Positions 1 to 64,000 are shown, counted from the stretch's first letter. The stretch is 64,000 nucleotides of DNA from Candidatus Omnitrophota bacterium (GCA_013202205.1 JABMSB010000031.1:310-64309); one strand, 5' to 3'. Made by a program: numbers and translations. Notes: a model not told the origin generated them from the letters alone.

Positions 1-2039
1 GGGATGGCAGTGATGTACAAAAAGGGACATATGAGGCGACCTTCACCGCGTCGAATAATGAGGAGGAGGTATCAGAAACCATAGAGATTGTAATTGGTGA
101 CGGGATTGTCAACAATCCGCCCGTTTTCACGCAAGTGCCCTCCGGCACCGTAACACTAAGGTGTTTCGAATATTGGGGATATACGATTAGGGCCGAGGAT
201 CGGGACACGATAGCGGCCGATGCAGTTACTATAGAGAGGTTGGCCCCTGCCCAGGAGGATTGGCCGTCATCATGGCTGACCGAATCGCGGCTACCCGTTG
301 AGGCCAATCCGGCGGAGTTTACTTTAAGCGCTTATCCTATGGTTGCTTTCGAGGGTTCTATTACGCTGACATATAAAGCCACGGATAAAAGAGGGGCTTC
401 GACTACAGCGAGCTTTAAGATAACGGTGTTAAACAACCCGCCTGAGCCGCACAATCAGCAAGTTACAACGGACGAGGATACGGCTGTAACGATAACCCTT
501 GATGCAAGGGATGTGGAGCAGCAACCTTTGACGTATATTATAATGACCCAGCCCTCGCACGGCACGTTGCAGCAGGTTGGGCAGACGGCGGAGCTGACTT
601 ATACGCCTGCCGTAGACTATAACGGCACGGATTCATTTACATTCAAGGCAAATGACGGCGTAGATAACAGCGAGGAGGCGGGGACGGTTACGATTACGGT
701 AAGGCCGGTCAACGATCCGCCCACCTTAGACCCCTTTGATCCGAGCGAATATAATATAGATGAGGACGATACACTGACGGTAACCACCGTTGCGAATGAT
801 GTCGATGGAGACAGTCTGAGTTTCAGATTTACGTCATCGCCCCGCATGCCGGGCAGCCCGGATATCAACAGGCAGACGGGGGTTTTCAGGTGGCGCGCGC
901 CTTACGGCTCGGGCGGGCAGGCGTACACCGTTACGGTGACCGCGCGCGATATGCGCATGGAGACCGCCCCTCAGAGTTTTATTATACACGTCGATGACGT
1001 TAATGATCCGCCGATGCTTACCCTTGATCCATCGGGAGAAATAACAGCGATAGAAGGCAAACAGATACGTATCCGTGTCGCCGCCACTGACCTGGATACG
1101 CCGGCTGTTGCGATTGATATGGGCGTGGAAGGGTCGCTGCCGCAATTCGCCACATTTACGCCGGGGCCGGTGCTTGCGGCTGCGGGATCGTCCCAAGAGA
1201 AAACTTATTATTTCAATTGGCAACCACGCTTCTGGCAGGCTGGCAAGTACGCGGTGACGTTCTTTGCGGACGACGGTGAAAGCCAACGCGTATCAAAGAC
1301 GGTGATTATCCATGTCCTGGACGCGCCGAATAATGCACCCGAACTCTGGCTGGGCGGCATACCGGGAGAGGGAATGGGTGAACCGACGATGCCAGATGAG
1401 CTGATGTGGGAGGTAGAGGTCTGTGAAGGCGACCGCCTAGCCTTTCCGGTAAGAGCAAGAGACTTCTTAGATCGTGATCCGGTCACCGTCAGGTGGAATA
1501 TCAGTTCGCTCCCCGGAGCTGCCTGTGAATATGATGAGGGGCGGACACCTCCAAATTGCGAATGGTATATAGTCTACTACTTCGAATGGACCGTGGGAGA
1601 CGACCTTGTAGGACCGGGAGAGACCCGTGAATATGACGCGACTTTTTACGCGCTTGATGGAAAAGATACCACAACGAGGACGATGCGTTTTATAGTCAAA
1701 GATAAGAATACCCCGCCCGCCTTTCCTCACGGGTATCAGTACAGATACGGCCCCGCGGGCGTGGAGCTGCGTTGCGATGTGGTGGTATATGACTGGGAGG
1801 GGGATGAGGTCGCCATAATATGCCATAATCTTCCGCAGGGCGCCGAACTTCTTCCCGCGGTACGGACACCCTTATGGCATGATCCTTTACGTCCTCATAT
1901 GGTAAGGGTCAGCCGCACCCTGGTGTGGACGCCCGCAGTTGACCAGGTAGGGTTTCGAGGTCTCCATTTTACGGCATCTGACGGAAGGGCCGAAGATGAG
2001 ACAATTCTGAATGTACTTGTCACCCCTTCCTTAAACTGA
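1..2039 (+). CDS. Large secreted/surface protein with tandem cadherin-like (Big/VCBS-type) repeats; 5' end lies outside the window (frame open from nt 3)
   Basis: The frame is open from nt 3 through the listed ATG at 135. The repeats are ~100 aa and end in VNNPP/VNDPP motifs (VNNPPVF, VNNPPEP, VNDPPTL, VNDPPML). This is typical of cadherin-like or VCBS adhesin repeats. Confidence 0.7.
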   Translation, partial: DGSDVQKGTYEATFTASNNEEEVSETIEIVIGDGIVNNPPVFTQVPSGTVTLRCFEYWGYTIRAEDRDTIAADAVTIERLAPAQEDWPSSWLTESRLPVEANPAEFTLSAYPMVAFEGSITLTYKATDKRGASTTASFKITVLNNPPEPHNQQVTTDEDTAVTITLDARDVEQQPLTYIIMTQPSHGTLQQVGQTAELTYTPAVDYNGTDSFTFKANDGVDNSEEAGTVTITVRPVNDPPTLDPFDPSEYNIDEDDTLTVTTVANDVDGDSLSFRFTSSPRMPGSPDINRQTGVFRWRAPYGSGGQAYTVTVTARDMRMETAPQSFIIHVDDVNDPPMLTLDPSGEITAIEGKQIRIRVAATDLDTPAVAIDMGVEGSLPQFATFTPGPVLAAAGSSQEKTYYFNWQPRFWQAGKYAVTFFADDGESQRVSKTVIIHVLDAPNNAPELWLGGIPGEGMGEPTMPDELMWEVEVCEGDRLAFPVRARDFLDRDPVTVRWNISSLPGAACEYDEGRTPPNCEWYIVYYFEWTVGDDLVGPGETREYDATFYALDGKDTTTRTMRFIVKDKNTPPAFPHGYQYRYGPAGVELRCDVVVYDWEGDEVAIICHNLPQGAELLPAVRTPLWHDPLRPHMVRVSRTLVWTPAVDQVGFRGLHFTASDGRAEDETILNVLVTPSLN

Positions 2040-2049
2040 GTTATAAACG

Positions 2050-2098
2050 CTTTACGTAACACAAACTATAATAATCGGTTACTGCCAAAATAATAATC
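2050..2098 (+). repeat. Conserved ~50-bp 3'-flanking element, copy 1 (CTTTACGTAACACAAAC ... GTTACTG..AAAATAA.ATC)
   Basis: The 17-nt core is identical to copy 2. It contains the inverted halves GTAAC / GTTAC. Confidence 0.6.
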
Positions 2099-2153
2099 TT
2101 ATAACAGAGATAGGTTGTTACTATAACAGTAAATAAAAAGGGGAGGGGCCAAG

Positions 2154-3257
2154 ATGATTAAGAAGATATTGAGTATGGTGTTGGTGATAGGGATAGTGAT
2201 GCTGAATGTACCCACAGGTGTATTTGCGGATCCGCCTCTGGCCCCGGAAGATGATATTATTCCCGAGGGAGTTGGAAGCGACCCGGACTATGATCCACCG
2301 GAGTACGTTCCACCAGAATACGGCAATATGGACTCAACCCCGGGCGAGGACGGCTCTACCGAAGCAGATGCTGCAAACGCGCCGACAGAGGGATCGATAC
2401 CAGAAGTAGATGCAGCAGATTCCGAATATGATGATCTGAATGATACCCTCGGTGGCTGTGACGGCTCCCCCCACACACAGGATTCCGACGGAGACGGTTA
2501 TACCGATGAAGAGGAGGAGTTAGCCGGTACGAATCCGGATGATTTCGACGATAATATCGAGACGCAATGCGATCTGGTAATCGTCATCATAGAGACCCCT
2601 GATCCTAACGATGAGGATCCCGAGTATTTTGTATTCGTACCCCACGAAGACTCCACTGTTGAGGAGCCGATTGTGCAACCCGCCGATCCTAACAGCGACC
2701 TATATGATCAGCTTCTTTTCGATCCAGATGCCTGGGTTTATATAACATTACCAGATGATATAGATCAGTGGGAAGATGATATGAATGATCTGGCAGATGG
2801 CCTTGAGGATTTTGCGGCCGATATTTATGGGATTGATATAACCGTTAATCCTGTGCCTGTAGACGAACCATCCGATCTGATGGAAAATGAGGATTTTGTA
2901 GGTGGTATAGGTGATAACCATCCTGCAGGTATGGCTGATGATGAGACTGGCACGATAGACTTATATTGTGTCGTCTGTAATGCATATTCTGCGGAATACA
3001 TAGGATGCCATGAGATAGTTCATATAGTGATCCCGGAGCTTGAACATGGTGACCTCTTTGATGAATGTACCGAAGTCGTATTAGATATGTTTGAGAGGTG
3101 GCAAGAAGAACAATTATCTGATTATGGCAGTGATGAGGCCGATATGAAAGATCTCCTCTATGGCGAGGAAGAGCCGCCACATACTCCAGGCTTTACTGAT
3201 GAGGAACTTGCGGAGATGGAGGCTGCAGCCGAGGCTGCTGCTGCAGAGGCAGAATAA
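2154..3257 (+). CDS. Secreted, extremely acidic (D/E-rich) protein with thrombospondin-type-3-like Ca-binding motifs and a C-terminal HExxH/Cys cluster
   Basis: RBS aaaaagggga upstream. N-terminal signal peptide MIKKILSMVLVIGIVMLNVPTGVFA. Motif DSDGDGYTDEEEELAGTNPDD. Motif CVVCNAYSAEYIGCHEIVHIVIPELEHGD...DEC near the C-terminus. Poly-Ala/Glu tail. Confidence 0.6.
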   Translation: MIKKILSMVLVIGIVMLNVPTGVFADPPLAPEDDIIPEGVGSDPDYDPPEYVPPEYGNMDSTPGEDGSTEADAANAPTEGSIPEVDAADSEYDDLNDTLGGCDGSPHTQDSDGDGYTDEEEELAGTNPDDFDDNIETQCDLVIVIIETPDPNDEDPEYFVFVPHEDSTVEEPIVQPADPNSDLYDQLLFDPDAWVYITLPDDIDQWEDDMNDLADGLEDFAADIYGIDITVNPVPVDEPSDLMENEDFVGGIGDNHPAGMADDETGTIDLYCVVCNAYSAEYIGCHEIVHIVIPELEHGDLFDECTEVVLDMFERWQEEQLSDYGSDEADMKDLLYGEEEPPHTPGFTDEELAEMEAAAEAAAAEAE

Positions 3258-3292
3258 AAAGATAGACGAAGAGTTATAGAGAGCTACAGACA

Positions 3293-3341
3293 CTTTACGT
3301 AACACAAACGGCGATAAGCTGTTACTGATAAAATAAGATCC
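3293..3341 (+). repeat. Conserved ~50-bp 3'-flanking element, copy 2
   Basis: CTTTACGTAACACAAAC is identical to copy 1. It is followed by GTTACTGATAAAATAAGATC; copy 1 reads GTTACTGCCAAAATAATAATC. Confidence 0.6.
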
Positions 3342-3397
3342 TAATGAGATAAGTTACCCAATAGAATAATGGGGTATCTTCCTTATGTGCCAGTGGC

Positions 3398-3420
3398 GCA
3401 AAGGGGGGTACCCCTTTTTA
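3398..3420 (+). terminator. Rho-independent terminator-like hairpin (AAAGGGGGGTACCCCTTTTT)
   Basis: GC-rich palindrome GGGGTACCCC flanked by A- and T-runs, downstream of the acidic protein gene. Confidence 0.5.
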
Positions 3421-3421
3421 G

Positions 3422-3450
3422 TTGACAATATAGATATAATTAGCTACAAT
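3422..3450 (+). promoter_or_regulatory. Near-consensus sigma70 promoter TTGACA-N17-TACAAT driving the hisG leader
   Basis: TTGACA at 3422-3427, 17-nt spacer, TACAAT at 3445-3450. Confidence 0.55.
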
Positions 3451-3609
3451 ATGTGGGCGTGAAGAAACGAAGAGCGAAAAAGATAAAGGTCAGGCGTACT
3501 TGGCGGATTAAGCCGATCACCAAGGTCAAAGAGAGCAATAAGCTCTACTCGCGCAGGAGGAGTAAGCGCAAGCTCAGAAAACGCCTGGAAAAAGAAGGAT
3601 TAATTTTCG

Positions 3610-4479
3610 ATGGGACTTAAGCTCGGTATACCTAAAGGCAGTCTGCAGGAAGCGACTGTGCGCATGTTCAAGAAGGCGGGGTTTAATGTAACTATAAGCT
3701 CGCGCTCATATTACCCGTCTATCGATGACCCGGAGATAGAAGCGGTACTCTTTCGCGCGCAGGAGATGTCACGCTATATCGAAGAGGGTGTGCTCGATTG
3801 TGGCTTAACCGGCAGCGATTGGATAAGAGAGAACTCCTCTAAAGTAGTCCATGTAGCAAAACTTGTATATGCCAAGCAGGGCGCGCGGCCGGTCCGATGG
3901 GTCCTTGCCGTACCTGTGAATTCCAACATAAAGAGCGTTAAAGATCTCAAGGGTAAGCGCATAGCTACAGAGCTCGTTAAGGCGACGAAGAAATATCTCA
4001 GAAAAAATAAGGTGCGTGCCGATGTAGAGTTTAGTTGGGGCGCCACAGAAGTTAAGACAAACCTCGGCATCGACGCCATAGTAGAACTTACAGAGACCGG
4101 CTCGAGCCTGCGCGCTAACAACCTAAGGATAGTAGATACTGTATGCGAATCGGTTACAGAGCTTATAGCCAACAAGTCCGCCTGGCGCAACAGACGCAAG
4201 CGCGCAAAGATAGAAGCGCTCGCCCTGCTTTTAAAAGGGGCTGTTCTTGCAGAGGGCAAGGTTGGGCTTAAGATGAACGTATCGGATAAGAATCTGAAGA
4301 GGGTTCTCAAGATACTGCCCGCCATGAAGAAACCTACCATCTCATGTTTGAGCCAGGACGGGTGGTTTGACGTAGATACGATCATAGACGAGGAGACGGT
4401 AAAGACTATTATACCCAGGCTTAAAGCAGCAGGCGCACAGGGTATAATAGAATATCCGCTGAATAAAGTTATTTATTGA
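3610..4479 (+). CDS. hisG: ATP phosphoribosyltransferase, long form with C-terminal regulatory domain
   Basis: 289 aa. N-terminus [14 protein letters not shown]. The length matches long-form HisG. RBS aagaagga upstream. Confidence 0.85.
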
Positions 4480-4507
4480 TATCCATGTAGTCTAAAGGAG
4501 AGAATCT

Positions 4508-4609
4508 ATGCCTTGCGGCAGGAAGAGAAAGAGAAAGAAGATGGCGAAGCACAAGAGGAAGAAGAGGCTTCGTCGCGATAGACATAAGAAAAAAGCCTGG
4601 TTTAAATAA
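4508..4609 (+). CDS. Unannotated 33-aa highly basic ORF, candidate bS22-like small ribosomal protein (MPCGRKRKRKKMAKHKRKKRLRRDRHKKKAWFK)
   Basis: Strong RBS AAAGGAGAG sits 7 nt upstream of the ATG. The composition and length resemble the mycobacterial/Bacteroidetes bS22 family. It is not in the ORF track because it is under 60 aa. Confidence 0.45.
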   Translation: MPCGRKRKRKKMAKHKRKKRLRRDRHKKKAWFK

Positions 4610-4625
4610 TAGATAGAGCCCTATT

Positions 4626-6206
4626 TTGACACCCGTTAGGTTTCGCTCAAAATTATTTCTATACCTCCAAGCAATAGCAATCGCCATGACTTTAAGTGGT
4701 GGTTTGTCTGAAGGGGCAATCGATCGTACCAACCTCCTTGACGCGATCAAGTCAGAGAAGGTCGTTCCGTTTAAGAAGACGGTCCACTCGGAAGCGCTGC
4801 GCCATTTTACAAAGGGCAGTCTCCACGACAGGGCAGGAGATATTACCAAGGCGATAGAGGAGTACGAGAAGGCGGCTGAGCTCGACAAAGAAGCAACACA
4901 TATCCGCATGCGCCTTGGCAAGACCTACGTCTTCATCGGAAGGTTCGAAGATGCCATCGTGGAGTTTGAGGCGGTCAAATCGCTCGACCCCGAAGATCCA
5001 AGACCCCGGTTTCTACTCGCCATAATATATACCAATCTGGGCAGATTTGATAATGCGGCTAGCCAGTATGAGGAGATACTCGATAGCTCCTCAGATAACC
5101 TATTGGCGCTTACGTCACTGGCCGATCTTTATGTATTGCAGGACAAGATAGAAGAGGCCGTCAGTCTTTATAATACGCTCATTGAAAAGGGCAATGCCTC
5201 ACCCCAGATCTACTTTAACCTCGGCATTATATACAGCAAGCTCGAGAGGATAGACGAGGCAATAGCGGCGGAGAAGAAGGCCCTTGAGATCGAACCCCAA
5301 TACCTCGAAGCGCAGCTGGCCTTAGGTGTCCTCTATGAAGCGAAAAAAGATTTCGAATCTGCGGTAAAGGCTTATGAGAAGGTCCTGGAGGTCGACCCAT
5401 TAAACATAAGGGTCTATCACAACTTAGGACGTGCCTACTATAAGCTTGATAGGATAGAAGATGCGGTTCACCAGTATGAGTTGCTTCTGAAGCTCAAGCC
5501 GGGCGATGTTGCGGCACTCCTTGAACTTACCCATATCTATGTGAGCAAGGAGAGGTTTAAAGAAGCGATAGAACTGCTAGAGACAGCCATTGACGAGGGC
5601 GCGGATCACAGAGAGATTTTGATGTCTCTCGGGTTTGCTCTGGGCCGCGACAAGAAATTCGATGATGCGATCAAGATCTATAAAGAGGTGCTTAAGAGAG
5701 AACCAAATAATCCTCATATCAGATTTTATTTGGGCGCGGCATATGAGAGAGCCGGCCAAAGAGAATCTGCCGTAACTGAATTCAGGAAGGCCATAGAGCT
5801 CGATTCAGGGATGGCGAACGCATATAATTATCTCGGTTACATGTATATAGAGCGCGGTGAAAATCTCAATGAATCGATAGAGCTGGTTAAGAAGGCCCTC
5901 GAGATGGAACCGGAGAATGGTGCTTTCATAGACAGCCTTGGTTGGGGGTATTTTAAAAAGGGGATGGTCGATGAGGCGATCAATGAGCTTGAGCGGGCCG
6001 CTGAGATTTATGGCGAGGATCCTGTCATACAGGACCACCTGGGGGATGTATACGAAAAGAAGGAATTGCACGAAAAGGCGATAGCGCAGTGGACAAAGTC
6101 TTTAAAGTTAGATCCGACCCAGAAAAAAGTCAGCAATAAATTGGAGAGGCTAAAAAAAGATATAAAAACCGAAAGACAAAAGGCGAATGCCAAGGCAGAG
6201 AATTAA
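4626..6206 (+). CDS. Tetratricopeptide-repeat protein (~12 TPRs), possibly secreted; start uncertain (TTG 4626 or ATG 4686)
   Basis: Repeated TPR consensus (A..Y..LG..Y......EA...Y..AL..DP) along the whole protein. There is an N-terminal hydrophobic stretch if the TTG start is used. Confidence 0.75.
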   Translation: MTPVRFRSKLFLYLQAIAIAMTLSGGLSEGAIDRTNLLDAIKSEKVVPFKKTVHSEALRHFTKGSLHDRAGDITKAIEEYEKAAELDKEATHIRMRLGKTYVFIGRFEDAIVEFEAVKSLDPEDPRPRFLLAIIYTNLGRFDNAASQYEEILDSSSDNLLALTSLADLYVLQDKIEEAVSLYNTLIEKGNASPQIYFNLGIIYSKLERIDEAIAAEKKALEIEPQYLEAQLALGVLYEAKKDFESAVKAYEKVLEVDPLNIRVYHNLGRAYYKLDRIEDAVHQYELLLKLKPGDVAALLELTHIYVSKERFKEAIELLETAIDEGADHREILMSLGFALGRDKKFDDAIKIYKEVLKREPNNPHIRFYLGAAYERAGQRESAVTEFRKAIELDSGMANAYNYLGYMYIERGENLNESIELVKKALEMEPENGAFIDSLGWGYFKKGMVDEAINELERAAEIYGEDPVIQDHLGDVYEKKELHEKAIAQWTKSLKLDPTQKKVSNKLERLKKDIKTERQKANAKAEN

Positions 6207-6210
6207 TACT

Positions 6211-7053
6211 ATGAAGAGACCCGATATAAAAAGTCTAAAGCGTAAGGCAGTAAGCATGCGTAAGGATATACTTATCATGCTTGAGCGCGCAGGTTCAGGA
6301 CACACAGGCGGCTCATTATCAGAGGTGGAGATCTTGCTGGGCCTTTACCAGTACAAGCTGAAACATGATCCCAAGAAGCCTGAGTGGGATGGCCGAGACC
6401 GTTTTATCCTCTCGAAAGGACATGGCTGCCCGGCCCTCTACGCAATCCTTGCGGATTGCGGATACTTTCCCAAGGAGGAGCTGGTTACTTTAAGGAAGTT
6501 TGGTTCGCGCTTGCAAGGCCACCCGCAATTGGGCTTGCCGGGGCTTGAGATATCGAGCGGCTCTTTGGGGCAGGGGCTTTCTATTGCGGCAGGGATGGCT
6601 CTTGGCGCCCATCTCGATAAGAAACCGATACGGGTCTACTGTCTCCTGGGAGACGGCGAAACGAACGAAGGCCAGATCTGGGAGGCAGTCATGACAGCCT
6701 CACATTATAGTCTCGATAGCCTGTGCGCGATCATAGATTATAACAAGCTGCAGATCGACGGGCTCTGTTGCGATACGATGAAGATGAACTCCATGCATAA
6801 GCAGTGGGAGTCGTTTGGTTGGCATGTAATAGAGGCGGATGGGCATGATATAGAAGCTATGATGGATGCCTATGATGAAGCAGAGAAGATAAAGGGCAAA
6901 CCGACTGTAATATTGGCGCACACAATAAAGGGCAAAGGCATATCCTTCATAGAGGGCAAGGCAAAGTGGCATGGTATAGCCCCTAAGAAGGATGAATTAG
7001 AGAAGGCCCTTGCTGAATTAGATGAAGAATTAAAGAGAGTCGAAAAGGGGTGA
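6211..7053 (+). CDS. Transketolase, N-terminal (TPP-binding) subunit of a split transketolase; ORF-track start 6187, ATG 6211 preferred
   Basis: GHTGGSLSEVEILLGLYQY and GHGCPALYAIL motifs. About 280 aa, as in split transketolases. The 6211 start avoids overlap with the upstream stop at 6206. Confidence 0.85.
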   Translation: MKRPDIKSLKRKAVSMRKDILIMLERAGSGHTGGSLSEVEILLGLYQYKLKHDPKKPEWDGRDRFILSKGHGCPALYAILADCGYFPKEELVTLRKFGSRLQGHPQLGLPGLEISSGSLGQGLSIAAGMALGAHLDKKPIRVYCLLGDGETNEGQIWEAVMTASHYSLDSLCAIIDYNKLQIDGLCCDTMKMNSMHKQWESFGWHVIEADGHDIEAMMDAYDEAEKIKGKPTVILAHTIKGKGISFIEGKAKWHGIAPKKDELEKALAELDEELKRVEKG

Positions 7054-7059
7054 TCCTAT

Positions 7060-8685
7060 ATGGCAACGAGCCGTAAGATAAAATTATTCTTATCAAATAA
7101 CTGGGGAATATTTGCAGTAATCATCTTTCTGGGTTTTATTCTCTTTGCTCCGATATACGCGCTTTCGAAGGTCGATTCATATCAGCGCGTCTATCTGGTC
7201 TCCTGGCTTTCAACGATGGGACTTCAGGCAACGGTCCACTCTGTAATATTTGTTACTTGTTTGTGGTGGCTCCAATATCGCGGAGGTTTTTCCAAGCTCT
7301 CAATCAAAAGGATTAAAAATCAATTTGTGAATGTCAGATGGGACGACGTAATAGGTATCGATGAAGCAAAACAAGAATCATGGGAAGTGGTCCAGCTCAT
7401 AAAGGACCGGGCACGCCTTCTGAAGATAGGGGGCAAAATCTTGCGCGGTCTCCTTTTGGTCGGGCCGCCCGGATGCGGCAAGACTATGCTGGCAAGGGCG
7501 ATAGCGACGGAGTCGAATGTACCATTCCTATCTATGTCCGCAAGCGGATTTGTTGAGGTCTATGTAGGTGTGGGCGCTTCACGCGTGCGGCAGCTCTTTA
7601 AGAATGCGCGCAAGCTCGCCTACGCATACGGGGCATGTATCGTCTTTATCGATGAGCTCGACGCGATAGCCCGTCGCAGGGTCTTCTCAGGTTCCGGTGG
7701 TTCGGAAGAGACAAACTCGACACAGAACCAGCTCCTTGCCGAAATGGATGGGTTGAAGGATAAAGATCACAACGTTATCGTCATAGGGGCCACAAATGCC
7801 GTTGAGGACATACTCGACTCGGCACTCCTTAGGCCCGGCAGGTTCGACCGTAGGGTATATGTAGATGTCCCCGGCCTTGAAGGAAGGGAAAAGTTATTCC
7901 ATCACTATTTAAAGAAGATCAAACACGATCCCGCACTCGATATAGGACGTCTCGCGAGAAAGACCGTTTACAAGTCACCGGCTGACATAGAGGGCATTAT
8001 CAAGGAGGCTGCACTTATTTCGATAAGAAACAAGAAAGACGTCGTTGATATGTCTGATATGTCGGAGGCGATAGAGCGCATAGATATGGGCATAAAACGC
8101 AAGCGGAAGATGACGGATCGCGAACGGGAGATGACGGCCTATCATGAGACGGGACATCTCGTCGTTCTCTGTGAACTCCATCCCACAGACGACGTCTTTA
8201 AGGCATCTATAATATTAAGACGTGAAACCCTAGGCGTAGTCTATCACCAGCCGCGGGAAGAAATTTTCACACATGACAGAGATAGGTTGATGGCTGAGAT
8301 AAAGGTTGCCCTCGGAGGTTATGTCGCGGAGAAGGTAAAGTTCAGCGTGACATCGAGCGGTGTCCAGTCAGATTTTCAAAAAGCTATGGCAGTTGCCCAT
8401 AACATGGTATGGCGTTTTGGCATGAGCGATGCAAATATGCTCGGTGATTACACAGTGATCCCTGCAGGACAGCTCTCGGATAATGTTAAAGAGAAGCTTA
8501 ATTCCGAGACCTCCAAGATAATCCAGCAATGCATGATTGAGGTAGAGGGGCTCTTCAAAAAAGAGTGGGGCCTCGTCGAGATCTTTGCCAAGGAGCTGCT
8601 TAAGAAAGAAGAATTGGAATACGACGAAATAGAGAAGATCTTCGCCGATTATCGTAAGACACACCCTCGCAAAAAAGAGGGATAG
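7060..8685 (+). CDS. FtsH-like membrane AAA+ zinc metalloprotease paralog (two N-terminal TM helices, short periplasmic loop)
   Basis: Walker A GPPGCGKT. AAA second region of homology. HETGH zinc motif. 541 aa. Confidence 0.8.
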   Translation: MATSRKIKLFLSNNWGIFAVIIFLGFILFAPIYALSKVDSYQRVYLVSWLSTMGLQATVHSVIFVTCLWWLQYRGGFSKLSIKRIKNQFVNVRWDDVIGIDEAKQESWEVVQLIKDRARLLKIGGKILRGLLLVGPPGCGKTMLARAIATESNVPFLSMSASGFVEVYVGVGASRVRQLFKNARKLAYAYGACIVFIDELDAIARRRVFSGSGGSEETNSTQNQLLAEMDGLKDKDHNVIVIGATNAVEDILDSALLRPGRFDRRVYVDVPGLEGREKLFHHYLKKIKHDPALDIGRLARKTVYKSPADIEGIIKEAALISIRNKKDVVDMSDMSEAIERIDMGIKRKRKMTDREREMTAYHETGHLVVLCELHPTDDVFKASIILRRETLGVVYHQPREEIFTHDRDRLMAEIKVALGGYVAEKVKFSVTSSGVQSDFQKAMAVAHNMVWRFGMSDANMLGDYTVIPAGQLSDNVKEKLNSETSKIIQQCMIEVEGLFKKEWGLVEIFAKELLKKEELEYDEIEKIFADYRKTHPRKKEG

Positions 8686-9714
8686 ATGCAGGGCTACTTC
8701 CGAACCCAAAGTTGGCTGTACACGCGCTCATTGACTGGTTTTTTTATCTGCGTATTATTCTTTGCCACAAGCGGTTGCGGCAGACCTACCTTTTCCAAAG
8801 AGCGGTTGGCGGAATCTCTTGTAGAATTATGCGAGAGAGATTACGGCCTTAAGGGAGTAAAAGCAAAACTGCACGGCAATGTGCTGGGCGCCTACTACTC
8901 GGCGGATAGATTGCTGAATGACAATTTTTGGCTCTCGGAGGAGTCGAGTGAAAAATCGTTCAGGCTTATTACGGCCATATCACGCGTAAGCGTATCAACA
9001 GATGCCGAGGTCGATTTCTATTGTGTCGTATACCAGGATACAAGGTTCCCCGAAGTAGAGTTAGTTCTATTGGGCGAAGTCGATGATGTCAAGAGGGCTG
9101 ACATGTGGGCCCTCTCACCGGATGAGCTGAATGCGCGCCGTCTTGTAGACCTGAAGGCCTCACCCGAGATAAAGAGGGGGGAGATGCTAAAAGCCCTCTT
9201 TACCAAGATGGGCCTTGAGACAACACTGGCCGACCAATTTATGGGCGGCTACTTATCCGGCGGCATCGCTGAGTCGATTGACGATATAGGATATTGGAAC
9301 GGAAGGTTCTTTCTTAAGGAAATAGAATTCGAGGAATTTCTGGCCAGTCAGGTAGCCAACCGCCTGCGACTCATGATATCGCAGGATACACGTTTTGTAG
9401 AGCTGGCTACGGTACAGGTTGATGGCGAGTTCGATCCGAATCCGCCTAATTCAGGGTTCACTCTTGATGTAAACCTCTTTACCGGTGACGCTGAAGTAAT
9501 TGACGCATCAATAAGCGAAGAGAAATTAAGAGAGCTCTTCGAAAGTTCATTTATACTGATCGCCGACATATTGGATGGGTATCACTTTTGGGATTTTGAT
9601 CGCGCCAGGATCTATGTAAAGAATACGGGTACAGAGCGAAGCGCCGATTCCGCAGGACTAAAGGAATTATACGAAAAAAAGAGAGAAGCTAGTGACATCA
9701 TACGAGGTAAATAA
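8686..9714 (+). CDS. Hypothetical lipoprotein (lipobox ATSGC)
   Basis: Signal peptide with an SGC lipobox. I recognise no family. Start and stop are coupled to the flanking genes. Confidence 0.6.
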   Translation: MQGYFRTQSWLYTRSLTGFFICVLFFATSGCGRPTFSKERLAESLVELCERDYGLKGVKAKLHGNVLGAYYSADRLLNDNFWLSEESSEKSFRLITAISRVSVSTDAEVDFYCVVYQDTRFPEVELVLLGEVDDVKRADMWALSPDELNARRLVDLKASPEIKRGEMLKALFTKMGLETTLADQFMGGYLSGGIAESIDDIGYWNGRFFLKEIEFEEFLASQVANRLRLMISQDTRFVELATVQVDGEFDPNPPNSGFTLDVNLFTGDAEVIDASISEEKLRELFESSFILIADILDGYHFWDFDRARIYVKNTGTERSADSAGLKELYEKKREASDIIRGK

Positions 9715-10661
9715 TGGCTAAAGAAGGATGGATTCCGACAAGAGACGGTTTTGGTCAAGGTTTAGTCGAGCTGGGCAAAAAAAGAGAAGACGTAGTCGTC
9801 CTCTGCGCAGATTTGACAGATTCGACACGCGCGGGCTGGTTTAAGAAAGAGTTTCCTGATCGGTTCTTCAGCATGGGCGTTGCAGAGCAGGATATGTTTG
9901 GCGCAGCCGCAGGATTGGCATTGATGGGGAAGACCCCGTTCGCCTGTACTTTCGGTGTATTTGCAAGCGGCAGGGGTTGGGACCAGATCCGGATCTCCTT
10001 AGCATACATGAATCTCAACGTCAAGGTGATAGGTACGCACGGAGGTATCGGTGTAGGCGAAGACGGCGCTACGCACCAGGCTATAGAGGAGATCTCTTTG
10101 ATGAGAATACTCCCTAATATGACCGTATTAGTCCCGGCAGATCACATAGAAGCGCGTAAGGCGACCATAGCGGCCGCTTCGTATCCGGGGCCTGTATATA
10201 TAAGACTTGGCAGAAATGGTGTGCCGGTTGTGACGGGTGAGGACGCGCCATTTGAGATAGGAAAACCATCGATCCTTGCCGACGGAAAGGACGTCGCGAT
10301 ATTCGCATGCGGTTATATGGTTTACGAATCACTCCTTGCCAAAGATATATTGGCCAAGGAAGGCATATCGGCTAAGGTAATAAATATCCATACCCCAAAG
10401 CCGCTCGATAGAAAGCTCATAATCAAGACAGCAAAAGATATAGGCGCGATCGTTACCGTCGAGGAGCATCTTCTGGCCGGTGGTTTAGGCAGCGCCATAG
10501 CCGAGGTCCTGGTAGAAGAGGAACCGGTCCCCATGAAGATGGTAGGGATAGACGATCGGTTTGGTGAATCCGGCGACCCCAACTTATTGCTTGACCACTT
10601 CGGTCTCAGGGCAAAGAATATCGCAAAGGCCGCTAAGGACGTATTGAAAAAGAAAAAATAG
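9714..10661 (+). CDS. Transketolase, C-terminal (pyrimidine-binding) subunit
   Basis: 315 aa. Transketolase Pyr and C-terminal domain motifs (GEDGATHQ). Confidence 0.85.
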   Translation: MAKEGWIPTRDGFGQGLVELGKKREDVVVLCADLTDSTRAGWFKKEFPDRFFSMGVAEQDMFGAAAGLALMGKTPFACTFGVFASGRGWDQIRISLAYMNLNVKVIGTHGGIGVGEDGATHQAIEEISLMRILPNMTVLVPADHIEARKATIAAASYPGPVYIRLGRNGVPVVTGEDAPFEIGKPSILADGKDVAIFACGYMVYESLLAKDILAKEGISAKVINIHTPKPLDRKLIIKTAKDIGAIVTVEEHLLAGGLGSAIAEVLVEEEPVPMKMVGIDDRFGESGDPNLLLDHFGLRAKNIAKAAKDVLKKKK

Positions 10662-10664
10662 ACC

Positions 10665-11546
10665 ATGGATACGATTATTGTCAAGGCTCCGGCCAAAGTA
10701 AATCTCTACCTCGAAGTGCTAAAGCGGCGCGATGACGGCTACCATGATATAGAGACGATCTTTGAACGCATAGACCTTTGTGATGAACTGACCTTCACGA
10801 AGAAGAGCGAGAAACACGGAATAAAGCTTATATGTGAAGGCGAGGATATAGATTGCAGCGAAGAAGAAAATATAATAGTCCGCTCAGCCAAGGCCTTGAC
10901 GCGCAAGGATGGCCGCAAGCTCGGAGTTGAGATCAGGCTGAAGAAGAATATACCCATAGCTGCCGGTTTGGGCGGTGGTTCAAGTAATGCCGCAGCCACA
11001 CTCTTTGTAGTGAACAATCTCTTTGAGTTGGGTTTTTCGCGCAGCGAATTGATGGATGTAGGTGGTACTGTAGGGGCAGATGTTCCCTTCTTCTTTTCAT
11101 ATTCACCCTTTGCTTTGGGTACGGAGATAGGTGATGAGATCACGGAGATAAAAAGCACGCTCCGTTTGTGGCATCTCATTGTCAGGCCAATGGTTAAAGT
11201 CAAAAGCGGCGATATTTATAGCCGCCTCAGTTTGGGCTTGACAAGGCCAAGAGGGAGTGCTAAAATGTTGCTCCGCATCATAGAGAAAGGCGATATGATT
11301 GCCCTTGCAAAAGGGCTGCGCAATAGGTTGGAAGATGTTATGCTGGAAAGTGTTAAGGAAATTCAGCGGGTCAAGGACAAGATCCTTTCGCATGGCGGGA
11401 AGGGGAGTCTTGTCTCCGGTAGCGGCCCGGCAACATTTGGAATTTTTTCAACACGAGAGGAGGCGATGGAGGCGAAGGAGAAGCTCGATCGGAGCGGATG
11501 GCAGACTTTCGTTGCAGGAACATATGAACCGAGCTTGTCCGCTTGA
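10665..11546 (+). CDS. ispE: 4-diphosphocytidyl-2-C-methyl-D-erythritol kinase
   Basis: GHMP kinase motif PIAAGLGGGSSNAAA. N-terminus KAPAKVNLYLEV. Confidence 0.85.
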   Translation: MDTIIVKAPAKVNLYLEVLKRRDDGYHDIETIFERIDLCDELTFTKKSEKHGIKLICEGEDIDCSEEENIIVRSAKALTRKDGRKLGVEIRLKKNIPIAAGLGGGSSNAAATLFVVNNLFELGFSRSELMDVGGTVGADVPFFFSYSPFALGTEIGDEITEIKSTLRLWHLIVRPMVKVKSGDIYSRLSLGLTRPRGSAKMLLRIIEKGDMIALAKGLRNRLEDVMLESVKEIQRVKDKILSHGGKGSLVSGSGPATFGIFSTREEAMEAKEKLDRSGWQTFVAGTYEPSLSA

Positions 11547-11591
11547 AGCTTGGCGGATAGGATTAACAAAACCAACAGGAGAGAGTGCAAA

Positions 11592-12119
11592 ATGGAAATC
11601 ACCGAGGTCAGGATCTTTCCAAAAGAAGGACAGCGTGATAAGAAGCTGAAGGCGTACGCGACGATAACGCTCGACAGCGCTTTCGTGGTCAGGAATGTAA
11701 AAGTGATCGAGGGCAACAAGGGTCTCTTTGTGGCCATGCCTTCGCGCAAACTAAAGGTACCATGCCCAAAGTGCGGACATAGAAATGACATCAGATCCAA
11801 ATATTGCAATCAATGCGCAGTGTCTATCCCGCCTCCGGAACCTTTGCCTCCGAGGGGAAGCGATGGAGAGAGGCAGTCAGAGCATAGGGATATAGCGCAT
11901 CCGATTACATTGGAATGCAGGGAGTATATCCAGAAGAAAGTATTGGATGCATACGGGGCGGAAAAGGGTACAGGTGGATCAGCGCCAAGCAGTTCACCGA
12001 AACCGAGCAGCGTTCCGCCAAGAAGAAGAGAACCGGAACCACCGAAAGCACCGGAACCATTGCAACCACCAGAACCACCGTCAATGCCGCAGGGACCGAC
12101 GCAGGATATCGAGCTTTAA
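11592..12119 (+). CDS. spoVG: SpoVG-family protein with an inserted C4 zinc ribbon and a Pro-rich C-terminal tail
   Basis: MEITEVRIFPK...ITLDSAFVVRNVKVIEGNKGLFVAMPSRK and RDIAHPIT match SpoVG. CPKCGH...CNQC is inserted between them. Start ATG 11592 with RBS caggagag. The ORF-track start at 11550 is probably too early. Confidence 0.75.
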   Translation: MEITEVRIFPKEGQRDKKLKAYATITLDSAFVVRNVKVIEGNKGLFVAMPSRKLKVPCPKCGHRNDIRSKYCNQCAVSIPPPEPLPPRGSDGERQSEHRDIAHPITLECREYIQKKVLDAYGAEKGTGGSAPSSSPKPSSVPPRRREPEPPKAPEPLQPPEPPSMPQGPTQDIEL

Positions 12120-12176
12120 TGTCTGTCCGTCTCTTTTGGACAAGGACAAGCGATTCGAAGTAATATATACGGTGAA

Positions 12177-12250
12177 TGGCGGATTGTGTAATGGCAGCAC
12201 AGCGGCCTTTGGAGCCGTTAGTGAAGGTTCGAATCCTTCTCCGCCAACCA
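12177..12250 (+). tRNA. tRNA-Gln: tRNA-Gln (anticodon UUG), with encoded CCA
   Basis: The sequence folds by hand into a cloverleaf. Acceptor stem TGGCGGA/TCCGCCA with the U1-A72 pair typical of bacterial tRNA-Gln. D-stem GTGT/GCAC. Anticodon stem GCGGC/GCCGT with loop CTTTGGA. T-arm GAAGG-TTCGAAT-CCTTC. Discriminator A, then CCA. Confidence 0.8.
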
Positions 12251-12390
12251 GGAGTTACAGCTGTTGTGATAGATGTCGATGAAGGATTCGAAAGGATTTT
12301 GCGCTGACCCTTAGGGAAGAAAAGCGCCAATCAGGCGCGACAGCAAAATCCCCGCCCAGAGCAAAACCTAATCAAGGTTTTGCGTAGGGC

Positions 12391-12417
12391 GAATCCTTGT
12401 CCGCCAACCAGAGTTAT
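12391..12417 (+). repeat. Degenerate direct repeat of the tRNA-Gln 3' end (GAATCCTTgTCCGCCAACCAgAGTTAtAG)
   Basis: About 27 bp match 12231-12260 with 3 mismatches. Both the T-arm and acceptor 5' strand are missing, so it is not a functional tRNA. Confidence 0.6.
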
Positions 12418-12464
12418 AGACATTGTTATTCTTTTTTATTTAACAGTTAATTAGGTGGTGAAAT

Positions 12465-13745
12465 ATGATTGCCAAATGTTCATTTTGCGGGAAGACGGGT
12501 ACTAAGGTCGGAAGGCTCTTTAAGGGCAAAGATGCCTATATCTGCGAGGGGTGTGTACACCTTTGCGGTGATCTTCTTGTCGGGGAAGGCAGCCAAAAGC
12601 GTAATGCAAAGACGGCCTCACCCATACCTGCTTTGGATAAGCTTCCCAAGCCGTCAGAAATAAAGGCGATGCTCGATGACTATATAATAGGCCAGGAGAG
12701 GGCCAAAAAGGTTCTGGCCGTAAGCGTCTATAACCATTATAAGAGGGTTCAAATAAGGCCTTCATCGCCAAAGAAAGATGAAAAAGATTCAGAAGACGTC
12801 GAGATAGATAAATCGAATATCTTGCTTATAGGGCCCACAGGCTGCGGCAAGACCCTGCTGGCCCAGACGCTCGCCAGGGTCTTACATGTACCTTTTGCCA
12901 TCTCTGATGCGACAACATTGACGCAGGCCGGCTATGTCGGTGAGGATGTGGAGAATGTTATACTGCGCCTCCTGCAGGCGGCCAACTATGACGTCGCGAA
13001 GGCGGAGTTGGGTATAATATATATTGACGAGATCGACAAGATAGGCAAGACCCAGGATAACGTCTCCATAACACGTGATGTCTCCGGAGAAGGTGTGCAA
13101 CAGGCGCTCCTTAAGATCCTTGAGGGGACGGTAGCAAATGTACCGCCCGGTGGCGGGAGAAAGCATCCGGAAGCGCGCTATATCCAGGTGAGGACGAAAG
13201 ATATTCTCTTTATCTGCGGAGGCACCTTCAGCACGCTCGACAAAATAATCCAGGATCGCAAGGGTAAGACAAAGATAGGATTCGGTTCAGATAATAAGGC
13301 AAAGTTCGAGCAGCCCCTCGGTGATATATTGGCCGAAGTCGAGACAGAAGATATACTCAAGTTCGGCATGATACCGGAATTCGTAGGAAGATTTCCCATA
13401 ATAGCTACTTTGAAGTCGCTAAAGGAAGAGGAGCTCGTAAAGATACTGACCACACCTCGTAATGCCCTCATCAAACAGTATAAGAAGTTCTTCGATGTCG
13501 AGGGGGTTAAGCTTACCTTTACCGAAGGCGCGCTTCTCAAGATAGCCAAAAAAGCGCTCACTAAAGGGACGGGTGCCCGCGGGCTCCGTTCGATCATAGA
13601 AGAGATGATGCTCGATCTTATGTATGAGCTGCCGCTTCTGAAGAATGTCGTTGAGTGCATTATCGATGAAGATTGTATAGCAATCGGGAAGAAGCCCACG
13701 CTGATAAAGTCAGAGCGGGGTACCCGACAGAAGGAGAGCGCGTGA
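12465..13745 (+). CDS. clpX: ATP-dependent Clp protease ATP-binding subunit ClpX
   Basis: N-terminal C4 zinc finger CSFCGK...CEGC. Walker A GPTGCGKT. 426 aa. Confidence 0.9.
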
Positions 13746-15031
13746 GCGCAAAACAGATCGAAGATATAGTTGCTGTAGTATTGGCTGCCGGCCGCGGGAC
13801 ACGCATGAAATCAGAGATGCTCAAGGCCATGGTCCCTTTGTGCGGTCTGCCGCTTATACGCCATATTGTGGATGCCCTCAAGGCCTCCGGCATAAAACGG
13901 ATAGTAGTCGTTACAGGATATAAGAAGGAGTTGCTTGAGAAAGCTCTTGATGGCCTGGCAGATACAGTCCACCAGAAGACGCTTCTGGGATCCGGAGACG
14001 CGGCAAAGACGGCGATGGCCAAATTGAAGAACTTCAAAGGCCACGTCTTAATAGTACCCGGTGATGTACCGCTATTTAAACCGGAAACTATTACTTCGCT
14101 GGTAGAGCGCCATAAGCGCGGCCGGTCGGACTGCACCCTGTTAACAATTTTCTTGTCCAACCCGGGTGAGTACGGAAGGATATTTAGAAGCATAACCGGA
14201 TCTATCGAGAAGATCATTGAAAAGGAAGATTTGGCAGAAAATCAGAGCAGGATAAACGAGATAAATACCGGCCTATATTGTTTCAAGGCCAAGGCCCTTT
14301 GTGACGCGCTCGAGGGGGTCAAGAAGAATAGCAAAAAGGGCGAATATTTCCTGACCGACACGATCGAGATCTTGCATGAGAAGGGCTGCAAGATAGATTC
14401 GCTCCTGTCGAATAATACCGATGAGATGCTGGGGGTCAATTCACAGCAGGATTATTCACGCGCCACGCAGATAATGAAGAATAGGATTTTGGATCGTCTT
14501 ATGTCGTCGGGTGTCACAGTAGTAGACCCGGCCTCCACATCAATAGATAAGAATGTAAAGATTATGCCGGACACCATAGTCTATCCACACACCACGATAG
14601 AGAAGGATGTCAACATTGCCGGGAGGTGCAAGGTAGGCCCTTACGCGCACCTGCGAGAAGGGGTTCAACTTGACGAAGGGGCTGAAGTGGGTAATTTTGC
14701 CGAACTCGTAAGGACGCGGGTTGGGGAGGGAACTAAGATAAAACATCAGGTATATATCGGCGACGCCGTAATAGGTAAGGATGTGAACATAGGGGCGGGG
14801 ACGATCATCGCCAACTATGACGGAAAGAATAAATATATTACGCGGATCGGCGACGGCGCCTTTATCGGAAGCGGTACGGTATTGGTAGCGCCGGTCAAGA
14901 TAGGCGCTAAGGCTGTGACGGGCGCCGGCTGTGTTGTGACAAAGGGCCATGATGTACCGGCGGGCGCTGTGGTCGTTGGCGTGCCGGCAAGAAAATTAGA
15001 GAAAAATAAGAAGAAAAGGGGTGGGCGATGA
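13742..15031 (+). CDS. glmU: Bifunctional UDP-GlcNAc pyrophosphorylase / GlcN-1-P acetyltransferase (GTG start overlapping the clpX stop)
   Basis: [15 protein letters not shown] nucleotidyltransferase motif plus C-terminal left-handed beta-helix hexapeptide repeats. The ORF-track ATG at 13673 would overlap clpX by 70 nt. Confidence 0.8.
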
Positions 15032-15990
15032 GTACCGAGACTCGTAACGGTAAGCTTTTAGTCTTTAGCGGCAATGGTAATAAGGCATTGGCTAAGAATA
15101 TATGCCGGAATCTCGGCGTACCTCTCGGCGGGGCAGTTGTAAACAGCTTTAGTGACGGAGAGATAAGGGTCAAGATCAGGGAAGACGTGAGAGGACAGGA
15201 TGTATTTATTATTCAGCCGACATGCCATCCCGTTAATGACAACATAATGGAGCTTTTAATAATGCTCGATGCGCTGCGCCGGGCATCGGCCAAACGCATC
15301 ACCGCAGTCCTTCCTTATTACGGATATGCAAGGCAAGACAGGAAGGACCAGCCGCGGGTACCCATAACGGCCAAGCTGTTAGCAAATCTCATCACATCAG
15401 CCGGCGCAAACAGGGTTTTAACGCTCGATCTGCACGCAGGCCAGATCCAGGGTTTCTTTGATATTCCGCTCGACCATCTTTATGCAATAAATACATTTGT
15501 TGAGTATTTCAAAAAGAATATAAAATTGAAAGCTAAGGACCTGGTAATTGTATCCCCCGATGTCGGAGGTGTCAAGACGGCCAGGGCCTATGCCAAGAGG
15601 TTCAGGGCAGATCTCGCAATCGTAGATAAACGGCGCGCCAATGATAAAGAGACCGAGGTTATGAATATCATAGGTGAGGTTGAAGGCAAAAATGTCATAC
15701 TGGTAGACGATATAGTTGCTACCGCCGGAAGCCTGGTCGAAGCGGTTGCGGCCTTGAAGAAGGCGGGTTCCAAGAATATATATGCGGCTATAACCCACCC
15801 CGTTTTATCAGGGCCCGCTATTGAGAGGATAAAACACTCGGATTTAAAAGAGCTGGTTGTGACTAATACCATACCATTAGGAAGCAACGGCAAGTGCAAG
15901 AAGGTAAAACAACTTTCGGTTGCACCGCTTTTGGCAGAAGCGATTATGCGCATACACCAGGAGCGATCGGTCAGTTCATTGTTCAATTGA
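15028..15990 (+). CDS. prs: Ribose-phosphate pyrophosphokinase
   Basis: PRPP synthetase motifs (YYGYARQDRK, DLHAGQIQGFF, PRPP-binding DDIVATAGS). Confidence 0.9.
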   Translation: MSTETRNGKLLVFSGNGNKALAKNICRNLGVPLGGAVVNSFSDGEIRVKIREDVRGQDVFIIQPTCHPVNDNIMELLIMLDALRRASAKRITAVLPYYGYARQDRKDQPRVPITAKLLANLITSAGANRVLTLDLHAGQIQGFFDIPLDHLYAINTFVEYFKKNIKLKAKDLVIVSPDVGGVKTARAYAKRFRADLAIVDKRRANDKETEVMNIIGEVEGKNVILVDDIVATAGSLVEAVAALKKAGSKNIYAAITHPVLSGPAIERIKHSDLKELVVTNTIPLGSNGKCKKVKQLSVAPLLAEAIMRIHQERSVSSLFN

Positions 15991-16007
15991 TAAAGGAAAG
16001 GTAAAAA

Positions 16008-16718
16008 ATGGAACGCGTAAATCTACAAGTTGAGACAAGAGAGAATGCCGGCAAGAGCCCCTCAAAAAAGTTGCGAAGAGCGGGGATGGTTCCCGCAGTC
16101 TTATATAAGCGAGGAGAGAAGACCCAGCATGTTTCAGTCGACGCCCGCACGTTAGATAAGATATTGCGCAAAGAGGGTGAAAACGTCTTATTGAATGTGA
16201 CGTTCAAGGGTGACAAGAAGCCTAAGGAGAGGGTGACTATGATAAAGGAGGTCCAGGTGCACCCCATAAGCGGCAACCTGCTCCATGTTGACTTCAATGA
16301 GATCTCCCTCACCGAGAAGATAAAGGTCAATGTACCCGTTGAGGCCAAGGGTGAAGCGGTTGGTGTTACCAGGGATAAGGGTGTGCTTGAGCATATCATG
16401 TGGGAGCTGGAAGTAGAGTGTCTGCCTACCCAGATACCTGATAATTTTGAGGTGGATGTGGCAGCGATGGAGATTGGTCACGCCGTCTTCGTTAAAGATA
16501 TACCCCCTCCGCCCGGGGTTGAGATATTGAATGATCTTGAGCTTACCGTATTTACGGTGAAGCCGCCTCACGAAATTGAAGAGGCTGCTCCTGTGGAAGA
16601 AGGCGCTGAGGAAGGGGTAGAGCCCGAGGTTATAGCAAAGGGCAAGAAGGAAGAGGAAGGAGTCCCTGAAGGCGAGGCTGAAAAGGCACCTGCGAAGGAA
16701 GAGAAGAAAAAAGACTGA
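16008..16718 (+). CDS. rplY: 50S ribosomal protein L25 / general stress protein Ctc, with an acidic C-terminal extension
   Basis: L25/Ctc N-terminal domain. 236 aa with a Glu/Lys-rich tail. Confidence 0.8.
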   Translation: MERVNLQVETRENAGKSPSKKLRRAGMVPAVLYKRGEKTQHVSVDARTLDKILRKEGENVLLNVTFKGDKKPKERVTMIKEVQVHPISGNLLHVDFNEISLTEKIKVNVPVEAKGEAVGVTRDKGVLEHIMWELEVECLPTQIPDNFEVDVAAMEIGHAVFVKDIPPPPGVEILNDLELTVFTVKPPHEIEEAAPVEEGAEEGVEPEVIAKGKKEEEGVPEGEAEKAPAKEEKKKD

Positions 16719-17281
16719 TGAAGATCATAGTCGGATTGGGTAACCCCGGCCTTCGATATAAAGCAACGCGCCATAATGTCGGGTTTGAAGCGATAGATAG
16801 ATTTGCTAAGGCAAATCGTCTCAGGTTCAAGGCGCGCCGGTACTTTGATTCGTGGATGGCTGAGGGAAAGTTTAAGGGTGAGTCGGTACTACTGCTCAAG
16901 CCCCTTACCTATATGAACCGCTCAGGCGTAGCAGTAGCGCCCGCTGTTGCGAATAAAGAGGTCAATCTTTCAGATCTGCTCGTTGTATGCGATGATGTCA
17001 ATCTCGAATTGGGCCAACTGAGGCTTAGGGCCCAGGGGAGTGCAGGGGGGCATAACGGCCTCATCTCGATTATAGAGCGTTTGGGCAATGAAGCTTTTTC
17101 GCGTCTGCGGATAGGTGTTGGCGGTAGCGAGAAGGAGGATTTAACAGGACATGTGCTGGGGCGATTTAAGCGCCAGGAGAACAAGGTTGTTGATGATATG
17201 CTCCAAAGGGCAGCTGATTGTATAGAAGTATGGTTTGAAGATGGTATAAAAGAGGCGATGAATCGGTTTAATAAAAAATAG
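16718..17281 (+). CDS. pth: Peptidyl-tRNA hydrolase
   Basis: MKIIVGLGNPG...RHNVGF. Confidence 0.9.
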   Translation: MKIIVGLGNPGLRYKATRHNVGFEAIDRFAKANRLRFKARRYFDSWMAEGKFKGESVLLLKPLTYMNRSGVAVAPAVANKEVNLSDLLVVCDDVNLELGQLRLRAQGSAGGHNGLISIIERLGNEAFSRLRIGVGGSEKEDLTGHVLGRFKRQENKVVDDMLQRAADCIEVWFEDGIKEAMNRFNKK

Positions 17282-17323
17282 GGATAAGTTTAAAGCTATA
17301 AGCCAAAAGATTAAGGAGGAAGA

Positions 17324-17626
17324 ATGACTGAAGAGGTGATATTGAATAATTACGAGGCGATATTTATAATAAAACCGACCCTCGACGAGGCAGGGTGTGA
17401 GAAGACCCAGAAAACGCTCGCTGAGGCTATAACGAACCTCGGAGGCAAGGTCCAAAAAGAGGATCCCTGGGGCAAGAGAGAGATCTCCCACCACGTAAAG
17501 AAGTTCAAAGAGGGTATTTACCACAGAGTCGAATTTGCCGCGCCGGCGGAGGCGATAAACAAACTAAACTCAACCTATCAGCTCAATACTGATATCTTGC
17601 GTGTTCTGATAACAAAGAGGAGTTAA
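17324..17626 (+). CDS. rpsF: 30S ribosomal protein S6
   Basis: 100 aa. YEAIFIIKP motif. First gene of the conserved rpsF-ssb-rpsR-rplI operon. RBS aaggagga. Confidence 0.9.
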   Translation: MTEEVILNNYEAIFIIKPTLDEAGCEKTQKTLAEAITNLGGKVQKEDPWGKREISHHVKKFKEGIYHRVEFAAPAEAINKLNSTYQLNTDILRVLITKRS

Positions 17627-17629
17627 ATC

Positions 17630-18124
17630 ATGGCAAGCAGCTTAAATAAAGTATTTTTGATGGGAAATCTGACCAGGGACCCCGAACTGCGCTATATACC
17701 GAGCGGTACAGCGGTGGCTACTTTCGGTTTAGCGGTCAACAGAAGATATACCTCGGCTACCGGTGAGAAGAAGGAAGATGTAGCTTTCTTGAGGATCGTA
17801 GTATGGGGCCGCCGCGCAGAGGTGTGCGGTGAGTATCTTTCCAAGGGAAGCCCGATCTTTGTCGAGGGGCGATTACAGAGCCGCAGCTGGGAAGGCAATG
17901 ACGGTGTCAAGCGCTCGACAGTAGAGATTGTAGCCGACAATATACAATTTCTCGGCAGAGGCAAGGGCGCTCCATCCAATACAGGCGCCGGGGCTTCATC
18001 GCAGGGAGGATCACAGGCAAATTCTGTGCCACAGATGGATGTTGACGCCGACATGAATGCTCCGGTAGGAAATAGTCAAGGAGAGAAACCTGTCGACGGC
18101 CCGTCCGATAAAGTACCATTTTAA
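17630..18124 (+). CDS. ssb: Single-stranded DNA-binding protein
   Basis: OB-fold N-terminus NKVFLMGNLTRDPELRY. Gly/Ser-rich tail ending in the acidic DKVPF. Confidence 0.9.
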   Translation: MASSLNKVFLMGNLTRDPELRYIPSGTAVATFGLAVNRRYTSATGEKKEDVAFLRIVVWGRRAEVCGEYLSKGSPIFVEGRLQSRSWEGNDGVKRSTVEIVADNIQFLGRGKGAPSNTGAGASSQGGSQANSVPQMDVDADMNAPVGNSQGEKPVDGPSDKVPF

Positions 18125-18165
18125 ACCAACCACAAAGAAGAGACATATGAGGAGAATCCAATCTT

Positions 18166-18456
18166 ATGAGAAGACCGACCAGTTCAAGGGATAAAGACAA
18201 AAGGGGAAGGAAGAAGGGCAAGGGCCCAAAAAAGGCCAGAAGGCCTTTTATGAAGAAGGTATGCAGGTTCTGCACCAGCGAGGGCAAGGCTTCCGCGGAT
18301 TATAAGGATACGCTTTTCTTAAGGAAGTTTATCACCGATCGCGGTAAGATGATCCCGAGAAGGATTACGGGCAATTGCGCCAAGCATCAGAGGGTGGTGG
18401 CCAGGGAGATAAGAAAATCGCGCATAATAGGGCTTCTGCCATTCGTGGCCGATTAA
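18166..18456 (+). CDS. rpsR: 30S ribosomal protein S18
   Basis: CRFC...DYKD...FITDRGKMIPRRITG. Confidence 0.9.
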   Translation: MRRPTSSRDKDKRGRKKGKGPKKARRPFMKKVCRFCTSEGKASADYKDTLFLRKFITDRGKMIPRRITGNCAKHQRVVAREIRKSRIIGLLPFVAD

Positions 18457-18470
18457 CAGGAGGATACGAC

Positions 18471-18914
18471 GTGAAGTTGATATTAATTAAGGATGTTGAA
18501 AATCTTGGCAAGACAGGCGAGGAGATCGATGTCAAGGATGGTTACGCGACCAATTATTTGATGCCCAGAAATCTCGCTGTGCGCTTGACAAAAGCCAATC
18601 TTAAAGTAGTAGAAGGAATAAAGCGCAAGGAAGGTCACAAGCTCAAGAAAGAGAAAGAGGCTGCCCAAAAGCTGGCGGATAAGATCGCCAGCGCATCATG
18701 CACGATTTCAGTCGAAGCCGGAGAAGAGGATAAGTTATTCGGTTCCGTTACATCTGAGATGATAGCTGAGGCATATGCGGCAGAAGGATTTGAGATAGAC
18801 AAAAAGAGGATAGAGCTGGAGACGCCCATAAAGAAGCTGGGTGTATACCATGCCTCTTTTAAGATACATCCTGAGGTCAGCGCGCAATTGAAGATATGGG
18901 TAGTTAAGAAGTAA
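18471..18914 (+). CDS. rplI: 50S ribosomal protein L9 (GTG start)
   Basis: (M)KLILIKDVENLGKTGEEIDVKDGYATNYL. GTG at 18471 is preceded by caggagga. The ORF-track start at 18375 overlaps rpsR. Confidence 0.85.
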   Translation: MKLILIKDVENLGKTGEEIDVKDGYATNYLMPRNLAVRLTKANLKVVEGIKRKEGHKLKKEKEAAQKLADKIASASCTISVEAGEEDKLFGSVTSEMIAEAYAAEGFEIDKKRIELETPIKKLGVYHASFKIHPEVSAQLKIWVVKK

Positions 18915-18937
18915 TCTCTAAATAAAGGGTAGAGTTT

Positions 18938-20299
18938 ATGCCTGCTACAAAAGAGAAGTTCGCGCAAGAGGTTCTTGGTAAGATGCCGCCGCAGTCTATC
19001 GAGTCCGAAGTCGGCGTTATTGGGTCGATGCTTATAGAGGAGGAGGCGATCGCCAAGGTCATAGAACTCCTCAAACCGTCCTCTTTTTATAAAGATGCCC
19101 ACAGAAAGATATTCGCGTCTATTTTAGATATCTATGCCAAGGGCGGGATGGTCGATATGGTGACCTTAAGTGAAGACCTGAGAAAGAAGAACCAGCTGGA
19201 TAGCGTCGGGGGAGTCAGCTATATCACGTCACTCACTACCATGATACCTACCGCGGCCAGCGTGGTCCATTACGCCAAGATAGTGCGTGAAAAAGCGACA
19301 TTGCGTAACCTCATCTCCGCGGCGACAGAGATCGCTTCCAATAGTTATGATGGGGCTGCCGACGCCGATACGATACTCGACAAGGCAGAACAGATGATAT
19401 TCGAGGTTACCGCCAACAAGGTAGATACGAATATCGCTTCCTTAAAAGATATAATAAAAGGCTCTATCGAGATGATAGACGGCCTTTACCAGCGCAAGGA
19501 GAACGTGACCGGCATACCGACGGGATTCCATGAGATAGATATCATGACAGCCGGCATGCAGCCCTCAGACCTGATAATCCTCGCCGGCCGTCCATCGATG
19601 GGAAAGAGCGCTTTGGCTACCTGTATAGCCGAACATGCCAGCGTTATTGAGAAGATCCCGGTGGCCTTCTTCAGCCTCGAAATGTCAAAAGAGATGCTCG
19701 TCCAGCGTATGCTCTGCTCTCACGCCAGGGTAAACGCGCATAAAGTACGCACGGGATTCCTTTCACAGTCCGATTGGCCCCGCCTGACAAGCGCGGCAGG
19801 GAGGCTCTCCGCCGCTCCGCTCTTTATCGACGATACCCCGGCCTGTTCGGCCTTGGAGATAAGGGCAAAGGCGCGACGTCTTAAGTCGATGCATGACATA
19901 CAATTGATAATCATAGATTACCTGCAGCTTATGCGGGGGGCCGCGAGATCGGAGAACAGGCAGCAGGAGATATCCGAAATATCCCGCTCACTAAAAGCGC
20001 TCGCGCGTGAATTGAGAGTGCCGATTATTGCTATAAGCCAGCTCTCAAGGGCGGTAGAACAGCGCTCAGACCACAGGCCGCAGCTTTCTGACTTGAGAGA
20101 GTCCGGCGCCATTGAGCAGGATGCGGACGTAGTCGCACTCCTTCTAAGAGAGGAATATTATGCCCCGACAGAGGAGAATAGGGGCCTTTCAGAGATTATA
20201 GTAGCCAAACAGCGTAATGGGCCGACGGGGTCCGTGACGCTCGCATTCCTATCGGAATATACACGTTTCGAAAACCTTTCAACCAGAGAGGGACGATGA
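18938..20299 (+). CDS. dnaB: Replicative DNA helicase
   Basis: 453 aa. Walker A GRPSMGKSA. DnaB C-terminal motifs. Confidence 0.9.
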   Translation: MPATKEKFAQEVLGKMPPQSIESEVGVIGSMLIEEEAIAKVIELLKPSSFYKDAHRKIFASILDIYAKGGMVDMVTLSEDLRKKNQLDSVGGVSYITSLTTMIPTAASVVHYAKIVREKATLRNLISAATEIASNSYDGAADADTILDKAEQMIFEVTANKVDTNIASLKDIIKGSIEMIDGLYQRKENVTGIPTGFHEIDIMTAGMQPSDLIILAGRPSMGKSALATCIAEHASVIEKIPVAFFSLEMSKEMLVQRMLCSHARVNAHKVRTGFLSQSDWPRLTSAAGRLSAAPLFIDDTPACSALEIRAKARRLKSMHDIQLIIIDYLQLMRGAARSENRQQEISEISRSLKALARELRVPIIAISQLSRAVEQRSDHRPQLSDLRESGAIEQDADVVALLLREEYYAPTEENRGLSEIIVAKQRNGPTGSVTLAFLSEYTRFENLSTREGR

Positions 20300-22608
20300 A
20301 AAAAATTCATTTTTTCGCTGTATATTTTGCAGTACTTTCCTGTTTTTCTTTATCTTTCTGCGGTGAAGCCTTTGCCAAAGACTCAGGGGCGGGTAAGGTA
20401 ATAAGATCAGTCGTCGTCAGAAACAATAGATCTGTAAGCGAGATGACGATACTTTCCAATGTGCGTACCAGGGTAGGGCAGGCCTTTTCCCAACCCCTGC
20501 TCAATGACGACTTAAAACGTCTGTACGCGCTGGGCTATTTTACGGATGTCTCCATAGACCTGGAGGATTTTCTCGACGGCGTCAAGGTGAGCTTTATAGT
20601 TAAGGAGAAACCGGTCCTTAAGTCCGTTACATTTAGCGGTAACCAGGCCTTAAGAAAGACCAAGCTTAAAAAAGAGATGAAGATTGTCATAGGCGAGATG
20701 TTCAATCCCTCCCAGCTCACAGCAGACCTCAAGGCAATAGAGGCGTTATATGAGTCGAAGGGTTTCGCCCTCACCAATATAGGCTATACAAAGAAGGTGG
20801 ATGAGCGGTCAAATGAGGTGAGCGTAACCGTAATCATAGATGAGAAGGAGCGCGTCAAGATCAAATCGATAACGGTTGAGGGAAACGAGCACATTGCGAC
20901 GAAGAAACTCTTAAAGATAATGTCTACAAAGAAGGACTCCTTTCTTACATCCGGCCACTTCAAAAGAGAAGATTTCGATATGGACTTGGAGAATTTAAGG
21001 CTTTACTACGAGAGGGCGGGTTTTCTCGACGTGGAGGTTACACCGGATCTCGATTACGACGATACCGGAAAGCGGATGCATATCACGATCAATGTCAAGG
21101 AAGGCAATCGTTATGAGGTAGGCCAGATTGCAATAGCCGGCAATAAGGTCTTCCCTGAGAAGCTGATCCGCCAATCCTTGAAGATGGCAACAGGTGAACC
21201 CTACAGCCCTTACGGTGCCAGGGTGGAAGTGCTGAATATACAGAAGTTCTATTCTCATCAAGGATATATGTTTGCCAGGATAAATGCAGACTCATCGCTC
21301 AATCCCAAGACGGGAAGGATCGATCTCACTTATCATATTGAGGAAAATGACCTTGCCTATATCGACAAGGTAAAGATACGGGGTAATTCGAAGACCAAGG
21401 ATGTAGTCATAAGAAGAGAGATGAGGGTCTATCCCGGCGAGCGCTTCGACGGAGATAAATTGCAGCGGTCCAAAGAGAGGTTGTATAATCTCGGTTTCTT
21501 TGAAGATGTGCAGATCGACACGGAAGATACGGACAAACCGAATAAGAAAGATCTCGTCGTGGAGGTAAAGGAAGCCAAGACAGGCGAATTCAGCTTTGGA
21601 GGCGGATATAGCTCGATCGATAAAGTTATAGGTTTTGTAGAGATAACCCAGCGAAATTTTGACTGGGCCAACTTTCCCAATTTCACCGGGGATGGACAGC
21701 ACATGTCGATACGCGCGGAGATGGGTAGCTCAAGACAAGATTATAATTTGAGCTGGACTGAGCCATGGATATTTGACTATCCGCTCTCCTTTGGTTTCGA
21801 TCTCTACCAGCGTACCCACAAACGCCGCTCGAGCGCCGGTTACGGTTATGACGAGAAGCGGCAGGGCGGAGACCTGCGCTTAGGAAAAGAGTTCACGGAA
21901 TACCTGACGGGAAATTTGACATATAAGTATGAGAACGTCCGTATATCCGACATAAGTGAGGATGCAACGGCAGACCTCAAGGCAGAGGCAGGGTCGAATA
22001 ATATAAGCAGCCTCCTCTTTGTCCTGACGCAGGATACGCGCGACAATGTATTTTCCCCGACGCGCGGCTATGTCTTAAAAGGCGGCATAGAGTGGGCAGG
22101 AGGCGCTATAGGAGGCGATAAGGATTTTATGAAGTACACAGGGGGCGCTCGACACTATCAAGAACTCTTTTTAAAGACAGTCCTTCAGTTAAGGCTTCGC
22201 TCAGGCATTGTGGAACCCTACGGGGATAGCCTCACAGTACCCATATATGAAAGATTTTACGCAGGGGGCACGCACACCATACGCGGATATGAAGAGAGGC
22301 GCGTAGGGCCGCGCGATGCGTCATCGAACGACCCCATCGGCGGAGAATCGATGCTGATAGGTAATGTGGAGCTTGTCTTTCCTATATTTCAGGATATCTT
22401 AAAGGGCGCTATCTTCTATGACGTAGGCAACGTATGGGAGAAGACAGGAGATTTTGCTTCAGGCAACTACAAATCGGGTACCGGCGTCGGCATAAGGGTC
22501 AAGACACCGATCGGTCCGGTGAGTATAGATTACGGTATTCCGCTCGATTCGATCGAGGGTGAGGATGAAGAGGGAAGAGTCCACTTTTCGATGGGGCAGG
22601 GATTTTAA
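20296..22608 (+). CDS. bamA: Outer membrane protein assembly factor BamA (POTRA domains + Omp85 barrel)
   Basis: 770 aa. Signal peptide. Five POTRA-like repeats. C-terminal barrel ending in QGF. Confidence 0.9.
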   Translation: MKKIHFFAVYFAVLSCFSLSFCGEAFAKDSGAGKVIRSVVVRNNRSVSEMTILSNVRTRVGQAFSQPLLNDDLKRLYALGYFTDVSIDLEDFLDGVKVSFIVKEKPVLKSVTFSGNQALRKTKLKKEMKIVIGEMFNPSQLTADLKAIEALYESKGFALTNIGYTKKVDERSNEVSVTVIIDEKERVKIKSITVEGNEHIATKKLLKIMSTKKDSFLTSGHFKREDFDMDLENLRLYYERAGFLDVEVTPDLDYDDTGKRMHITINVKEGNRYEVGQIAIAGNKVFPEKLIRQSLKMATGEPYSPYGARVEVLNIQKFYSHQGYMFARINADSSLNPKTGRIDLTYHIEENDLAYIDKVKIRGNSKTKDVVIRREMRVYPGERFDGDKLQRSKERLYNLGFFEDVQIDTEDTDKPNKKDLVVEVKEAKTGEFSFGGGYSSIDKVIGFVEITQRNFDWANFPNFTGDGQHMSIRAEMGSSRQDYNLSWTEPWIFDYPLSFGFDLYQRTHKRRSSAGYGYDEKRQGGDLRLGKEFTEYLTGNLTYKYENVRISDISEDATADLKAEAGSNNISSLLFVLTQDTRDNVFSPTRGYVLKGGIEWAGGAIGGDKDFMKYTGGARHYQELFLKTVLQLRLRSGIVEPYGDSLTVPIYERFYAGGTHTIRGYEERRVGPRDASSNDPIGGESMLIGNVELVFPIFQDILKGAIFYDVGNVWEKTGDFASGNYKSGTGVGIRVKTPIGPVSIDYGIPLDSIEGEDEEGRVHFSMGQGF

Positions 22609-22646
22609 GAGAGGCTTAATAGCTACAACTAAAAAGGGAGGCGGTT

Positions 22647-23177
22647 ATGAAGAAATTCAAGTTTGATATTTCGGCGGTGTTGTGTGCGGCAATCATATCC
22701 TCACTTATCTTTGGGTTTGCGGGTACCTCAGGGGCTGAAGAGAAGATGGGTGTTGTACAGCTTGAGAAGGTATTTAATGAGTATCAAAAGACGAAAGAAT
22801 TGGATAGTATACTTGAGGAGAAAGGTAAGAGCACACAGGATGAGAGGCAAAATAAGGTAGATGCTATCAGGAAGATGAAAGATGAACTCGAGCTCTTAAG
22901 TGAGAAGGGCAAAGAAGAGAAGCAGGCAAAGATAGACGAAAAGATACAGGAACTGCAGACCTTTGACCGCGACAAGACGAATACCTTGAAGAAAGAGCAC
23001 GATCAATATATGAGAGAGATCCTTAAAGAGATCAGCGATAAGATAGAGGCCTATGGTAAAGATAAAGGTTACAGTATGATACTCAGCGACCGCGCCATAC
23101 TCTATAGCGATGAGGAGATCGACCTGACCGACAAGGTGCTGGAAGACCTTAACAAGGGATACAAAAAATCAGAATAA
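22647..23177 (+). CDS. skp: Periplasmic chaperone Skp/OmpH
   Basis: 176 aa. Signal peptide. Coiled-coil OmpH family. Canonical position between bamA and lpxD. Confidence 0.8.
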   Translation: MKKFKFDISAVLCAAIISSLIFGFAGTSGAEEKMGVVQLEKVFNEYQKTKELDSILEEKGKSTQDERQNKVDAIRKMKDELELLSEKGKEEKQAKIDEKIQELQTFDRDKTNTLKKEHDQYMREILKEISDKIEAYGKDKGYSMILSDRAILYSDEEIDLTDKVLEDLNKGYKKSE

Positions 23178-23204
23178 TTAAACAGATATATCAATATAGG
23201 GTTA

Positions 23205-24254
23205 TTGAGAGAAGTTATGCCTGAGAAGACGATAAGAGAGATAGCAGAACATATAAACGGTGAAGTTGTCGGTGATAATAAGGCGGTTATCCGCGGCGTA
23301 TCCGGCATAAAGATAGCCAAGGAAGGCGATATCACTTTCCTTGCAAATACAAAATACGCGCCGCTTATGGAGAAGACAGCGGCTTCATGTATTATCGTAT
23401 CCCAGGATCTCTCTTATGACGGCAAAATCCCTATTATTAAGACCGAAAACCCCTCCATGGCATTCTCTAAAGCAATATCATTTTTAAATCCGGATAAGAC
23501 GAAACGGCCCAAGGGGATCCATCCAAGCGCTGTGGTAGGAGAGAAAATAAGGTTTGGCCAGGATGTCTCACTAGGCGCTCATGTCACGATAGAGGACGGG
23601 GTTCAGATCGGCGATGAGACGGCCATATATCCCGGTGTTTACATAGGCACCAATGCGCGCATAGGCAAGGATTGCACAATACATCCAAATGTTACCATTC
23701 GCGAGAACGTCACGATAGGCGATCGCGTTATAGTGCATAGCGGCACCGTCATAGGCAGCGATGGTTTTGGTTATATGGAAGTAGAAGGTGTACAGAATAA
23801 GATTCCCCAGATCGGTATCGTCGAGATCGAGGATGATGTCGAGATCGGGGCATGTGCCGCTATAGACCGCGCCAGGTTCGATAAGACGATCATCCGACGC
23901 GGTACCAAGATAGACAACCTTGTCCATATAGCACACAATGTTGAGATAGGGGCGGATTCGTTGATCCTTGCGCAGTGTGCTATCGCAGGCAGCACAAAAC
24001 TGGGGAAAGGTGTGATACTAGCAGGGCAGTCGGGCATCGTGGGGCATATCGAGATAGGAGATAAGGTCATAATAGGCTCACAGAGTGGTGTCACGAAAGA
24101 CGTACCGGCCGGTGAGATCATGTTAGGCAGCCCAGCGAAGCCCATATCTTTGTGGAAGAGGATAAATGCTTCAATGCAGCGGTTGCCAAAACTGTTTGCG
24201 AAGATAAAAGATCTGGAAAACAGGATAGAAAATATAGAGAAACAGAAGAGATAA
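23205..24254 (+). CDS. lpxD: UDP-3-O-acylglucosamine N-acyltransferase
   Basis: LpxD N-terminal domain plus hexapeptide-repeat beta-helix. 349 aa. Confidence 0.9.
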   Translation: MREVMPEKTIREIAEHINGEVVGDNKAVIRGVSGIKIAKEGDITFLANTKYAPLMEKTAASCIIVSQDLSYDGKIPIIKTENPSMAFSKAISFLNPDKTKRPKGIHPSAVVGEKIRFGQDVSLGAHVTIEDGVQIGDETAIYPGVYIGTNARIGKDCTIHPNVTIRENVTIGDRVIVHSGTVIGSDGFGYMEVEGVQNKIPQIGIVEIEDDVEIGACAAIDRARFDKTIIRRGTKIDNLVHIAHNVEIGADSLILAQCAIAGSTKLGKGVILAGQSGIVGHIEIGDKVIIGSQSGVTKDVPAGEIMLGSPAKPISLWKRINASMQRLPKLFAKIKDLENRIENIEKQKR

Positions 24255-24265
24255 CCAGGAGAAGA

Positions 24266-25603
24266 GTGGAGAAGCAGAAGACCATAAAAAAAGAAGTGAC
24301 GATAGAAGGCGCCGGGTTAAATACAGGCATCAACGTCAAATGCAAGTTTAAGCCCGCAAGCTTAAATTCCGGGATTAATTTTATCAGGACCGACTTGCCA
24401 AAGAGGCCTGCGATAAAGGCATGCATATCGAATGTCCTTGAGCTCTCAAAGAGCGTCAGGCATACCTCCATAGGCAATGATGGGGTAGAGATCCATACGA
24501 TAGAACATCTCATGGCCAGCATATCCGCCCTCTCGATAGATAACCTTGAGATCGAGATAAATGGCCGGGAGATGCCGGCCATAGACGGAAGCGCGCTATT
24601 ATATTTTGAAGTTTTAAGAGACGCCGGCATTGTGGAACAGGATGGGCCCCGCAAGAGGTTTGTGGTGAAGGAACCAATATGGGTCCAGGACAATAATTGC
24701 AAGCTTATGATCTTGCCCAGGGTTGCAGATGACTCCCTTGCTATATCATATACGCTCGATTATGACCATCCCATGATACGTACGCAACACATGAGCATCA
24801 CACCCACCGAAAAGTTCTTCGAGAAGGAGATTGCTCCCGCAAGGACATTTTGCCTTGAGCGGGAAGTGGAAGAGCTTAAAGGTTTAGGCCTTGGCAAAGG
24901 GGCTTCATATGATAATACGCTTGTTGTCGGTGAGGATGGTGTCATAAAGAATAAACTCCGTTTCGACGACGAATATACAAGGCACAAAATATCGGACCTC
25001 ATGGGCGATCTCTATCTTTTGGGAATGCCCATCACAGGACAGATAATCGGCATTAAGAGCGGCCACGTCCTTAATATAAAGATGCTAAAAAAAATCCAGA
25101 TGCATATAGAGAGAGGCGAGGCAGGCGCGATTAAGGCCGGAAGTGTCGGGCCGGATTTGAGCAAGGGCGAGCTCGATCGTGAAACTATTCAAAAGATACT
25201 CCCCCACAGGGATCCGTTTCTCTTTGTCGATCGTATCATAGAGATAGAGCCGGATAAGCGCGCGGTCGGTATAAAGAATCTGACGATGAACGACGACTTC
25301 TTCAGGGGCCATTTCCCGGGGAAACCTATTATGCCCGGGGTCTTGATGGTAGAAGCGATGGCTCAGGTTGTCGGTGTAATCCTTCTTGCAAAAGGAGAGC
25401 GCCACGGCAAGATCGCCTACTTTTTGTCTATGAATAATGTTAAATTTAGAAAGACGGTACTGCCGGGTGATCAACTTGTGATGGATGTTGAGATCATAAA
25501 GATGAAATTGAGGACGGGCCAGGCCAGAGGCCGTGCCTCGGTAGACGGCAATCTTGTATGTGAAGCCGATATGATGTTTTATGTGTCGAAAGACGAGGGA
25601 TAA
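24266..25603 (+). CDS. lpxC: Bifunctional LpxC (UDP-3-O-acyl-GlcNAc deacetylase) / FabZ (3-hydroxyacyl-ACP dehydratase) fusion; GTG start at 24266
   Basis: N-terminal half matches LpxC (TIKKEVTIEGAGLNTG...FIRTDL). C-terminal half matches FabZ (LPHRDPFLFVDRI...HFPGKPIMPGVL). RBS aggaga upstream of the GTG. The ORF-track ATG at 24152 would overlap lpxD by 100 nt. Confidence 0.85.
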   Translation: MEKQKTIKKEVTIEGAGLNTGINVKCKFKPASLNSGINFIRTDLPKRPAIKACISNVLELSKSVRHTSIGNDGVEIHTIEHLMASISALSIDNLEIEINGREMPAIDGSALLYFEVLRDAGIVEQDGPRKRFVVKEPIWVQDNNCKLMILPRVADDSLAISYTLDYDHPMIRTQHMSITPTEKFFEKEIAPARTFCLEREVEELKGLGLGKGASYDNTLVVGEDGVIKNKLRFDDEYTRHKISDLMGDLYLLGMPITGQIIGIKSGHVLNIKMLKKIQMHIERGEAGAIKAGSVGPDLSKGELDRETIQKILPHRDPFLFVDRIIEIEPDKRAVGIKNLTMNDDFFRGHFPGKPIMPGVLMVEAMAQVVGVILLAKGERHGKIAYFLSMNNVKFRKTVLPGDQLVMDVEIIKMKLRTGQARGRASVDGNLVCEADMMFYVSKDEG

Positions 25604-25605
25604 AG

Positions 25606-26388
25606 ATGGCTGTTAATATCCACAAGACCGCGATAGTTGATAAAAGGGCCAAGCTGGCTGACGGCGTATCCGTCGGCCCTTTTTCTATTATAGGGGGAGA
25701 TGTTGTGATAGGAGAGGGGACGACTATCGGGCCGTTTTCCATAATAGAAGGCTGGACGACTATCGGCAGGGAGAATAAGATATTTTCACATGTTGTGATA
25801 GGGACTATATCGCAGGATAAGAAGTATAAGGGTGAGAAGAGCTTTGTCGAGATAGGCGACAGAAATACGATACGTGAATTCACAACAATAAACCTCGGTA
25901 CGTCTGAGAAGGAAGGTTACGGCACGCGTGTCGGTAGTGACAACTTTATGATGGCCTATTCCCATATAGCGCACGATTGCCTCGTTGGTAACAGTAACGT
26001 CATAGCCAATATGGGTACGCTCGCCGGACATGTTACGCTCGAAGATGGTGTTGTCTTGGGAGGGCTCGCCGGTATCCATCAGTTTGTACGGATTGGGCGC
26101 CTGGCTGTAATCGGCGGTATCTCAAAGGTCGTCAAGGACGTGCCTCCCTATATGATGGTCGATGGCCAGCGGGCATCTGCATGCGGACTCAATCTCGTAG
26201 GCTTAAGAAGGGCCGGGATCAGCAAGAAGGCCCATTCCAGCTTAAAGCAGGCCTTTAAGATATTATTCAAATCAGAGCTCTCATTGCCGAATGCACTAGA
26301 GAAGGTCAAGACAGAAGTGCCTCCCTGCGACGAAATCACTCACCTTATAGAATTTATTAATGGATCTGAAAGAGGTATCTGCGGTTAA
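25606..26388 (+). CDS. lpxA: Acyl-ACP--UDP-GlcNAc O-acyltransferase
   Basis: 260 aa. Hexapeptide repeats. LpxA C-terminal helical domain. Confidence 0.9.
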   Translation: MAVNIHKTAIVDKRAKLADGVSVGPFSIIGGDVVIGEGTTIGPFSIIEGWTTIGRENKIFSHVVIGTISQDKKYKGEKSFVEIGDRNTIREFTTINLGTSEKEGYGTRVGSDNFMMAYSHIAHDCLVGNSNVIANMGTLAGHVTLEDGVVLGGLAGIHQFVRIGRLAVIGGISKVVKDVPPYMMVDGQRASACGLNLVGLRRAGISKKAHSSLKQAFKILFKSELSLPNALEKVKTEVPPCDEITHLIEFINGSERGICG

Positions 26389-26391
26389 CTT

Positions 26392-27195
26392 ATGCGGCGA
26401 ATCGGACTTATAGCAGGGCACGGAAGATACCCGATACTATTTGCCCAGGCTGCCAGGCGCAAAGGTGTTGAGGTGGTCTGTGTTGCCATAGAAGGTGAGA
26501 CTTCCCGCGAGATAGAAGGCCTGGTAGATAAGGTATCCTGGGTCCATCTATGGGAATTTAAGCGGCTCATTGAGGTATTCCAAAAAGAGAGAATACGCCA
26601 GGCCGTTATGGCAGGGAGTGTCACAAAGACAGAGATTTACAGAAAAGACGTAAAGCTCGACCAGGAAGCAGAGAAGCTTATAACTAACACGAAAGACCGC
26701 AAGGATAAGACACTCCTTAAGGCGGCAGCACTAAGATTGCGGTTGGCAGGGGTTAAACTTATAGATTCGAGGATATTCCTTGAAGATCTCCTGCCCCAAA
26801 AGGGCGTATTTACTAAGCGCCAGCCTACCGAGAGCGAGCTACAGGATGTGAAGTTTGGTCGCACTATCGCAAAAAAACTAGCAGATTTGGAGATAGGCCA
26901 GACAATAGTCGTTAAGAATAAGACCGTTGTGGCAGTTGAAGCTATAGAAGGGACTAACGATACAATAAGCCGGGCAGGCAAGCTTGGCAAAGGTGATATA
27001 GTAGTCGTCAAGGTCTCAAGGCCGAAGCAGGATGTGAGGTTTGACATACCTACCGTGGGGCCGGATACGATCAATGCCCTCGCGGATGCGGGAGGAGGGG
27101 TGCTTGCTATCGAAGCAAAGAAGATGTTCATGATAGACAAGGAAGAGACTATACGCCTGGCAGACCAAAAGAATATAGCAGTCATTGCGGTATGA
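26392..27195 (+). CDS. lpxI: LpxI-family (DUF1009) UDP-2,3-diacylglucosamine hydrolase
   Basis: MRRIGLIAGHGRYP... matches the DUF1009/LpxI architecture. Located in the lpx operon. Assigned from memory of the family. Confidence 0.6.
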   Translation: MRRIGLIAGHGRYPILFAQAARRKGVEVVCVAIEGETSREIEGLVDKVSWVHLWEFKRLIEVFQKERIRQAVMAGSVTKTEIYRKDVKLDQEAEKLITNTKDRKDKTLLKAAALRLRLAGVKLIDSRIFLEDLLPQKGVFTKRQPTESELQDVKFGRTIAKKLADLEIGQTIVVKNKTVVAVEAIEGTNDTISRAGKLGKGDIVVVKVSRPKQDVRFDIPTVGPDTINALADAGGGVLAIEAKKMFMIDKEETIRLADQKNIAVIAV

Positions 27196-27965
27196 ATAGA
27201 GAGTTGAAGATGAATACAGGTTCAGTAAAAAAGAAGCTGATAACATTCATTCGTTGTCAGACGAAAAGAGCAGGTGTCGGGCGAATGGTCATAGGCCTCT
27301 CAGGCGGTGTTGATTCTGCCGTGAGTGTTTATCTGGCCGCAGCCGCTCTTGGCCCTAAAAATGTCTTGGGTCTCATGATGCCATATAAGACGAGTAGCCC
27401 TATAGATACAAAAGATGCCCGCTTAGTCGTAAAGGCGCTCGGCATCAAATCGAAGACGATCTCTATTACGCCAATGGTCGATGCGTATTTTAAAAAATTC
27501 CCCAAGGCCAATCGAGTACGCCGGGGCAATAAGATGGCCCGTGAGCGCATGTCGATCCTTTATGATCAGTCAAAGGTATTCGACGCACTCGTCATGGGCA
27601 CAGGAAATAAGACAGAGATACTCCTTGGATATTACACCCTCCACGGTGATGCGGCCTGCTCGATAAATGCTATAGGATCTTTGTATAAGACCCAAGTGCG
27701 GCAGCTTGCTAAAAGCTTAGGTGTACCGGAGGGTATCATTACAAAGGCACCTTCGGCAGGATTGTGGCCCGGCCAGACCGATGAGGGTGAGCTTGGCATG
27801 ACCTATTGTGAAGTAGACAGTCTTCTCTATTATATGATCGATAGGGGATATTCTCAGTCGAGATTAGCCAAGATGGGTTTTAAGAAGAGTTTTATCAGGA
27901 AGGTTTCAAACCGGATTGCCTCCACCTGCTTCAAACGTCTCCCACCTGCCATAGCAGTTATCTAA
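27192..27965 (+). CDS. nadE: NH3-dependent NAD+ synthetase (start 27192 or ATG 27219)
   Basis: PP-loop GLSGGVDSAV. 257 aa. Confidence 0.85.
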   Translation: MNRELKMNTGSVKKKLITFIRCQTKRAGVGRMVIGLSGGVDSAVSVYLAAAALGPKNVLGLMMPYKTSSPIDTKDARLVVKALGIKSKTISITPMVDAYFKKFPKANRVRRGNKMARERMSILYDQSKVFDALVMGTGNKTEILLGYYTLHGDAACSINAIGSLYKTQVRQLAKSLGVPEGIITKAPSAGLWPGQTDEGELGMTYCEVDSLLYYMIDRGYSQSRLAKMGFKKSFIRKVSNRIASTCFKRLPPAIAVI

Positions 27966-27988
27966 AATCCCGCATAGTTTTATAATAA

Positions 27989-28046
27989 GATTACAATTGT
28001 AACCTTTTTTGGGTTACAATCGTAATATATAAAGGTTACAAAATAT
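27989..28046. promoter_or_regulatory. Three phased TTACAA-type sites (~22-23 bp apart); the first is the perfect palindrome TTACAATTGTAA
   Basis: GATTACAATTGTAACC at 27989-28004. GTTACAATCGTAA at 28013-28025. GGTTACAAAATAT at 28034-28046. Confidence 0.4.
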
Positions 28047-28126
28047 CGGAACAGGCTCAAGCTGCATTGCCTCTACCTGTTTAGGCATTTTCCACCCCAA
28101 AACTGTATATGCCAATTATTAACATA

Positions 28127-28155
28127 GCAAAACCACACAATTTATATAACATATT
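28127..28155. promoter_or_regulatory. Inverted repeat ATAACAT-N13-ATGTTAT in the AT-rich spacer
   Basis: tATAACATattttaatatataATGTTATg. Confidence 0.35.
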
Positions 28156-28291
28156 TTAATATATAATGTTATGTAAAATATACATCCGACCAAAATTAGA
28201 TATATTTAAAAATAGTCTTGACTAATTTAAGATATATGGTAAAATAGTCATAGTAACATATAGGGGATTCCAGACCAAAGGAGGTTTTGTA

Positions 28292-29500
28292 ATGAAGAGA
28301 GTATATGCATCTGTCATCAAGGAGCATTTTGATCGTTACCAACAGATGATCTTTCTTGTAGGCCCCAGGCAGGCCGGGAAGACTACAGTGGGCCTTATGG
28401 CTAAAGAATTTTCCGATCAATTCTCCTATCTGAATTGGGATAATTTGGATCATAGAAAGATTATTCTCGGGGGGGTAGATAGCATCGCAGATTTTTCCGG
28501 CTTGAATAAAATGACAAAAGAAATGCCCATTATTGTGTTTGACGAGATTCATAAATACAGCAAATGGAAGACCTTCTTGAAAGGTTTCTTCGATACCTAT
28601 AAGGGCAAGGCAAAGATTATTGTTACAGGCAGCTCCCGATTAGATGTTTATAAAAGAGGCGGAGATAGTTTAATGGGGAGATATTTTCCGTATCGTTTGC
28701 ATCAACTGTCGCTAGCAGAACTGGGACGTGTTGTTTTGTCAGATAAAGAAGTTCATGAACCTTTTAGAAATAAGAAGGGGGAGTTGGCAAGATTGCTAAA
28801 GAATGGCGGCTTCCCGGAGCCGTTTATCAAAGATGACCCCAGGTTTTTGAATCGTTGGAAGAGATTGCGTCAGGAACAGCTGATCCGGGAGGATATCAGG
28901 GATTTAAGCCGGGTCCAGGAGTTAGGCCAGATTGAACTTTTGGCCGAAATCTTAAAGCACCAGGCTGGGCAATTGACCAATTATTCGAAGCTGGCCAATA
29001 AAGTCAATGTATCTTCTGAAACGATACGCCGGTGGATCAAGACATTACAATCATTTTTTTATTGTTTCACTATACAACCATGGTCTAAGAATATTCCCCG
29101 TTCACTCATCAAGGAGCCAAAAACCTACCTGTGGGATTGGGCCAACGTCGATGAGGAAGGGAGTCGAGCTGAAAATTTGGTTGCCTCTCATCTTTTGAAA
29201 GCTGTTCACTTTTGGACAGATTGCGGACTGGGGCAATATGGTTTATGGTTTATCAGGGATAAGGAGAAGCGCGAGGTAGATTTTGTAGTTTCACGCGACA
29301 GAAAACCATGGTTTTTGGTTGAAGTTAAGCTATCGTCAAAAGGAGGGGTAGCTAAGAATCTGGTTTATTTTAAGGATAAGATTAAGGCAAAACATGCCTT
29401 CCAAGTAGCATTCGATATGGATTACATCTCTAAGGATTGTTTTAAACATCAAAACCCGATAATTGTTCCTGCCCAGACATTTTTGACACAGCTGGTTTGA
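28292..29500 (+). CDS. COG1373-type AAA+ ATPase (AAA_14 + DUF4143 architecture)
   Basis: Walker A LVGPRQAGKTT. Walker B IIVFDEIH. 402 aa. RBS aaaggagg. Confidence 0.75.
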   Translation: MKRVYASVIKEHFDRYQQMIFLVGPRQAGKTTVGLMAKEFSDQFSYLNWDNLDHRKIILGGVDSIADFSGLNKMTKEMPIIVFDEIHKYSKWKTFLKGFFDTYKGKAKIIVTGSSRLDVYKRGGDSLMGRYFPYRLHQLSLAELGRVVLSDKEVHEPFRNKKGELARLLKNGGFPEPFIKDDPRFLNRWKRLRQEQLIREDIRDLSRVQELGQIELLAEILKHQAGQLTNYSKLANKVNVSSETIRRWIKTLQSFFYCFTIQPWSKNIPRSLIKEPKTYLWDWANVDEEGSRAENLVASHLLKAVHFWTDCGLGQYGLWFIRDKEKREVDFVVSRDRKPWFLVEVKLSSKGGVAKNLVYFKDKIKAKHAFQVAFDMDYISKDCFKHQNPIIVPAQTFLTQLV

Positions 29501-29520
29501 AGATTACCCTAAGAGACTAT

Positions 29521-30648
29521 TTATAGAAGCTTGAGGATAGCTTGGGCGGCGCGCATGGAGGCACCGGGTGAGCCGAGTTTTTTCTTCACAAGATTGAGCT
29601 CAGACTTCATCTGGATCTGTTTCATGGGATCATTTAGGATAGAGACGGTTTCGTAGGCTATTGAATCGGGTTTTGCATCACCTTGCAGGAATTCAGGTAC
29701 GATTCTTTTTCCGGCCACGACATTGACAAGGCCCACATAGGGCAGGGTTATGAGAAGACGGACCATAAGAGCTGTTATGGGTGACACCTTGTAGACGATA
29801 ACCATTGGCTTACCCATGACGGCCGTCTCAAGTGTCGAGCTTCCCGATGCCACAATGACGAAATCGGCCGCGGTGAGAGATTCGAGGTTCTTTTTGGAAG
29901 TGAGCTTGATGGGTAAGTCATATTTACGCAATTCTGACTCATAAAGCTCATCGGCCATGGACGACGGCTTAGATATGAGAAATTGTACATCCTGCCTTCT
30001 TTTGCAAACTCCTACAGCAGCTTCCAACATTATGGGGAGTATCTTCTCAACCTCTTTCCGGCGGGATCCGGGCAGGAGTAGTATAGTTTTTTTCTCTTTC
30101 GCAAGGCCCAGCATATCGAGTACTATCTCTTTTGGGCCGGTCGGTGTTATGGAATCCACAAAGGGGTGCCCTACCCACTCAACAGGCACTCCTTCTTTTT
30201 CATATAACTCCTTCTCAAAATCGAAGAAGACGACCATGAGATCTACAGTCTCGCGTATCGTCTTAATTCTTTTTTTACCCCATGCCCATATCTGAGGGCT
30301 TATGTAGTAGACGAGGGGGATATTGCGTTTTTTTACTTCCCTTGCAAGACGCATGTTGAATCCCGGATAGTCTATCAATATGACCATATCAGGCCTATCC
30401 GAATCGAGTGTCGAAACCAAGTCCTTAAAGATCTTTTTAAATTCACTATAGTGCTTAAGGACTTCTATGAATCCCACGACGGCAATCTCTGTCATGTCGC
30501 GATAGAGTTTGGCACCGGCTGTGGCCATCAATGGCCCACCGAGACCGGTGAAAGAGATATCCTGGCGCAAGGACTTCATATCCCTGATGAGGTTTGCGCC
30601 GTGCCTATCCCCGGAATGTTCTCCCGCAACTATAAGGATCTTCTTCAT
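29521..30648 (-). CDS. lpxB: Lipid-A-disaccharide synthase
   Basis: MKKILIVAGEHSGDRHGANL... GT19 family. 375 aa. Confidence 0.85.
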   Translation of the reverse strand: MKKILIVAGEHSGDRHGANLIRDMKSLRQDISFTGLGGPLMATAGAKLYRDMTEIAVVGFIEVLKHYSEFKKIFKDLVSTLDSDRPDMVILIDYPGFNMRLAREVKKRNIPLVYYISPQIWAWGKKRIKTIRETVDLMVVFFDFEKELYEKEGVPVEWVGHPFVDSITPTGPKEIVLDMLGLAKEKKTILLLPGSRRKEVEKILPIMLEAAVGVCKRRQDVQFLISKPSSMADELYESELRKYDLPIKLTSKKNLESLTAADFVIVASGSSTLETAVMGKPMVIVYKVSPITALMVRLLITLPYVGLVNVVAGKRIVPEFLQGDAKPDSIAYETVSILNDPMKQIQMKSELNLVKKKLGSPGASMRAAQAILKLL

Positions 30649-30661
30649 AACAAGGTCTATC

Positions 30662-31582
30662 TTACTTTTTTCTGTGGATTATGTTAGTGATCTCAAGGGC
30701 GGCCTCAAGCGCGCGACGGCCTTCAATCCCCGAGACGAGGGGTTTCTTTTTGTGGTGCAGGCAATGGATGAACGATTCCAGCTCAAGCTTAAGGGGTTCC
30801 TCTTTTTTGATATTTATACGTTTCCGCTTTATCCGTTTTCCTTCCTTTGTATATATTTGGGCATCCTGCCTGACATAATCGAGTGAGATGTAAGCATTCT
30901 CCCGGAAGATCCGTATCTTGCGCATCTCTTTATTGGATACACGGCTTGCCGTGATATTAGCGACGGCACCGTTTTGGAAAGTCAATCGGGCATTAGCTAA
31001 GTCCTCATGTTTTGTTAGGATCGGTATGCCAATGGCTGAGATATTCTCTATCTCAGAGCCTACAAGGTCGAGTATTATGTCGATATCGTGTATCATGAGA
31101 TCGAGTACGACACCGACATCGAGGCTCCTCTTCTTATATGGCGCAAGGCGATGGCACTCGATAAAACCGACCTTTCCCTGGTACTGCTCTATGGCGCGCA
31201 CGGCAGAATTGAACCTCTCTATATGGCCTACCTGAAGGATAAGGTTATTCTCTTTTGCCAGAAAGAGGAGTTCATCAGCCTCTTCTACCGTCGATGTCAT
31301 CGGTTTTTCGATTAGGATGTTTATCCCGAGCTCTATAAGGCCTTTTGCTACTTCAAAATGTGTTACAGTGGGTGTAGCTATGCTGACAGCATCTACCATC
31401 TTGGCCAATTTACGCCAATCTGTAAAATATTGGGTACGATAGTTTTTGGCGACCTTCCTGGCCCTTTTTGGACTAAGATCACAGACCCCAACAAGCTCAA
31501 CATCTTTTAGCTTCGAATAGATGCGCGCATGTTGTGATCCAAGATGGCCGACGCCTATTACAGCTACCCTCTTCTTCATCAC
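30662..31582 (-). CDS. gnnA: Gfo/Idh/MocA NAD-dependent oxidoreductase, candidate UDP-GlcNAc 3-dehydrogenase (GnnA-like)
   Basis: Rossmann N-terminus VAVIGVGHLG. Operon position between lpxB and a DegT aminotransferase. The substrate assignment is an inference. Confidence 0.55.
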   Translation of the reverse strand: MMKKRVAVIGVGHLGSQHARIYSKLKDVELVGVCDLSPKRARKVAKNYRTQYFTDWRKLAKMVDAVSIATPTVTHFEVAKGLIELGINILIEKPMTSTVEEADELLFLAKENNLILQVGHIERFNSAVRAIEQYQGKVGFIECHRLAPYKKRSLDVGVVLDLMIHDIDIILDLVGSEIENISAIGIPILTKHEDLANARLTFQNGAVANITASRVSNKEMRKIRIFRENAYISLDYVRQDAQIYTKEGKRIKRKRINIKKEEPLKLELESFIHCLHHKKKPLVSGIEGRRALEAALEITNIIHRKK

Positions 31583-32670
31583 TTTTTACCCCAGCTTCTT
31601 ATACCATTTATTATTGTAGAGAGATCTTTTTTAGTTAATCCAGGATGGATAGGCAGGCAAACGACTTCACGCGCAGCCGCTTCTGCATTTGGAAAGCGCA
31701 ATTTGCCATAGCCAAGTTTTTTATAAAGCGGTTGTTTATGGAGAGGGACAGGATATAGCGGGACACCTTCAACGCCCTTGGTTTTAAGGTGTTCTATAAA
31801 ACTGCCTCTATTTTTTACACGAACCGTATATTGGTGGTATATGTGTTTTCTTCCCGTTGGAACTTCGGGTATTTTCAAGAAATTCAAATCTTTTAACCCT
31901 TTCGATAAGACTTTTGCATTGTGAATCCTTTTTCTGTTTAATGAGTCGATGCGTTTAAGCTGTTCGATACCCATCGCAGCTTGAAAATCCGTCATTCTAT
32001 AATTATAGCCTAAGCGGTCATGCAGAAAACGGGAAGCCCTACCGTGGTTTATCAGACGTTTACAAAGATCAGAGACCTTCTTCTTATTTGTCGTTATCAT
32101 GCCGCCTTCACCCGTAGTCATATTCTTTGTGCCATAGAGGCTGAAGGTCCCTGCATCACCAAAGGAACCGGCTCGTCTTTTGCCATGCTCGGCCCCAACT
32201 GCCTGCGCGCAATCTTCAATAAGCAAGAGTTTATGTTTTTTAGCGATCCGCATGATTTCCCGCATATCACAAGGAAGGCCGTATAGATGGACGATGAGAA
32301 GCGCCTTTATACGCGGATTACGCCGAAGCGCCTTCTCAATTTCGTAAGGGGAGATGTTAAAGGTGAGAGGGTCTATATCACAGAAGAGGGGTTTAGCACC
32401 GCAGTAAAGGACAGAATTTGCAGTTGCGATAAATGTAAAAGGTGTCGTCAGGATAAGATCACCCTTTTTTACACCCGTAGCTAAAAGAGCAGCATGCAGG
32501 GCTGTTGTTCCGCTTGAGACCGCAATAGCGTGTCTAACGCCCGCATATTGGGCAAAGAGATTTTGGAACCGCTCAACCTGGGGCCCGCTACATATCATCC
32601 CTGAGCGTATGACCTTGCCCATAGCCCTCTTTTCCTGCTCACCTACCTGAAGCCTGATAAGCCGTATCAT
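31579..32670 (-). CDS. gnnB: DegT/DnrJ/EryC1/StrS PLP aminotransferase, candidate UDP-3-oxo-GlcNAc aminotransferase (GnnB-like)
   Basis: 363 aa. DegT family motifs. Translationally coupled to the upstream oxidoreductase. Confidence 0.55.
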   Translation of the reverse strand: MIRLIRLQVGEQEKRAMGKVIRSGMICSGPQVERFQNLFAQYAGVRHAIAVSSGTTALHAALLATGVKKGDLILTTPFTFIATANSVLYCGAKPLFCDIDPLTFNISPYEIEKALRRNPRIKALLIVHLYGLPCDMREIMRIAKKHKLLLIEDCAQAVGAEHGKRRAGSFGDAGTFSLYGTKNMTTGEGGMITTNKKKVSDLCKRLINHGRASRFLHDRLGYNYRMTDFQAAMGIEQLKRIDSLNRKRIHNAKVLSKGLKDLNFLKIPEVPTGRKHIYHQYTVRVKNRGSFIEHLKTKGVEGVPLYPVPLHKQPLYKKLGYGKLRFPNAEAAAREVVCLPIHPGLTKKDLSTIINGIRSWGKK

Positions 32671-32782
32671 AATAAGCTGCCTCCATAGTGTAATAGGGGA
32701 TTATAGCACTACCTCAAATAGGAAGCAAGGATTTTTTAGAAAACTAACGTTTGAAGAATTTAACCGATTTGACCAGAATTGC

Positions 32783-32811
32783 TTGACATATATTGACTTA
32801 TAGACTATAAT
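32783..32811 (+). promoter_or_regulatory. Perfect consensus sigma70 promoter TTGACA-N17-TATAAT
   Basis: TTGACA at 32783-32788. Spacer of 17 nt. TATAAT at 32806-32811. A second TTGACT lies inside the spacer. Confidence 0.55.
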
Positions 32812-32842
32812 TCTATATAAAGCTATATTATTAGGAGACTAT

Positions 32843-33028
32843 ATGTTAATAGGGCCGTTCGATATGCGTGAGCATATTTACGGTAGGGAAAGACGCCTTG
32901 TTAAATACAAATATAGGGAAAAGGGCTTTTGGTTTCTAAGAAGCTCTCTGGTAGCAGTATCATCACCAGGGAGCTATTTTTATATACAGAATAGAGATTA
33001 TCGTATTAACCAGGGTGAATTGAGCTAA
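32843..33028 (+). CDS. Small hypothetical protein (61 aa), first ORF behind the consensus promoter
   Basis: RBS taggagact sits 7 nt before the ATG. No recognisable family. Confidence 0.35.
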   Translation: MLIGPFDMREHIYGRERRLVKYKYREKGFWFLRSSLVAVSSPGSYFYIQNRDYRINQGELS

Positions 33029-33059
33029 AAAAAGACGCATAATTATAAGGTGAAACTTT

Positions 33060-33488
33060 ATGTTTAAATGGCTCATAGACAGGCGCATGTATGTACGCAT
33101 GAGGGCCCATGATCTTGCTCGATATAGATACGAGAAGGCTGCTTTGGAAACCGAAAAGGTATCAAGTATAAAGGATATAAGCGCCGGGGGTGTCTTATTA
33201 ATTACCGATGAGCCTATAGAGGAGGGGACGATCTTAGAATTAAAGATAAATGTCCCTTTTAAGAAGGAGCCACTGGCTTGCCGCGCAAAAGCTTTAAGGT
33301 ATAAAGAGCGCAAAACAGCCACAGGGATTGCCTATGAAACAGGTTGCCTTTTTCTTGATATAACAGAGAAAGACAAAAAGGATGTGGTGATATTTCTTGA
33401 TCATGTCCTGAAGAAGGTCTCATTGCCAAAGTATATCTTAACGAAGATGCGCAGAAAGTGGCGCGGGCTGATAGGAAGAAAGGCATAG
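33060..33488 (+). CDS. PilZ-domain (c-di-GMP-binding) protein
   Basis: RMYVRMRAH carries the RxxxR motif. DISAGGVLL carries the D/NxSxxG motif. 142 aa. Confidence 0.7.
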   Translation: MFKWLIDRRMYVRMRAHDLARYRYEKAALETEKVSSIKDISAGGVLLITDEPIEEGTILELKINVPFKKEPLACRAKALRYKERKTATGIAYETGCLFLDITEKDKKDVVIFLDHVLKKVSLPKYILTKMRRKWRGLIGRKA

Positions 33489-33495
33489 ATCAACA

Positions 33496-34632
33496 ATGAA
33501 AATTGGCATATTTTTTATATTCTCGGCCGTTCTTATCTCACTATCAGCACCCACGTATGCTGCGGAGCGTTTTACGCTGGGGCCATGGGATGTCCAGCCC
33601 TATATTACTACAGAGATGACATATAATGACAATATCTTTCAGCGGGAGAACGATGTGGATGGGGAGACGTATTTTACTACCACTCCCGGGGTCAGATTGG
33701 ATCTTCCATGGGATGAACATGCCGTTACGCTTGATTACAAGCTTAACATAGTCCATTTCCTGGAGATGTGGAATGAAGACCAGCAGCAGAATGACATATA
33801 TCTTTTGTATAATTTCGAGTTTAATAAGTTTTCCTTTAGGTTTTCAGACCGCTTTTATGAAGATTACGGTGTCCCGACAGGTTCGGAACGCCAGGATATA
33901 GACCCTTATTACGCCAATGTGGCAAACGTGAATTTCGGTATGGAGTTTAACCGTCTTATATTCGACATAGGATACACCAATACCATTTATGAATATCATC
34001 AAGTGGATAGTACTGGTAGTCAACAAGAAGACGAATTACGCATAACCGGATATGTGAGACCTTTTCCAAAGACGAAAATTTTATTTGAAACAAACCTAAC
34101 TCGCAAGAAATATGATAACAAAAACGATGGAAATGCCGATGCGCTTGAATTATATATTGGCGCCGACGGCAAGATAGCACCGAAGACAACAGGGATAATC
34201 AAACTCGGCTATCAGTGGTGGGACTATACAGAGTCGGGCAACTTTAAGGGGGACGGTGTATACGTCGATTTAAACCACAGATTCAATGATTATAACTGGC
34301 TTGATATGAATATCGAGCGCAGGGAAGATGCAAACCTTTATGCTGAAGAGAGTTATTATACTATAAGCAAAATTCTCTTAAGATATTCAAGGAAGATGAG
34401 CTGGCGCCTCACAGGATTTTTAGGCGGATATTATCAACTCGATGAATACCCGACAAGAGGGTCGCTTACGAGAGAAGATACCGTCTATAATGCCAATCTG
34501 GGTTTTAGTTACCAGTTTTGGGAAGATCTGAGATTCAACGCAGGATACGATTTTACAAAGAAGATATCAAATTCCACAAACGCAGATTATACGGCGAACA
34601 AGGTAACCTGGAAATATGACCTCCTCTTCTGA
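33496..34632 (+). CDS. Outer-membrane beta-barrel protein (EPS-locus associated), signal peptide, C-terminal Phe
   Basis: Signal peptide ending in AAE. Alternating amphipathic strands rich in Y/W/N. Terminal ...YDLLF. Confidence 0.6.
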   Translation: MKIGIFFIFSAVLISLSAPTYAAERFTLGPWDVQPYITTEMTYNDNIFQRENDVDGETYFTTTPGVRLDLPWDEHAVTLDYKLNIVHFLEMWNEDQQQNDIYLLYNFEFNKFSFRFSDRFYEDYGVPTGSERQDIDPYYANVANVNFGMEFNRLIFDIGYTNTIYEYHQVDSTGSQQEDELRITGYVRPFPKTKILFETNLTRKKYDNKNDGNADALELYIGADGKIAPKTTGIIKLGYQWWDYTESGNFKGDGVYVDLNHRFNDYNWLDMNIERREDANLYAEESYYTISKILLRYSRKMSWRLTGFLGGYYQLDEYPTRGSLTREDTVYNANLGFSYQFWEDLRFNAGYDFTKKISNSTNADYTANKVTWKYDLLF

Positions 34633-36157
34633 TATACACAAAGATATGGCCAAAAAAGCGGCAAAAAAACCGCCAAAGGGACTATTATTCGCTGCGATTG
34701 TAGTTATAACCATCGCAGTAGCCATCTTTATAGGAAATATACTTAACAATTGGACCACAGCCCTTAAGGAGCGCAAAAAAGCAGAATTTGCCGCTGATTT
34801 CGAAAGAAAAGCCGGCCCATCGCTCGATATCGAACTGACAAAGGATGAGGAGAAGGAGATATCGAGTATCATAAGGGATAAGCTTATCCCGCCGGAAGCA
34901 GAGATCCTGAAAGAGAAGTTAAAAGAGATGGAACTCTCCAAGATAACCGCAGACATAGAGGCGCTAAGAGGGGAATTGTCGAGAATTAGAGAAGCCAAGA
35001 AGGAAGCAACTGACGAGACCGCAGAAGTGCTGAAGGCGACTACGGAGAAGATCGAAGAAGTTTTTGGCCAGAGATTAGATTTAATAACGAAGAGGGTACA
35101 AGAGGAGATATCAGAGAAGGTCATAACGAAGGAGGAGTTTGACCAGTTAAGGGGTTCTATAGACAACATGAAAAATGAGTTGCGTGCAGAGATGCAAAAG
35201 GACCCGGTAGCGGTTGCAACAACCAAAGAAGTATCTACCACAGCCTTATTATCTGAGGAGATTGGGGTGAAATTGTCGGAACCTGAGGGTATTGAGGGAG
35301 AAGGGGAAGTGTCGCAAGAACCATATGATGCAACCGAGGGATATAAAAAAGACGAAGAGAAGACCAAAGAGGCCGTCCCCATTGAAGAGAGACTCCCACC
35401 GCCAAAACCGGGCGAATACGTAATCAGCCCGGGAGATTTGATTGAGGTAACGGTATACGAAGAACCCGATTTAAGCAGAACAGTCAAAGTGTCGCCCAGC
35501 GGCGATATATCTTATCCGTTATTAGGCCGTATGAAATTAGCAGGATTGTCCATATCGCAAGTTGAAAGTAAATTCAGGCGTTTTCTTGATAGGGAATACT
35601 TGGTAAACTCACAGGTTACGGTATTTGTGAGAGAATATGGTAAGGTATCTGTTCTCGGATCTGTGAATAAGCCAGGTGCTTATGAGCTCAAAGATAACCT
35701 GACCCTTCTCGACGCCATTGCCTTAGCAGGTGGTTTTAAAGAAGTAGCCGATTTGACAAATGTCAAAGTTATACGCACAGAAAGTGGCAAAGAAAATACC
35801 ATTTATATAAATGCCGAGGACATAACAGTGAGGGGAGACAGCGGTAAGAACATTTCACTCAGATCCTCAGACACGGTTTATGTCAGTCAGGTAGGCAAGG
35901 TGACTATAATAGGTGAGGTTAATAGGCCGGGTACTTACGACATCAAGCCGAATATGAAAGCAGTAGAAGCTATAACCATGGCAGGTGGCTTTACGAAGAT
36001 CGCAGCCCCCAAGAAGATAAAGATAGCCCGCACAGAAGACGGCATTGAAAAGACGATAATGGTAAACGTAGACGAAATAACAAAGAAGGGGCGTAAAGAT
36101 AAGGACGTCCTACTCAAATCGGGCGACATCATAATGGTCCCGGAGAGTTTCTTTTAA
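34616..36157 (+). CDS. Wza-like polysaccharide export protein (Poly_export + SLBB domains) with an unusual N-terminal TM helix and ~230-aa coiled-coil/acidic region
   Basis: Poly_export motif PGDLIEVTVYEEPDLSRTVKVSPSGDISYPLLGRMKLAGLS. Two SLBB-like repeats. The N-terminal LLFAAIVVITIAVAIFIGNIL is a TM helix, not a lipoprotein signal. Confidence 0.7.
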   Translation: MTSSSDIHKDMAKKAAKKPPKGLLFAAIVVITIAVAIFIGNILNNWTTALKERKKAEFAADFERKAGPSLDIELTKDEEKEISSIIRDKLIPPEAEILKEKLKEMELSKITADIEALRGELSRIREAKKEATDETAEVLKATTEKIEEVFGQRLDLITKRVQEEISEKVITKEEFDQLRGSIDNMKNELRAEMQKDPVAVATTKEVSTTALLSEEIGVKLSEPEGIEGEGEVSQEPYDATEGYKKDEEKTKEAVPIEERLPPPKPGEYVISPGDLIEVTVYEEPDLSRTVKVSPSGDISYPLLGRMKLAGLSISQVESKFRRFLDREYLVNSQVTVFVREYGKVSVLGSVNKPGAYELKDNLTLLDAIALAGGFKEVADLTNVKVIRTESGKENTIYINAEDITVRGDSGKNISLRSSDTVYVSQVGKVTIIGEVNRPGTYDIKPNMKAVEAITMAGGFTKIAAPKKIKIARTEDGIEKTIMVNVDEITKKGRKDKDVLLKSGDIIMVPESFF

Positions 36158-36166
36158 GAGGTTATT

Positions 36167-38017
36167 ATGCTACCAAGCGCACAAGGGCACGAAGCAGAAC
36201 TTAAAGATTATATCCAAATCGTAAAAAAGCAGAAGTGGCTAATTGCGTTAGTTGCCTTTGTGCTAGTAATAGTTGTGGCTATAGCCTCATTTAGGATGAC
36301 GCCTATATATAAGGCAGTAACGGTTCTTTTGATAGAAAAGGTTACACCCAAGATCGTCAATATAGAAGATATATACGGTACCGGTCCGGCAGACAGGGAG
36401 TATTACGAGACGCAGTACAAGATTTTGGCATCCCGCTCCCTGGCAAAATTGGTCTTTGATGAACTCAATCTATGGAAGGACGGAATGTTTGCTAAAAGCG
36501 CCGATCCTATAAGTTCTTTTTTGGGACATCTTGATATAGTACCGATTAGGAACAGCAGATTGGTCAATATTGGGTTTAAGGGAGCGGATCCCCTGAAGAT
36601 CACCAAGATAGTAAATGCCCTGGCCAAGGTATATATACGTGAGGATTTAGAACGGCGCCTAACGAGTTCCCGCGAAGCCATTGAGCGGCTATCCGTGCAG
36701 CTCGATTTGCTCAAGGACAAGGTTGAGGAATCTGATAAGGCGCTTCAGGATTACAAGGAAAAAGAGAATATAATCACGCTGCCAGCCGAACAAGAGAAGG
36801 TAAATTCTTTTATTGAGAACATGAGGAAGGAAAAGGCGCGCCTTGAGGCGGAAACTGCTGAGATGGAGAAGCGATACTTGCCGAAACACCCCAAGACAAT
36901 TCGTATTAAATCGGAGTTTAAGTCGGTCGAGCAGAAGATAAAAGACGAGGAAAAGAAAATACTGGGACTCAATAAGAAAACGATCCAGTACAATGTGCTA
37001 CTGAGAGAGATGGAGACGAACAGGGAGCTTTACAATTCACTCCTCAAGCGCGCCAAGGAGACGGGTGTATCCGAAGAGCTCAAATCGACCAATATACGCG
37101 TTATCGATGCGGCAGAAGTCCCAAAAAGTCCTATAAGTCCCAAAAAGAAGAGGAATATAATATTGGCGCTTATGATCGGTTTAATAATAGGGACGAGCGG
37201 TGCATTCTTCGTAGAATATTTAGACAACACGATCAAGACAGCCGATGACATAGAACAGTTTATCGGCCTTCCTTTCCTCGGGTATATACCCAATACAGGG
37301 AAGGAGGCGAAAAAGGGTATTCAAAAAGATATCGACCTTATAGCGCATAATAAGCCGCGATCAACCATAACGGAGGCCTACCGCAATATACGCACAGGGG
37401 TATTGTTCTCAGTGCTTGATAAGCCGATAAAAACCATCTTAGTTACCAGCGGTCTCCCGGGAGAAGGCAAGACAACCGTATCTATAAATCTCGCTACGGT
37501 CATGGCTCAGGCAGGGGACAAGGTTTTGTTGGTCGAAACGGATATGCGCAAGCCGCGTTTTCATAAGACATTTAATACAATCGTGAAGGAGGGGCTGAGC
37601 AGCGTACTTGTGGGAGAAGCAAAACTCGAAGACTGCATTAAGGCGACAGATGTGCCAAACCTTTTTGTCCTGGTATCCGGCCTCATACCGCCAAACCCCT
37701 CGGAGCTGCTTAACTCACAAAAGATGAGAGAGTTCTTACAGGGCCAGAAAGGCAGTTTTGACCGCCTGATCCTTGATTCACCGCCTATCCTTACAGTTAC
37801 CGACTCGGCTATTTTGGCCAACATAGTGGATGGCGTAATAGATGTGATACAGGGCGGCAAAACGGAGGCCGAAACGGTTCTGCGCACAAAACAGAAGCTC
37901 ACAGATGCCCGGGCACATATTCTCGGCCTTGTTATAAATAATATAAATATCCGCCGAGAAGATTACAATTATTATTCATATTACTATTATGGGAAGAGCG
38001 AAGAGAAGAATGTATGA
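36167..38017 (+). CDS. Wzc-type polysaccharide co-polymerase / BY tyrosine autokinase
   Basis: Wzz N-terminal TM and coiled coil. Second TM. Walker A SGLPGEGKTT. Tyr-rich tail YNYYSYYYYG. Confidence 0.85.
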   Translation: MLPSAQGHEAELKDYIQIVKKQKWLIALVAFVLVIVVAIASFRMTPIYKAVTVLLIEKVTPKIVNIEDIYGTGPADREYYETQYKILASRSLAKLVFDELNLWKDGMFAKSADPISSFLGHLDIVPIRNSRLVNIGFKGADPLKITKIVNALAKVYIREDLERRLTSSREAIERLSVQLDLLKDKVEESDKALQDYKEKENIITLPAEQEKVNSFIENMRKEKARLEAETAEMEKRYLPKHPKTIRIKSEFKSVEQKIKDEEKKILGLNKKTIQYNVLLREMETNRELYNSLLKRAKETGVSEELKSTNIRVIDAAEVPKSPISPKKKRNIILALMIGLIIGTSGAFFVEYLDNTIKTADDIEQFIGLPFLGYIPNTGKEAKKGIQKDIDLIAHNKPRSTITEAYRNIRTGVLFSVLDKPIKTILVTSGLPGEGKTTVSINLATVMAQAGDKVLLVETDMRKPRFHKTFNTIVKEGLSSVLVGEAKLEDCIKATDVPNLFVLVSGLIPPNPSELLNSQKMREFLQGQKGSFDRLILDSPPILTVTDSAILANIVDGVIDVIQGGKTEAETVLRTKQKLTDARAHILGLVINNINIRREDYNYYSYYYYGKSEEKNV

Positions 38018-38128
38018 TATCTATGAGCATAGTAGAGATCAAAAGGCCTTCCGTATTCGCTGTTTGTGATTTCTTTTTTTCGCTGATACTGCTACCTAAA
38101 TCTCTATCGCTCATCTTATCGCCATGGG

Positions 38129-38332
38129 TTGCATCTTATCGATAATAACCCTCGCAGAGAAATACGGCATTTCTTTCCAGCACTTTATGACATCACTGAA
38201 TCTTATAGAAAGCTTGGGCGGTTACATCAAGCCATGTTTTATTATCAGCGCGCCCTCAATGTTAACCCTAATGATAAGAAGGTCTTACATGGGTTAAGCA
38301 TTATAGATAAAGCTATACCTCATGGTAAGTAA
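38129..38332 (+). pseudogene. Remnant TPR fragment, paralogous to the C-terminus of the Wzy-TPR protein at 43602-46118
   Basis: ALYDITESYRKLGRLHQAMFYYQRALNVNPNDKKVLHGLSIIDKAI aligns with AYYGIGESYNKLEQFNRALFYYQETLRLKPDGKDILQKIESI at roughly 45% identity. No upstream domain and no RBS. Confidence 0.5.
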
Positions 38333-38379
38333 AAAAAGTAGATATTAAATGCAGGTCAAGTTCTAATTTAAAAGGGATA

Positions 38380-39645
38380 ATGAGAGGATATATCAAAAGC
38401 GCTTATTTTCTTTATAAAAAATATATACATAACTTTTCCTGGAGATATTTTGGATATTTTGCAAGAACATGTATAGCTTTTTTTATCTTTCTTATCGCCG
38501 CTAGACTTTTGACACCAGAGGCATTTGGAAAATATAATTACTTTATAGCTATAGCCTCTCTGCTGGCTATATTTGGAGATTTTGGAATAAGCACCTCTGT
38601 CAGCAAATATGTACCAGAGTATAGAATAAAGAACAGAGGAAAGATAAAGTCTATACTTTTTTCTTCATTAACAATTTGTTTTATTTTGTCTTTTTCTGTT
38701 TCGATATTTGTTTTGATTTTCGGGAAAGAGCTTTTTTCCGAGGACTACATATATATTTTATATACGATACCTCTAATATTTCTGATCAGCGGGGTTAGGG
38801 TTTTTGATGGATTTTATAGGGGTTCTGAAAGATTTAAAGAACTCGCCATCATTTCTTTGATTTCTGGTTTGGTTGGTTTGGGAAGTGCCTATTTCTTAAT
38901 CCTTCTTTACGGAGTTGCAGGAGCAATATTTACTCAAGTCTTATCTTATCTTGTACTTTTTACTGTGCTGACAAAATTTACAAAAGAAAGCTTCACGCCT
39001 TTTGATAAGAAAATAGCAAAAACAATTTCTAAATACGCCTTAGTTGTAGGTCTTTCAGGGTTAGCTTATTTTCTTTATACGCGTATTGATATTATAATTT
39101 TGGGATATTATGGATATACAATAGAGATCGGATATTATAGTATTATTGATAAATTTTTTCAATTTTTATTTATACCTTTTGTTTTATTTGGTCAGGTGAT
39201 TGCTCCCGATGTAACTAAATTGGTAACTCAAAAAAAATATCAAAAGGTTAAACAGCGTGGATTAAATATAATTTATTTATTCATTCTTGGAATATGTATC
39301 AGTATTTTTGTTTATTTTCTGGTGCCTCCAATAATCAAGAGCATACTCCCCGAATATTTTAAAAGAGATCTTTTGATGATTTTAAACGTTTTGCTTTTTT
39401 TGTTACCTTTTAAGATTTGTGGTGTGCTAATAGTCAACGGTTTTGTGGTGCCCTCAGGTTTAGCTAAAATAGTAACCGTCATTACAGGCATAGGCGGCAT
39501 CCTTAATGTCTTACTAGATTTTCTTTTTATAAAATGGTATGGGTTTATAGGAGTTTTCTATGTTACTGCGTTACTACATAGTTTAGCCATCATTTTTACA
39601 TATATTATATATTATAGAAGTATCTCAAAAAGGGCATTAGGGTAA
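38380..39645 (+). CDS. Polysaccharide flippase (Wzx / MOP superfamily), 12+ TM
   Basis: 421 aa. Entirely hydrophobic helices. AT-rich membrane-protein codon usage. Confidence 0.7.
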   Translation: MRGYIKSAYFLYKKYIHNFSWRYFGYFARTCIAFFIFLIAARLLTPEAFGKYNYFIAIASLLAIFGDFGISTSVSKYVPEYRIKNRGKIKSILFSSLTICFILSFSVSIFVLIFGKELFSEDYIYILYTIPLIFLISGVRVFDGFYRGSERFKELAIISLISGLVGLGSAYFLILLYGVAGAIFTQVLSYLVLFTVLTKFTKESFTPFDKKIAKTISKYALVVGLSGLAYFLYTRIDIIILGYYGYTIEIGYYSIIDKFFQFLFIPFVLFGQVIAPDVTKLVTQKKYQKVKQRGLNIIYLFILGICISIFVYFLVPPIIKSILPEYFKRDLLMILNVLLFLLPFKICGVLIVNGFVVPSGLAKIVTVITGIGGILNVLLDFLFIKWYGFIGVFYVTALLHSLAIIFTYIIYYRSISKRALG

Positions 39646-40367
39646 TGAAGCCAAGCAAAGTATATTCAAAGATTCGAAATAAGTTATTCAGAAAATTTAT
39701 TATTCTGCATTATTACCTTTATAGAGATGAGCTAAGGACGAAGATAAACCATGTGTTTCAGTATGATGATTTAGATATAGGGTTGTTTTTCGAAGAACAA
39801 GAAGAAGGTGCTTTGCCTGGGGATAAAAAATATAGCGCAGCCGACTATTATAAGTATATGGTTTCTCGATATATATTTTCTATCAGATATATAAAAAACA
39901 AGACTGTACTGGATTCAGGATGTGGTTTTGGTTGGGGATCTTATTTAGTCTGTAATTATCCCGAAAAGATAATTTCAATTGATTTAAATGAAAAGGCCTT
40001 AGATTTTGCAAAGAGCCATTGGGATGATAAAAAATTACATTTTTTAAAATGTTCTTTATTGAATATAGATTCCTTAAACGAGACCTTCGACGTTATTTTA
40101 GGAATGGAGATAATAGAACATCTATCTAGCAAGGATGGAGAGACATATTTATATCAGTGTTTCAGAAATTTAACAGATGGCGGAATTTTAATACTAAGCT
40201 CTTTCTTTCCAGACTTAAGAAAAGAATCAGAGAAGGCAGAAAAGAGGAATAAATTCCACCTAAAGATATTTACAAAACAGGAAATAAAAAAGCTGGCACA
40301 GCATGTGGGTTTTTCAAAAATCCAGTTTTTGGGTAACTTATTAGTAATATTAAAGAAAAGACCATAG
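39645..40367 (+). CDS. Class I SAM-dependent methyltransferase
   Basis: Motif I LDSGCGFGWGS. Motif post-I ISIDLN. Confidence 0.75.
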   Translation: MKPSKVYSKIRNKLFRKFIILHYYLYRDELRTKINHVFQYDDLDIGLFFEEQEEGALPGDKKYSAADYYKYMVSRYIFSIRYIKNKTVLDSGCGFGWGSYLVCNYPEKIISIDLNEKALDFAKSHWDDKKLHFLKCSLLNIDSLNETFDVILGMEIIEHLSSKDGETYLYQCFRNLTDGGILILSSFFPDLRKESEKAEKRNKFHLKIFTKQEIKKLAQHVGFSKIQFLGNLLVILKKRP

Positions 40368-40493
40368 ATCCATTGAAAAATGAATTAAAAGTATATTTGG
40401 CTTGTCATAATCGGGTAGGAGTCAACGCATTTTTAGTTTAAATTGGTAAGGCCCCGTAATTCATTTTAAAAATAAACCGATGGAATAAGCAGG

Positions 40494-41168
40494 ATGAGCA
40501 TAAAAACATCAAAGACTGTACATGAAGATGACTGGAGAAATATAAAGAAAGATTATACTTTTTTAAAAAAGAATAAAGACATTTCAGAAAGGATGGCGTT
40601 ATTAATTAATTTTTTTAAAAGAGTTAAACCTCGAAAGATGTTGGATATTGGGTGTGGTTCGGGCTATTTGGGGTATTTGATTAAGAGAATGGATATGGAT
40701 AGAGATTTAATAATTAAAGGTTTTGATATTTCCGAATATGCTATTAGCCAGATAACATCTTATGATAAAACATATTTATTAGATATCGATAAAAAAGATA
40801 TTCCCGAAGAGAGCGATTATTTCGATATGGTGGTTTGTGGCGAAGTGTTAGAACATATTTATGATGTTGACCATTGCTTGGATGAGATAAAAAGAGTTCT
40901 TAAACCAGGCGGTAAGGCTATTATTACAACTCCAAATTTCAGTTATTGGAAATATCGAATTGTTTGTCTTTTTGGTGGCATTCCAAGCATAACAAAAGAT
41001 CCCCGGCATATTCGCAACTTTAATCATAATTTTCTATTCAGCAAATGTTCTGGTAAAGATTTTGATGTTACATATTCTGTTAGAGAAAAGAAAGATCCTT
41101 TGACTAAAATATTGGGAATAATTTTTAGTAAAATGGTTGTATTAACTTTGACTAAACGAGAGAAATAA
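40494..41168 (+). CDS. Class I SAM-dependent methyltransferase
   Basis: Motif I LDIGCGSGYLG. VVCGEVLEHIYD. LKPGGKAIITTPN. Confidence 0.75.
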   Translation: MSIKTSKTVHEDDWRNIKKDYTFLKKNKDISERMALLINFFKRVKPRKMLDIGCGSGYLGYLIKRMDMDRDLIIKGFDISEYAISQITSYDKTYLLDIDKKDIPEESDYFDMVVCGEVLEHIYDVDHCLDEIKRVLKPGGKAIITTPNFSYWKYRIVCLFGGIPSITKDPRHIRNFNHNFLFSKCSGKDFDVTYSVREKKDPLTKILGIIFSKMVVLTLTKREK

Positions 41169-41287
41169 AATCATGAATAGATCAAAAGAAAACAATGCAA
41201 AATATGGCGAACCATATAAGATTTTTTAGAGATGCTTTTTAGGTGATCCGCTAGTGATATTTACAAAAGAAACATAGGCCCAGCAAA

Positions 41288-42685
41288 ATGAATAAAAAAA
41301 TATGTTTGGTCTACCCTAATTTAATGAAACTCCCCAAGTTTTTTAATAAAGTGACCAATATTCCACAGAGCTCTACCCTTCTTCCGCCTTTAGGATTATT
41401 ATATATAGCTTCAAACTCAAAATACAAAATTGATATAATTGATAATAGGATAGAGAAACTTGCTGAGTTTAAATTATATAGCAGATTAAAAATTTATGAT
41501 ATAGTAGGTTTTGGTGGAACAATATTTGAGGTTCAAGAGGCAAGAAATATTTCTATGCGGTTAATGAAAGAGGGTAAAATTACCATATATGGCGGGCCAA
41601 ATGCCACTGTCAACTGGGAACTTTATGTTGGAGATTTCTCAATCATTATCAGGGGAGAAGGCGAAAATATCTTTGATAAGATAATAGAAAATTATAAGTT
41701 CATAAGAAATATAGAACACTTAGGTTTTAAAGAAATTAGAGGTTCTCTCGTTAATTTGGCTATATTCAGAATAAAGAATCTGGATAGCTTAAAATTTCCA
41801 AATAGAACCTTGATTAAGCTTGAGAGCTATAATAGGATAGAGGAGAATTATTTACCAAACACATATCCGGTAGATACGATTTCAAGCAGCCGTGGATGCC
41901 CCTTTGATTGTTATTTTTGTTCTTCCCAACATATTTGGCAAAGAAGATACACATATAGAACGCCAGACAATATTGTTAGAGAAATTAAAGAATTAATGGA
42001 TGTGTTTGGCACCAGAGGAATATATTTTAGAGAAGATAATTTTACTTTTTCAAAAAAAAGAACAAAAGAATTTTGTAAAAAAATCAAGCCTCTTAGCGTT
42101 AAGTGGGTTTGTGAATCCAGAATAGATGCTATTGATAAATCCTTAGCTATGGAGATGGCCGAGTCTGGATGTAGAGGCATTTGGTTTGGTATAGAGTCCA
42201 CATCCAATCAATCGTTGCGCAAGATTAAGAAAGGAATAACGATAGAGCAAGCAAAAAAAACAATACTTTTATGCAAGAAATATGGGATAATCACGGGGGG
42301 AGGGTTTATGATTGGCTTTCCTTGGGAAGATATTGATGATATGAAAAGGACTTTTGTAGAAAGTAAAAAATTAGGATTAGACAACATTTTCTATAACAGG
42401 ATCTATGCATTTCCGCACTCCGAGATGTATGAAGATATCAGAAAGAAACATCTAAATAGCTGCGAATATAATAATATCATCATCCCCGATACTGAATATA
42501 TTTCCTCAAAAGATGTTACCGAGTTTTATTATAAATGTCAATATAATTGGAAAAAGAGATTAATAAAGATGTTTATTCCCGAGATGCATAGAACACATTT
42601 TAAAAAGAGACACCCAATCTTAACTATGCTGATAAAAAAAAATAGCACAAATATAAAGCACAAGAACCAAGGAACATCGGCATGA
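41288..42685 (+). CDS. B12-binding-domain radical SAM protein
   Basis: N-terminal B12-binding-like Rossmann domain. CxxxCxxC in SSSRGCPFDCYFCSS. 465 aa. Confidence 0.7.
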   Translation: MNKKICLVYPNLMKLPKFFNKVTNIPQSSTLLPPLGLLYIASNSKYKIDIIDNRIEKLAEFKLYSRLKIYDIVGFGGTIFEVQEARNISMRLMKEGKITIYGGPNATVNWELYVGDFSIIIRGEGENIFDKIIENYKFIRNIEHLGFKEIRGSLVNLAIFRIKNLDSLKFPNRTLIKLESYNRIEENYLPNTYPVDTISSSRGCPFDCYFCSSQHIWQRRYTYRTPDNIVREIKELMDVFGTRGIYFREDNFTFSKKRTKEFCKKIKPLSVKWVCESRIDAIDKSLAMEMAESGCRGIWFGIESTSNQSLRKIKKGITIEQAKKTILLCKKYGIITGGGFMIGFPWEDIDDMKRTFVESKKLGLDNIFYNRIYAFPHSEMYEDIRKKHLNSCEYNNIIIPDTEYISSKDVTEFYYKCQYNWKKRLIKMFIPEMHRTHFKKRHPILTMLIKKNSTNIKHKNQGTSA

Positions 42686-43485
42686 ATGACAATCCTAAGA
42701 TATCAGTTGTTATGGCAGCTTACAACGAAGAGAAATATTTAAGAAAAGCTATTGAGAGTATTTTAAACCAAACATTTTCTGATTTTGAGTTTATTATCAT
42801 AAACGACGGCTCAACTGATACTACTTCAAAGATTATTAAAGAGTATATTTCACGGGATTCACGTATTAAGACAAAAGATACAGGAAATTCTGGACTAACA
42901 CGTGCAAAAAATATAGCGCTAGAAATGGCTAAGGGAGATTTGATCGCCATGATGGATGCTGATGATATATCTCTGCCAGACAGGCTGGAAAAGCAAAGGA
43001 GATTCTTAGAGTATAATCAAGATGTAGGATTGCTCGGATCAGGATATTACCGAATAGATGAACAAGGCAATATTTTATATGAGCACAATCCTGTAACCGG
43101 CAGCAAAGAAATACATAAAAATCTTATAAAACGCAATATATTCTGCCATTCAACGATAGTAGTAAGAAGAGGAGTTTTTGATAAAGTAGGCTTTTATAAT
43201 GAGAATTGGCGCACTTCACAAGATTACGAGTTTTACTTTCGGGTGACGAAAGACTTCAAATTAGCTAATCTAAAAATCCCTTTAGTATGCTGGAGGTTGA
43301 GCAAGACAAGCATCTCTTTTACTAGGCAAAAAGACCAGTTAAAAGATGCTCTTCGGGCCCAGCTAAATGCCATGAGAGAGAGGCAATATCCTTTTTACTC
43401 TTATCTGTTTTTAATCCGTCCAGCACTAAAATTAATGTTCTACAACTTAGCCGATAACCAAAAGGATTTTTCGTCTCCACGGTAG
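42682..43485 (+). CDS. Family 2 glycosyltransferase
   Basis: ISVVMAAYNEEKYL. DGSTD. MDADD (DxD). Confidence 0.8.
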   Translation: MNDNPKISVVMAAYNEEKYLRKAIESILNQTFSDFEFIIINDGSTDTTSKIIKEYISRDSRIKTKDTGNSGLTRAKNIALEMAKGDLIAMMDADDISLPDRLEKQRRFLEYNQDVGLLGSGYYRIDEQGNILYEHNPVTGSKEIHKNLIKRNIFCHSTIVVRRGVFDKVGFYNENWRTSQDYEFYFRVTKDFKLANLKIPLVCWRLSKTSISFTRQKDQLKDALRAQLNAMRERQYPFYSYLFLIRPALKLMFYNLADNQKDFSSPR

Positions 43486-43601
43486 GAACAGATGAGGCGA
43501 TGATCAGGAAGTACATTCAGTTACAGGAAAAGGAAGGCACAGGACAAACGAAATTTGAATTTTGATTTGAGCACCCCACCTGTAAAGGCGAGGGAATTTA
43601 T

Positions 43602-46118
43602 ATGACAGCCGCAATATTAAAAATCCCATCTATATCTGAAGCTTGTAATTTTTTTATCTTTGCTTCACTTATTTTTCTTATCATTTTTACACCCTTAACT
43701 TTTGGCGCGGTAGAGACATGGTCAATAATGACAATGGAATTATGCATCCTTTTCATGGTTTTATGCTGGTTTCTAAAGATGCTTCACAAGGGTGAACTTT
43801 CTTTTGTTAAGAATCCCATAGTGTTACTTATCGCTTGTTTCATAGGATTGATTTTATTTTCGCTCATCCCATTGCCTAAATTCTCATTGGCTTTATTATC
43901 CCCCAACACAGTTAAATTATACACCATGAGCCTCGGAGACCTGTACAGTTCCTGTCGCTCAATCAGCGTTTATAAATGGCAGACCGCATTCGAACTACAT
44001 AAGGTATTGGCTTATATAGGTGTCTTCTTTATTATTCTAAATAATATGCGGCACAGAAAGGAAATCGACCGTATAGTGATATGCATTATCGCCGTAGGAA
44101 CTTTTCTCGCTATGGTTGGGGTCGCTGAGAGATATGGCCCCGGGAAGATCGTTTTTTTAAGAACGGGGTTTGGGGAGGATGGGTTTTTTGGCCTGTTTGT
44201 CAACAAAAACCACCTCGCTGGATATCTGGAAATGGTAATACCTTTGGCCATAGCGAAGACATTCATTGATAGTAAGAATATAAGGGGTATCTTGTGGGGT
44301 TTCGCTTCCTGCCTTATGTTATCGCAGCTTTTTTTGACATATTCCAGAGCGGGGATTATAAGTTTTTCGATGTCGTTCCTTATGTGCATTGTTCTCCTCT
44401 CTGTTTTAGGGATGCGTAAAGAAAAAAGATATAAGAGGCATTTTTTTATTATTTTGGTTTGCTTAGCCATAACGTTATTGATGGTGGCGTCCGCGTTAAA
44501 GATAACAACAAACCACATGAACAATACGTTACAAACGGATTTATCAACTAGGTTGCAGCTCTACAAGGATATTTTTCGATTGATTCAAAGATTCCCGATA
44601 TTTGGTGTGGGTTTGGGTAATTTTCAAACGGTGTTTCCGATATACCAATCTTTTGCATATAGAAGTATATTTATTTACGCCCACAACGATTACCTACAAC
44701 TTTTTTCGGAATTGGGTATATTTGGTTTTATTATAGTTTTTTGCGGAGGTTTTTATTTTTTTAAGGGTGTTTTAAGTGCCATCTTGGAAAGTTACAATAG
44801 AAACCCGGAGAGCGACCGCTACGTGGTTAGTCTATTGTTTGGATGTTTAGCCGGTTTTTTGTCTATATCTTTTCATAGTTTGCTGGATTTTAATATGCAA
44901 ATCCCTGCAAACGCCCTACTATTTACGATAATAATAAGCATCACGCTGAAATTGATTATTAAAGAACATGGCGAGGTGGAAGATAAAAATGATTATAAAG
45001 TGACAAAAGCGCTTATTGGAAGAAACCGCATAATAGCATATTTTTCCTTTCCCGCCCTGATGATATATGCCCTTTTTCCCATAAGGGTGTTTTTAACGAA
45101 TACCTTTGCGGAAAAGATAAAGGAAGAAACAAAACCCATTTCTGTTTCTATAGATCTCGAGAAACCCCTACATCTCTCTTCCGGCAATAGCGAACTATAT
45201 TATCACTTAGCGGACTTGTACGAGGCCTCAGGAGATAAACACACAGCGATAAGAAATTATATGAGGTCTATAAAGCTCAACCCGCTAAATAGCAAATATC
45301 ATTTTCGGCTTGGATTGATTTCTGGCGTACAAAGAGATTTTGAAAGGGCGACCTTGCTGAATCCAGCCGGAGAAGACATTTATTATGAAACAGGAGTTTT
45401 TTATCTGAAGGGTCATCAACCCATAAAAGGGGCAGAGCAATTTAAGAAGGCTTTGTCTTTGTCTACACATTATGAAGAAGCAATTTTTGACCAAATATGG
45501 GGCTCTTCCGCCGTTTTTGATCATGATAAATATAAAGTTATGGCTGAGGTGATACCCGATAGCCCTGAAGCAAAAGCTAAGCTTGCGAGATATCTTAAGG
45601 ACAAGCAACTGTGGGATGAATCTGAAAGGGAATATCGCGTTGCGATCGACATGGCGAATGGAAAGGAAAAATTGCGCTATATGGCCGATTTTGCGCATAA
45701 TTTTCTCATGAGGGGACGCCGTAGGTTTGGGGATGCCAAAGAGATATGGCTTAAATATATCGCCCTTAATGATACTAATATCCATGCCTTTTTTAACCTC
45801 GGAAGGTGTTATGAATATGAGGGCGAGCTGGATAAAGCTGCCGAATTCTATGCATACGCAATTCAAATGGCTCCAGAGAGAGTATATTATGACAAACTTG
45901 CGCAAGTCTTGTTTAGAAAAGGGGATTATGAAGGGGCGATTGAGACGTGGCAAGAGTGCATTAAAATTTCTCCAAATTTTTCACCCGCCTATTATGGCAT
46001 AGGAGAGTCATATAATAAGCTCGAACAATTTAATCGCGCTCTGTTTTATTATCAAGAAACATTAAGGCTTAAACCAGATGGTAAAGACATCCTGCAGAAG
46101 ATAGAATCTATTAGATGA
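43602..46118 (+). CDS. O-antigen ligase/polymerase (Wzy_C) domain membrane protein fused to C-terminal TPR repeats
   Basis: About 12 TM helices. Wzy_C motif YAHNDYLQLFSELGIFG. About 330-aa TPR tail. Confidence 0.7.
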   Translation: MTAAILKIPSISEACNFFIFASLIFLIIFTPLTFGAVETWSIMTMELCILFMVLCWFLKMLHKGELSFVKNPIVLLIACFIGLILFSLIPLPKFSLALLSPNTVKLYTMSLGDLYSSCRSISVYKWQTAFELHKVLAYIGVFFIILNNMRHRKEIDRIVICIIAVGTFLAMVGVAERYGPGKIVFLRTGFGEDGFFGLFVNKNHLAGYLEMVIPLAIAKTFIDSKNIRGILWGFASCLMLSQLFLTYSRAGIISFSMSFLMCIVLLSVLGMRKEKRYKRHFFIILVCLAITLLMVASALKITTNHMNNTLQTDLSTRLQLYKDIFRLIQRFPIFGVGLGNFQTVFPIYQSFAYRSIFIYAHNDYLQLFSELGIFGFIIVFCGGFYFFKGVLSAILESYNRNPESDRYVVSLLFGCLAGFLSISFHSLLDFNMQIPANALLFTIIISITLKLIIKEHGEVEDKNDYKVTKALIGRNRIIAYFSFPALMIYALFPIRVFLTNTFAEKIKEETKPISVSIDLEKPLHLSSGNSELYYHLADLYEASGDKHTAIRNYMRSIKLNPLNSKYHFRLGLISGVQRDFERATLLNPAGEDIYYETGVFYLKGHQPIKGAEQFKKALSLSTHYEEAIFDQIWGSSAVFDHDKYKVMAEVIPDSPEAKAKLARYLKDKQLWDESEREYRVAIDMANGKEKLRYMADFAHNFLMRGRRRFGDAKEIWLKYIALNDTNIHAFFNLGRCYEYEGELDKAAEFYAYAIQMAPERVYYDKLAQVLFRKGDYEGAIETWQECIKISPNFSPAYYGIGESYNKLEQFNRALFYYQETLRLKPDGKDILQKIESIR

Positions 46119-46220
46119 CAGGTATAATAATAGCTAATTGTAAGATTTTTGGTATTTCATCGATTTCCCTTTATTTAAAAAAGTGGAGTTTAGATATGGT
46201 AACCAGCGGTTATTTTCGAT

Positions 46221-47444
46221 ATGAGCAATAAATCCGTAATATGTATTATAAGAACTCCGCTTCCTTCTTCGAGCAGGGAAGAGGCATGTCTTTTTTTGAG
46301 AGATTTGGTAGAGATGTTTATCCCGATAACGCATAAAATTTACGTAGTTACAGCAAATGCTCCTAAAGAGGAGGTTCTCAGATTTGTAAGCGGAAGGGAA
46401 GGGAAAATAAAATTTATAAATCCCGATCTGAAGAAGGAATACGAAAGAGGACATATCTTTTTGGTGTCATTTTTTATATGGTGTTTTAAGCACTTAAAGA
46501 TACAGATGCGGATGTCTTTCGATGTGTATAAAATAATACGGGGAATTGATATCGCTTTTTTCTACACAGGGTATCCGTGGTTATTGTCTCCTATGGCGAT
46601 TTTCAAGTTGTTCAGGAAAAAAGTAGTTATATTGGAGACCGGATCATTGTTGCAAGCACAGGATGTGATAAGAGAGCTCAAAGATGAACCATTTTTTAAA
46701 GAAACCTCTATGCAAAACAACATTTTTATGCTAGTCCTCAACTTGCTGGAGAATATATCATTTTTTTTAGCAGATTATATTATACCCGAATCCAGGACCA
46801 TAGGATTGTCAAGGAGATTTTCCAAATACAAGAAAAAGATCCTGCCCCCATTAGCGAGATTTGTGAGATTGGAGAAATTTAATATAATAAAAAGCACTTC
46901 GCAGAAAGATAAAACCATTGGTTATATTGGCCGATTTAGCTGGGAAAAAGGAATTACGAATTTTGTTAACGCGATTCCGCTTATTGCCAAAGAAGCGAGG
47001 GATGCGAAATTTATTCTGGTTGGCGATGGACCACTGTATCCTTATGCCGTAGATCTTGTGAAGGATCACGGTTTTAATAACAAAGTTATATTTAAGGGGT
47101 GGGTATCTCATCAAGAGATACCACATATTTTGAATGAGATGAAATTAATAGTATGCCCCTCTTACGTAGAAGGTTTGTCCACATTGCTATTAGAGGCCAT
47201 GGCCTGCGGAAGCATTGCAATAACAACACCTGTTGGCGGCGTGCTTGATGTGATAAAAGAAGGGGAAACCGGCTATTTGTTAGAAGACAACTCGCCTCCT
47301 TGCATATCTTCCAAGGTTGTATCAGCTTTGAAATCCCGCGAGTTAGACAAAATTGCTAAAAACGCACGTAGTTTGATTGAAGAGAATTATACTTTTTTGG
47401 CGGCAGTTCAGAGGGCACAAGATACTATACAAAAAATCTCATAA
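46221..47444 (+). CDS. Family 4 (GT-B) glycosyltransferase
   Basis: EGLSTLLLEAMACGSIAITTPVGG (E-x7-E motif region). Confidence 0.75.
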   Translation: MSNKSVICIIRTPLPSSSREEACLFLRDLVEMFIPITHKIYVVTANAPKEEVLRFVSGREGKIKFINPDLKKEYERGHIFLVSFFIWCFKHLKIQMRMSFDVYKIIRGIDIAFFYTGYPWLLSPMAIFKLFRKKVVILETGSLLQAQDVIRELKDEPFFKETSMQNNIFMLVLNLLENISFFLADYIIPESRTIGLSRRFSKYKKKILPPLARFVRLEKFNIIKSTSQKDKTIGYIGRFSWEKGITNFVNAIPLIAKEARDAKFILVGDGPLYPYAVDLVKDHGFNNKVIFKGWVSHQEIPHILNEMKLIVCPSYVEGLSTLLLEAMACGSIAITTPVGGVLDVIKEGETGYLLEDNSPPCISSKVVSALKSRELDKIAKNARSLIEENYTFLAAVQRAQDTIQKIS

Positions 47445-47505
47445 GTACCCGATAGAAAAACAGGTATTTTTGTTTCAACAAAATAAAAGCAAAGGATAGT
47501 TCGAT

Positions 47506-48852
47506 ATGGTGTTATTTTCTGATCTAAGAATTTTAGCAATAGTATTTGGTGGGTGTCTGTTGGTATTGTCATTTTTTAGACCCTGGCGGGGGTTATTGAT
47601 TTTTAGTGCCGCACTTTTTTATGAGGCGGCGATTGATATGAAATTATTCGTTATAGAATCGTCACATTTGTATAGATCATGGGACGCCCTTGGGAGCTTT
47701 AAGCTTTTTGGCATGGCCATTGTTATTGGCTGGTTTTTGCAGGCCTTGATTAAGAAGAGAGTTAAGTTGCCGCCGCCCAGCCGAATCTGGTTGCTTATCG
47801 GCATTTTTATGATTATCGTGATTTCAGGGATGTTCTCTATATATAAAGCCAACACTTTAGTATATATTTATTCTTTTTTGGGCGTGGTCGGGATATATTT
47901 TATGATCTGTGATTTATGTTTTGAGCATAAACGAATCGAGCAACTATTGTTGGTTGTGGCGATAGCCGCTTTAATAAACGCACTCATTGCAATAGTTCAA
48001 TATATATTTAAGATAGATGTCCCATGGGATCTGGGCTACAAGTTCGGACAATATAGAGTGGTTGGCGGAATGTCTGATCCAAATTATTTTGGATATCAAA
48101 TTCTCACAGTCTTTCCTATCATCTTCTTTTTCTTTTATAGGACCAGGTCTAAACTGAAAAAAATCGTATTGTTTGCTATAGAGATGATTATGGTTACGTC
48201 AATTGTACTTACATTTTCAAGAGCAGCTTTTATTACATTGTGTGTAGTCTTATTCTTTTTAATGATAATCTTCATAAAACACAAGAAACTTTCTTACGTC
48301 ATAGTTATTATTTTGATGACCTCGCTATTGGGAGTAGTTATTTTTGCTAACCCCAAATATTCCGAAAGATTATCAACCCTGTTTGGGGTCGCGGAGATAG
48401 GCCAGTATGGTGAAACTTCGGAAAGAACTCTTAAAACTAGGGAAGATATTTTCTTCACCGGAACGAAAATGTTTCTCGATCATTTCTGGCTTGGCGTGGG
48501 GCCTAATAACTTTCCCATATACTTAGAATCATATGCACACAGAAGTCTATTAATATCAAGAGGAAGAGGAGCACACAATTCTTTTTTGGGCGTATCTGCC
48601 GAACTTGGCATATTCGGCCTGTGCTTATTTTTACTTTGGATTCTGTTTATATTAAAAGGATTGCGTTTTACACGCAAGAGAGTTCCAAATGATCCTTCTT
48701 CTGCGTTATTATCCGAAGTACTACAGATAAGCATTTTTGCCAATCTGTTTATGTTGACAACGTTAGGTACTTCTTTTAATGTGAAATTATTATGGATATG
48801 GTTTGGTTTAGCCGAAGCCATGAGACAGGTATCTATTTCCGGTAGGACATAA
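47506..48852 (+). CDS. Second O-antigen ligase/polymerase-like (Wzy_C) membrane protein
   Basis: Multi-TM. GAHNSFLGVSAELGIFG motif. Confidence 0.65.
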   Translation: MVLFSDLRILAIVFGGCLLVLSFFRPWRGLLIFSAALFYEAAIDMKLFVIESSHLYRSWDALGSFKLFGMAIVIGWFLQALIKKRVKLPPPSRIWLLIGIFMIIVISGMFSIYKANTLVYIYSFLGVVGIYFMICDLCFEHKRIEQLLLVVAIAALINALIAIVQYIFKIDVPWDLGYKFGQYRVVGGMSDPNYFGYQILTVFPIIFFFFYRTRSKLKKIVLFAIEMIMVTSIVLTFSRAAFITLCVVLFFLMIIFIKHKKLSYVIVIILMTSLLGVVIFANPKYSERLSTLFGVAEIGQYGETSERTLKTREDIFFTGTKMFLDHFWLGVGPNNFPIYLESYAHRSLLISRGRGAHNSFLGVSAELGIFGLCLFLLWILFILKGLRFTRKRVPNDPSSALLSEVLQISIFANLFMLTTLGTSFNVKLLWIWFGLAEAMRQVSISGRT

Positions 48853-49018
48853 GACTATTAAGATGAGTTACGGAAAAAGATTGAGCAAGATGGGGAAAAG
48901 ATTGCAAGGGGTCGATGGAAATCCGGCTTGGTGACACAGAAGACAATAGATGTGCACAAGAAGGTTTTAATGGACGCAACAGAATAAGTAAGGACTACAA
49001 AATTGACAAGGAGAGATC

Positions 49019-50035
49019 ATGGATTGGAAGAGATGTAAGGTTCTTGTAACGGGAGGCCTTTCCTTTATAGGCTCGCATCTGGTTGACGCTCTGGTGAAAC
49101 GAGGCGCAACCGTTCGTGTAGTAGATGATGTAAGCAGTGGCAAGATTGATAACATCCAAGGACACCTCAAAGTGGGACGGGTCGAGTTCATTAAGGGAGA
49201 TCTCAAAGTGCAAGATATAGCACTCAAGGCAGTTGAGGGGATGGATATTGTTTTCCATCTCGCGGCTGACCACGGCGGACGTGGTTACGTCGATCTGCAC
49301 CAGGCGGCATGTTCAACAAACCTTCTTTTAGATGGCCTTCTCTTTCAAGCATGTTATAAGTCGGGGATAAAAAAAGTTATATACGCCTCATCAGGTTGCG
49401 TGTATCCCGACTATCTGCAGAAGGACCCGAAAGAAATATTGTATCTCAAGGAGGAGATGGCTGGACCGCCCTATGAAGCTGATAAGATGTACGGCTGGGC
49501 CAAGCTCATGGGGGAGATGACGCTTAAAGCGTATTATAAAGATTATGGTATGAAATCAGCATCCTGTCGTTATTTTACAGTTTATGGCGAACGAGGTGTA
49601 GAGAATCATGCCGTTATCGCTATGATCGCCCGCGCTTTTATTAAGCAGGATCCTTTCATTGTTTGGGGCAGCGGAGAGCAGATACGCAACTGGACATATA
49701 TTGACGATATCGTATGCGGTACTATCTTAGCAGCTGAGAATATTGACGATGGCACAGCGATTAATTTAGGTACTATGGAAAGAATCCGGGTTATCGATGC
49801 AGTCAATGAGGTATTGCATCGCACCGGACATAAAGCAGAGGTTAAATTGCGCCCGGAGATGCCAACCGGACCATATAATCGGGTGGCCGATAATACTCTG
49901 GCAAAGAAATTACTGAATTGGGAGCCACAGGTCAAATTTATGGATGGCCTATACCGTACCATCGATTGGTATTTCTCAACCAAGGATCGGAAGAAGGTTA
50001 AAAAGATCCTGTCGAAGATGCTTACAGAGCGGTAA
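49019..50035 (+). CDS. NAD-dependent sugar-nucleotide epimerase/dehydratase (extended SDR)
   Basis: VLVTGGLSFIGSHL. YASSGCVY. YxxxK. Confidence 0.75.
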   Translation: MDWKRCKVLVTGGLSFIGSHLVDALVKRGATVRVVDDVSSGKIDNIQGHLKVGRVEFIKGDLKVQDIALKAVEGMDIVFHLAADHGGRGYVDLHQAACSTNLLLDGLLFQACYKSGIKKVIYASSGCVYPDYLQKDPKEILYLKEEMAGPPYEADKMYGWAKLMGEMTLKAYYKDYGMKSASCRYFTVYGERGVENHAVIAMIARAFIKQDPFIVWGSGEQIRNWTYIDDIVCGTILAAENIDDGTAINLGTMERIRVIDAVNEVLHRTGHKAEVKLRPEMPTGPYNRVADNTLAKKLLNWEPQVKFMDGLYRTIDWYFSTKDRKKVKKILSKMLTER

Positions 50036-50226
50036 TGAACAGAGGAGATAACAAGCCGTTGCTGAAAGTATCTGTACTGTTTTTAAAAAAGGAAATGACC
50101 TATTCGTCAATAGGGTCCAGTATATAATATAACATAGCACTATTTATCTTTGTTTCCAGCCAGCAAAGCAAAATTAGCTATGTTGATCTCAAGAATCAGG
50201 CAAAAACCATAAAAAAGGAGTTAAGG

Positions 50227-51354
50227 ATGGGGTTTATAAAAGACGCCTACACCATTTTTAGAATAGGCGCGCGCACCGTGTCGAATACCTATCTTAAATC
50301 TAGCAGGCCAAGCCATGTCTCTATAGCTGTAACCAACCGATGCAACTCGCGATGTATTTACTGCGAGACATATCTGTGTGATTTTTCGAAGGAGCTCACC
50401 ACCCAACAGATGATCTCTATTATTGACGAGATCAGTAGGGACGGAAGTTGTTATATAACGCTTACCGGCGGTGAGCCGTTTATGCGGCAGGATATTTTCG
50501 ACATCATAAAACACTGCTATAAGCGCAACCTCATTGTTAATATACCGACAAATGGCCTTAAAATACATAATTTTAACGCAGGCCAAATAAACACAATCGT
50601 AAAATGCGTAAGAAATATTCAACTTTCCATCGATTCGGCCGATACAAAGGAGAACGACTTTATACGAGGCGTAGATGGATCGTTGGATTTGGCAATCCAG
50701 GGGGTCAAGAGACTCAAAGATGGGGGGTTCGATAAAATCGGAATATTAACTGTTATAAGCAGATATAATTATAAAAAGCTAAAGGGCCTTTTGTATCTTA
50801 CAAGAGACCTTGGCCTTAAAAGGATACGATTTCAACCTGTGGGTATCAATTCTAACTATCCCAGCATAGCACCGCTCAAGGACAAAAGGGAAGTTTTAAT
50901 AAGAGGGAAGCAGATAGACGAGCTCAGGGACACCCTATCAGAGTATATAAGGCTAGAAAATAGATTAGGTTTAACTACTAACTTAAAATTTTTAAAGACA
51001 TGGATCGGTCCGTACTTCAAGTTTATCGAAAGCGAAAAGTTTTTTATGAAAGAGGTTAACAGATGCTTCAGATGCATTTATCCAGCTACGGCATTATTCA
51101 TAGACAGCAATGGGAGGCTGCAACCGTGCCAATTCTTGAACAACGTTGGAAGCGGTCTCAAAGAAGTTGTTTATAATTGGCGACATAATAAAAAATTAAA
51201 TGAGATAAGAAAGAGTCTAAAGAAGGGCAATTTTTTTCAGGAATGTCGAAGGTGCATGTGTACGTTTGAGTTCAGCTCTACCTATCAGCCATTTAGTAAA
51301 TCACAGCCGCCTTTGTTAATCTCAAAGGTCAGGCAAAAGATCAAGGATTCTTAA
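50227..51354 (+). CDS. Radical SAM protein with C-terminal SPASM-type Cys cluster
   Basis: CNSRCIYCE (CxxxCxxC). C-terminal CFRC...C...C...CRRCMC. Confidence 0.7.
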   Translation: MGFIKDAYTIFRIGARTVSNTYLKSSRPSHVSIAVTNRCNSRCIYCETYLCDFSKELTTQQMISIIDEISRDGSCYITLTGGEPFMRQDIFDIIKHCYKRNLIVNIPTNGLKIHNFNAGQINTIVKCVRNIQLSIDSADTKENDFIRGVDGSLDLAIQGVKRLKDGGFDKIGILTVISRYNYKKLKGLLYLTRDLGLKRIRFQPVGINSNYPSIAPLKDKREVLIRGKQIDELRDTLSEYIRLENRLGLTTNLKFLKTWIGPYFKFIESEKFFMKEVNRCFRCIYPATALFIDSNGRLQPCQFLNNVGSGLKEVVYNWRHNKKLNEIRKSLKKGNFFQECRRCMCTFEFSSTYQPFSKSQPPLLISKVRQKIKDS

Positions 51355-52259
51355 TGTCCCGAAGACAAAAACCATACATTATTACTAAATATAACAGGAT
51401 TGTTCCGGCGCCACCTCCCACATTGCAAGAACAGATTATCCTCAGAAGAAAGCTATTCCAGACAGAGAGACATGTTTCTATTCGGAAGATGGCAGAGGGA
51501 ACTTGTGAGCATCTCTCTCGGTATAAGTTTGCTCTTCAATACGCTAAAGGCAGATCTGTATTAGATGCCGGCTGTGGTTCTGGATATGGTGCACATTTTC
51601 TGAAGTTGGAAGGTGCCTCGATGGTGTATGGTATCGACATATCTGCTAGGGCTATAGGTTACGCAAGACAGAATTTTTTGGCCGAGGGCTTAGATTTTGA
51701 ATGTACCGACCTAACCAAGACGCTAAATCTGAAAGATAGATATTTTGATGTGATTATTTCTTTCGAGATCATAGAACACATAAAAGATACAGCTGCTTAC
51801 TTGTCAAATTTAGCGAGATTGCTGAAAGGGGATGGATATTGCATATTTTCAACCCCAAACCGGGATATTAACTCTCCCGGATGGTCTATTCCACACAACT
51901 CCTATCATGTGAAAGAATATAATGCCAGTGAGTTTCAAGATCTTCTAAATGGATATTTTTCAACGTCGGTTTTATTTGGCCAGTACCCCTCGAGGCGAAT
52001 AATAGATTTACGGAAGAGAAAACTCGGATTGCGCAAGATGGCATATGACGGTAAATTGGCTCATATTTATCAATCCATAGCACCTATTTTGCCTAACAGG
52101 TTGAGAAGAAACTTGGTTGATGTGGCAGGGGCTATATATTTGATGTTCAAGAAACCATCAAGTGCAGGACTTGGAGAGAAGCTTGATTTTTCCGATTTTC
52201 TTTTTATTGAGGACGATTTTAAAGATGCCGAACATCTGTTAGCCATTTGTAGAATATAA
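51354..52259 (+). CDS. Class I SAM-dependent methyltransferase
   Basis: LDAGCGSGYGA. ISFEIIEH. Confidence 0.75.
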   Translation: MSRRQKPYIITKYNRIVPAPPPTLQEQIILRRKLFQTERHVSIRKMAEGTCEHLSRYKFALQYAKGRSVLDAGCGSGYGAHFLKLEGASMVYGIDISARAIGYARQNFLAEGLDFECTDLTKTLNLKDRYFDVIISFEIIEHIKDTAAYLSNLARLLKGDGYCIFSTPNRDINSPGWSIPHNSYHVKEYNASEFQDLLNGYFSTSVLFGQYPSRRIIDLRKRKLGLRKMAYDGKLAHIYQSIAPILPNRLRRNLVDVAGAIYLMFKKPSSAGLGEKLDFSDFLFIEDDFKDAEHLLAICRI

Positions 52260-52408
52260 AACAGTAAGAATAAAGCTCGATGTATAAAAAATGAAACGAT
52301 ATTTGTCGGAAGGGATACAAAAGCTTACGTCGGACCCATCATTTGCAAGGAAGATAGAAGTTTAAAAAGGTTGGTGGAATAAGCGGAGCAGTTTATAGAG
52401 GATATTGC

Positions 52409-53455
52409 ATGAGCAGGATTGCCCTTGCCTTATGGATGCAAAAAATTTCTGAACATTTTTTGGGGAAATCGTACGCCATATGCGCTCGATTGCTTCCCCT
52501 CTCGAAAACTATCCACCGTTTCAATTCAAAGCCGACTGAGCTGCATCTGGAATTTACAAATACCTGTAATTGCAGTTGTATTTTTTGTGGCTATCAATAT
52601 CAGAAGCGCAAAAAAATAATTATGTCCGAAGAAATATTAATAAAAGCAATCTCTGATTTTAGTAATATAGGTGGTGGAGATGTTATAGTTACCCCTATAG
52701 TAGGAGAAGCGTTGGTTGATCCTGATTTTATTAAAAAGATCAAGATGATTAGGGCTTATGCGAGTATCAAGAAGATTTTACTTACCACAAACGCTACGCT
52801 TATTCACCACTATGGCATAGATGACATATTAACAACAGGTTTGACAGATATTTACATAAGTACGGCGGGGTTTGATAAAGAAACATACACGAAACTTTAT
52901 CGCGCGCCCTACTATGACTTAATGCGGGACAATACTATTGCCCTTCTTTCCCGAAACGAAGAACTTGGAAAGCCAGTAAATATAACTATACTTATCCGAG
53001 CAGGCAGGTCTCTTTCCGAGGTTTTAGGCACCGTAGACGCACAGCGCGTTCTGAGATTTAAGCCAAAGATAGATTTTGCGTATTATTTTCACGATTTCGG
53101 AGGTAGGATAAAAAAGGAGGATCTCTGGCCAGGGGCAAAGATAAGAGATCCGGGCAAAAAGAAAGAACCTTGTTTTAGCTTGTACAATGGCCCAGTTGTT
53201 CTGCCGGATGGCGAGGTTTGGATGTGTGACTGCGCCGCCGCTATGGATTCTGGTACCAATCTTTTTATAGGCGATATTAAAAAAGAGACCCTTATGAACA
53301 TATGGCAAGGCAAGCTACGCAGAAACCTTATCGCACAATTCTATAAGCAAGGAAAGCTAAATCCAACTTGTTTTAAGTGTACTGCATACCAAAATCTTGA
53401 TCGCTATCGCCATTTTAATCCGTATTTAAAATCTGGCTGGAACTTTTTTAAATGA
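52409..53455 (+). CDS. Second radical SAM/SPASM-type protein
   Basis: TNTCNCSCIFCGY. C-terminal C..C...C cluster (CFSL...CDCAA...CFKC). Confidence 0.65.
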   Translation: MSRIALALWMQKISEHFLGKSYAICARLLPLSKTIHRFNSKPTELHLEFTNTCNCSCIFCGYQYQKRKKIIMSEEILIKAISDFSNIGGGDVIVTPIVGEALVDPDFIKKIKMIRAYASIKKILLTTNATLIHHYGIDDILTTGLTDIYISTAGFDKETYTKLYRAPYYDLMRDNTIALLSRNEELGKPVNITILIRAGRSLSEVLGTVDAQRVLRFKPKIDFAYYFHDFGGRIKKEDLWPGAKIRDPGKKKEPCFSLYNGPVVLPDGEVWMCDCAAAMDSGTNLFIGDIKKETLMNIWQGKLRRNLIAQFYKQGKLNPTCFKCTAYQNLDRYRHFNPYLKSGWNFFK

Positions 53456-55128
53456 AAATTTTATTATTAGGCAACACAACAGGCTATCTCGATGAAGGGA
53501 TGAAAAACATCACCCACAATCTCAGAAGGGTGTTGGCAAAATTTCATGAAGTTAAGGTTATCCATCCTAGGCAAGCCATCAACCTGGAGACGTTAAGAAG
53601 CATACATCTGTTTAATCCCGATATAATCCATTATATGCAAGGCCCGACCATAAGAAGCTTTCTTTTAGTTAAATTGCTTTCCGTGCTTAATCCTGATGCT
53701 GCGACGGTAATCTCTGCTCCTCGTCCTAGCATTTCAAAAATCCATCACTGGTTTTTGTCCGCACTTAAAGTCGACCTGATTCTATTGCAATCTAAAAGAT
53801 ATAAAGATGTCTTTAAAAAATTAGCACTATATGTCGAATTTTTTTATCCAGGGATAGATGCAGAGAAGTTCAGGCCCGTGCCCTCTTCAACAAAAAACTC
53901 TTTACGTCTAAAATATAACTTACCAAAAGATAAATACATCGTCTTACATGTTGGCCAAGTCACATCTGTCAGAAATGTTAATACCCTTGGACAGATCCAG
54001 AAAAAACGACATAAAGATGTGCAGGTACTTATTGTGGCAGCATCAACCATCAAGCCGGATCAGCGTATTGTAAGGCGGCTTAAGAATTGTGGCTGCATTA
54101 TACGGGAAGGATATCACGAGGAACTTCAGGAGATATTCCAACTTGCCGATTGTTATATATTTCCAGGGATTAAAAGAACCCCTGCCATAGAAGTTCCTTT
54201 GACTATTCTGGAGGCCGCAGCATGTAATCTGCCAATCATATGCGGTTATTTCGGTGGCCTCCCAGACATATTCAAAGAGGAAGATGGATTTTTCTTTGTC
54301 AAAAGCGAGGTTGAAATCAGACAAAAGCTGGATCTCCTGATGGAAAATGGAAGTATTGATATAAAGAACAGAGAAAAGATAAACAAGTTTACGTGGTTCA
54401 AGGTATCCGCGCGACTTATGAAGTTATATGAGGAGTGTTTGAAAATACATCGGCTACGCAGACAGAAGAGATTGCCCAGGTTGATATGTTTTATAGGGGT
54501 AGACGGTTCGGGCAAGACGGCCATAGCAAAACAATTAACACATTCTCCTATAGCAGGTGTAAGATATAATTATGTGTGGGGTAGCGCACAACCGATTTTT
54601 ATGAGGCCATTGAGAAAATTAGTGCATACAATTATACTAAACAAAGTAGATATGTTTAAGGATTATCAGGAATATGATAAGACTAAGAAAAGGGTCGCTA
54701 AGAGATTTTTGATATTTTCCAAATTTTACAGTTTCATCTTCGTGATAGATTATTTTTTATGGATGCTATTTTGCGTGAGGATTCCGCTTGCGTTAGGTAA
54801 AAACATAATTTGCGATAGATACATCTTCGATATGGCCATTAATATCCATTTTTTATATGCGAACTTATTTTATAATGTTGACGATGCGATAAAGTTCTTT
54901 CTAAAGATATTTCCCACTCCTGAGATGGTTTATCTAATAGACCTTCCTGAAGAAATAGCATTTTCACGCAAAGATGATATACCTTCTATCGAATATTTAA
55001 GGCAACGCAGGATAGTATACAGGGAGGTCGCAAAAAGGTATGGGGCGAAGATTATCGAAGGGACAAAACCATTACGCGTTCTTGCGGATATCGTACGTAA
55101 CGATATCATAAAAACATATATGCGGTGA
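53452..55128 (+). CDS. GT4 glycosyltransferase fused to a C-terminal P-loop dTMP-kinase-like domain with intervening hydrophobic segment
   Basis: GT4 motif LTILEAAACNLPIICGYFGGLPDIF. P-loop ICFIGVDGSGKT. Tmk-like ICDRYIFD and the lid region. Confidence 0.6.
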   Translation: MKILLLGNTTGYLDEGMKNITHNLRRVLAKFHEVKVIHPRQAINLETLRSIHLFNPDIIHYMQGPTIRSFLLVKLLSVLNPDAATVISAPRPSISKIHHWFLSALKVDLILLQSKRYKDVFKKLALYVEFFYPGIDAEKFRPVPSSTKNSLRLKYNLPKDKYIVLHVGQVTSVRNVNTLGQIQKKRHKDVQVLIVAASTIKPDQRIVRRLKNCGCIIREGYHEELQEIFQLADCYIFPGIKRTPAIEVPLTILEAAACNLPIICGYFGGLPDIFKEEDGFFFVKSEVEIRQKLDLLMENGSIDIKNREKINKFTWFKVSARLMKLYEECLKIHRLRRQKRLPRLICFIGVDGSGKTAIAKQLTHSPIAGVRYNYVWGSAQPIFMRPLRKLVHTIILNKVDMFKDYQEYDKTKKRVAKRFLIFSKFYSFIFVIDYFLWMLFCVRIPLALGKNIICDRYIFDMAINIHFLYANLFYNVDDAIKFFLKIFPTPEMVYLIDLPEEIAFSRKDDIPSIEYLRQRRIVYREVAKRYGAKIIEGTKPLRVLADIVRNDIIKTYMR

Positions 55129-55132
55129 TTTA

Positions 55133-56287
55133 ATGGAAAACCATTCGGCCAAAAGAACCTTTCTTAATAGCTACAACCAGCGCAGGCTGAAGATAGGTCT
55201 TTTGTGCGATAAAATAGTGAGATTCTTTTTTCACCCTCCGACGCCAAAGAAACCTCCCAAAGTTTTCTCTAAGATATTAGTTATTCAATCTCACCTTATC
55301 GGCGATCTTGTTATGACCACGCCCATACTGCAGACCCTTAGAAAAGCTTATCCCGACGCACGCATATATCTTTTGGCAAACAAATTCGCTTCAGATTTAT
55401 TAAAAGGAGCCTATTTTGTCGATAAGATCTATACCATTAGATTTCCCTGGTCCACTTATGATTATAGCTGGGGAAACCTGAGAAGCATTTACTCAGTCGT
55501 CAGGTCTTTGCGGAAAGAAAATATAGATCTTGCGATAGACGCCAAAATAGATGCGAGAAATGCATTTTTGATGTTTCTGATTGGTGCAAAAAGGCGTCTC
55601 GGCTACGATATAACAGGTGGAGGATCTTTTTTGACCGACACGCCTGATTTCCCCGCAAATTCGGAAAATATGACCGAAATTAGACTGTCTCTACTAAAAC
55701 ATCTAGGCATAGAGATTAGCGACAAGGCACCAGTTATACCCCTAAGCAAAGAAGATATGACTGTTGCAGAGAACTTTTTGGAAAGTAGACATTTGAATCG
55801 TAATAACCTTGTGGGGATTCATCCTGGAGCAAGCTATAAGGCAAGGATATGGCTTCCTGAAAATTTGGCTGTTGTTATAAGAGGGCTTAAAAAAGAGGGA
55901 GTAGACGTCATTTTGATAAAAGGCCCCAAAGACGAGAGAATAGTCACACAGATACAGGGGATGCTGAAGGAGCCCATAGAGATTTTTGAGGGCACACTTA
56001 AAGGTGTTACCGCCTTACTTTGTTACTGTCGGTTGCTCATATGTATGGATAGCGCGATTCTGCAATTGTCCGCCGCCACAAAAACGCCGACACTGGCAAT
56101 ATATGGATCCACATCACCGCTGAGGACTAAACCACTTACTTCAAACATAGTGATTAGCTATCATAAAGAGTTTGACTGTCAGCCATGCGACTATAACAAA
56201 CCTTTTTGTACAGATAAAAAATGTATGTCAGCAATAACGCCAGAGGAAGTGCTGCGAAAAGCACGGCAAATGCTTAGAAGCAACTAG
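55133..56287 (+). CDS. Family 9 glycosyltransferase (heptosyltransferase-like)
   Basis: ILVIQSHLIGDLVMTTPILQTLRKAYPDARIYLLA. Confidence 0.75.
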   Translation: MENHSAKRTFLNSYNQRRLKIGLLCDKIVRFFFHPPTPKKPPKVFSKILVIQSHLIGDLVMTTPILQTLRKAYPDARIYLLANKFASDLLKGAYFVDKIYTIRFPWSTYDYSWGNLRSIYSVVRSLRKENIDLAIDAKIDARNAFLMFLIGAKRRLGYDITGGGSFLTDTPDFPANSENMTEIRLSLLKHLGIEISDKAPVIPLSKEDMTVAENFLESRHLNRNNLVGIHPGASYKARIWLPENLAVVIRGLKKEGVDVILIKGPKDERIVTQIQGMLKEPIEIFEGTLKGVTALLCYCRLLICMDSAILQLSAATKTPTLAIYGSTSPLRTKPLTSNIVISYHKEFDCQPCDYNKPFCTDKKCMSAITPEEVLRKARQMLRSN

Positions 56288-56323
56288 GTAAGAATTATTA
56301 ATACAAACTCAGCTTGAGGGAAG

Positions 56324-57832
56324 ATGACAAAAAATAGAAAGAGACTTATCGTCCTCGGAATAGATAGTTTAGATTCAGTTTTGCTGAATAGATTCGAACC
56401 CTTCTTACCTAATTTTAAGAGACTAAAAGAACAAATGCCGACTCTAAAATATTCCTCTGTTTTACCTCCTGATTCTATAACTGCATGGGCCAGTATATAT
56501 ACGGGTTGCGATCCCGCAAAACACGGGAGAGTTTATTTTATTGCCGTAGATAAGGTCAATGAGGCCATATATAACGAAATAGATAATAATGACTTTCATG
56601 GAAAGACGTTTTGGGATATAGCAAGCGATGCCAAAAAGAAAGTGTGTGTCCTTTTTCCCCATATAGGGTATCCACCGTGGAAGGTCAATGGTCTAATGGT
56701 GTCGAAAGCCATAACCAAAGAAGAAATAAGAAGTTACCCTGAATCAGCAATCAGGGGTTACGATCTATCAGATGTTAAAAGGTTAAGAGGCGTTCCGACA
56801 GTTTTTCAACGTAAACGTTATATAAAAGATGCACAGCGCCTACTTTTAAATGAAGAGAGTTTTGGATTGCGTATATATGAAGATTATAAGCCAGATCTAT
56901 TTTTCCTTTATTCCAGCGTCTTAGATTTTATAGAACATAACTTTTGGAGTCTTTGCGACAAAGATGACCCTGCTTACCCAGGATCAAATTCATATGAGGA
57001 AGTGATTAAAAAGTTCTACAAGCTCTATGATAATATGCTGGGCAAGTTTTTAAAGTTGCTTGACTCCGAGACAACACTTATGGTATTAAGTGACCATGGC
57101 CACGGTATGAGGCCGGTTAAGTTATTCAATATAAACGAATTCTTAAGACGTGAGGGGGCCTTAGCATCAAAGATAAAAAGCACCCACTTCTACGACCCAT
57201 ATTTCGCAATAGAGCAGCTAAAACACTGCCTTACATTTTTAATAGACAAATTTAGTAAATACGGACTGGGTAATTTGGCAATTTCTGTACTCCACTATTT
57301 TACGGCCGGCAGGAAGCTTTACAAGGCACCATCATATATAGATTGGGATAAGACATTAGCGCATCTGGCAGACCTATCAGGAGTAAAGGCATATTCTTAT
57401 GGAGGGATCGTTATCCGGATGGATAACCTGAAGCAGCAAAACTACGAACAGATACGAACTGAGATAATAGAGAAACTACGAAACATAAAAATTCCTTCCT
57501 CGGGGAAGGCATTATTTAAACTGGTTTGCAGAAGAGAGGATCTTTACAAAGGCAAACACATTTCTAAGTTTCCCGATATACTTTTTGAGCTCTCAGATGA
57601 GTATGGGGCGGGGTGGAGTGTCAATTCCTCGTTATTTGGCAGGACCTATTCACATAAGCTGCATGCCGGAACTCACAAAAGAGATACAGGGGTATTTTTG
57701 ATATCCAACCCTGATAAAATAAGCAAAGATCTTAATGAAATAAGCTGTATGGATATAGCACCTACCGTGTTAGGTTTGCTAGATGTAAAAGGTGATTATT
57801 CTTTTGATGGAAGATGTATAGTGGAGGATTGA
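56324..57832 (+). CDS. Alkaline-phosphatase-superfamily protein of the type I phosphodiesterase / nucleotide pyrophosphatase (NPP) type
   Basis: LIVLGIDSLD. S..P..S..AWASIYTG..P..HG. VLSDHGHG. Confidence 0.65.
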   Translation: MTKNRKRLIVLGIDSLDSVLLNRFEPFLPNFKRLKEQMPTLKYSSVLPPDSITAWASIYTGCDPAKHGRVYFIAVDKVNEAIYNEIDNNDFHGKTFWDIASDAKKKVCVLFPHIGYPPWKVNGLMVSKAITKEEIRSYPESAIRGYDLSDVKRLRGVPTVFQRKRYIKDAQRLLLNEESFGLRIYEDYKPDLFFLYSSVLDFIEHNFWSLCDKDDPAYPGSNSYEEVIKKFYKLYDNMLGKFLKLLDSETTLMVLSDHGHGMRPVKLFNINEFLRREGALASKIKSTHFYDPYFAIEQLKHCLTFLIDKFSKYGLGNLAISVLHYFTAGRKLYKAPSYIDWDKTLAHLADLSGVKAYSYGGIVIRMDNLKQQNYEQIRTEIIEKLRNIKIPSSGKALFKLVCRREDLYKGKHISKFPDILFELSDEYGAGWSVNSSLFGRTYSHKLHAGTHKRDTGVFLISNPDKISKDLNEISCMDIAPTVLGLLDVKGDYSFDGRCIVED

Positions 57833-57866
57833 GCGCGCAGGCAGGAAGGATAAGGTTTATTTAAGT

Positions 57867-58700
57867 ATGATAAACGTTCTAACTTTTGATACAGAAGAGT
57901 GGTTTCAATCGCATGAGCTGGGGATAGAACCACGCAATTGGCAGCATTTGGAATGCAGGGTTTGCGAGAGCGTGAAGAGGATCCTCGCTATCTTAAACGA
58001 GCGCGGTATCAAAGCGACATTTTTTGTTGTTGGATGGATTGCGCAGCGGTATCCAGAATTGGTGAGGGAGATAGTTAATGCGGGTCACGAGGTAGGCAGC
58101 CATGGCTATGCTCATGAGATAGTATATGAACAGACGCCTGAGGATTTTGAAGAAGATCTTAAAAAATCGCTGAATATATTAAAAGACATAACAGGCAAAG
58201 ATGTAATAGGCTATCGAGCGCCATATTATTCTATCACAAAAGATTCTTTGTGGGCCTTGGATATACTACAGAGGTATGGCCTGAAATACGATTCGAGTAT
58301 CTATCCTATTAGCTTAAGGATGTTTACCAAAGGAGGTATTAAGGGATATATATCGAAGCCATGTATAATAAAAGAAGGTTTATTCGAATTTCCTATGCCA
58401 GTTACAGAATTATGCAATTTCAAATTACCGGTGGCCACAGGCATCTATTTTCGTCTATTTCCTTATCGATTTACCAGGTGGGCAATAGAAAAGGCTAATA
58501 AAAGAGGCCTATTCGTAACCGTTAATCTTCACCCCTGGGAATTTGATCCTCTTCAGCCCAGGGTTAAGATGTCATTACCCTATAGCATAAAGCGTTATAC
58601 CAACTTGCATAAGACGGAACAAAGATTTCGCAGGTTGCTTGACGATTTCGACTTTACCAGTTGTAAACACAAGCTCAAGGAGATTTTTGAAGAAAGATGA
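57867..58700 (+). CDS. Polysaccharide deacetylase family protein (EPS-locus subtype)
   Basis: LTFDTEEWF. GHEVGSHGYAHE. 277 aa. Confidence 0.7.
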   Translation: MINVLTFDTEEWFQSHELGIEPRNWQHLECRVCESVKRILAILNERGIKATFFVVGWIAQRYPELVREIVNAGHEVGSHGYAHEIVYEQTPEDFEEDLKKSLNILKDITGKDVIGYRAPYYSITKDSLWALDILQRYGLKYDSSIYPISLRMFTKGGIKGYISKPCIIKEGLFEFPMPVTELCNFKLPVATGIYFRLFPYRFTRWAIEKANKRGLFVTVNLHPWEFDPLQPRVKMSLPYSIKRYTNLHKTEQRFRRLLDDFDFTSCKHKLKEIFEER

Positions 58701-59922
58701 AGATAGCCTTTTTTAATCGCTCATTCCATCCTGATGTTGAAGCAGTGGGTTTGCTTTTAACGGAACTATGCGAAGAACTCACTAAGCGATACAACATCTC
58801 TACTACCGTTGTTGCGGGGTTACCCTATTATTCTGAAAATTCTCAATATCATAAGAAATTCCCTTTTGCGCGCGAACATTATCAAGGTACAAAGATTTTA
58901 AGGGTTTGGTCTCTTAGTTTGGACAAAAGCAAAACTTTTTGCAGATTCGCAAATTATGTCAGTTTTACCATTCTTTCTGTATTGGCAGGTTTTCGATTGG
59001 GGAAGCAAGATATCATAATTGCTCACACCAACCCTCCGACGGTTCCGATAGTTGCGTTTCTATTTGCTAAATTATATAGAGCAAAATTTATCTATTGGTG
59101 CAAAGAGATATTTCCTGAAACAGCAAATTTGCTCAAAGATTATCACAATAGACATATGGATAATATCTTGAATCGAGTTAATCGTTTCCTTTTTAAGAGA
59201 GCGGATAAGATAGTGGTGATTGGAGAGATGATGAAAAAACGTCTAGTGGAAGAGAAGGGTGCACCCGAAGAAAAGATAACAATAATACGCGACTGGGCGC
59301 GGTGTGACCGCATATATCCTGTGAAGGAAAGCAACCCTTTTAAGCTTAAATATGGCCTCGACGGAAAATTAGTAATAATGCATTCGGGAAATATAGGATT
59401 GGCGCAAGAGGTGGAAACGGTGGTAGAGGTGGCCAAGGCTTTCAATGATAGAAAAGATATAGTTTTTTTAATTGTAGGCGACGGGGCCAGGAAAAGGAAT
59501 TACAGAAAAAAGCCGAATCTTATGGTTTGACCAACGTGACCTTTTTGCCATTTCAACCAACTGAGACATTAAAATTTTCTCTTTCGGCAGCGGACATACA
59601 TATCGTTTCTTTAAAAAAAGGTTTTTCGGGTTATTTGGTACCCAGCAAGATATACAATATTCTGGCAACTGGCTGCGCCCTTATAGCCGCGGGGGATGCA
59701 GAATGTGAAATGGTAGATATGGTGCAAAAGTACGAATGTGGTTTTACGTGCCGCCCTGGAGATATTGAAGCTATAGTTTCTTTTATAGAAAAGTGCTATA
59801 ATAATCGCTCATTTCTTAAGCGGATTAGTGAAAATGCACGCAACACAGCGCTTCACTACGATTTTGAAAAGCCTCTTGATACAGCACATAAATTATTTTT
59901 GGAACTAACGCAACAAGGATAA
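58697..59922 (+). pseudogene. GT4 glycosyltransferase disrupted by a single-nucleotide frameshift near 59491-59497 (ORFs 58697-59530 and 59527-59922)
   Basis: Frame 2 reads ...LIVGDGARKRNYRKKPNLMV*. Frame 1 continues ...ELQKKAESYGLTNVTFLPFQ. Adding one base in the GAAAAGG tract restores a full-length GT4. Confidence 0.6.
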
Positions 59923-59933
59923 GGGCATCTAAT

Positions 59934-60962
59934 ATGAGTAGCATAATACAAGCTTTTTTGATAGCGCTAACTTTCGCAATTGTAATTACACCGATTGCAC
60001 GATATCTTGCTTTAAAATCTAATTTTGTCGATATACCAAATGATGAAAGAAAAATTCACAAAAAATCAATTCCTTTGCTGGGGGGATGGGCAATCTATCT
60101 TAGCATTGTTCTCACTTGTTTGTTTAAGTGGGATCTTTTGGCTGATAAGAACTTAATTTTTACTCTCGGGGCAATTACCCTCCTTTTAATAATAGGGACT
60201 CTCGACGATAAAGGAATGCTTAATTCGCAGACAAAACTTATAATCGGAATGCCCATAGCATCTTTGGTGCTTATATCTATCGGCATAAGAATCGATTTTT
60301 TCTCTATGTTTTTAAAACCCCCGTATGGAAATATTCTAGATATCTTATTTACGCTTTTTTGGATAACGGGGTTTACGGCATCTTTTTCAATACTGGATCA
60401 TATGGATGGTTTAAACGTTGGCATAACCGCAATCGCATCAGCTTTCTTTTTGGTTCATTTTATTAATTGCGGTTATGATATGCTGGCAGTAATTTCTGCA
60501 ATTTGTTTAGGTAGTTCGGTTGGTTTTTTGGTCTTTAATTTTCATCCAGCAAAAATATTTCTTGGGGATGGAGGTGCCATGATAACCGGTTTCCTCATGG
60601 CATTTTTGAGTTTAAAAATGCCGGTTCAGAATAGGTATATTGTCTCGAGAGTCGTCACACCGCTGTTGATACTGGTTGTCCCATTTTTCGATACTTCTCT
60701 TTGTATTTTTTCTCGTTCACGCAGAGGTTTGTTGCCTCCTACTGCGCCCGGCAAGGACCATATAGCCCATAGGCTAATGAAATCAGGTTTTGGACAGAAA
60801 AAAACCGCAATGATTTTGTATACCATGGCAATCTTGGGAGGTGTGCTTTCCCTGTTTCTCTCAGCGCTTAGCAAGACAACAACCTGTATTTTTATACTCA
60901 TATCTATCGTTATCTATGTGTCAACAATTTTAAGTATAGAACGATTGCCATATGAAAAATAG
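59934..60962 (+). CDS. Polyprenyl-phosphate sugar-1-phosphate transferase (WecA/MraY family)
   Basis: About 10 TM helices. LGTLDDKGML. 342 aa. Confidence 0.8.
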   Translation: MSSIIQAFLIALTFAIVITPIARYLALKSNFVDIPNDERKIHKKSIPLLGGWAIYLSIVLTCLFKWDLLADKNLIFTLGAITLLLIIGTLDDKGMLNSQTKLIIGMPIASLVLISIGIRIDFFSMFLKPPYGNILDILFTLFWITGFTASFSILDHMDGLNVGITAIASAFFLVHFINCGYDMLAVISAICLGSSVGFLVFNFHPAKIFLGDGGAMITGFLMAFLSLKMPVQNRYIVSRVVTPLLILVVPFFDTSLCIFSRSRRGLLPPTAPGKDHIAHRLMKSGFGQKKTAMILYTMAILGGVLSLFLSALSKTTTCIFILISIVIYVSTILSIERLPYEK

Positions 60963-60998
60963 TCGAGACATATCTTTCTAACGTAAAAGAGGGTAATT

Positions 60999-62003
60999 AT
61001 GGGTCTTCATCAAGGTAAGAAAATTCTAGTAACGGGTGGGTGCGGTTTTATCGGTTCCTACCTCGTAGAGAGATTGATTTCCGAAGGGAACGAAGTCGTC
61101 GTTATTGATGATTTATCGACAGGAATAAAGACGAATATAGAGCATCTGTTGAATAATAAGTATTTTCAGTTCATAAATGACACAATATTTAACTATAGGA
61201 AGATGGAAGAGGTTCTGCAAGGCTGTGACGAGATATATCACCTCGCGGCCTCTGTGGGCGTGAAATATGTAGTAGAGCATCCTGTGGAATCGATCAGGAT
61301 TAATATTAGAGGGACCGAGATAGTGCTTGAGTTAGCAAACCGGTATCACAAGAAGATATTTATCGTTTCATCATCGGAGGTGTATGGAAAGAATATGAAA
61401 CGTATTTTAAATGAAGATGACGATTCCCTCTTAGGTGGCCCAAAGGTACTCCGCTGGAATTATGGACATGCGAAAGCGATAGACGAATTCCTGGCGTTAG
61501 CATATCATATGGAAAAGGGGTTAGAGGTTGTTGTGGGGAGGCTTTTTAATACTTGTGGACCCAGACAGGTTGGGACATACGGAATGGTTATTCCTCGCTT
61601 CATAGAACAGGCATTGAAGGGTGATCCGATAATGGTATATGGTAACGGAAAGCAGGTCAGGGCATTCTGTCATGTGTCAGATACAATAGAAGGCATATTG
61701 CGATTGATGAATCATCCGAAAGCCGTGGGGGATGTATTCAATATTGGCAATCCAGAAGGTATTACCATTTTTAAATTGGCTAAAAAGATCCGAGAGATGA
61801 CGAATAGCAAATCAAAAATTATACTCGTACCCTACAAAAAGGTATTCAGTCAAAATTTTGAAGATATACGTTATCGAGTCCCCGACATAAGGAAGATCGG
61901 AAAGTTAACGGGATATTCGCCAAGAGTGACTCTGGATCAGCTACTCGAGCAGACGATAGCATGGTTTAAAGAGGAGCTCAAAAAGGTCAAGGAGGGCGTG
62001 TAG
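60999..62003 (+). CDS. NAD-dependent sugar-nucleotide epimerase/dehydratase (UDP-glucuronate decarboxylase-like)
   Basis: ILVTGGCGFIGSYL. SSSEVYG. YxxxK. Confidence 0.75.
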   Translation: MGLHQGKKILVTGGCGFIGSYLVERLISEGNEVVVIDDLSTGIKTNIEHLLNNKYFQFINDTIFNYRKMEEVLQGCDEIYHLAASVGVKYVVEHPVESIRINIRGTEIVLELANRYHKKIFIVSSSEVYGKNMKRILNEDDDSLLGGPKVLRWNYGHAKAIDEFLALAYHMEKGLEVVVGRLFNTCGPRQVGTYGMVIPRFIEQALKGDPIMVYGNGKQVRAFCHVSDTIEGILRLMNHPKAVGDVFNIGNPEGITIFKLAKKIREMTNSKSKIILVPYKKVFSQNFEDIRYRVPDIRKIGKLTGYSPRVTLDQLLEQTIAWFKEELKKVKEGV

Positions 62004-62022
62004 TGAAGAGGGGCTTATATAC

Positions 62023-63192
62023 ATGAGGGATGTTGCTATTATCGGGGCGGGGCCCATAGGGAACTACGTGGGATATCTGCTTGCTACGGCCGGACTGGAT
62101 GTTGTGCTTCTTGAAGAACATGCTGTGGTAGGGGAGCCGGCGCACTGTACCGGGATTATAGGGATGGATGCCTTTGAGCAATTTGACCTGCCGCGCAACG
62201 CTGTGGTGGGCGAGCTTAAGAAGGTCAAGATTATCTCTCCCCATAGAAAGATCTTTGATTATGATTTTGATACATCGCAGGCATTAGTTGTGGATCGCTC
62301 AAAGTTCGATAGAGGGATAGCCCAGATGGCTATCCTCAACGGTGCACAGCTGATGATGGATGCCACGGCAACGGGCATTGAGGTGTTGAAGGATCGTGTC
62401 GATATTAAAATCAGAAAAGATGGCAGGATCAAGCGGATAGCGGCTAAGATGGCCGTGATATCGACAGGACTGCATTACGGTCTTCAAGAGCGGCTCGGGA
62501 TGGGCAAGCCGCGGGATTTTTTGAAATGTGCCCAGGTTGAAACGGATGTTATGGACCGCAATGATTACGTTGAGGTCTATTTCGGCAAGAGGTTGGCGCC
62601 GGGCTCATTCGCCTGGGTCGTCCCCATTGAGACGGGTAATGGGCCTAGGGCTCGAATAGGATTAAGTAGTACGCAGTCGGCATCTGCGTATCTTGATAAA
62701 TTTCTTGTTTCGCTTAATTCCAGGGTGTTGAATGCCGAACATCTAGATGTTAAACGCAGCGCCATACCGCTTACGCCCATCGCCAGGACATTTCATAATA
62801 GAGTACTTGCCGTCGGCGATGCGGCCGGGGTCGTGAAGCCGAGCACAGGAGGAGGTGTATTTTATGGCCTGATATGTGCCGGCATAGCTGCTGAAGTTGT
62901 AAAGAAGGCCTTCAAGATAGGGCGGTTTGATCAAAGGGTTTTGAGTGAATATGAGAGGCAGTGGAAGAAGAGGTTGGGGCTTGAATTGAAGATAGGATAC
63001 TATTTTCGGAGAGTCGCTTCTAAATTTACAGATGCGCAACTCAATGATTTGTTTGAGGTTATAACTTCCGATGAGGTGTTGCCGCTTTTAAGGCGTAAAG
63101 CTAAGTTCGATTGGCATAAGGACTTAATGCTTTCCATAGTAAAGCAGGCAGCGGTGAGAAATCTCTTTTTTGGCAGTTTAATGAAGATGTAA
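62023..63192 (+). CDS. FAD-dependent oxidoreductase of the geranylgeranyl-reductase family
   Basis: AIIGAGPIGNYVGYLLA dinucleotide fold. LAVGDAAGVVKPSTGGG. 389 aa. Confidence 0.65.
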   Translation: MRDVAIIGAGPIGNYVGYLLATAGLDVVLLEEHAVVGEPAHCTGIIGMDAFEQFDLPRNAVVGELKKVKIISPHRKIFDYDFDTSQALVVDRSKFDRGIAQMAILNGAQLMMDATATGIEVLKDRVDIKIRKDGRIKRIAAKMAVISTGLHYGLQERLGMGKPRDFLKCAQVETDVMDRNDYVEVYFGKRLAPGSFAWVVPIETGNGPRARIGLSSTQSASAYLDKFLVSLNSRVLNAEHLDVKRSAIPLTPIARTFHNRVLAVGDAAGVVKPSTGGGVFYGLICAGIAAEVVKKAFKIGRFDQRVLSEYERQWKKRLGLELKIGYYFRRVASKFTDAQLNDLFEVITSDEVLPLLRRKAKFDWHKDLMLSIVKQAAVRNLFFGSLMKM

Positions 63193-63283
63193 TATACTTT
63201 AACCCTTTTATTTATAATAAGTTACAAAATTATGAATCAAACTTGCTAAATCCCCATTCTTGTGATATACTTAATAATAGGGG

Positions 63284-63580
63284 GTGAGGGAGATGCGAAA
63301 ATTAAGAGTACTATGTTTGGTTGTAGTAGCCACTATCTGGTTGGGAAGTGTAACTTGTTATGGTGAGAATATAGTTTCACCCCATACTTCGAAACAGGAT
63401 ACCACGGATGTCTTGACAGTTTCTGATGGTAAGCCAGAGCAAACAGAAGCGAACTACCAAATCATAAAAATGTCAAAATTAATTGAGGGGTATACGTTAC
63501 TTCTTGTAGGAAAGATAAAAGACTTTTTGGATTCTATGCAAGAAAATATGTCAACTACCAAAGAAGAGCTGTCACGCTAA
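63284..63580 (+). CDS. Small secreted hypothetical protein (98 aa)
   Basis: RBS ggggtgagggag. Signal peptide MREMRKLRVLCLVVVATIWLGSVTCYG. Confidence 0.5.
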   Translation: MREMRKLRVLCLVVVATIWLGSVTCYGENIVSPHTSKQDTTDVLTVSDGKPEQTEANYQIIKMSKLIEGYTLLLVGKIKDFLDSMQENMSTTKEELSR

Positions 63581-63607
63581 TTTTTACCTTAACTTGAATT
63601 TTAAAAT

Positions 63608-63637
63608 AACCGCTTCAAAAAAGCGGTTATTTTTATG
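63608..63637. terminator. Bidirectional rho-independent terminator AACCGCTT-caaaaa-AAGCGGTT followed by TTTTTAT
   Basis: Perfect 8-bp stem flanked by A-run and T-run. It lies between convergent genes. Confidence 0.7.
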
Positions 63638-64000
63638 CTCGCTTATCAAGAACGAAAGAGCTAATATTGAGCGATTTGGCCTTCTTCTTTACTTCGGCGC
63701 ATATGTTGGTTACTTCCGCGTAGCTCTGGATGGGTCTCTGCTCATTTGTAACACCTGCTAAGGATATGGTCATTATAGGGAATTTTTTTATCTGGCTATC
63801 CCTTGAGCTCGCCATTATAAACCCCTGGTCAAGGTCTTCTTTGCTGTAAAACTGCCTTATACGCTTGTCAAATTCTTTGCATATATAATCTGTGATTGTC
63901 TTCGTTTTATCCGGTGTGGTTATCATCACAAAGTCATCTCCGCCTTCATGGCCAAGAAGGTCATCCGAGTTGCCGTGCTTTAAACTCTCTTTCAGTATAT
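63633..64000 (-). CDS. GGDEF-domain (diguanylate cyclase-like) protein, C-terminal part; N-terminus beyond window end
   Basis: The reverse-strand frame is open to nt 64000. It reads ...GHEGGDDFVMITTPD...ISLAGV, a GG(D/E)EF-like signature with a GGDDF variant. Confidence 0.6.
   Translation of the reverse strand, partial: ILKESLKHGNSDDLLGHEGGDDFVMITTPDKTKTITDYICKEFDKRIRQFYSKEDLDQGFIMASSRDSQIKKFPIMTISLAGVTNEQRPIQSYAEVTNICAEVKKKAKSLNISSFVLDKRA

Follow-up and report, generated by a model that had tools for sequence, protein, structure and literature searches.

What does a kinase-like domain of the thymidylate kinase (TMK) type do at the end of a glycosyltransferase (GT)? The question is raised by NQT46460.1, a protein from a Candidatus Omnitrophica MAG that carries only the database name 'glycosyltransferase'. 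To our knowledge, few kinases take part in the assembly of glycans, and the known ones have other folds (protein-kinase-like WaaP and WbdD; LpxK). The first-pass annotation did not recognise the fusion as one already described, and our full-text searches of the literature likewise gave no paper on a fusion of a GT with a TMK-fold kinase. The cassette to which the fusion belongs is unstudied, and its kinase is currently annotated as a DNA-precursor enzyme. The window, i.e. the whole stretch of 64,000 nucleotides that was analysed, places the fusion gene and the associated features as listed in Table 1. We hold with high confidence the combined picture of the protein's anatomy, its place in the cassette and the conclusion that its kinase half is not a dTMP kinase. 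The function of the kinase is a more tentative matter, and it is weighed at the end.

Table 1. Coordinates of the fusion gene, its domains and motifs, and two downstream genes (positions in the window)
Feature	Position	Strand	Basis or remark
Whole fusion gene, NQT46460.1	53452..55128	+	558 aa plus stop; ORF listing
GT4-type glycosyltransferase domain, aa 1-331	53452..54444	+	PF00534, PF13692, custom subfamily profile
Inter-domain linker IHRLRRQKRL, aa 332-341	54445..54474	+	Read directly from the sequence
TMK-fold P-loop kinase-like domain, aa 342-556	54475..55119	+	Family profile, AF2/Foldseek, hhalign
Walker A / P-loop GVDGSGKT, aa 349-356	54496..54519	+	Invariant G, D, G, G, K
Long hydrophobic helix, aa 420-447	54709..54792	+	AF2 helix H86-113 of the domain model
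CDRYIFD (DR(Y) catalytic motif and D460), aa 454-460	54811..54831	+	Family alignment
Shortened lid SRKDDIPS, aa 505-512	54964..54987	+	Alignment with the TMK LID
GT9 (heptosyltransferase-like)	55133..56287	+	PF01075, 107 bits; 5 nt downstream of the fusion gene
NPP-like alkaline-phosphatase-superfamily protein, 502 aa	56324..57832	+	Pfam PF01663, 105 bits

The fusion gene and its glycosyltransferase half

The two domains are encoded in one uninterrupted reading frame, as first described, and the ATG of the gene overlaps the stop codon of an upstream radical-SAM gene as ATGA. The exact protein sequence is present in three sources (NCBI, JGI and Logan), and an allele on a second contig has the same fusion ORF, from which it differs solely by A479T. 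Among the best 150 matches of an exhaustive search, fusions in the same order form 8 clusters at 28-45% identity. Fusions of a GT4 in the reverse order and one of a GT2 to a TMK-fold kinase were also found; a search for this architecture in other genomes had been suggested in the first-pass annotation. The gene encodes a genuine bifunctional protein. Because the second contig has the same ORF and because there are 8 same-order clusters, the fusion is not regarded as an artefact; an origin by misassembly or frameshift was rejected on account of the allele and the diverged homologues. The first-pass annotation had staked the fusion on an intact frame and on a C-terminal domain that reaches NMP-kinase thresholds. 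The frame is uninterrupted, but the C-terminal domain scores below the curated thresholds, a point to which we return below.

The N-terminal half was initially called a canonical GT4 enzyme, and the assignment to the GT4 type stands. The Pfam model PF00534 (Glycos_transf_1), whose use had been advised, matches aa 151-311 with 49.6 bits against a cut-off of 26.4, and PF13692 gives 46.7 bits against 27. Among solved sequences, the GT4 enzymes PimB' (3oka, E 1.1e-5) and BshA (5d00, E 7e-5) come closest. The word 'canonical', however, goes a little too far: the N-terminal 150 aa are matched by no Pfam GT4 N-domain model, and the EX7E motif reads E-X6-E (E247...E254). The domain belongs to a distinct subfamily of short GTs of ~330 aa, within which the N-terminal region is conserved. 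A custom profile of this subfamily covers all of the domain with an E-value of 1.9e-128 and gives no match to the other GT4s of the window. A GT encoded as a separate protein in Methanofollis is 33% identical to the GT half.

The segment that connects the two domains had been described as hydrophobic, which is incorrect. The linker consists of ten residues and is basic, and comparable short, mostly basic linkers occur in 10/10 of the fusion homologues inspected. The hydrophobic stretch is found further downstream, at aa 420-447. We considered whether it is a transmembrane or inter-domain segment and rejected this, as it lies inside the kinase domain, where the model shows the core helix, and as most members of the family lack strong hydrophobicity there.

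A thymidylate kinase fold with a rebuilt acceptor region

Sequence profiles and a predicted structure taken together leave no doubt that the C-terminal half has the thymidylate-kinase fold, as had been proposed. The domain matches the profile of its own family (alignment A1, ~220 aa) over its entire length with an E-value of 1.4e-75, and this profile in turn matches the thymidylate kinases in the PDB with an E-value of 5.7e-22. In an hhalign comparison with E. coli Tmk the probability is 95%. The AlphaFold (AF2) model of the domain has a pLDDT of 91.8, and its top PDB matches in Foldseek are all TMKs (TM 0.55-0.70).

The three motifs that had been noticed in this half, the P-loop, CDRYIFD and the lid-like element, are all present, and profile and structure place the resemblance far beyond chance. 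Across 68 sequences of the family, the G, D, G, G and K of the P-loop are invariant, as are D455, R456 and D460, while C454 and Y457 are nearly so. The D455-R456 pair aligns with D99-R100 of E. coli Tmk in the hhalign comparison. In the lid, which by the same alignment is 8 residues shorter than that of the E. coli enzyme, R506 is invariant and K507, D509, P511 and S512 are nearly invariant. The catalytic residues (the P-loop Lys, the DR motif and the Arg/Lys of the lid) are all conserved, and the window kinase keeps all ten invariant columns of the family (G, D, G, G, K / D, R / D / P / R).

A more careful comparison with authentic dTMP kinases gives a different picture for the acceptor side. 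The PF02223 search suggested in the first-pass annotation returns 23.7 bits, which is below the cut-off of 27 even though profile and structure support the fold, and TIGR00041 returns 23-27 bits against 83.25, with only the P-loop matched. Because these scores are below the curated thresholds, the domain is not a dTMP kinase in the sense of the annotation. Positions 36-103 of the family profile, which correspond to the dTMP-binding part, align to no TMK. We compared the equivalents of the E. coli dTMP-binding residues F74, R78, T105, Y108 and Q109; the alignment in this region is of low confidence, and in it R78, Y108 and Q109 are not conserved. F435 falls opposite R78, and N464/I465 fall opposite Y108/Q109, where the family consensus is D/L (again in the low-confidence part of the alignment). 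In summary, the kinase half shares with Tmk (EC 2.7.4.9; PF02223/TIGR00041) the fold, profile-level homology, a type-II-like P-loop GxDGxGKT, the DR(Y) motif and a basic lid. It differs in that its counterpart of the dTMP-binding subdomain is unalignable, ~25 residues longer and contains a long hydrophobic helix, in that its lid is shortened and in that the residues contacting thymine and deoxyribose are not conserved. It is a TMK descendant whose acceptor-binding region has been rebuilt.

The long helix sits between the P-loop and the DRY strand, comprises 28 residues and corresponds to the core helix of the TMK fold; in TMKs, this region serves to bind the phosphate acceptor. The helix includes the family-conserved D433-Y434. 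With a Kyte-Doolittle maximum of 1.95 the window copy is more hydrophobic than the family median of 0.93, and a transmembrane-like score is reached in only 16/67 members. An R-x-E-P-like motif after strand 2 is retained in about two-thirds of the family and lost from the window copy (S378, Q380). Altogether, at probable acceptor-site positions the window kinase departs from the consensus by R378S, E380Q, Q437W, K441C, T461M and D464N, and its specificity or activity may thus differ from that of the family. Many hydroxyl kinases with a TMK-like fold carry a catalytic base at the end of strand 2; this family has no conserved acidic residue there.

The genomic setting points the same way. Unlike Tmk, the kinase occurs in glycan loci, either joined to a glycosyltransferase or as its neighbour, and the close members of the family are found mostly in such loci and not in nucleotide or replication contexts. 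Standalone relatives nevertheless bear the database name 'dTMP kinase'. In Methanothermobacter wolfeii SIV6, a gene labelled 'thymidylate kinase' is strain-specific and listed with strain-specific GTs, and the following locus tag is an 'alkaline phosphatase' (PMC7022856). The gene is thus accessory in M. wolfeii, which is another difference from Tmk, a housekeeping enzyme with a single-copy gene outside glycan loci. The kinase domain is not the cell's dTMP kinase.

The cassette and its neighbours

The fusion is the minority form of a widespread three-part cassette in bacterial and archaeal surface-sugar loci, which the first-pass annotation had missed. Many anaerobic bacteria and archaea have it in polysaccharide and glycoprotein loci. 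Its order is a short GT, the TMK-fold kinase and then either an NPP-like protein of the alkaline-phosphatase family or an NTP_transf_5-like protein with a nucleotidyltransferase fold. In 27/38 loci of the close family, the cognate GT is either fused to the kinase (2) or encoded directly upstream of it (25). A third partner lies directly downstream in 24/38 of these loci, and it is NPP-like in 15 and an NTP_transf_5-like protein of ~360 aa in 9. Separate GT and kinase genes adjoin in bacteria as well as in archaea, and in these split versions the two genes overlap or abut. The kinase is also found fused to NTP_transf_5 (in Dehalococcoidales and P0075). Since the two genes form a conserved adjacent pair and have repeatedly become fused, in either order, the sequence record strongly supports a functional coupling of the two halves, which had been suspected from the single fusion.

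By the kinase-family and short-GT profiles, the window cassette consists of a kinase with a fused GT and an NPP-like partner two genes downstream, the latter being the conserved third member. Compared along its full length, the window NPP-like protein shares 42% identity with its counterpart in Methanofollis, which is encoded immediately after the kinase-like gene. Its AF2 model (pLDDT 91) has ENPP6, ENPP1/3 and PhnA as top folds. This fold search was the one informative comparison: by sequence, neither the NPP-like partner nor the NTP_transf_5 domain had a match in the PDB, and literature searches on COG3379 and PF14907 returned no functional study of the cassette. Between the fusion gene and the NPP-like gene lies the GT9 gene, whose matches to the NCBIfam heptosyltransferase II/III models are below their cut-offs. 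GT9 homologues occur near the cassette in loci L001 and L004-L006, and this enzyme is a partner in the closest relatives only.

The fusion locus is of the Wzx/Wzy type. SAM methyltransferases and the GT9 enzyme neighbour the fusion gene, and a geranylgeranyl-reductase-family gene and a WecA-like gene are part of the same locus. The window's own LpxB is encoded outside of it, at 29521-30648, and a frameshifted GT4 is present at 59527 on the same contig. A phosphonate link for this locus was rejected, as the window has neither a PEP mutase nor a decarboxylase and the B12 radical-SAM matches to P-methyltransferase models are far below threshold. Distant relatives from Acidobacteriota (~25% identity) are found among STAS, ECF sigma, hexapeptide transferase and GH71/99-like genes; given this different gene context, they were set aside as a clue to the substrate.

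Proposed function and comparison with known systems

The most likely explanation is that the GT makes a glycan or glycolipid intermediate, that the kinase phosphorylates it and that the third enzyme processes this phosphate. Judging from family membership and the locus context, the GT domain would work at the cytoplasmic face of the membrane, where it would transfer a sugar onto a glycolipid or a lipid-linked repeat unit. The kinase domain, with its conserved catalytic residues, would then use ATP to phosphorylate the intermediate so formed. The third enzyme, which presumably acts on phosphodiester or pyrophosphate bonds, would convert the phosphate to a phosphodiester-linked decoration or remove it after use. 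We give the specific mechanism, in which the GT's product is the kinase's substrate, a probability of roughly 45%. Several observations count against it. Fusions of a kinase with a nucleotidyltransferase are typical of donor activation rather than tailoring of glycans, the end of strand 2 lacks the conserved acidic residue, the retained DR motif is equally compatible with an acceptor that already bears a phosphate, and the window copy departs from the consensus at the probable acceptor-site positions. The acceptor could also be a small molecule rather than a glycan.

Such a small molecule is at the heart of a possible, if unlikely, alternative, in which the kinase adds a phosphate to a free sugar or another small building block, the partner with the nucleotidyltransferase fold turns the product into an NDP-linked donor and the GT transfers that donor. 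In the NPP-type cassettes the route would run via a covalent nucleotidyl-enzyme, and the whole would resemble Fkp, AmgK-MurU and LicA-LicC-LicD. A kinase joined to a nucleotidyltransferase is the classic architecture of a salvage or activation enzyme, and the fusions to NTP_transf_5 in Dehalococcoidales and P0075 conform to it. Furthermore, both alternative third partners come from families that handle nucleotide phosphodiester or pyrophosphate bonds. However, we know of no anomeric sugar kinase with a TMK fold, NPP-type enzymes are hydrolases and not synthases, and it is an NPP-type partner that the window has, with no nucleotidyltransferase found in the locus. The direct fusion of a donor-synthesis kinase to several GT families in either order would also be unusual. 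A hint of small-molecule activation comes from a phosphonate cluster family in which a 'thymidylate kinase' and PF14907 flank PEP mutase (PMC8942020), but a search for PEP mutase in the window found none. It is improbable that a nucleoside monophosphate or some related phosphate monoester is still the substrate of the domain, which might for example convert NMP released by a phospho-sugar transferase to NDP and thereby relieve product inhibition or recycle nucleotides locally. Its descent from TMK, the invariant DR motif (in NMP kinases its Arg holds the acceptor phosphate in place), the R-x-E-P-like motif kept in about two-thirds of the family and the inclusion of nucleotide pyrophosphatases in the family of the NPP-like partner would all fit such a role. 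Yet the positions that recognise base and sugar in TMK are not conserved, longer hydrophobic helices replace the NMP-binding region, and the R-x-E-P motif is lost from the window copy. In addition, cells already possess general NMP kinases, and Glycos_transf_1 enzymes release NDP, not NMP.

Even less probable is a kinase for the carrier lipid of the adjacent GT, with the hydrophobic helix binding polyprenol or polyprenyl phosphate. This reading is invited by the acceptor region of the window protein, with its very hydrophobic helix of 28 residues, and by the geranylgeranyl-reductase-family and WecA-like genes of the locus, and LpxK is an example of a P-loop kinase with a lipid substrate at the membrane surface. 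On the other hand, strong hydrophobicity is no family trait, the helix has as its counterpart in TMK a buried core or dimer helix, and known polyprenol kinases are integral membrane proteins. A carrier kinase would also leave the NPP-like or nucleotidyltransferase-like partner unexplained. We regard as highly improbable an authentic dTMP kinase that was joined to the GT by accident, be it a frameshift, a misassembly or a neutral fusion, or, as a variant, a non-catalytic ATP-binding domain with a regulatory role. The frameshifted GT4 on the same contig indicates that indels do occur in the assembly, a single indel could fuse split genes that overlap or abut, and databases do name the standalone relatives 'dTMP kinase'. 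Against this stand the same fusion on the second contig, the 8 diverged clusters among the best 150 matches, the wide margin below the dTMP kinase equivalog threshold and a consistent setting in glycan loci rather than among nucleotide or replication genes. A dead domain is at odds with catalytic residues that are all invariant.

Phosphorylation of the GT's product can be extended to a broader and more tentative proposal, which we consider rather doubtful as it stands: that the TMK-fold family is an unrecognised class of glycan or glycolipid kinases which, together with the short GT and a phosphodiester-handling partner, installs phosphate or phosphodiester decorations on surface glycans and is horizontally shared. 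The hosts of the shared cassette would then include the anaerobic bacteria Omnitrophota, Thermodesulfobacteriota, Chloroflexota and Brocadiaceae as well as methanogens, Bathyarchaeia and Asgard archaea. If true, a TMK-derived enzyme tied to GTs would be a new enzyme class in glycan tailoring, and it would suggest that poorly studied anaerobes and archaea have surface glycans whose phosphate has gone unrecognised. Hundreds of database entries from glycan loci with the name 'dTMP kinase / thymidylate kinase' probably bear it wrongly, and metabolic reconstructions of nucleotide synthesis from MAGs are distorted as a result. As the cassette is present in cultured methanogens (Methanothermobacter wolfeii SIV6 and Methanofollis fontis), the hypothesis is directly testable.

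Known systems offer partial parallels. In lipid A synthesis, the GT-B glycosyltransferase LpxB is followed by LpxK, a P-loop kinase that acts on the sugar just added. The logic is the one proposed here: a lipid-linked saccharide is worked on first by a GT-B enzyme and then by a P-loop kinase that is soluble and membrane-peripheral. However, LpxB is a GT19 and the GT of the fusion a GT4, LpxB and LpxK are separate proteins with known substrates, and LpxK has no homology to the kinase half. WaaP and WaaY are LPS core kinases that work with GT9 heptosyltransferases, and in the E. coli O9a chain terminator WbdD a kinase and a methyltransferase domain jointly make a methyl-phosphate cap. These, too, are glycan-assembly kinases that phosphorylate a sugar of a growing lipid-linked glycan, and the phosphate placed by WbdD is modified further. 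Their fold, however, is protein-kinase-like and that of the kinase half is TMK, and WbdD belongs to ABC-transporter pathways, unlike the Wzx/Wzy-type fusion locus. In Pfam and NCBIfam searches at E up to 0.1-1, the fusion protein gave no match to LpxK (PF02606), WaaP/Kdo kinase (PF06293) or the WbdD kinase.

The principle of placing consecutive steps on one polypeptide is shared with multi-enzyme capsule machines and bifunctional activation enzymes (Bcs3 of Haemophilus influenzae b, Fkp and HldE), in which a transferase is fused with a phosphatase, a kinase or a nucleotidyltransferase; these enzymes draw on other domain families and contain no TMK-fold kinase. The two-step logic proposed for the kinase and an NTP_transf_5-like partner has its counterpart in the pseudomycoidin lasso-peptide cluster, where the kinase PsmK installs a phosphate and PsmN, from an uncharacterised nucleotidyltransferase family, then attaches hexoses to it (PMC6993621). 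There the substrate is a peptide and not a glycan, PsmK is HPr-kinase-like and not TMK-like, and PsmN has the nucleotidyltransferase fold, whereas the window's own partner is NPP-like.

Anatomy of the fusion protein

The ATG of the fusion gene overlaps the stop codon of the upstream radical-SAM/SPASM gene (ATGA) and the next gene begins 5 nt past its own stop; hence it lies within an operon. Pfam searches bore out the N-terminal GT4 domain proposed in the first-pass annotation, with Glycos_transf_1 scoring 49.6 bits over residues 151-311, against a cut-off of 26.4, and Glyco_trans_1_4 scoring 46.7 bits. All three motifs that it had named in the C-terminal domain are also present (see table). 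The dTMP-kinase fold claimed for this domain stood by the family profile, AlphaFold2 and Foldseek, but not by family thresholds: the Thymidylate_kin match was confined to residues 446-542 and scored 23.7 bits (E 4.4e-5) against a cut-off of 27, and the NCBIfam dTMP-kinase equivalog matched the P-loop alone, at 23-27 bits compared to a cut-off of 83.25.

The supposed hydrophobic separator between the domains is not there. The linker is basic, and the hydrophobic stretch, residues 420-447, lies inside the kinase-like domain, where it is the counterpart of a core thymidylate kinase (TMK) helix. Its mean hydropathy is 1.64 in the window protein versus a family median of 0.93. As only 16 of 67 family members reach a TM-like score here, a membrane-spanning role is no trait of the family. 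Apart from this separator, the earlier observation was essentially right; its interpretation, coupled transfer and phosphorylation, is a plausible proposal.

About 70 standalone homologues of the kinase-like domain (roughly 220 aa, 28-46% identity), several of them archaeal, were found, and many carry the label "dTMP kinase" or "thymidylate kinase". In our alignment of 68 family sequences, the P-loop G/D/G/G/K, the DR motif (D455-R456), D460, P499 and R506 are invariant, and C454, Y457, K507, D509, P511 and S512 nearly so. The alignment profile matched solved TMKs at E 5.7e-22 in two pieces, positions 6-35 and 104-216; positions 36-103, the region where TMK holds dTMP, were left unaligned. The AlphaFold2 model built with this alignment (pLDDT 91.8, pTM 0.87) gave only thymidylate kinases as top Foldseek matches in the PDB (TM 0.55-0.70, 15-20% identity), and hhalign matched authentic E. 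coli Tmk with 95% probability. In the latter comparison the lid is 8 residues shorter than that of E. coli Tmk. Where the alignment is weak, the helix bearing E. coli F74/R78 has 6 residues inserted, R78 faces a hydrophobic residue, and Y108/Q109 stand opposite N464/I465 (family consensus D/L). These results together indicate a TMK-like fold and TMK-like phosphoryl-transfer machinery, whereas the dTMP site, in a weakly aligned region, is not kept. One chain thus carries a GT4-type domain and a TMK-fold phosphotransferase domain that, judged by its conserved residues, appears catalytically intact.

Features of the window and of related loci (aa, residues of the fusion protein; L-numbers, fetched related loci in their own coordinates)
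Feature	Position	Strand	Remark
Fusion gene	53452-55128	+	558 aa, single unbroken ORF
GVDGSGKT	aa 349-356	+	kinase-like domain
CDRYIFD	aa 454-460	+	kinase-like domain
SRKDDIPS	aa 505-512	+	lid-like, kinase-like domain
IHRLRRQKRL	aa 332-341	+	basic inter-domain linker
NPP-like partner	56324-57832		Phosphodiest
Big_9/cadherin-like repeat protein	135-2039	+	large, at window start
Transketolase, N-terminal	6187-7053	+
FtsH-like AAA/M41 protease	7060-8685		541 aa
ORF	8686-9714		342 aa, no family match
Transketolase, C-terminal	9714-10661	+
LpxC-FabZ fusion	24152-25603	+	483 aa
AAA_14/DUF4143 ATPase	28292-29500	+
Outer-membrane barrel	33496-34632	+	weak PEP-CTERM-system matches
SAM methyltransferases	39645-40367; 40494-41168; 51354-52259
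B12-binding radical-SAM enzyme	41288-42685	+
Wzy_C protein	43602-46118	+	838 aa, long C-terminal TPR region
Wzy_C protein	47506-48852	+
Radical-SAM/SPASM enzymes	50227-51354; 52409-53455	+
Polysaccharide deacetylase	57867-58700	+	TIGR03006 (XrtA-system), 296.6 (equivalog cut-off 276.2)
GT4, N-terminal half	58697-59530	+	Glyco_transf_4
GT4, C-terminal half	59527-59922	+	WcaI-like, another frame
Geranylgeranyl-reductase-family flavoprotein	62023-63192	+	TIGR02032, 193.5 bits (cut-off 158.8)
NTP_transf_5-kinase-like fusion, L026	6936-8735
NTP_transf_5-kinase-like fusion, L035	6945-8723
NTP_transf_5-kinase-like fusion, L052	6969-8720

Fused and split forms of the cassette

The exact protein (NQT46460.1, "glycosyltransferase", from a Candidatus Omnitrophica MAG) is present in NCBI, JGI and Logan (64,553-bp contig), and a second, 4.5-kb JGI contig encodes the same 558 residues with a single substitution, A479T. 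Full-length fusion homologues at 33-38% identity include P0002, P0007 (Desulfotalea MAG), P0008 and P0010. The unbroken ORF, the second contig and these homologues in other genomes dispose of the concern that the fusion is an artefact or two genes. A caution is the frameshifted GT4 on the same contig, which is a pseudogene or else reflects an indel error of the MAG assembly.

When 1.84 billion cluster representatives were searched exhaustively with phmmer, the best 150 matches included 8 fusions in the same order and about 135 proteins of ~330 aa that consist of the GT only. Linkers were short and mostly basic in all fusions inspected. The kinase-like domain also occurs N-terminal to GT4 (P0064, P0067, P0073) or GT2 (P0081), and C-terminal to NTP_transf_5 (P0075 and three Dehalococcoidales loci). 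The NTP_transf_5 fusions, about 590 aa with PF14907 above threshold, are found in Dehalococcoidales and other Chloroflexota; in L026, L035 and L052 the cognate short GT precedes and another GT4 follows.

In the case of P0003, the closest GT-only homologue (52% identity), the kinase-like gene (236 aa) is separate and overlaps the end of the GT gene; downstream of it are a ~365-aa protein of unassigned function and a GT9. A GT of 325-336 aa likewise precedes the standalone kinase-like gene in Methanofollis fontis and two metagenomic/MAG contigs, and the product of the gene that follows is either Phosphodiest (503 aa) or a protein without assigned function (~350 aa). The window and Methanofollis Phosphodiest proteins are 42% identical over their full length. 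Between the window's GT domain and the Methanofollis GT, identity is 33%. All ~360-aa downstream proteins are mutually homologous, one of them with a sub-threshold NTP_transf_5 match (26.7 bits versus 31.2). In the window, the cognate-GT profile matched none of the other GT4s, and a profile search found no homologue of the ~360-aa protein.

Scanning one genome per species yielded at least 287 relatives, distributed over Chloroflexota/Dehalococcoidia, Thermodesulfobacteriota, Brocadiaceae, Patescibacteria, Acidobacteriota, methanogens, Bathyarchaeia and Asgard archaea. Custom profiles were then run against the fetched loci. Close members (profile E < 1e-40; 38 loci) have the cognate GT fused in 2 and directly upstream in 25, followed by an NPP-like protein in 15 and the ~360-aa protein in 9. 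In the 47 loci of distant members, mostly Acidobacteriota, the cognate GT (3 loci) and the partner (2 loci) are mostly absent, and the neighbours are STAS, ECF-sigma, hexapeptide-transferase and GH-like genes. The Acidobacteriota subfamily (L051-L089, ~25% identity), which lacks GT and NPP-like partners and is conserved beside STAS-domain, ECF-sigma, hexapeptide-transferase, GH71/GH99-like and 551-aa GT4 genes, is probably a different system. The GT-kinase pairing is evolutionarily maintained, split or fused, and conserved along with it is a third partner whose family handles phosphodiesters.

The NPP-like partner was modelled with a pLDDT of 91. Its nearest folds (ENPP6, ENPP1/3, venom phosphodiesterase, Xanthomonas NPP and phosphonoacetate hydrolase; TM about 0.5) place the predicted structure in the phosphodiester/pyrophosphate branch of the alkaline-phosphatase superfamily. 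The metal and nucleophile positions, Asp/Ser/Asp-His/His, are invariant, and no signal-peptide-like N-terminus was seen by eye in its sequence.

The surrounding locus

Housekeeping and lipid A genes occupy 1-33 kb (HisG, FtsH-like, ClpX, GlmU, PrsA, DnaB, BamA, LpxD, LpxC-FabZ, LpxA, LpxI, LpxB). The lipid A row runs LpxD, LpxC-FabZ, LpxA, LpxI, then LpxB on the opposite strand; the ATPase gene lies between it and the polysaccharide locus. The two transketolase halves flank the protease gene and the 342-aa ORF. A Wzx/Wzy-type polysaccharide locus starts near 33.5 kb and continues past 63 kb, with an outer-membrane barrel, Wza, Wzc, Wzx, two Wzy-like proteins (O-antigen ligase/polymerase-like), GT2, GT4 and GT9 enzymes, three radical-SAM enzymes, three methyltransferases, an XrtA-system deacetylase, a WecA-like initiating transferase and a geranylgeranyl-reductase-family protein. 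The GC content at ~38000-62000 is 31-42% versus about 48% in the housekeeping part, which would fit a glycan island that is hypervariable or exchanged horizontally. Because the deacetylase exceeds its cut-off and the barrel has weak PEP-CTERM matches, the locus looks PEP-CTERM/exosortase-associated. The WecA-like transferase and an epimerase immediately precede the flavoprotein, and in related locus L001 an FAD enzyme likewise adjoins the initiating transferase; the polyprenyl carrier lipid may be partly saturated. The radical-SAM enzymes and methyltransferases suggest unusual C-methylation or other radical modification of sugars, and B12 radical-SAM genes turn up again in L001, L008 and L009 among the related loci.

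Possible function and related systems

We infer that, on a lipid-linked glycan or glycolipid, the kinase would phosphorylate what its GT has made, or possibly the acceptor of that GT, and that the NPP-like or nucleotidyltransferase-like partner would then elaborate or remove that phosphate. Chief among the rival readings is donor activation by way of a kinase, a nucleotidyltransferase and a GT, favored by the existence of kinase-NTP_transf_5 fusions and by a "thymidylate kinase" and PF14907 pair that flanks PEP mutase in a phosphonate cluster family (PMC8942020); however, it fits the NPP-type cassette of the window less well. Lesser alternatives to phosphorylation on the glycan are that the kinase-like domain acts at the nucleotide level, that it is a kinase of the lipid carrier, or that it is a TMK, either authentic or dead.

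Strain-specific genes of the cultured methanogen Methanothermobacter wolfeii SIV6, all transcribed, include MWSIV6_0726 ("glycosyltransferase"), a gene labelled "thymidylate kinase", MWSIV6_0729 ("alkaline phosphatase") and the glycosyltransferase MWSIV6_0732 (PMC7022856, Table 3). This gene set appears to be the same cassette, and it shows that the kinase-like gene is accessory, yet annotated as a DNA-synthesis enzyme. The cassette is of interest because of its wide distribution and likely misannotation, and because cultured methanogens allow it to be tested. Our literature search found no publication on the GT-kinase fusion or cassette.

An analogous two-step logic is known from LpxB/LpxK and from WbdD. 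PsmK/PsmN follow it as well (PMC6993621). A kinase coupled to glycan assembly is of a known kind; what is new is the TMK fold and the conserved, uncharacterised three-part cassette.
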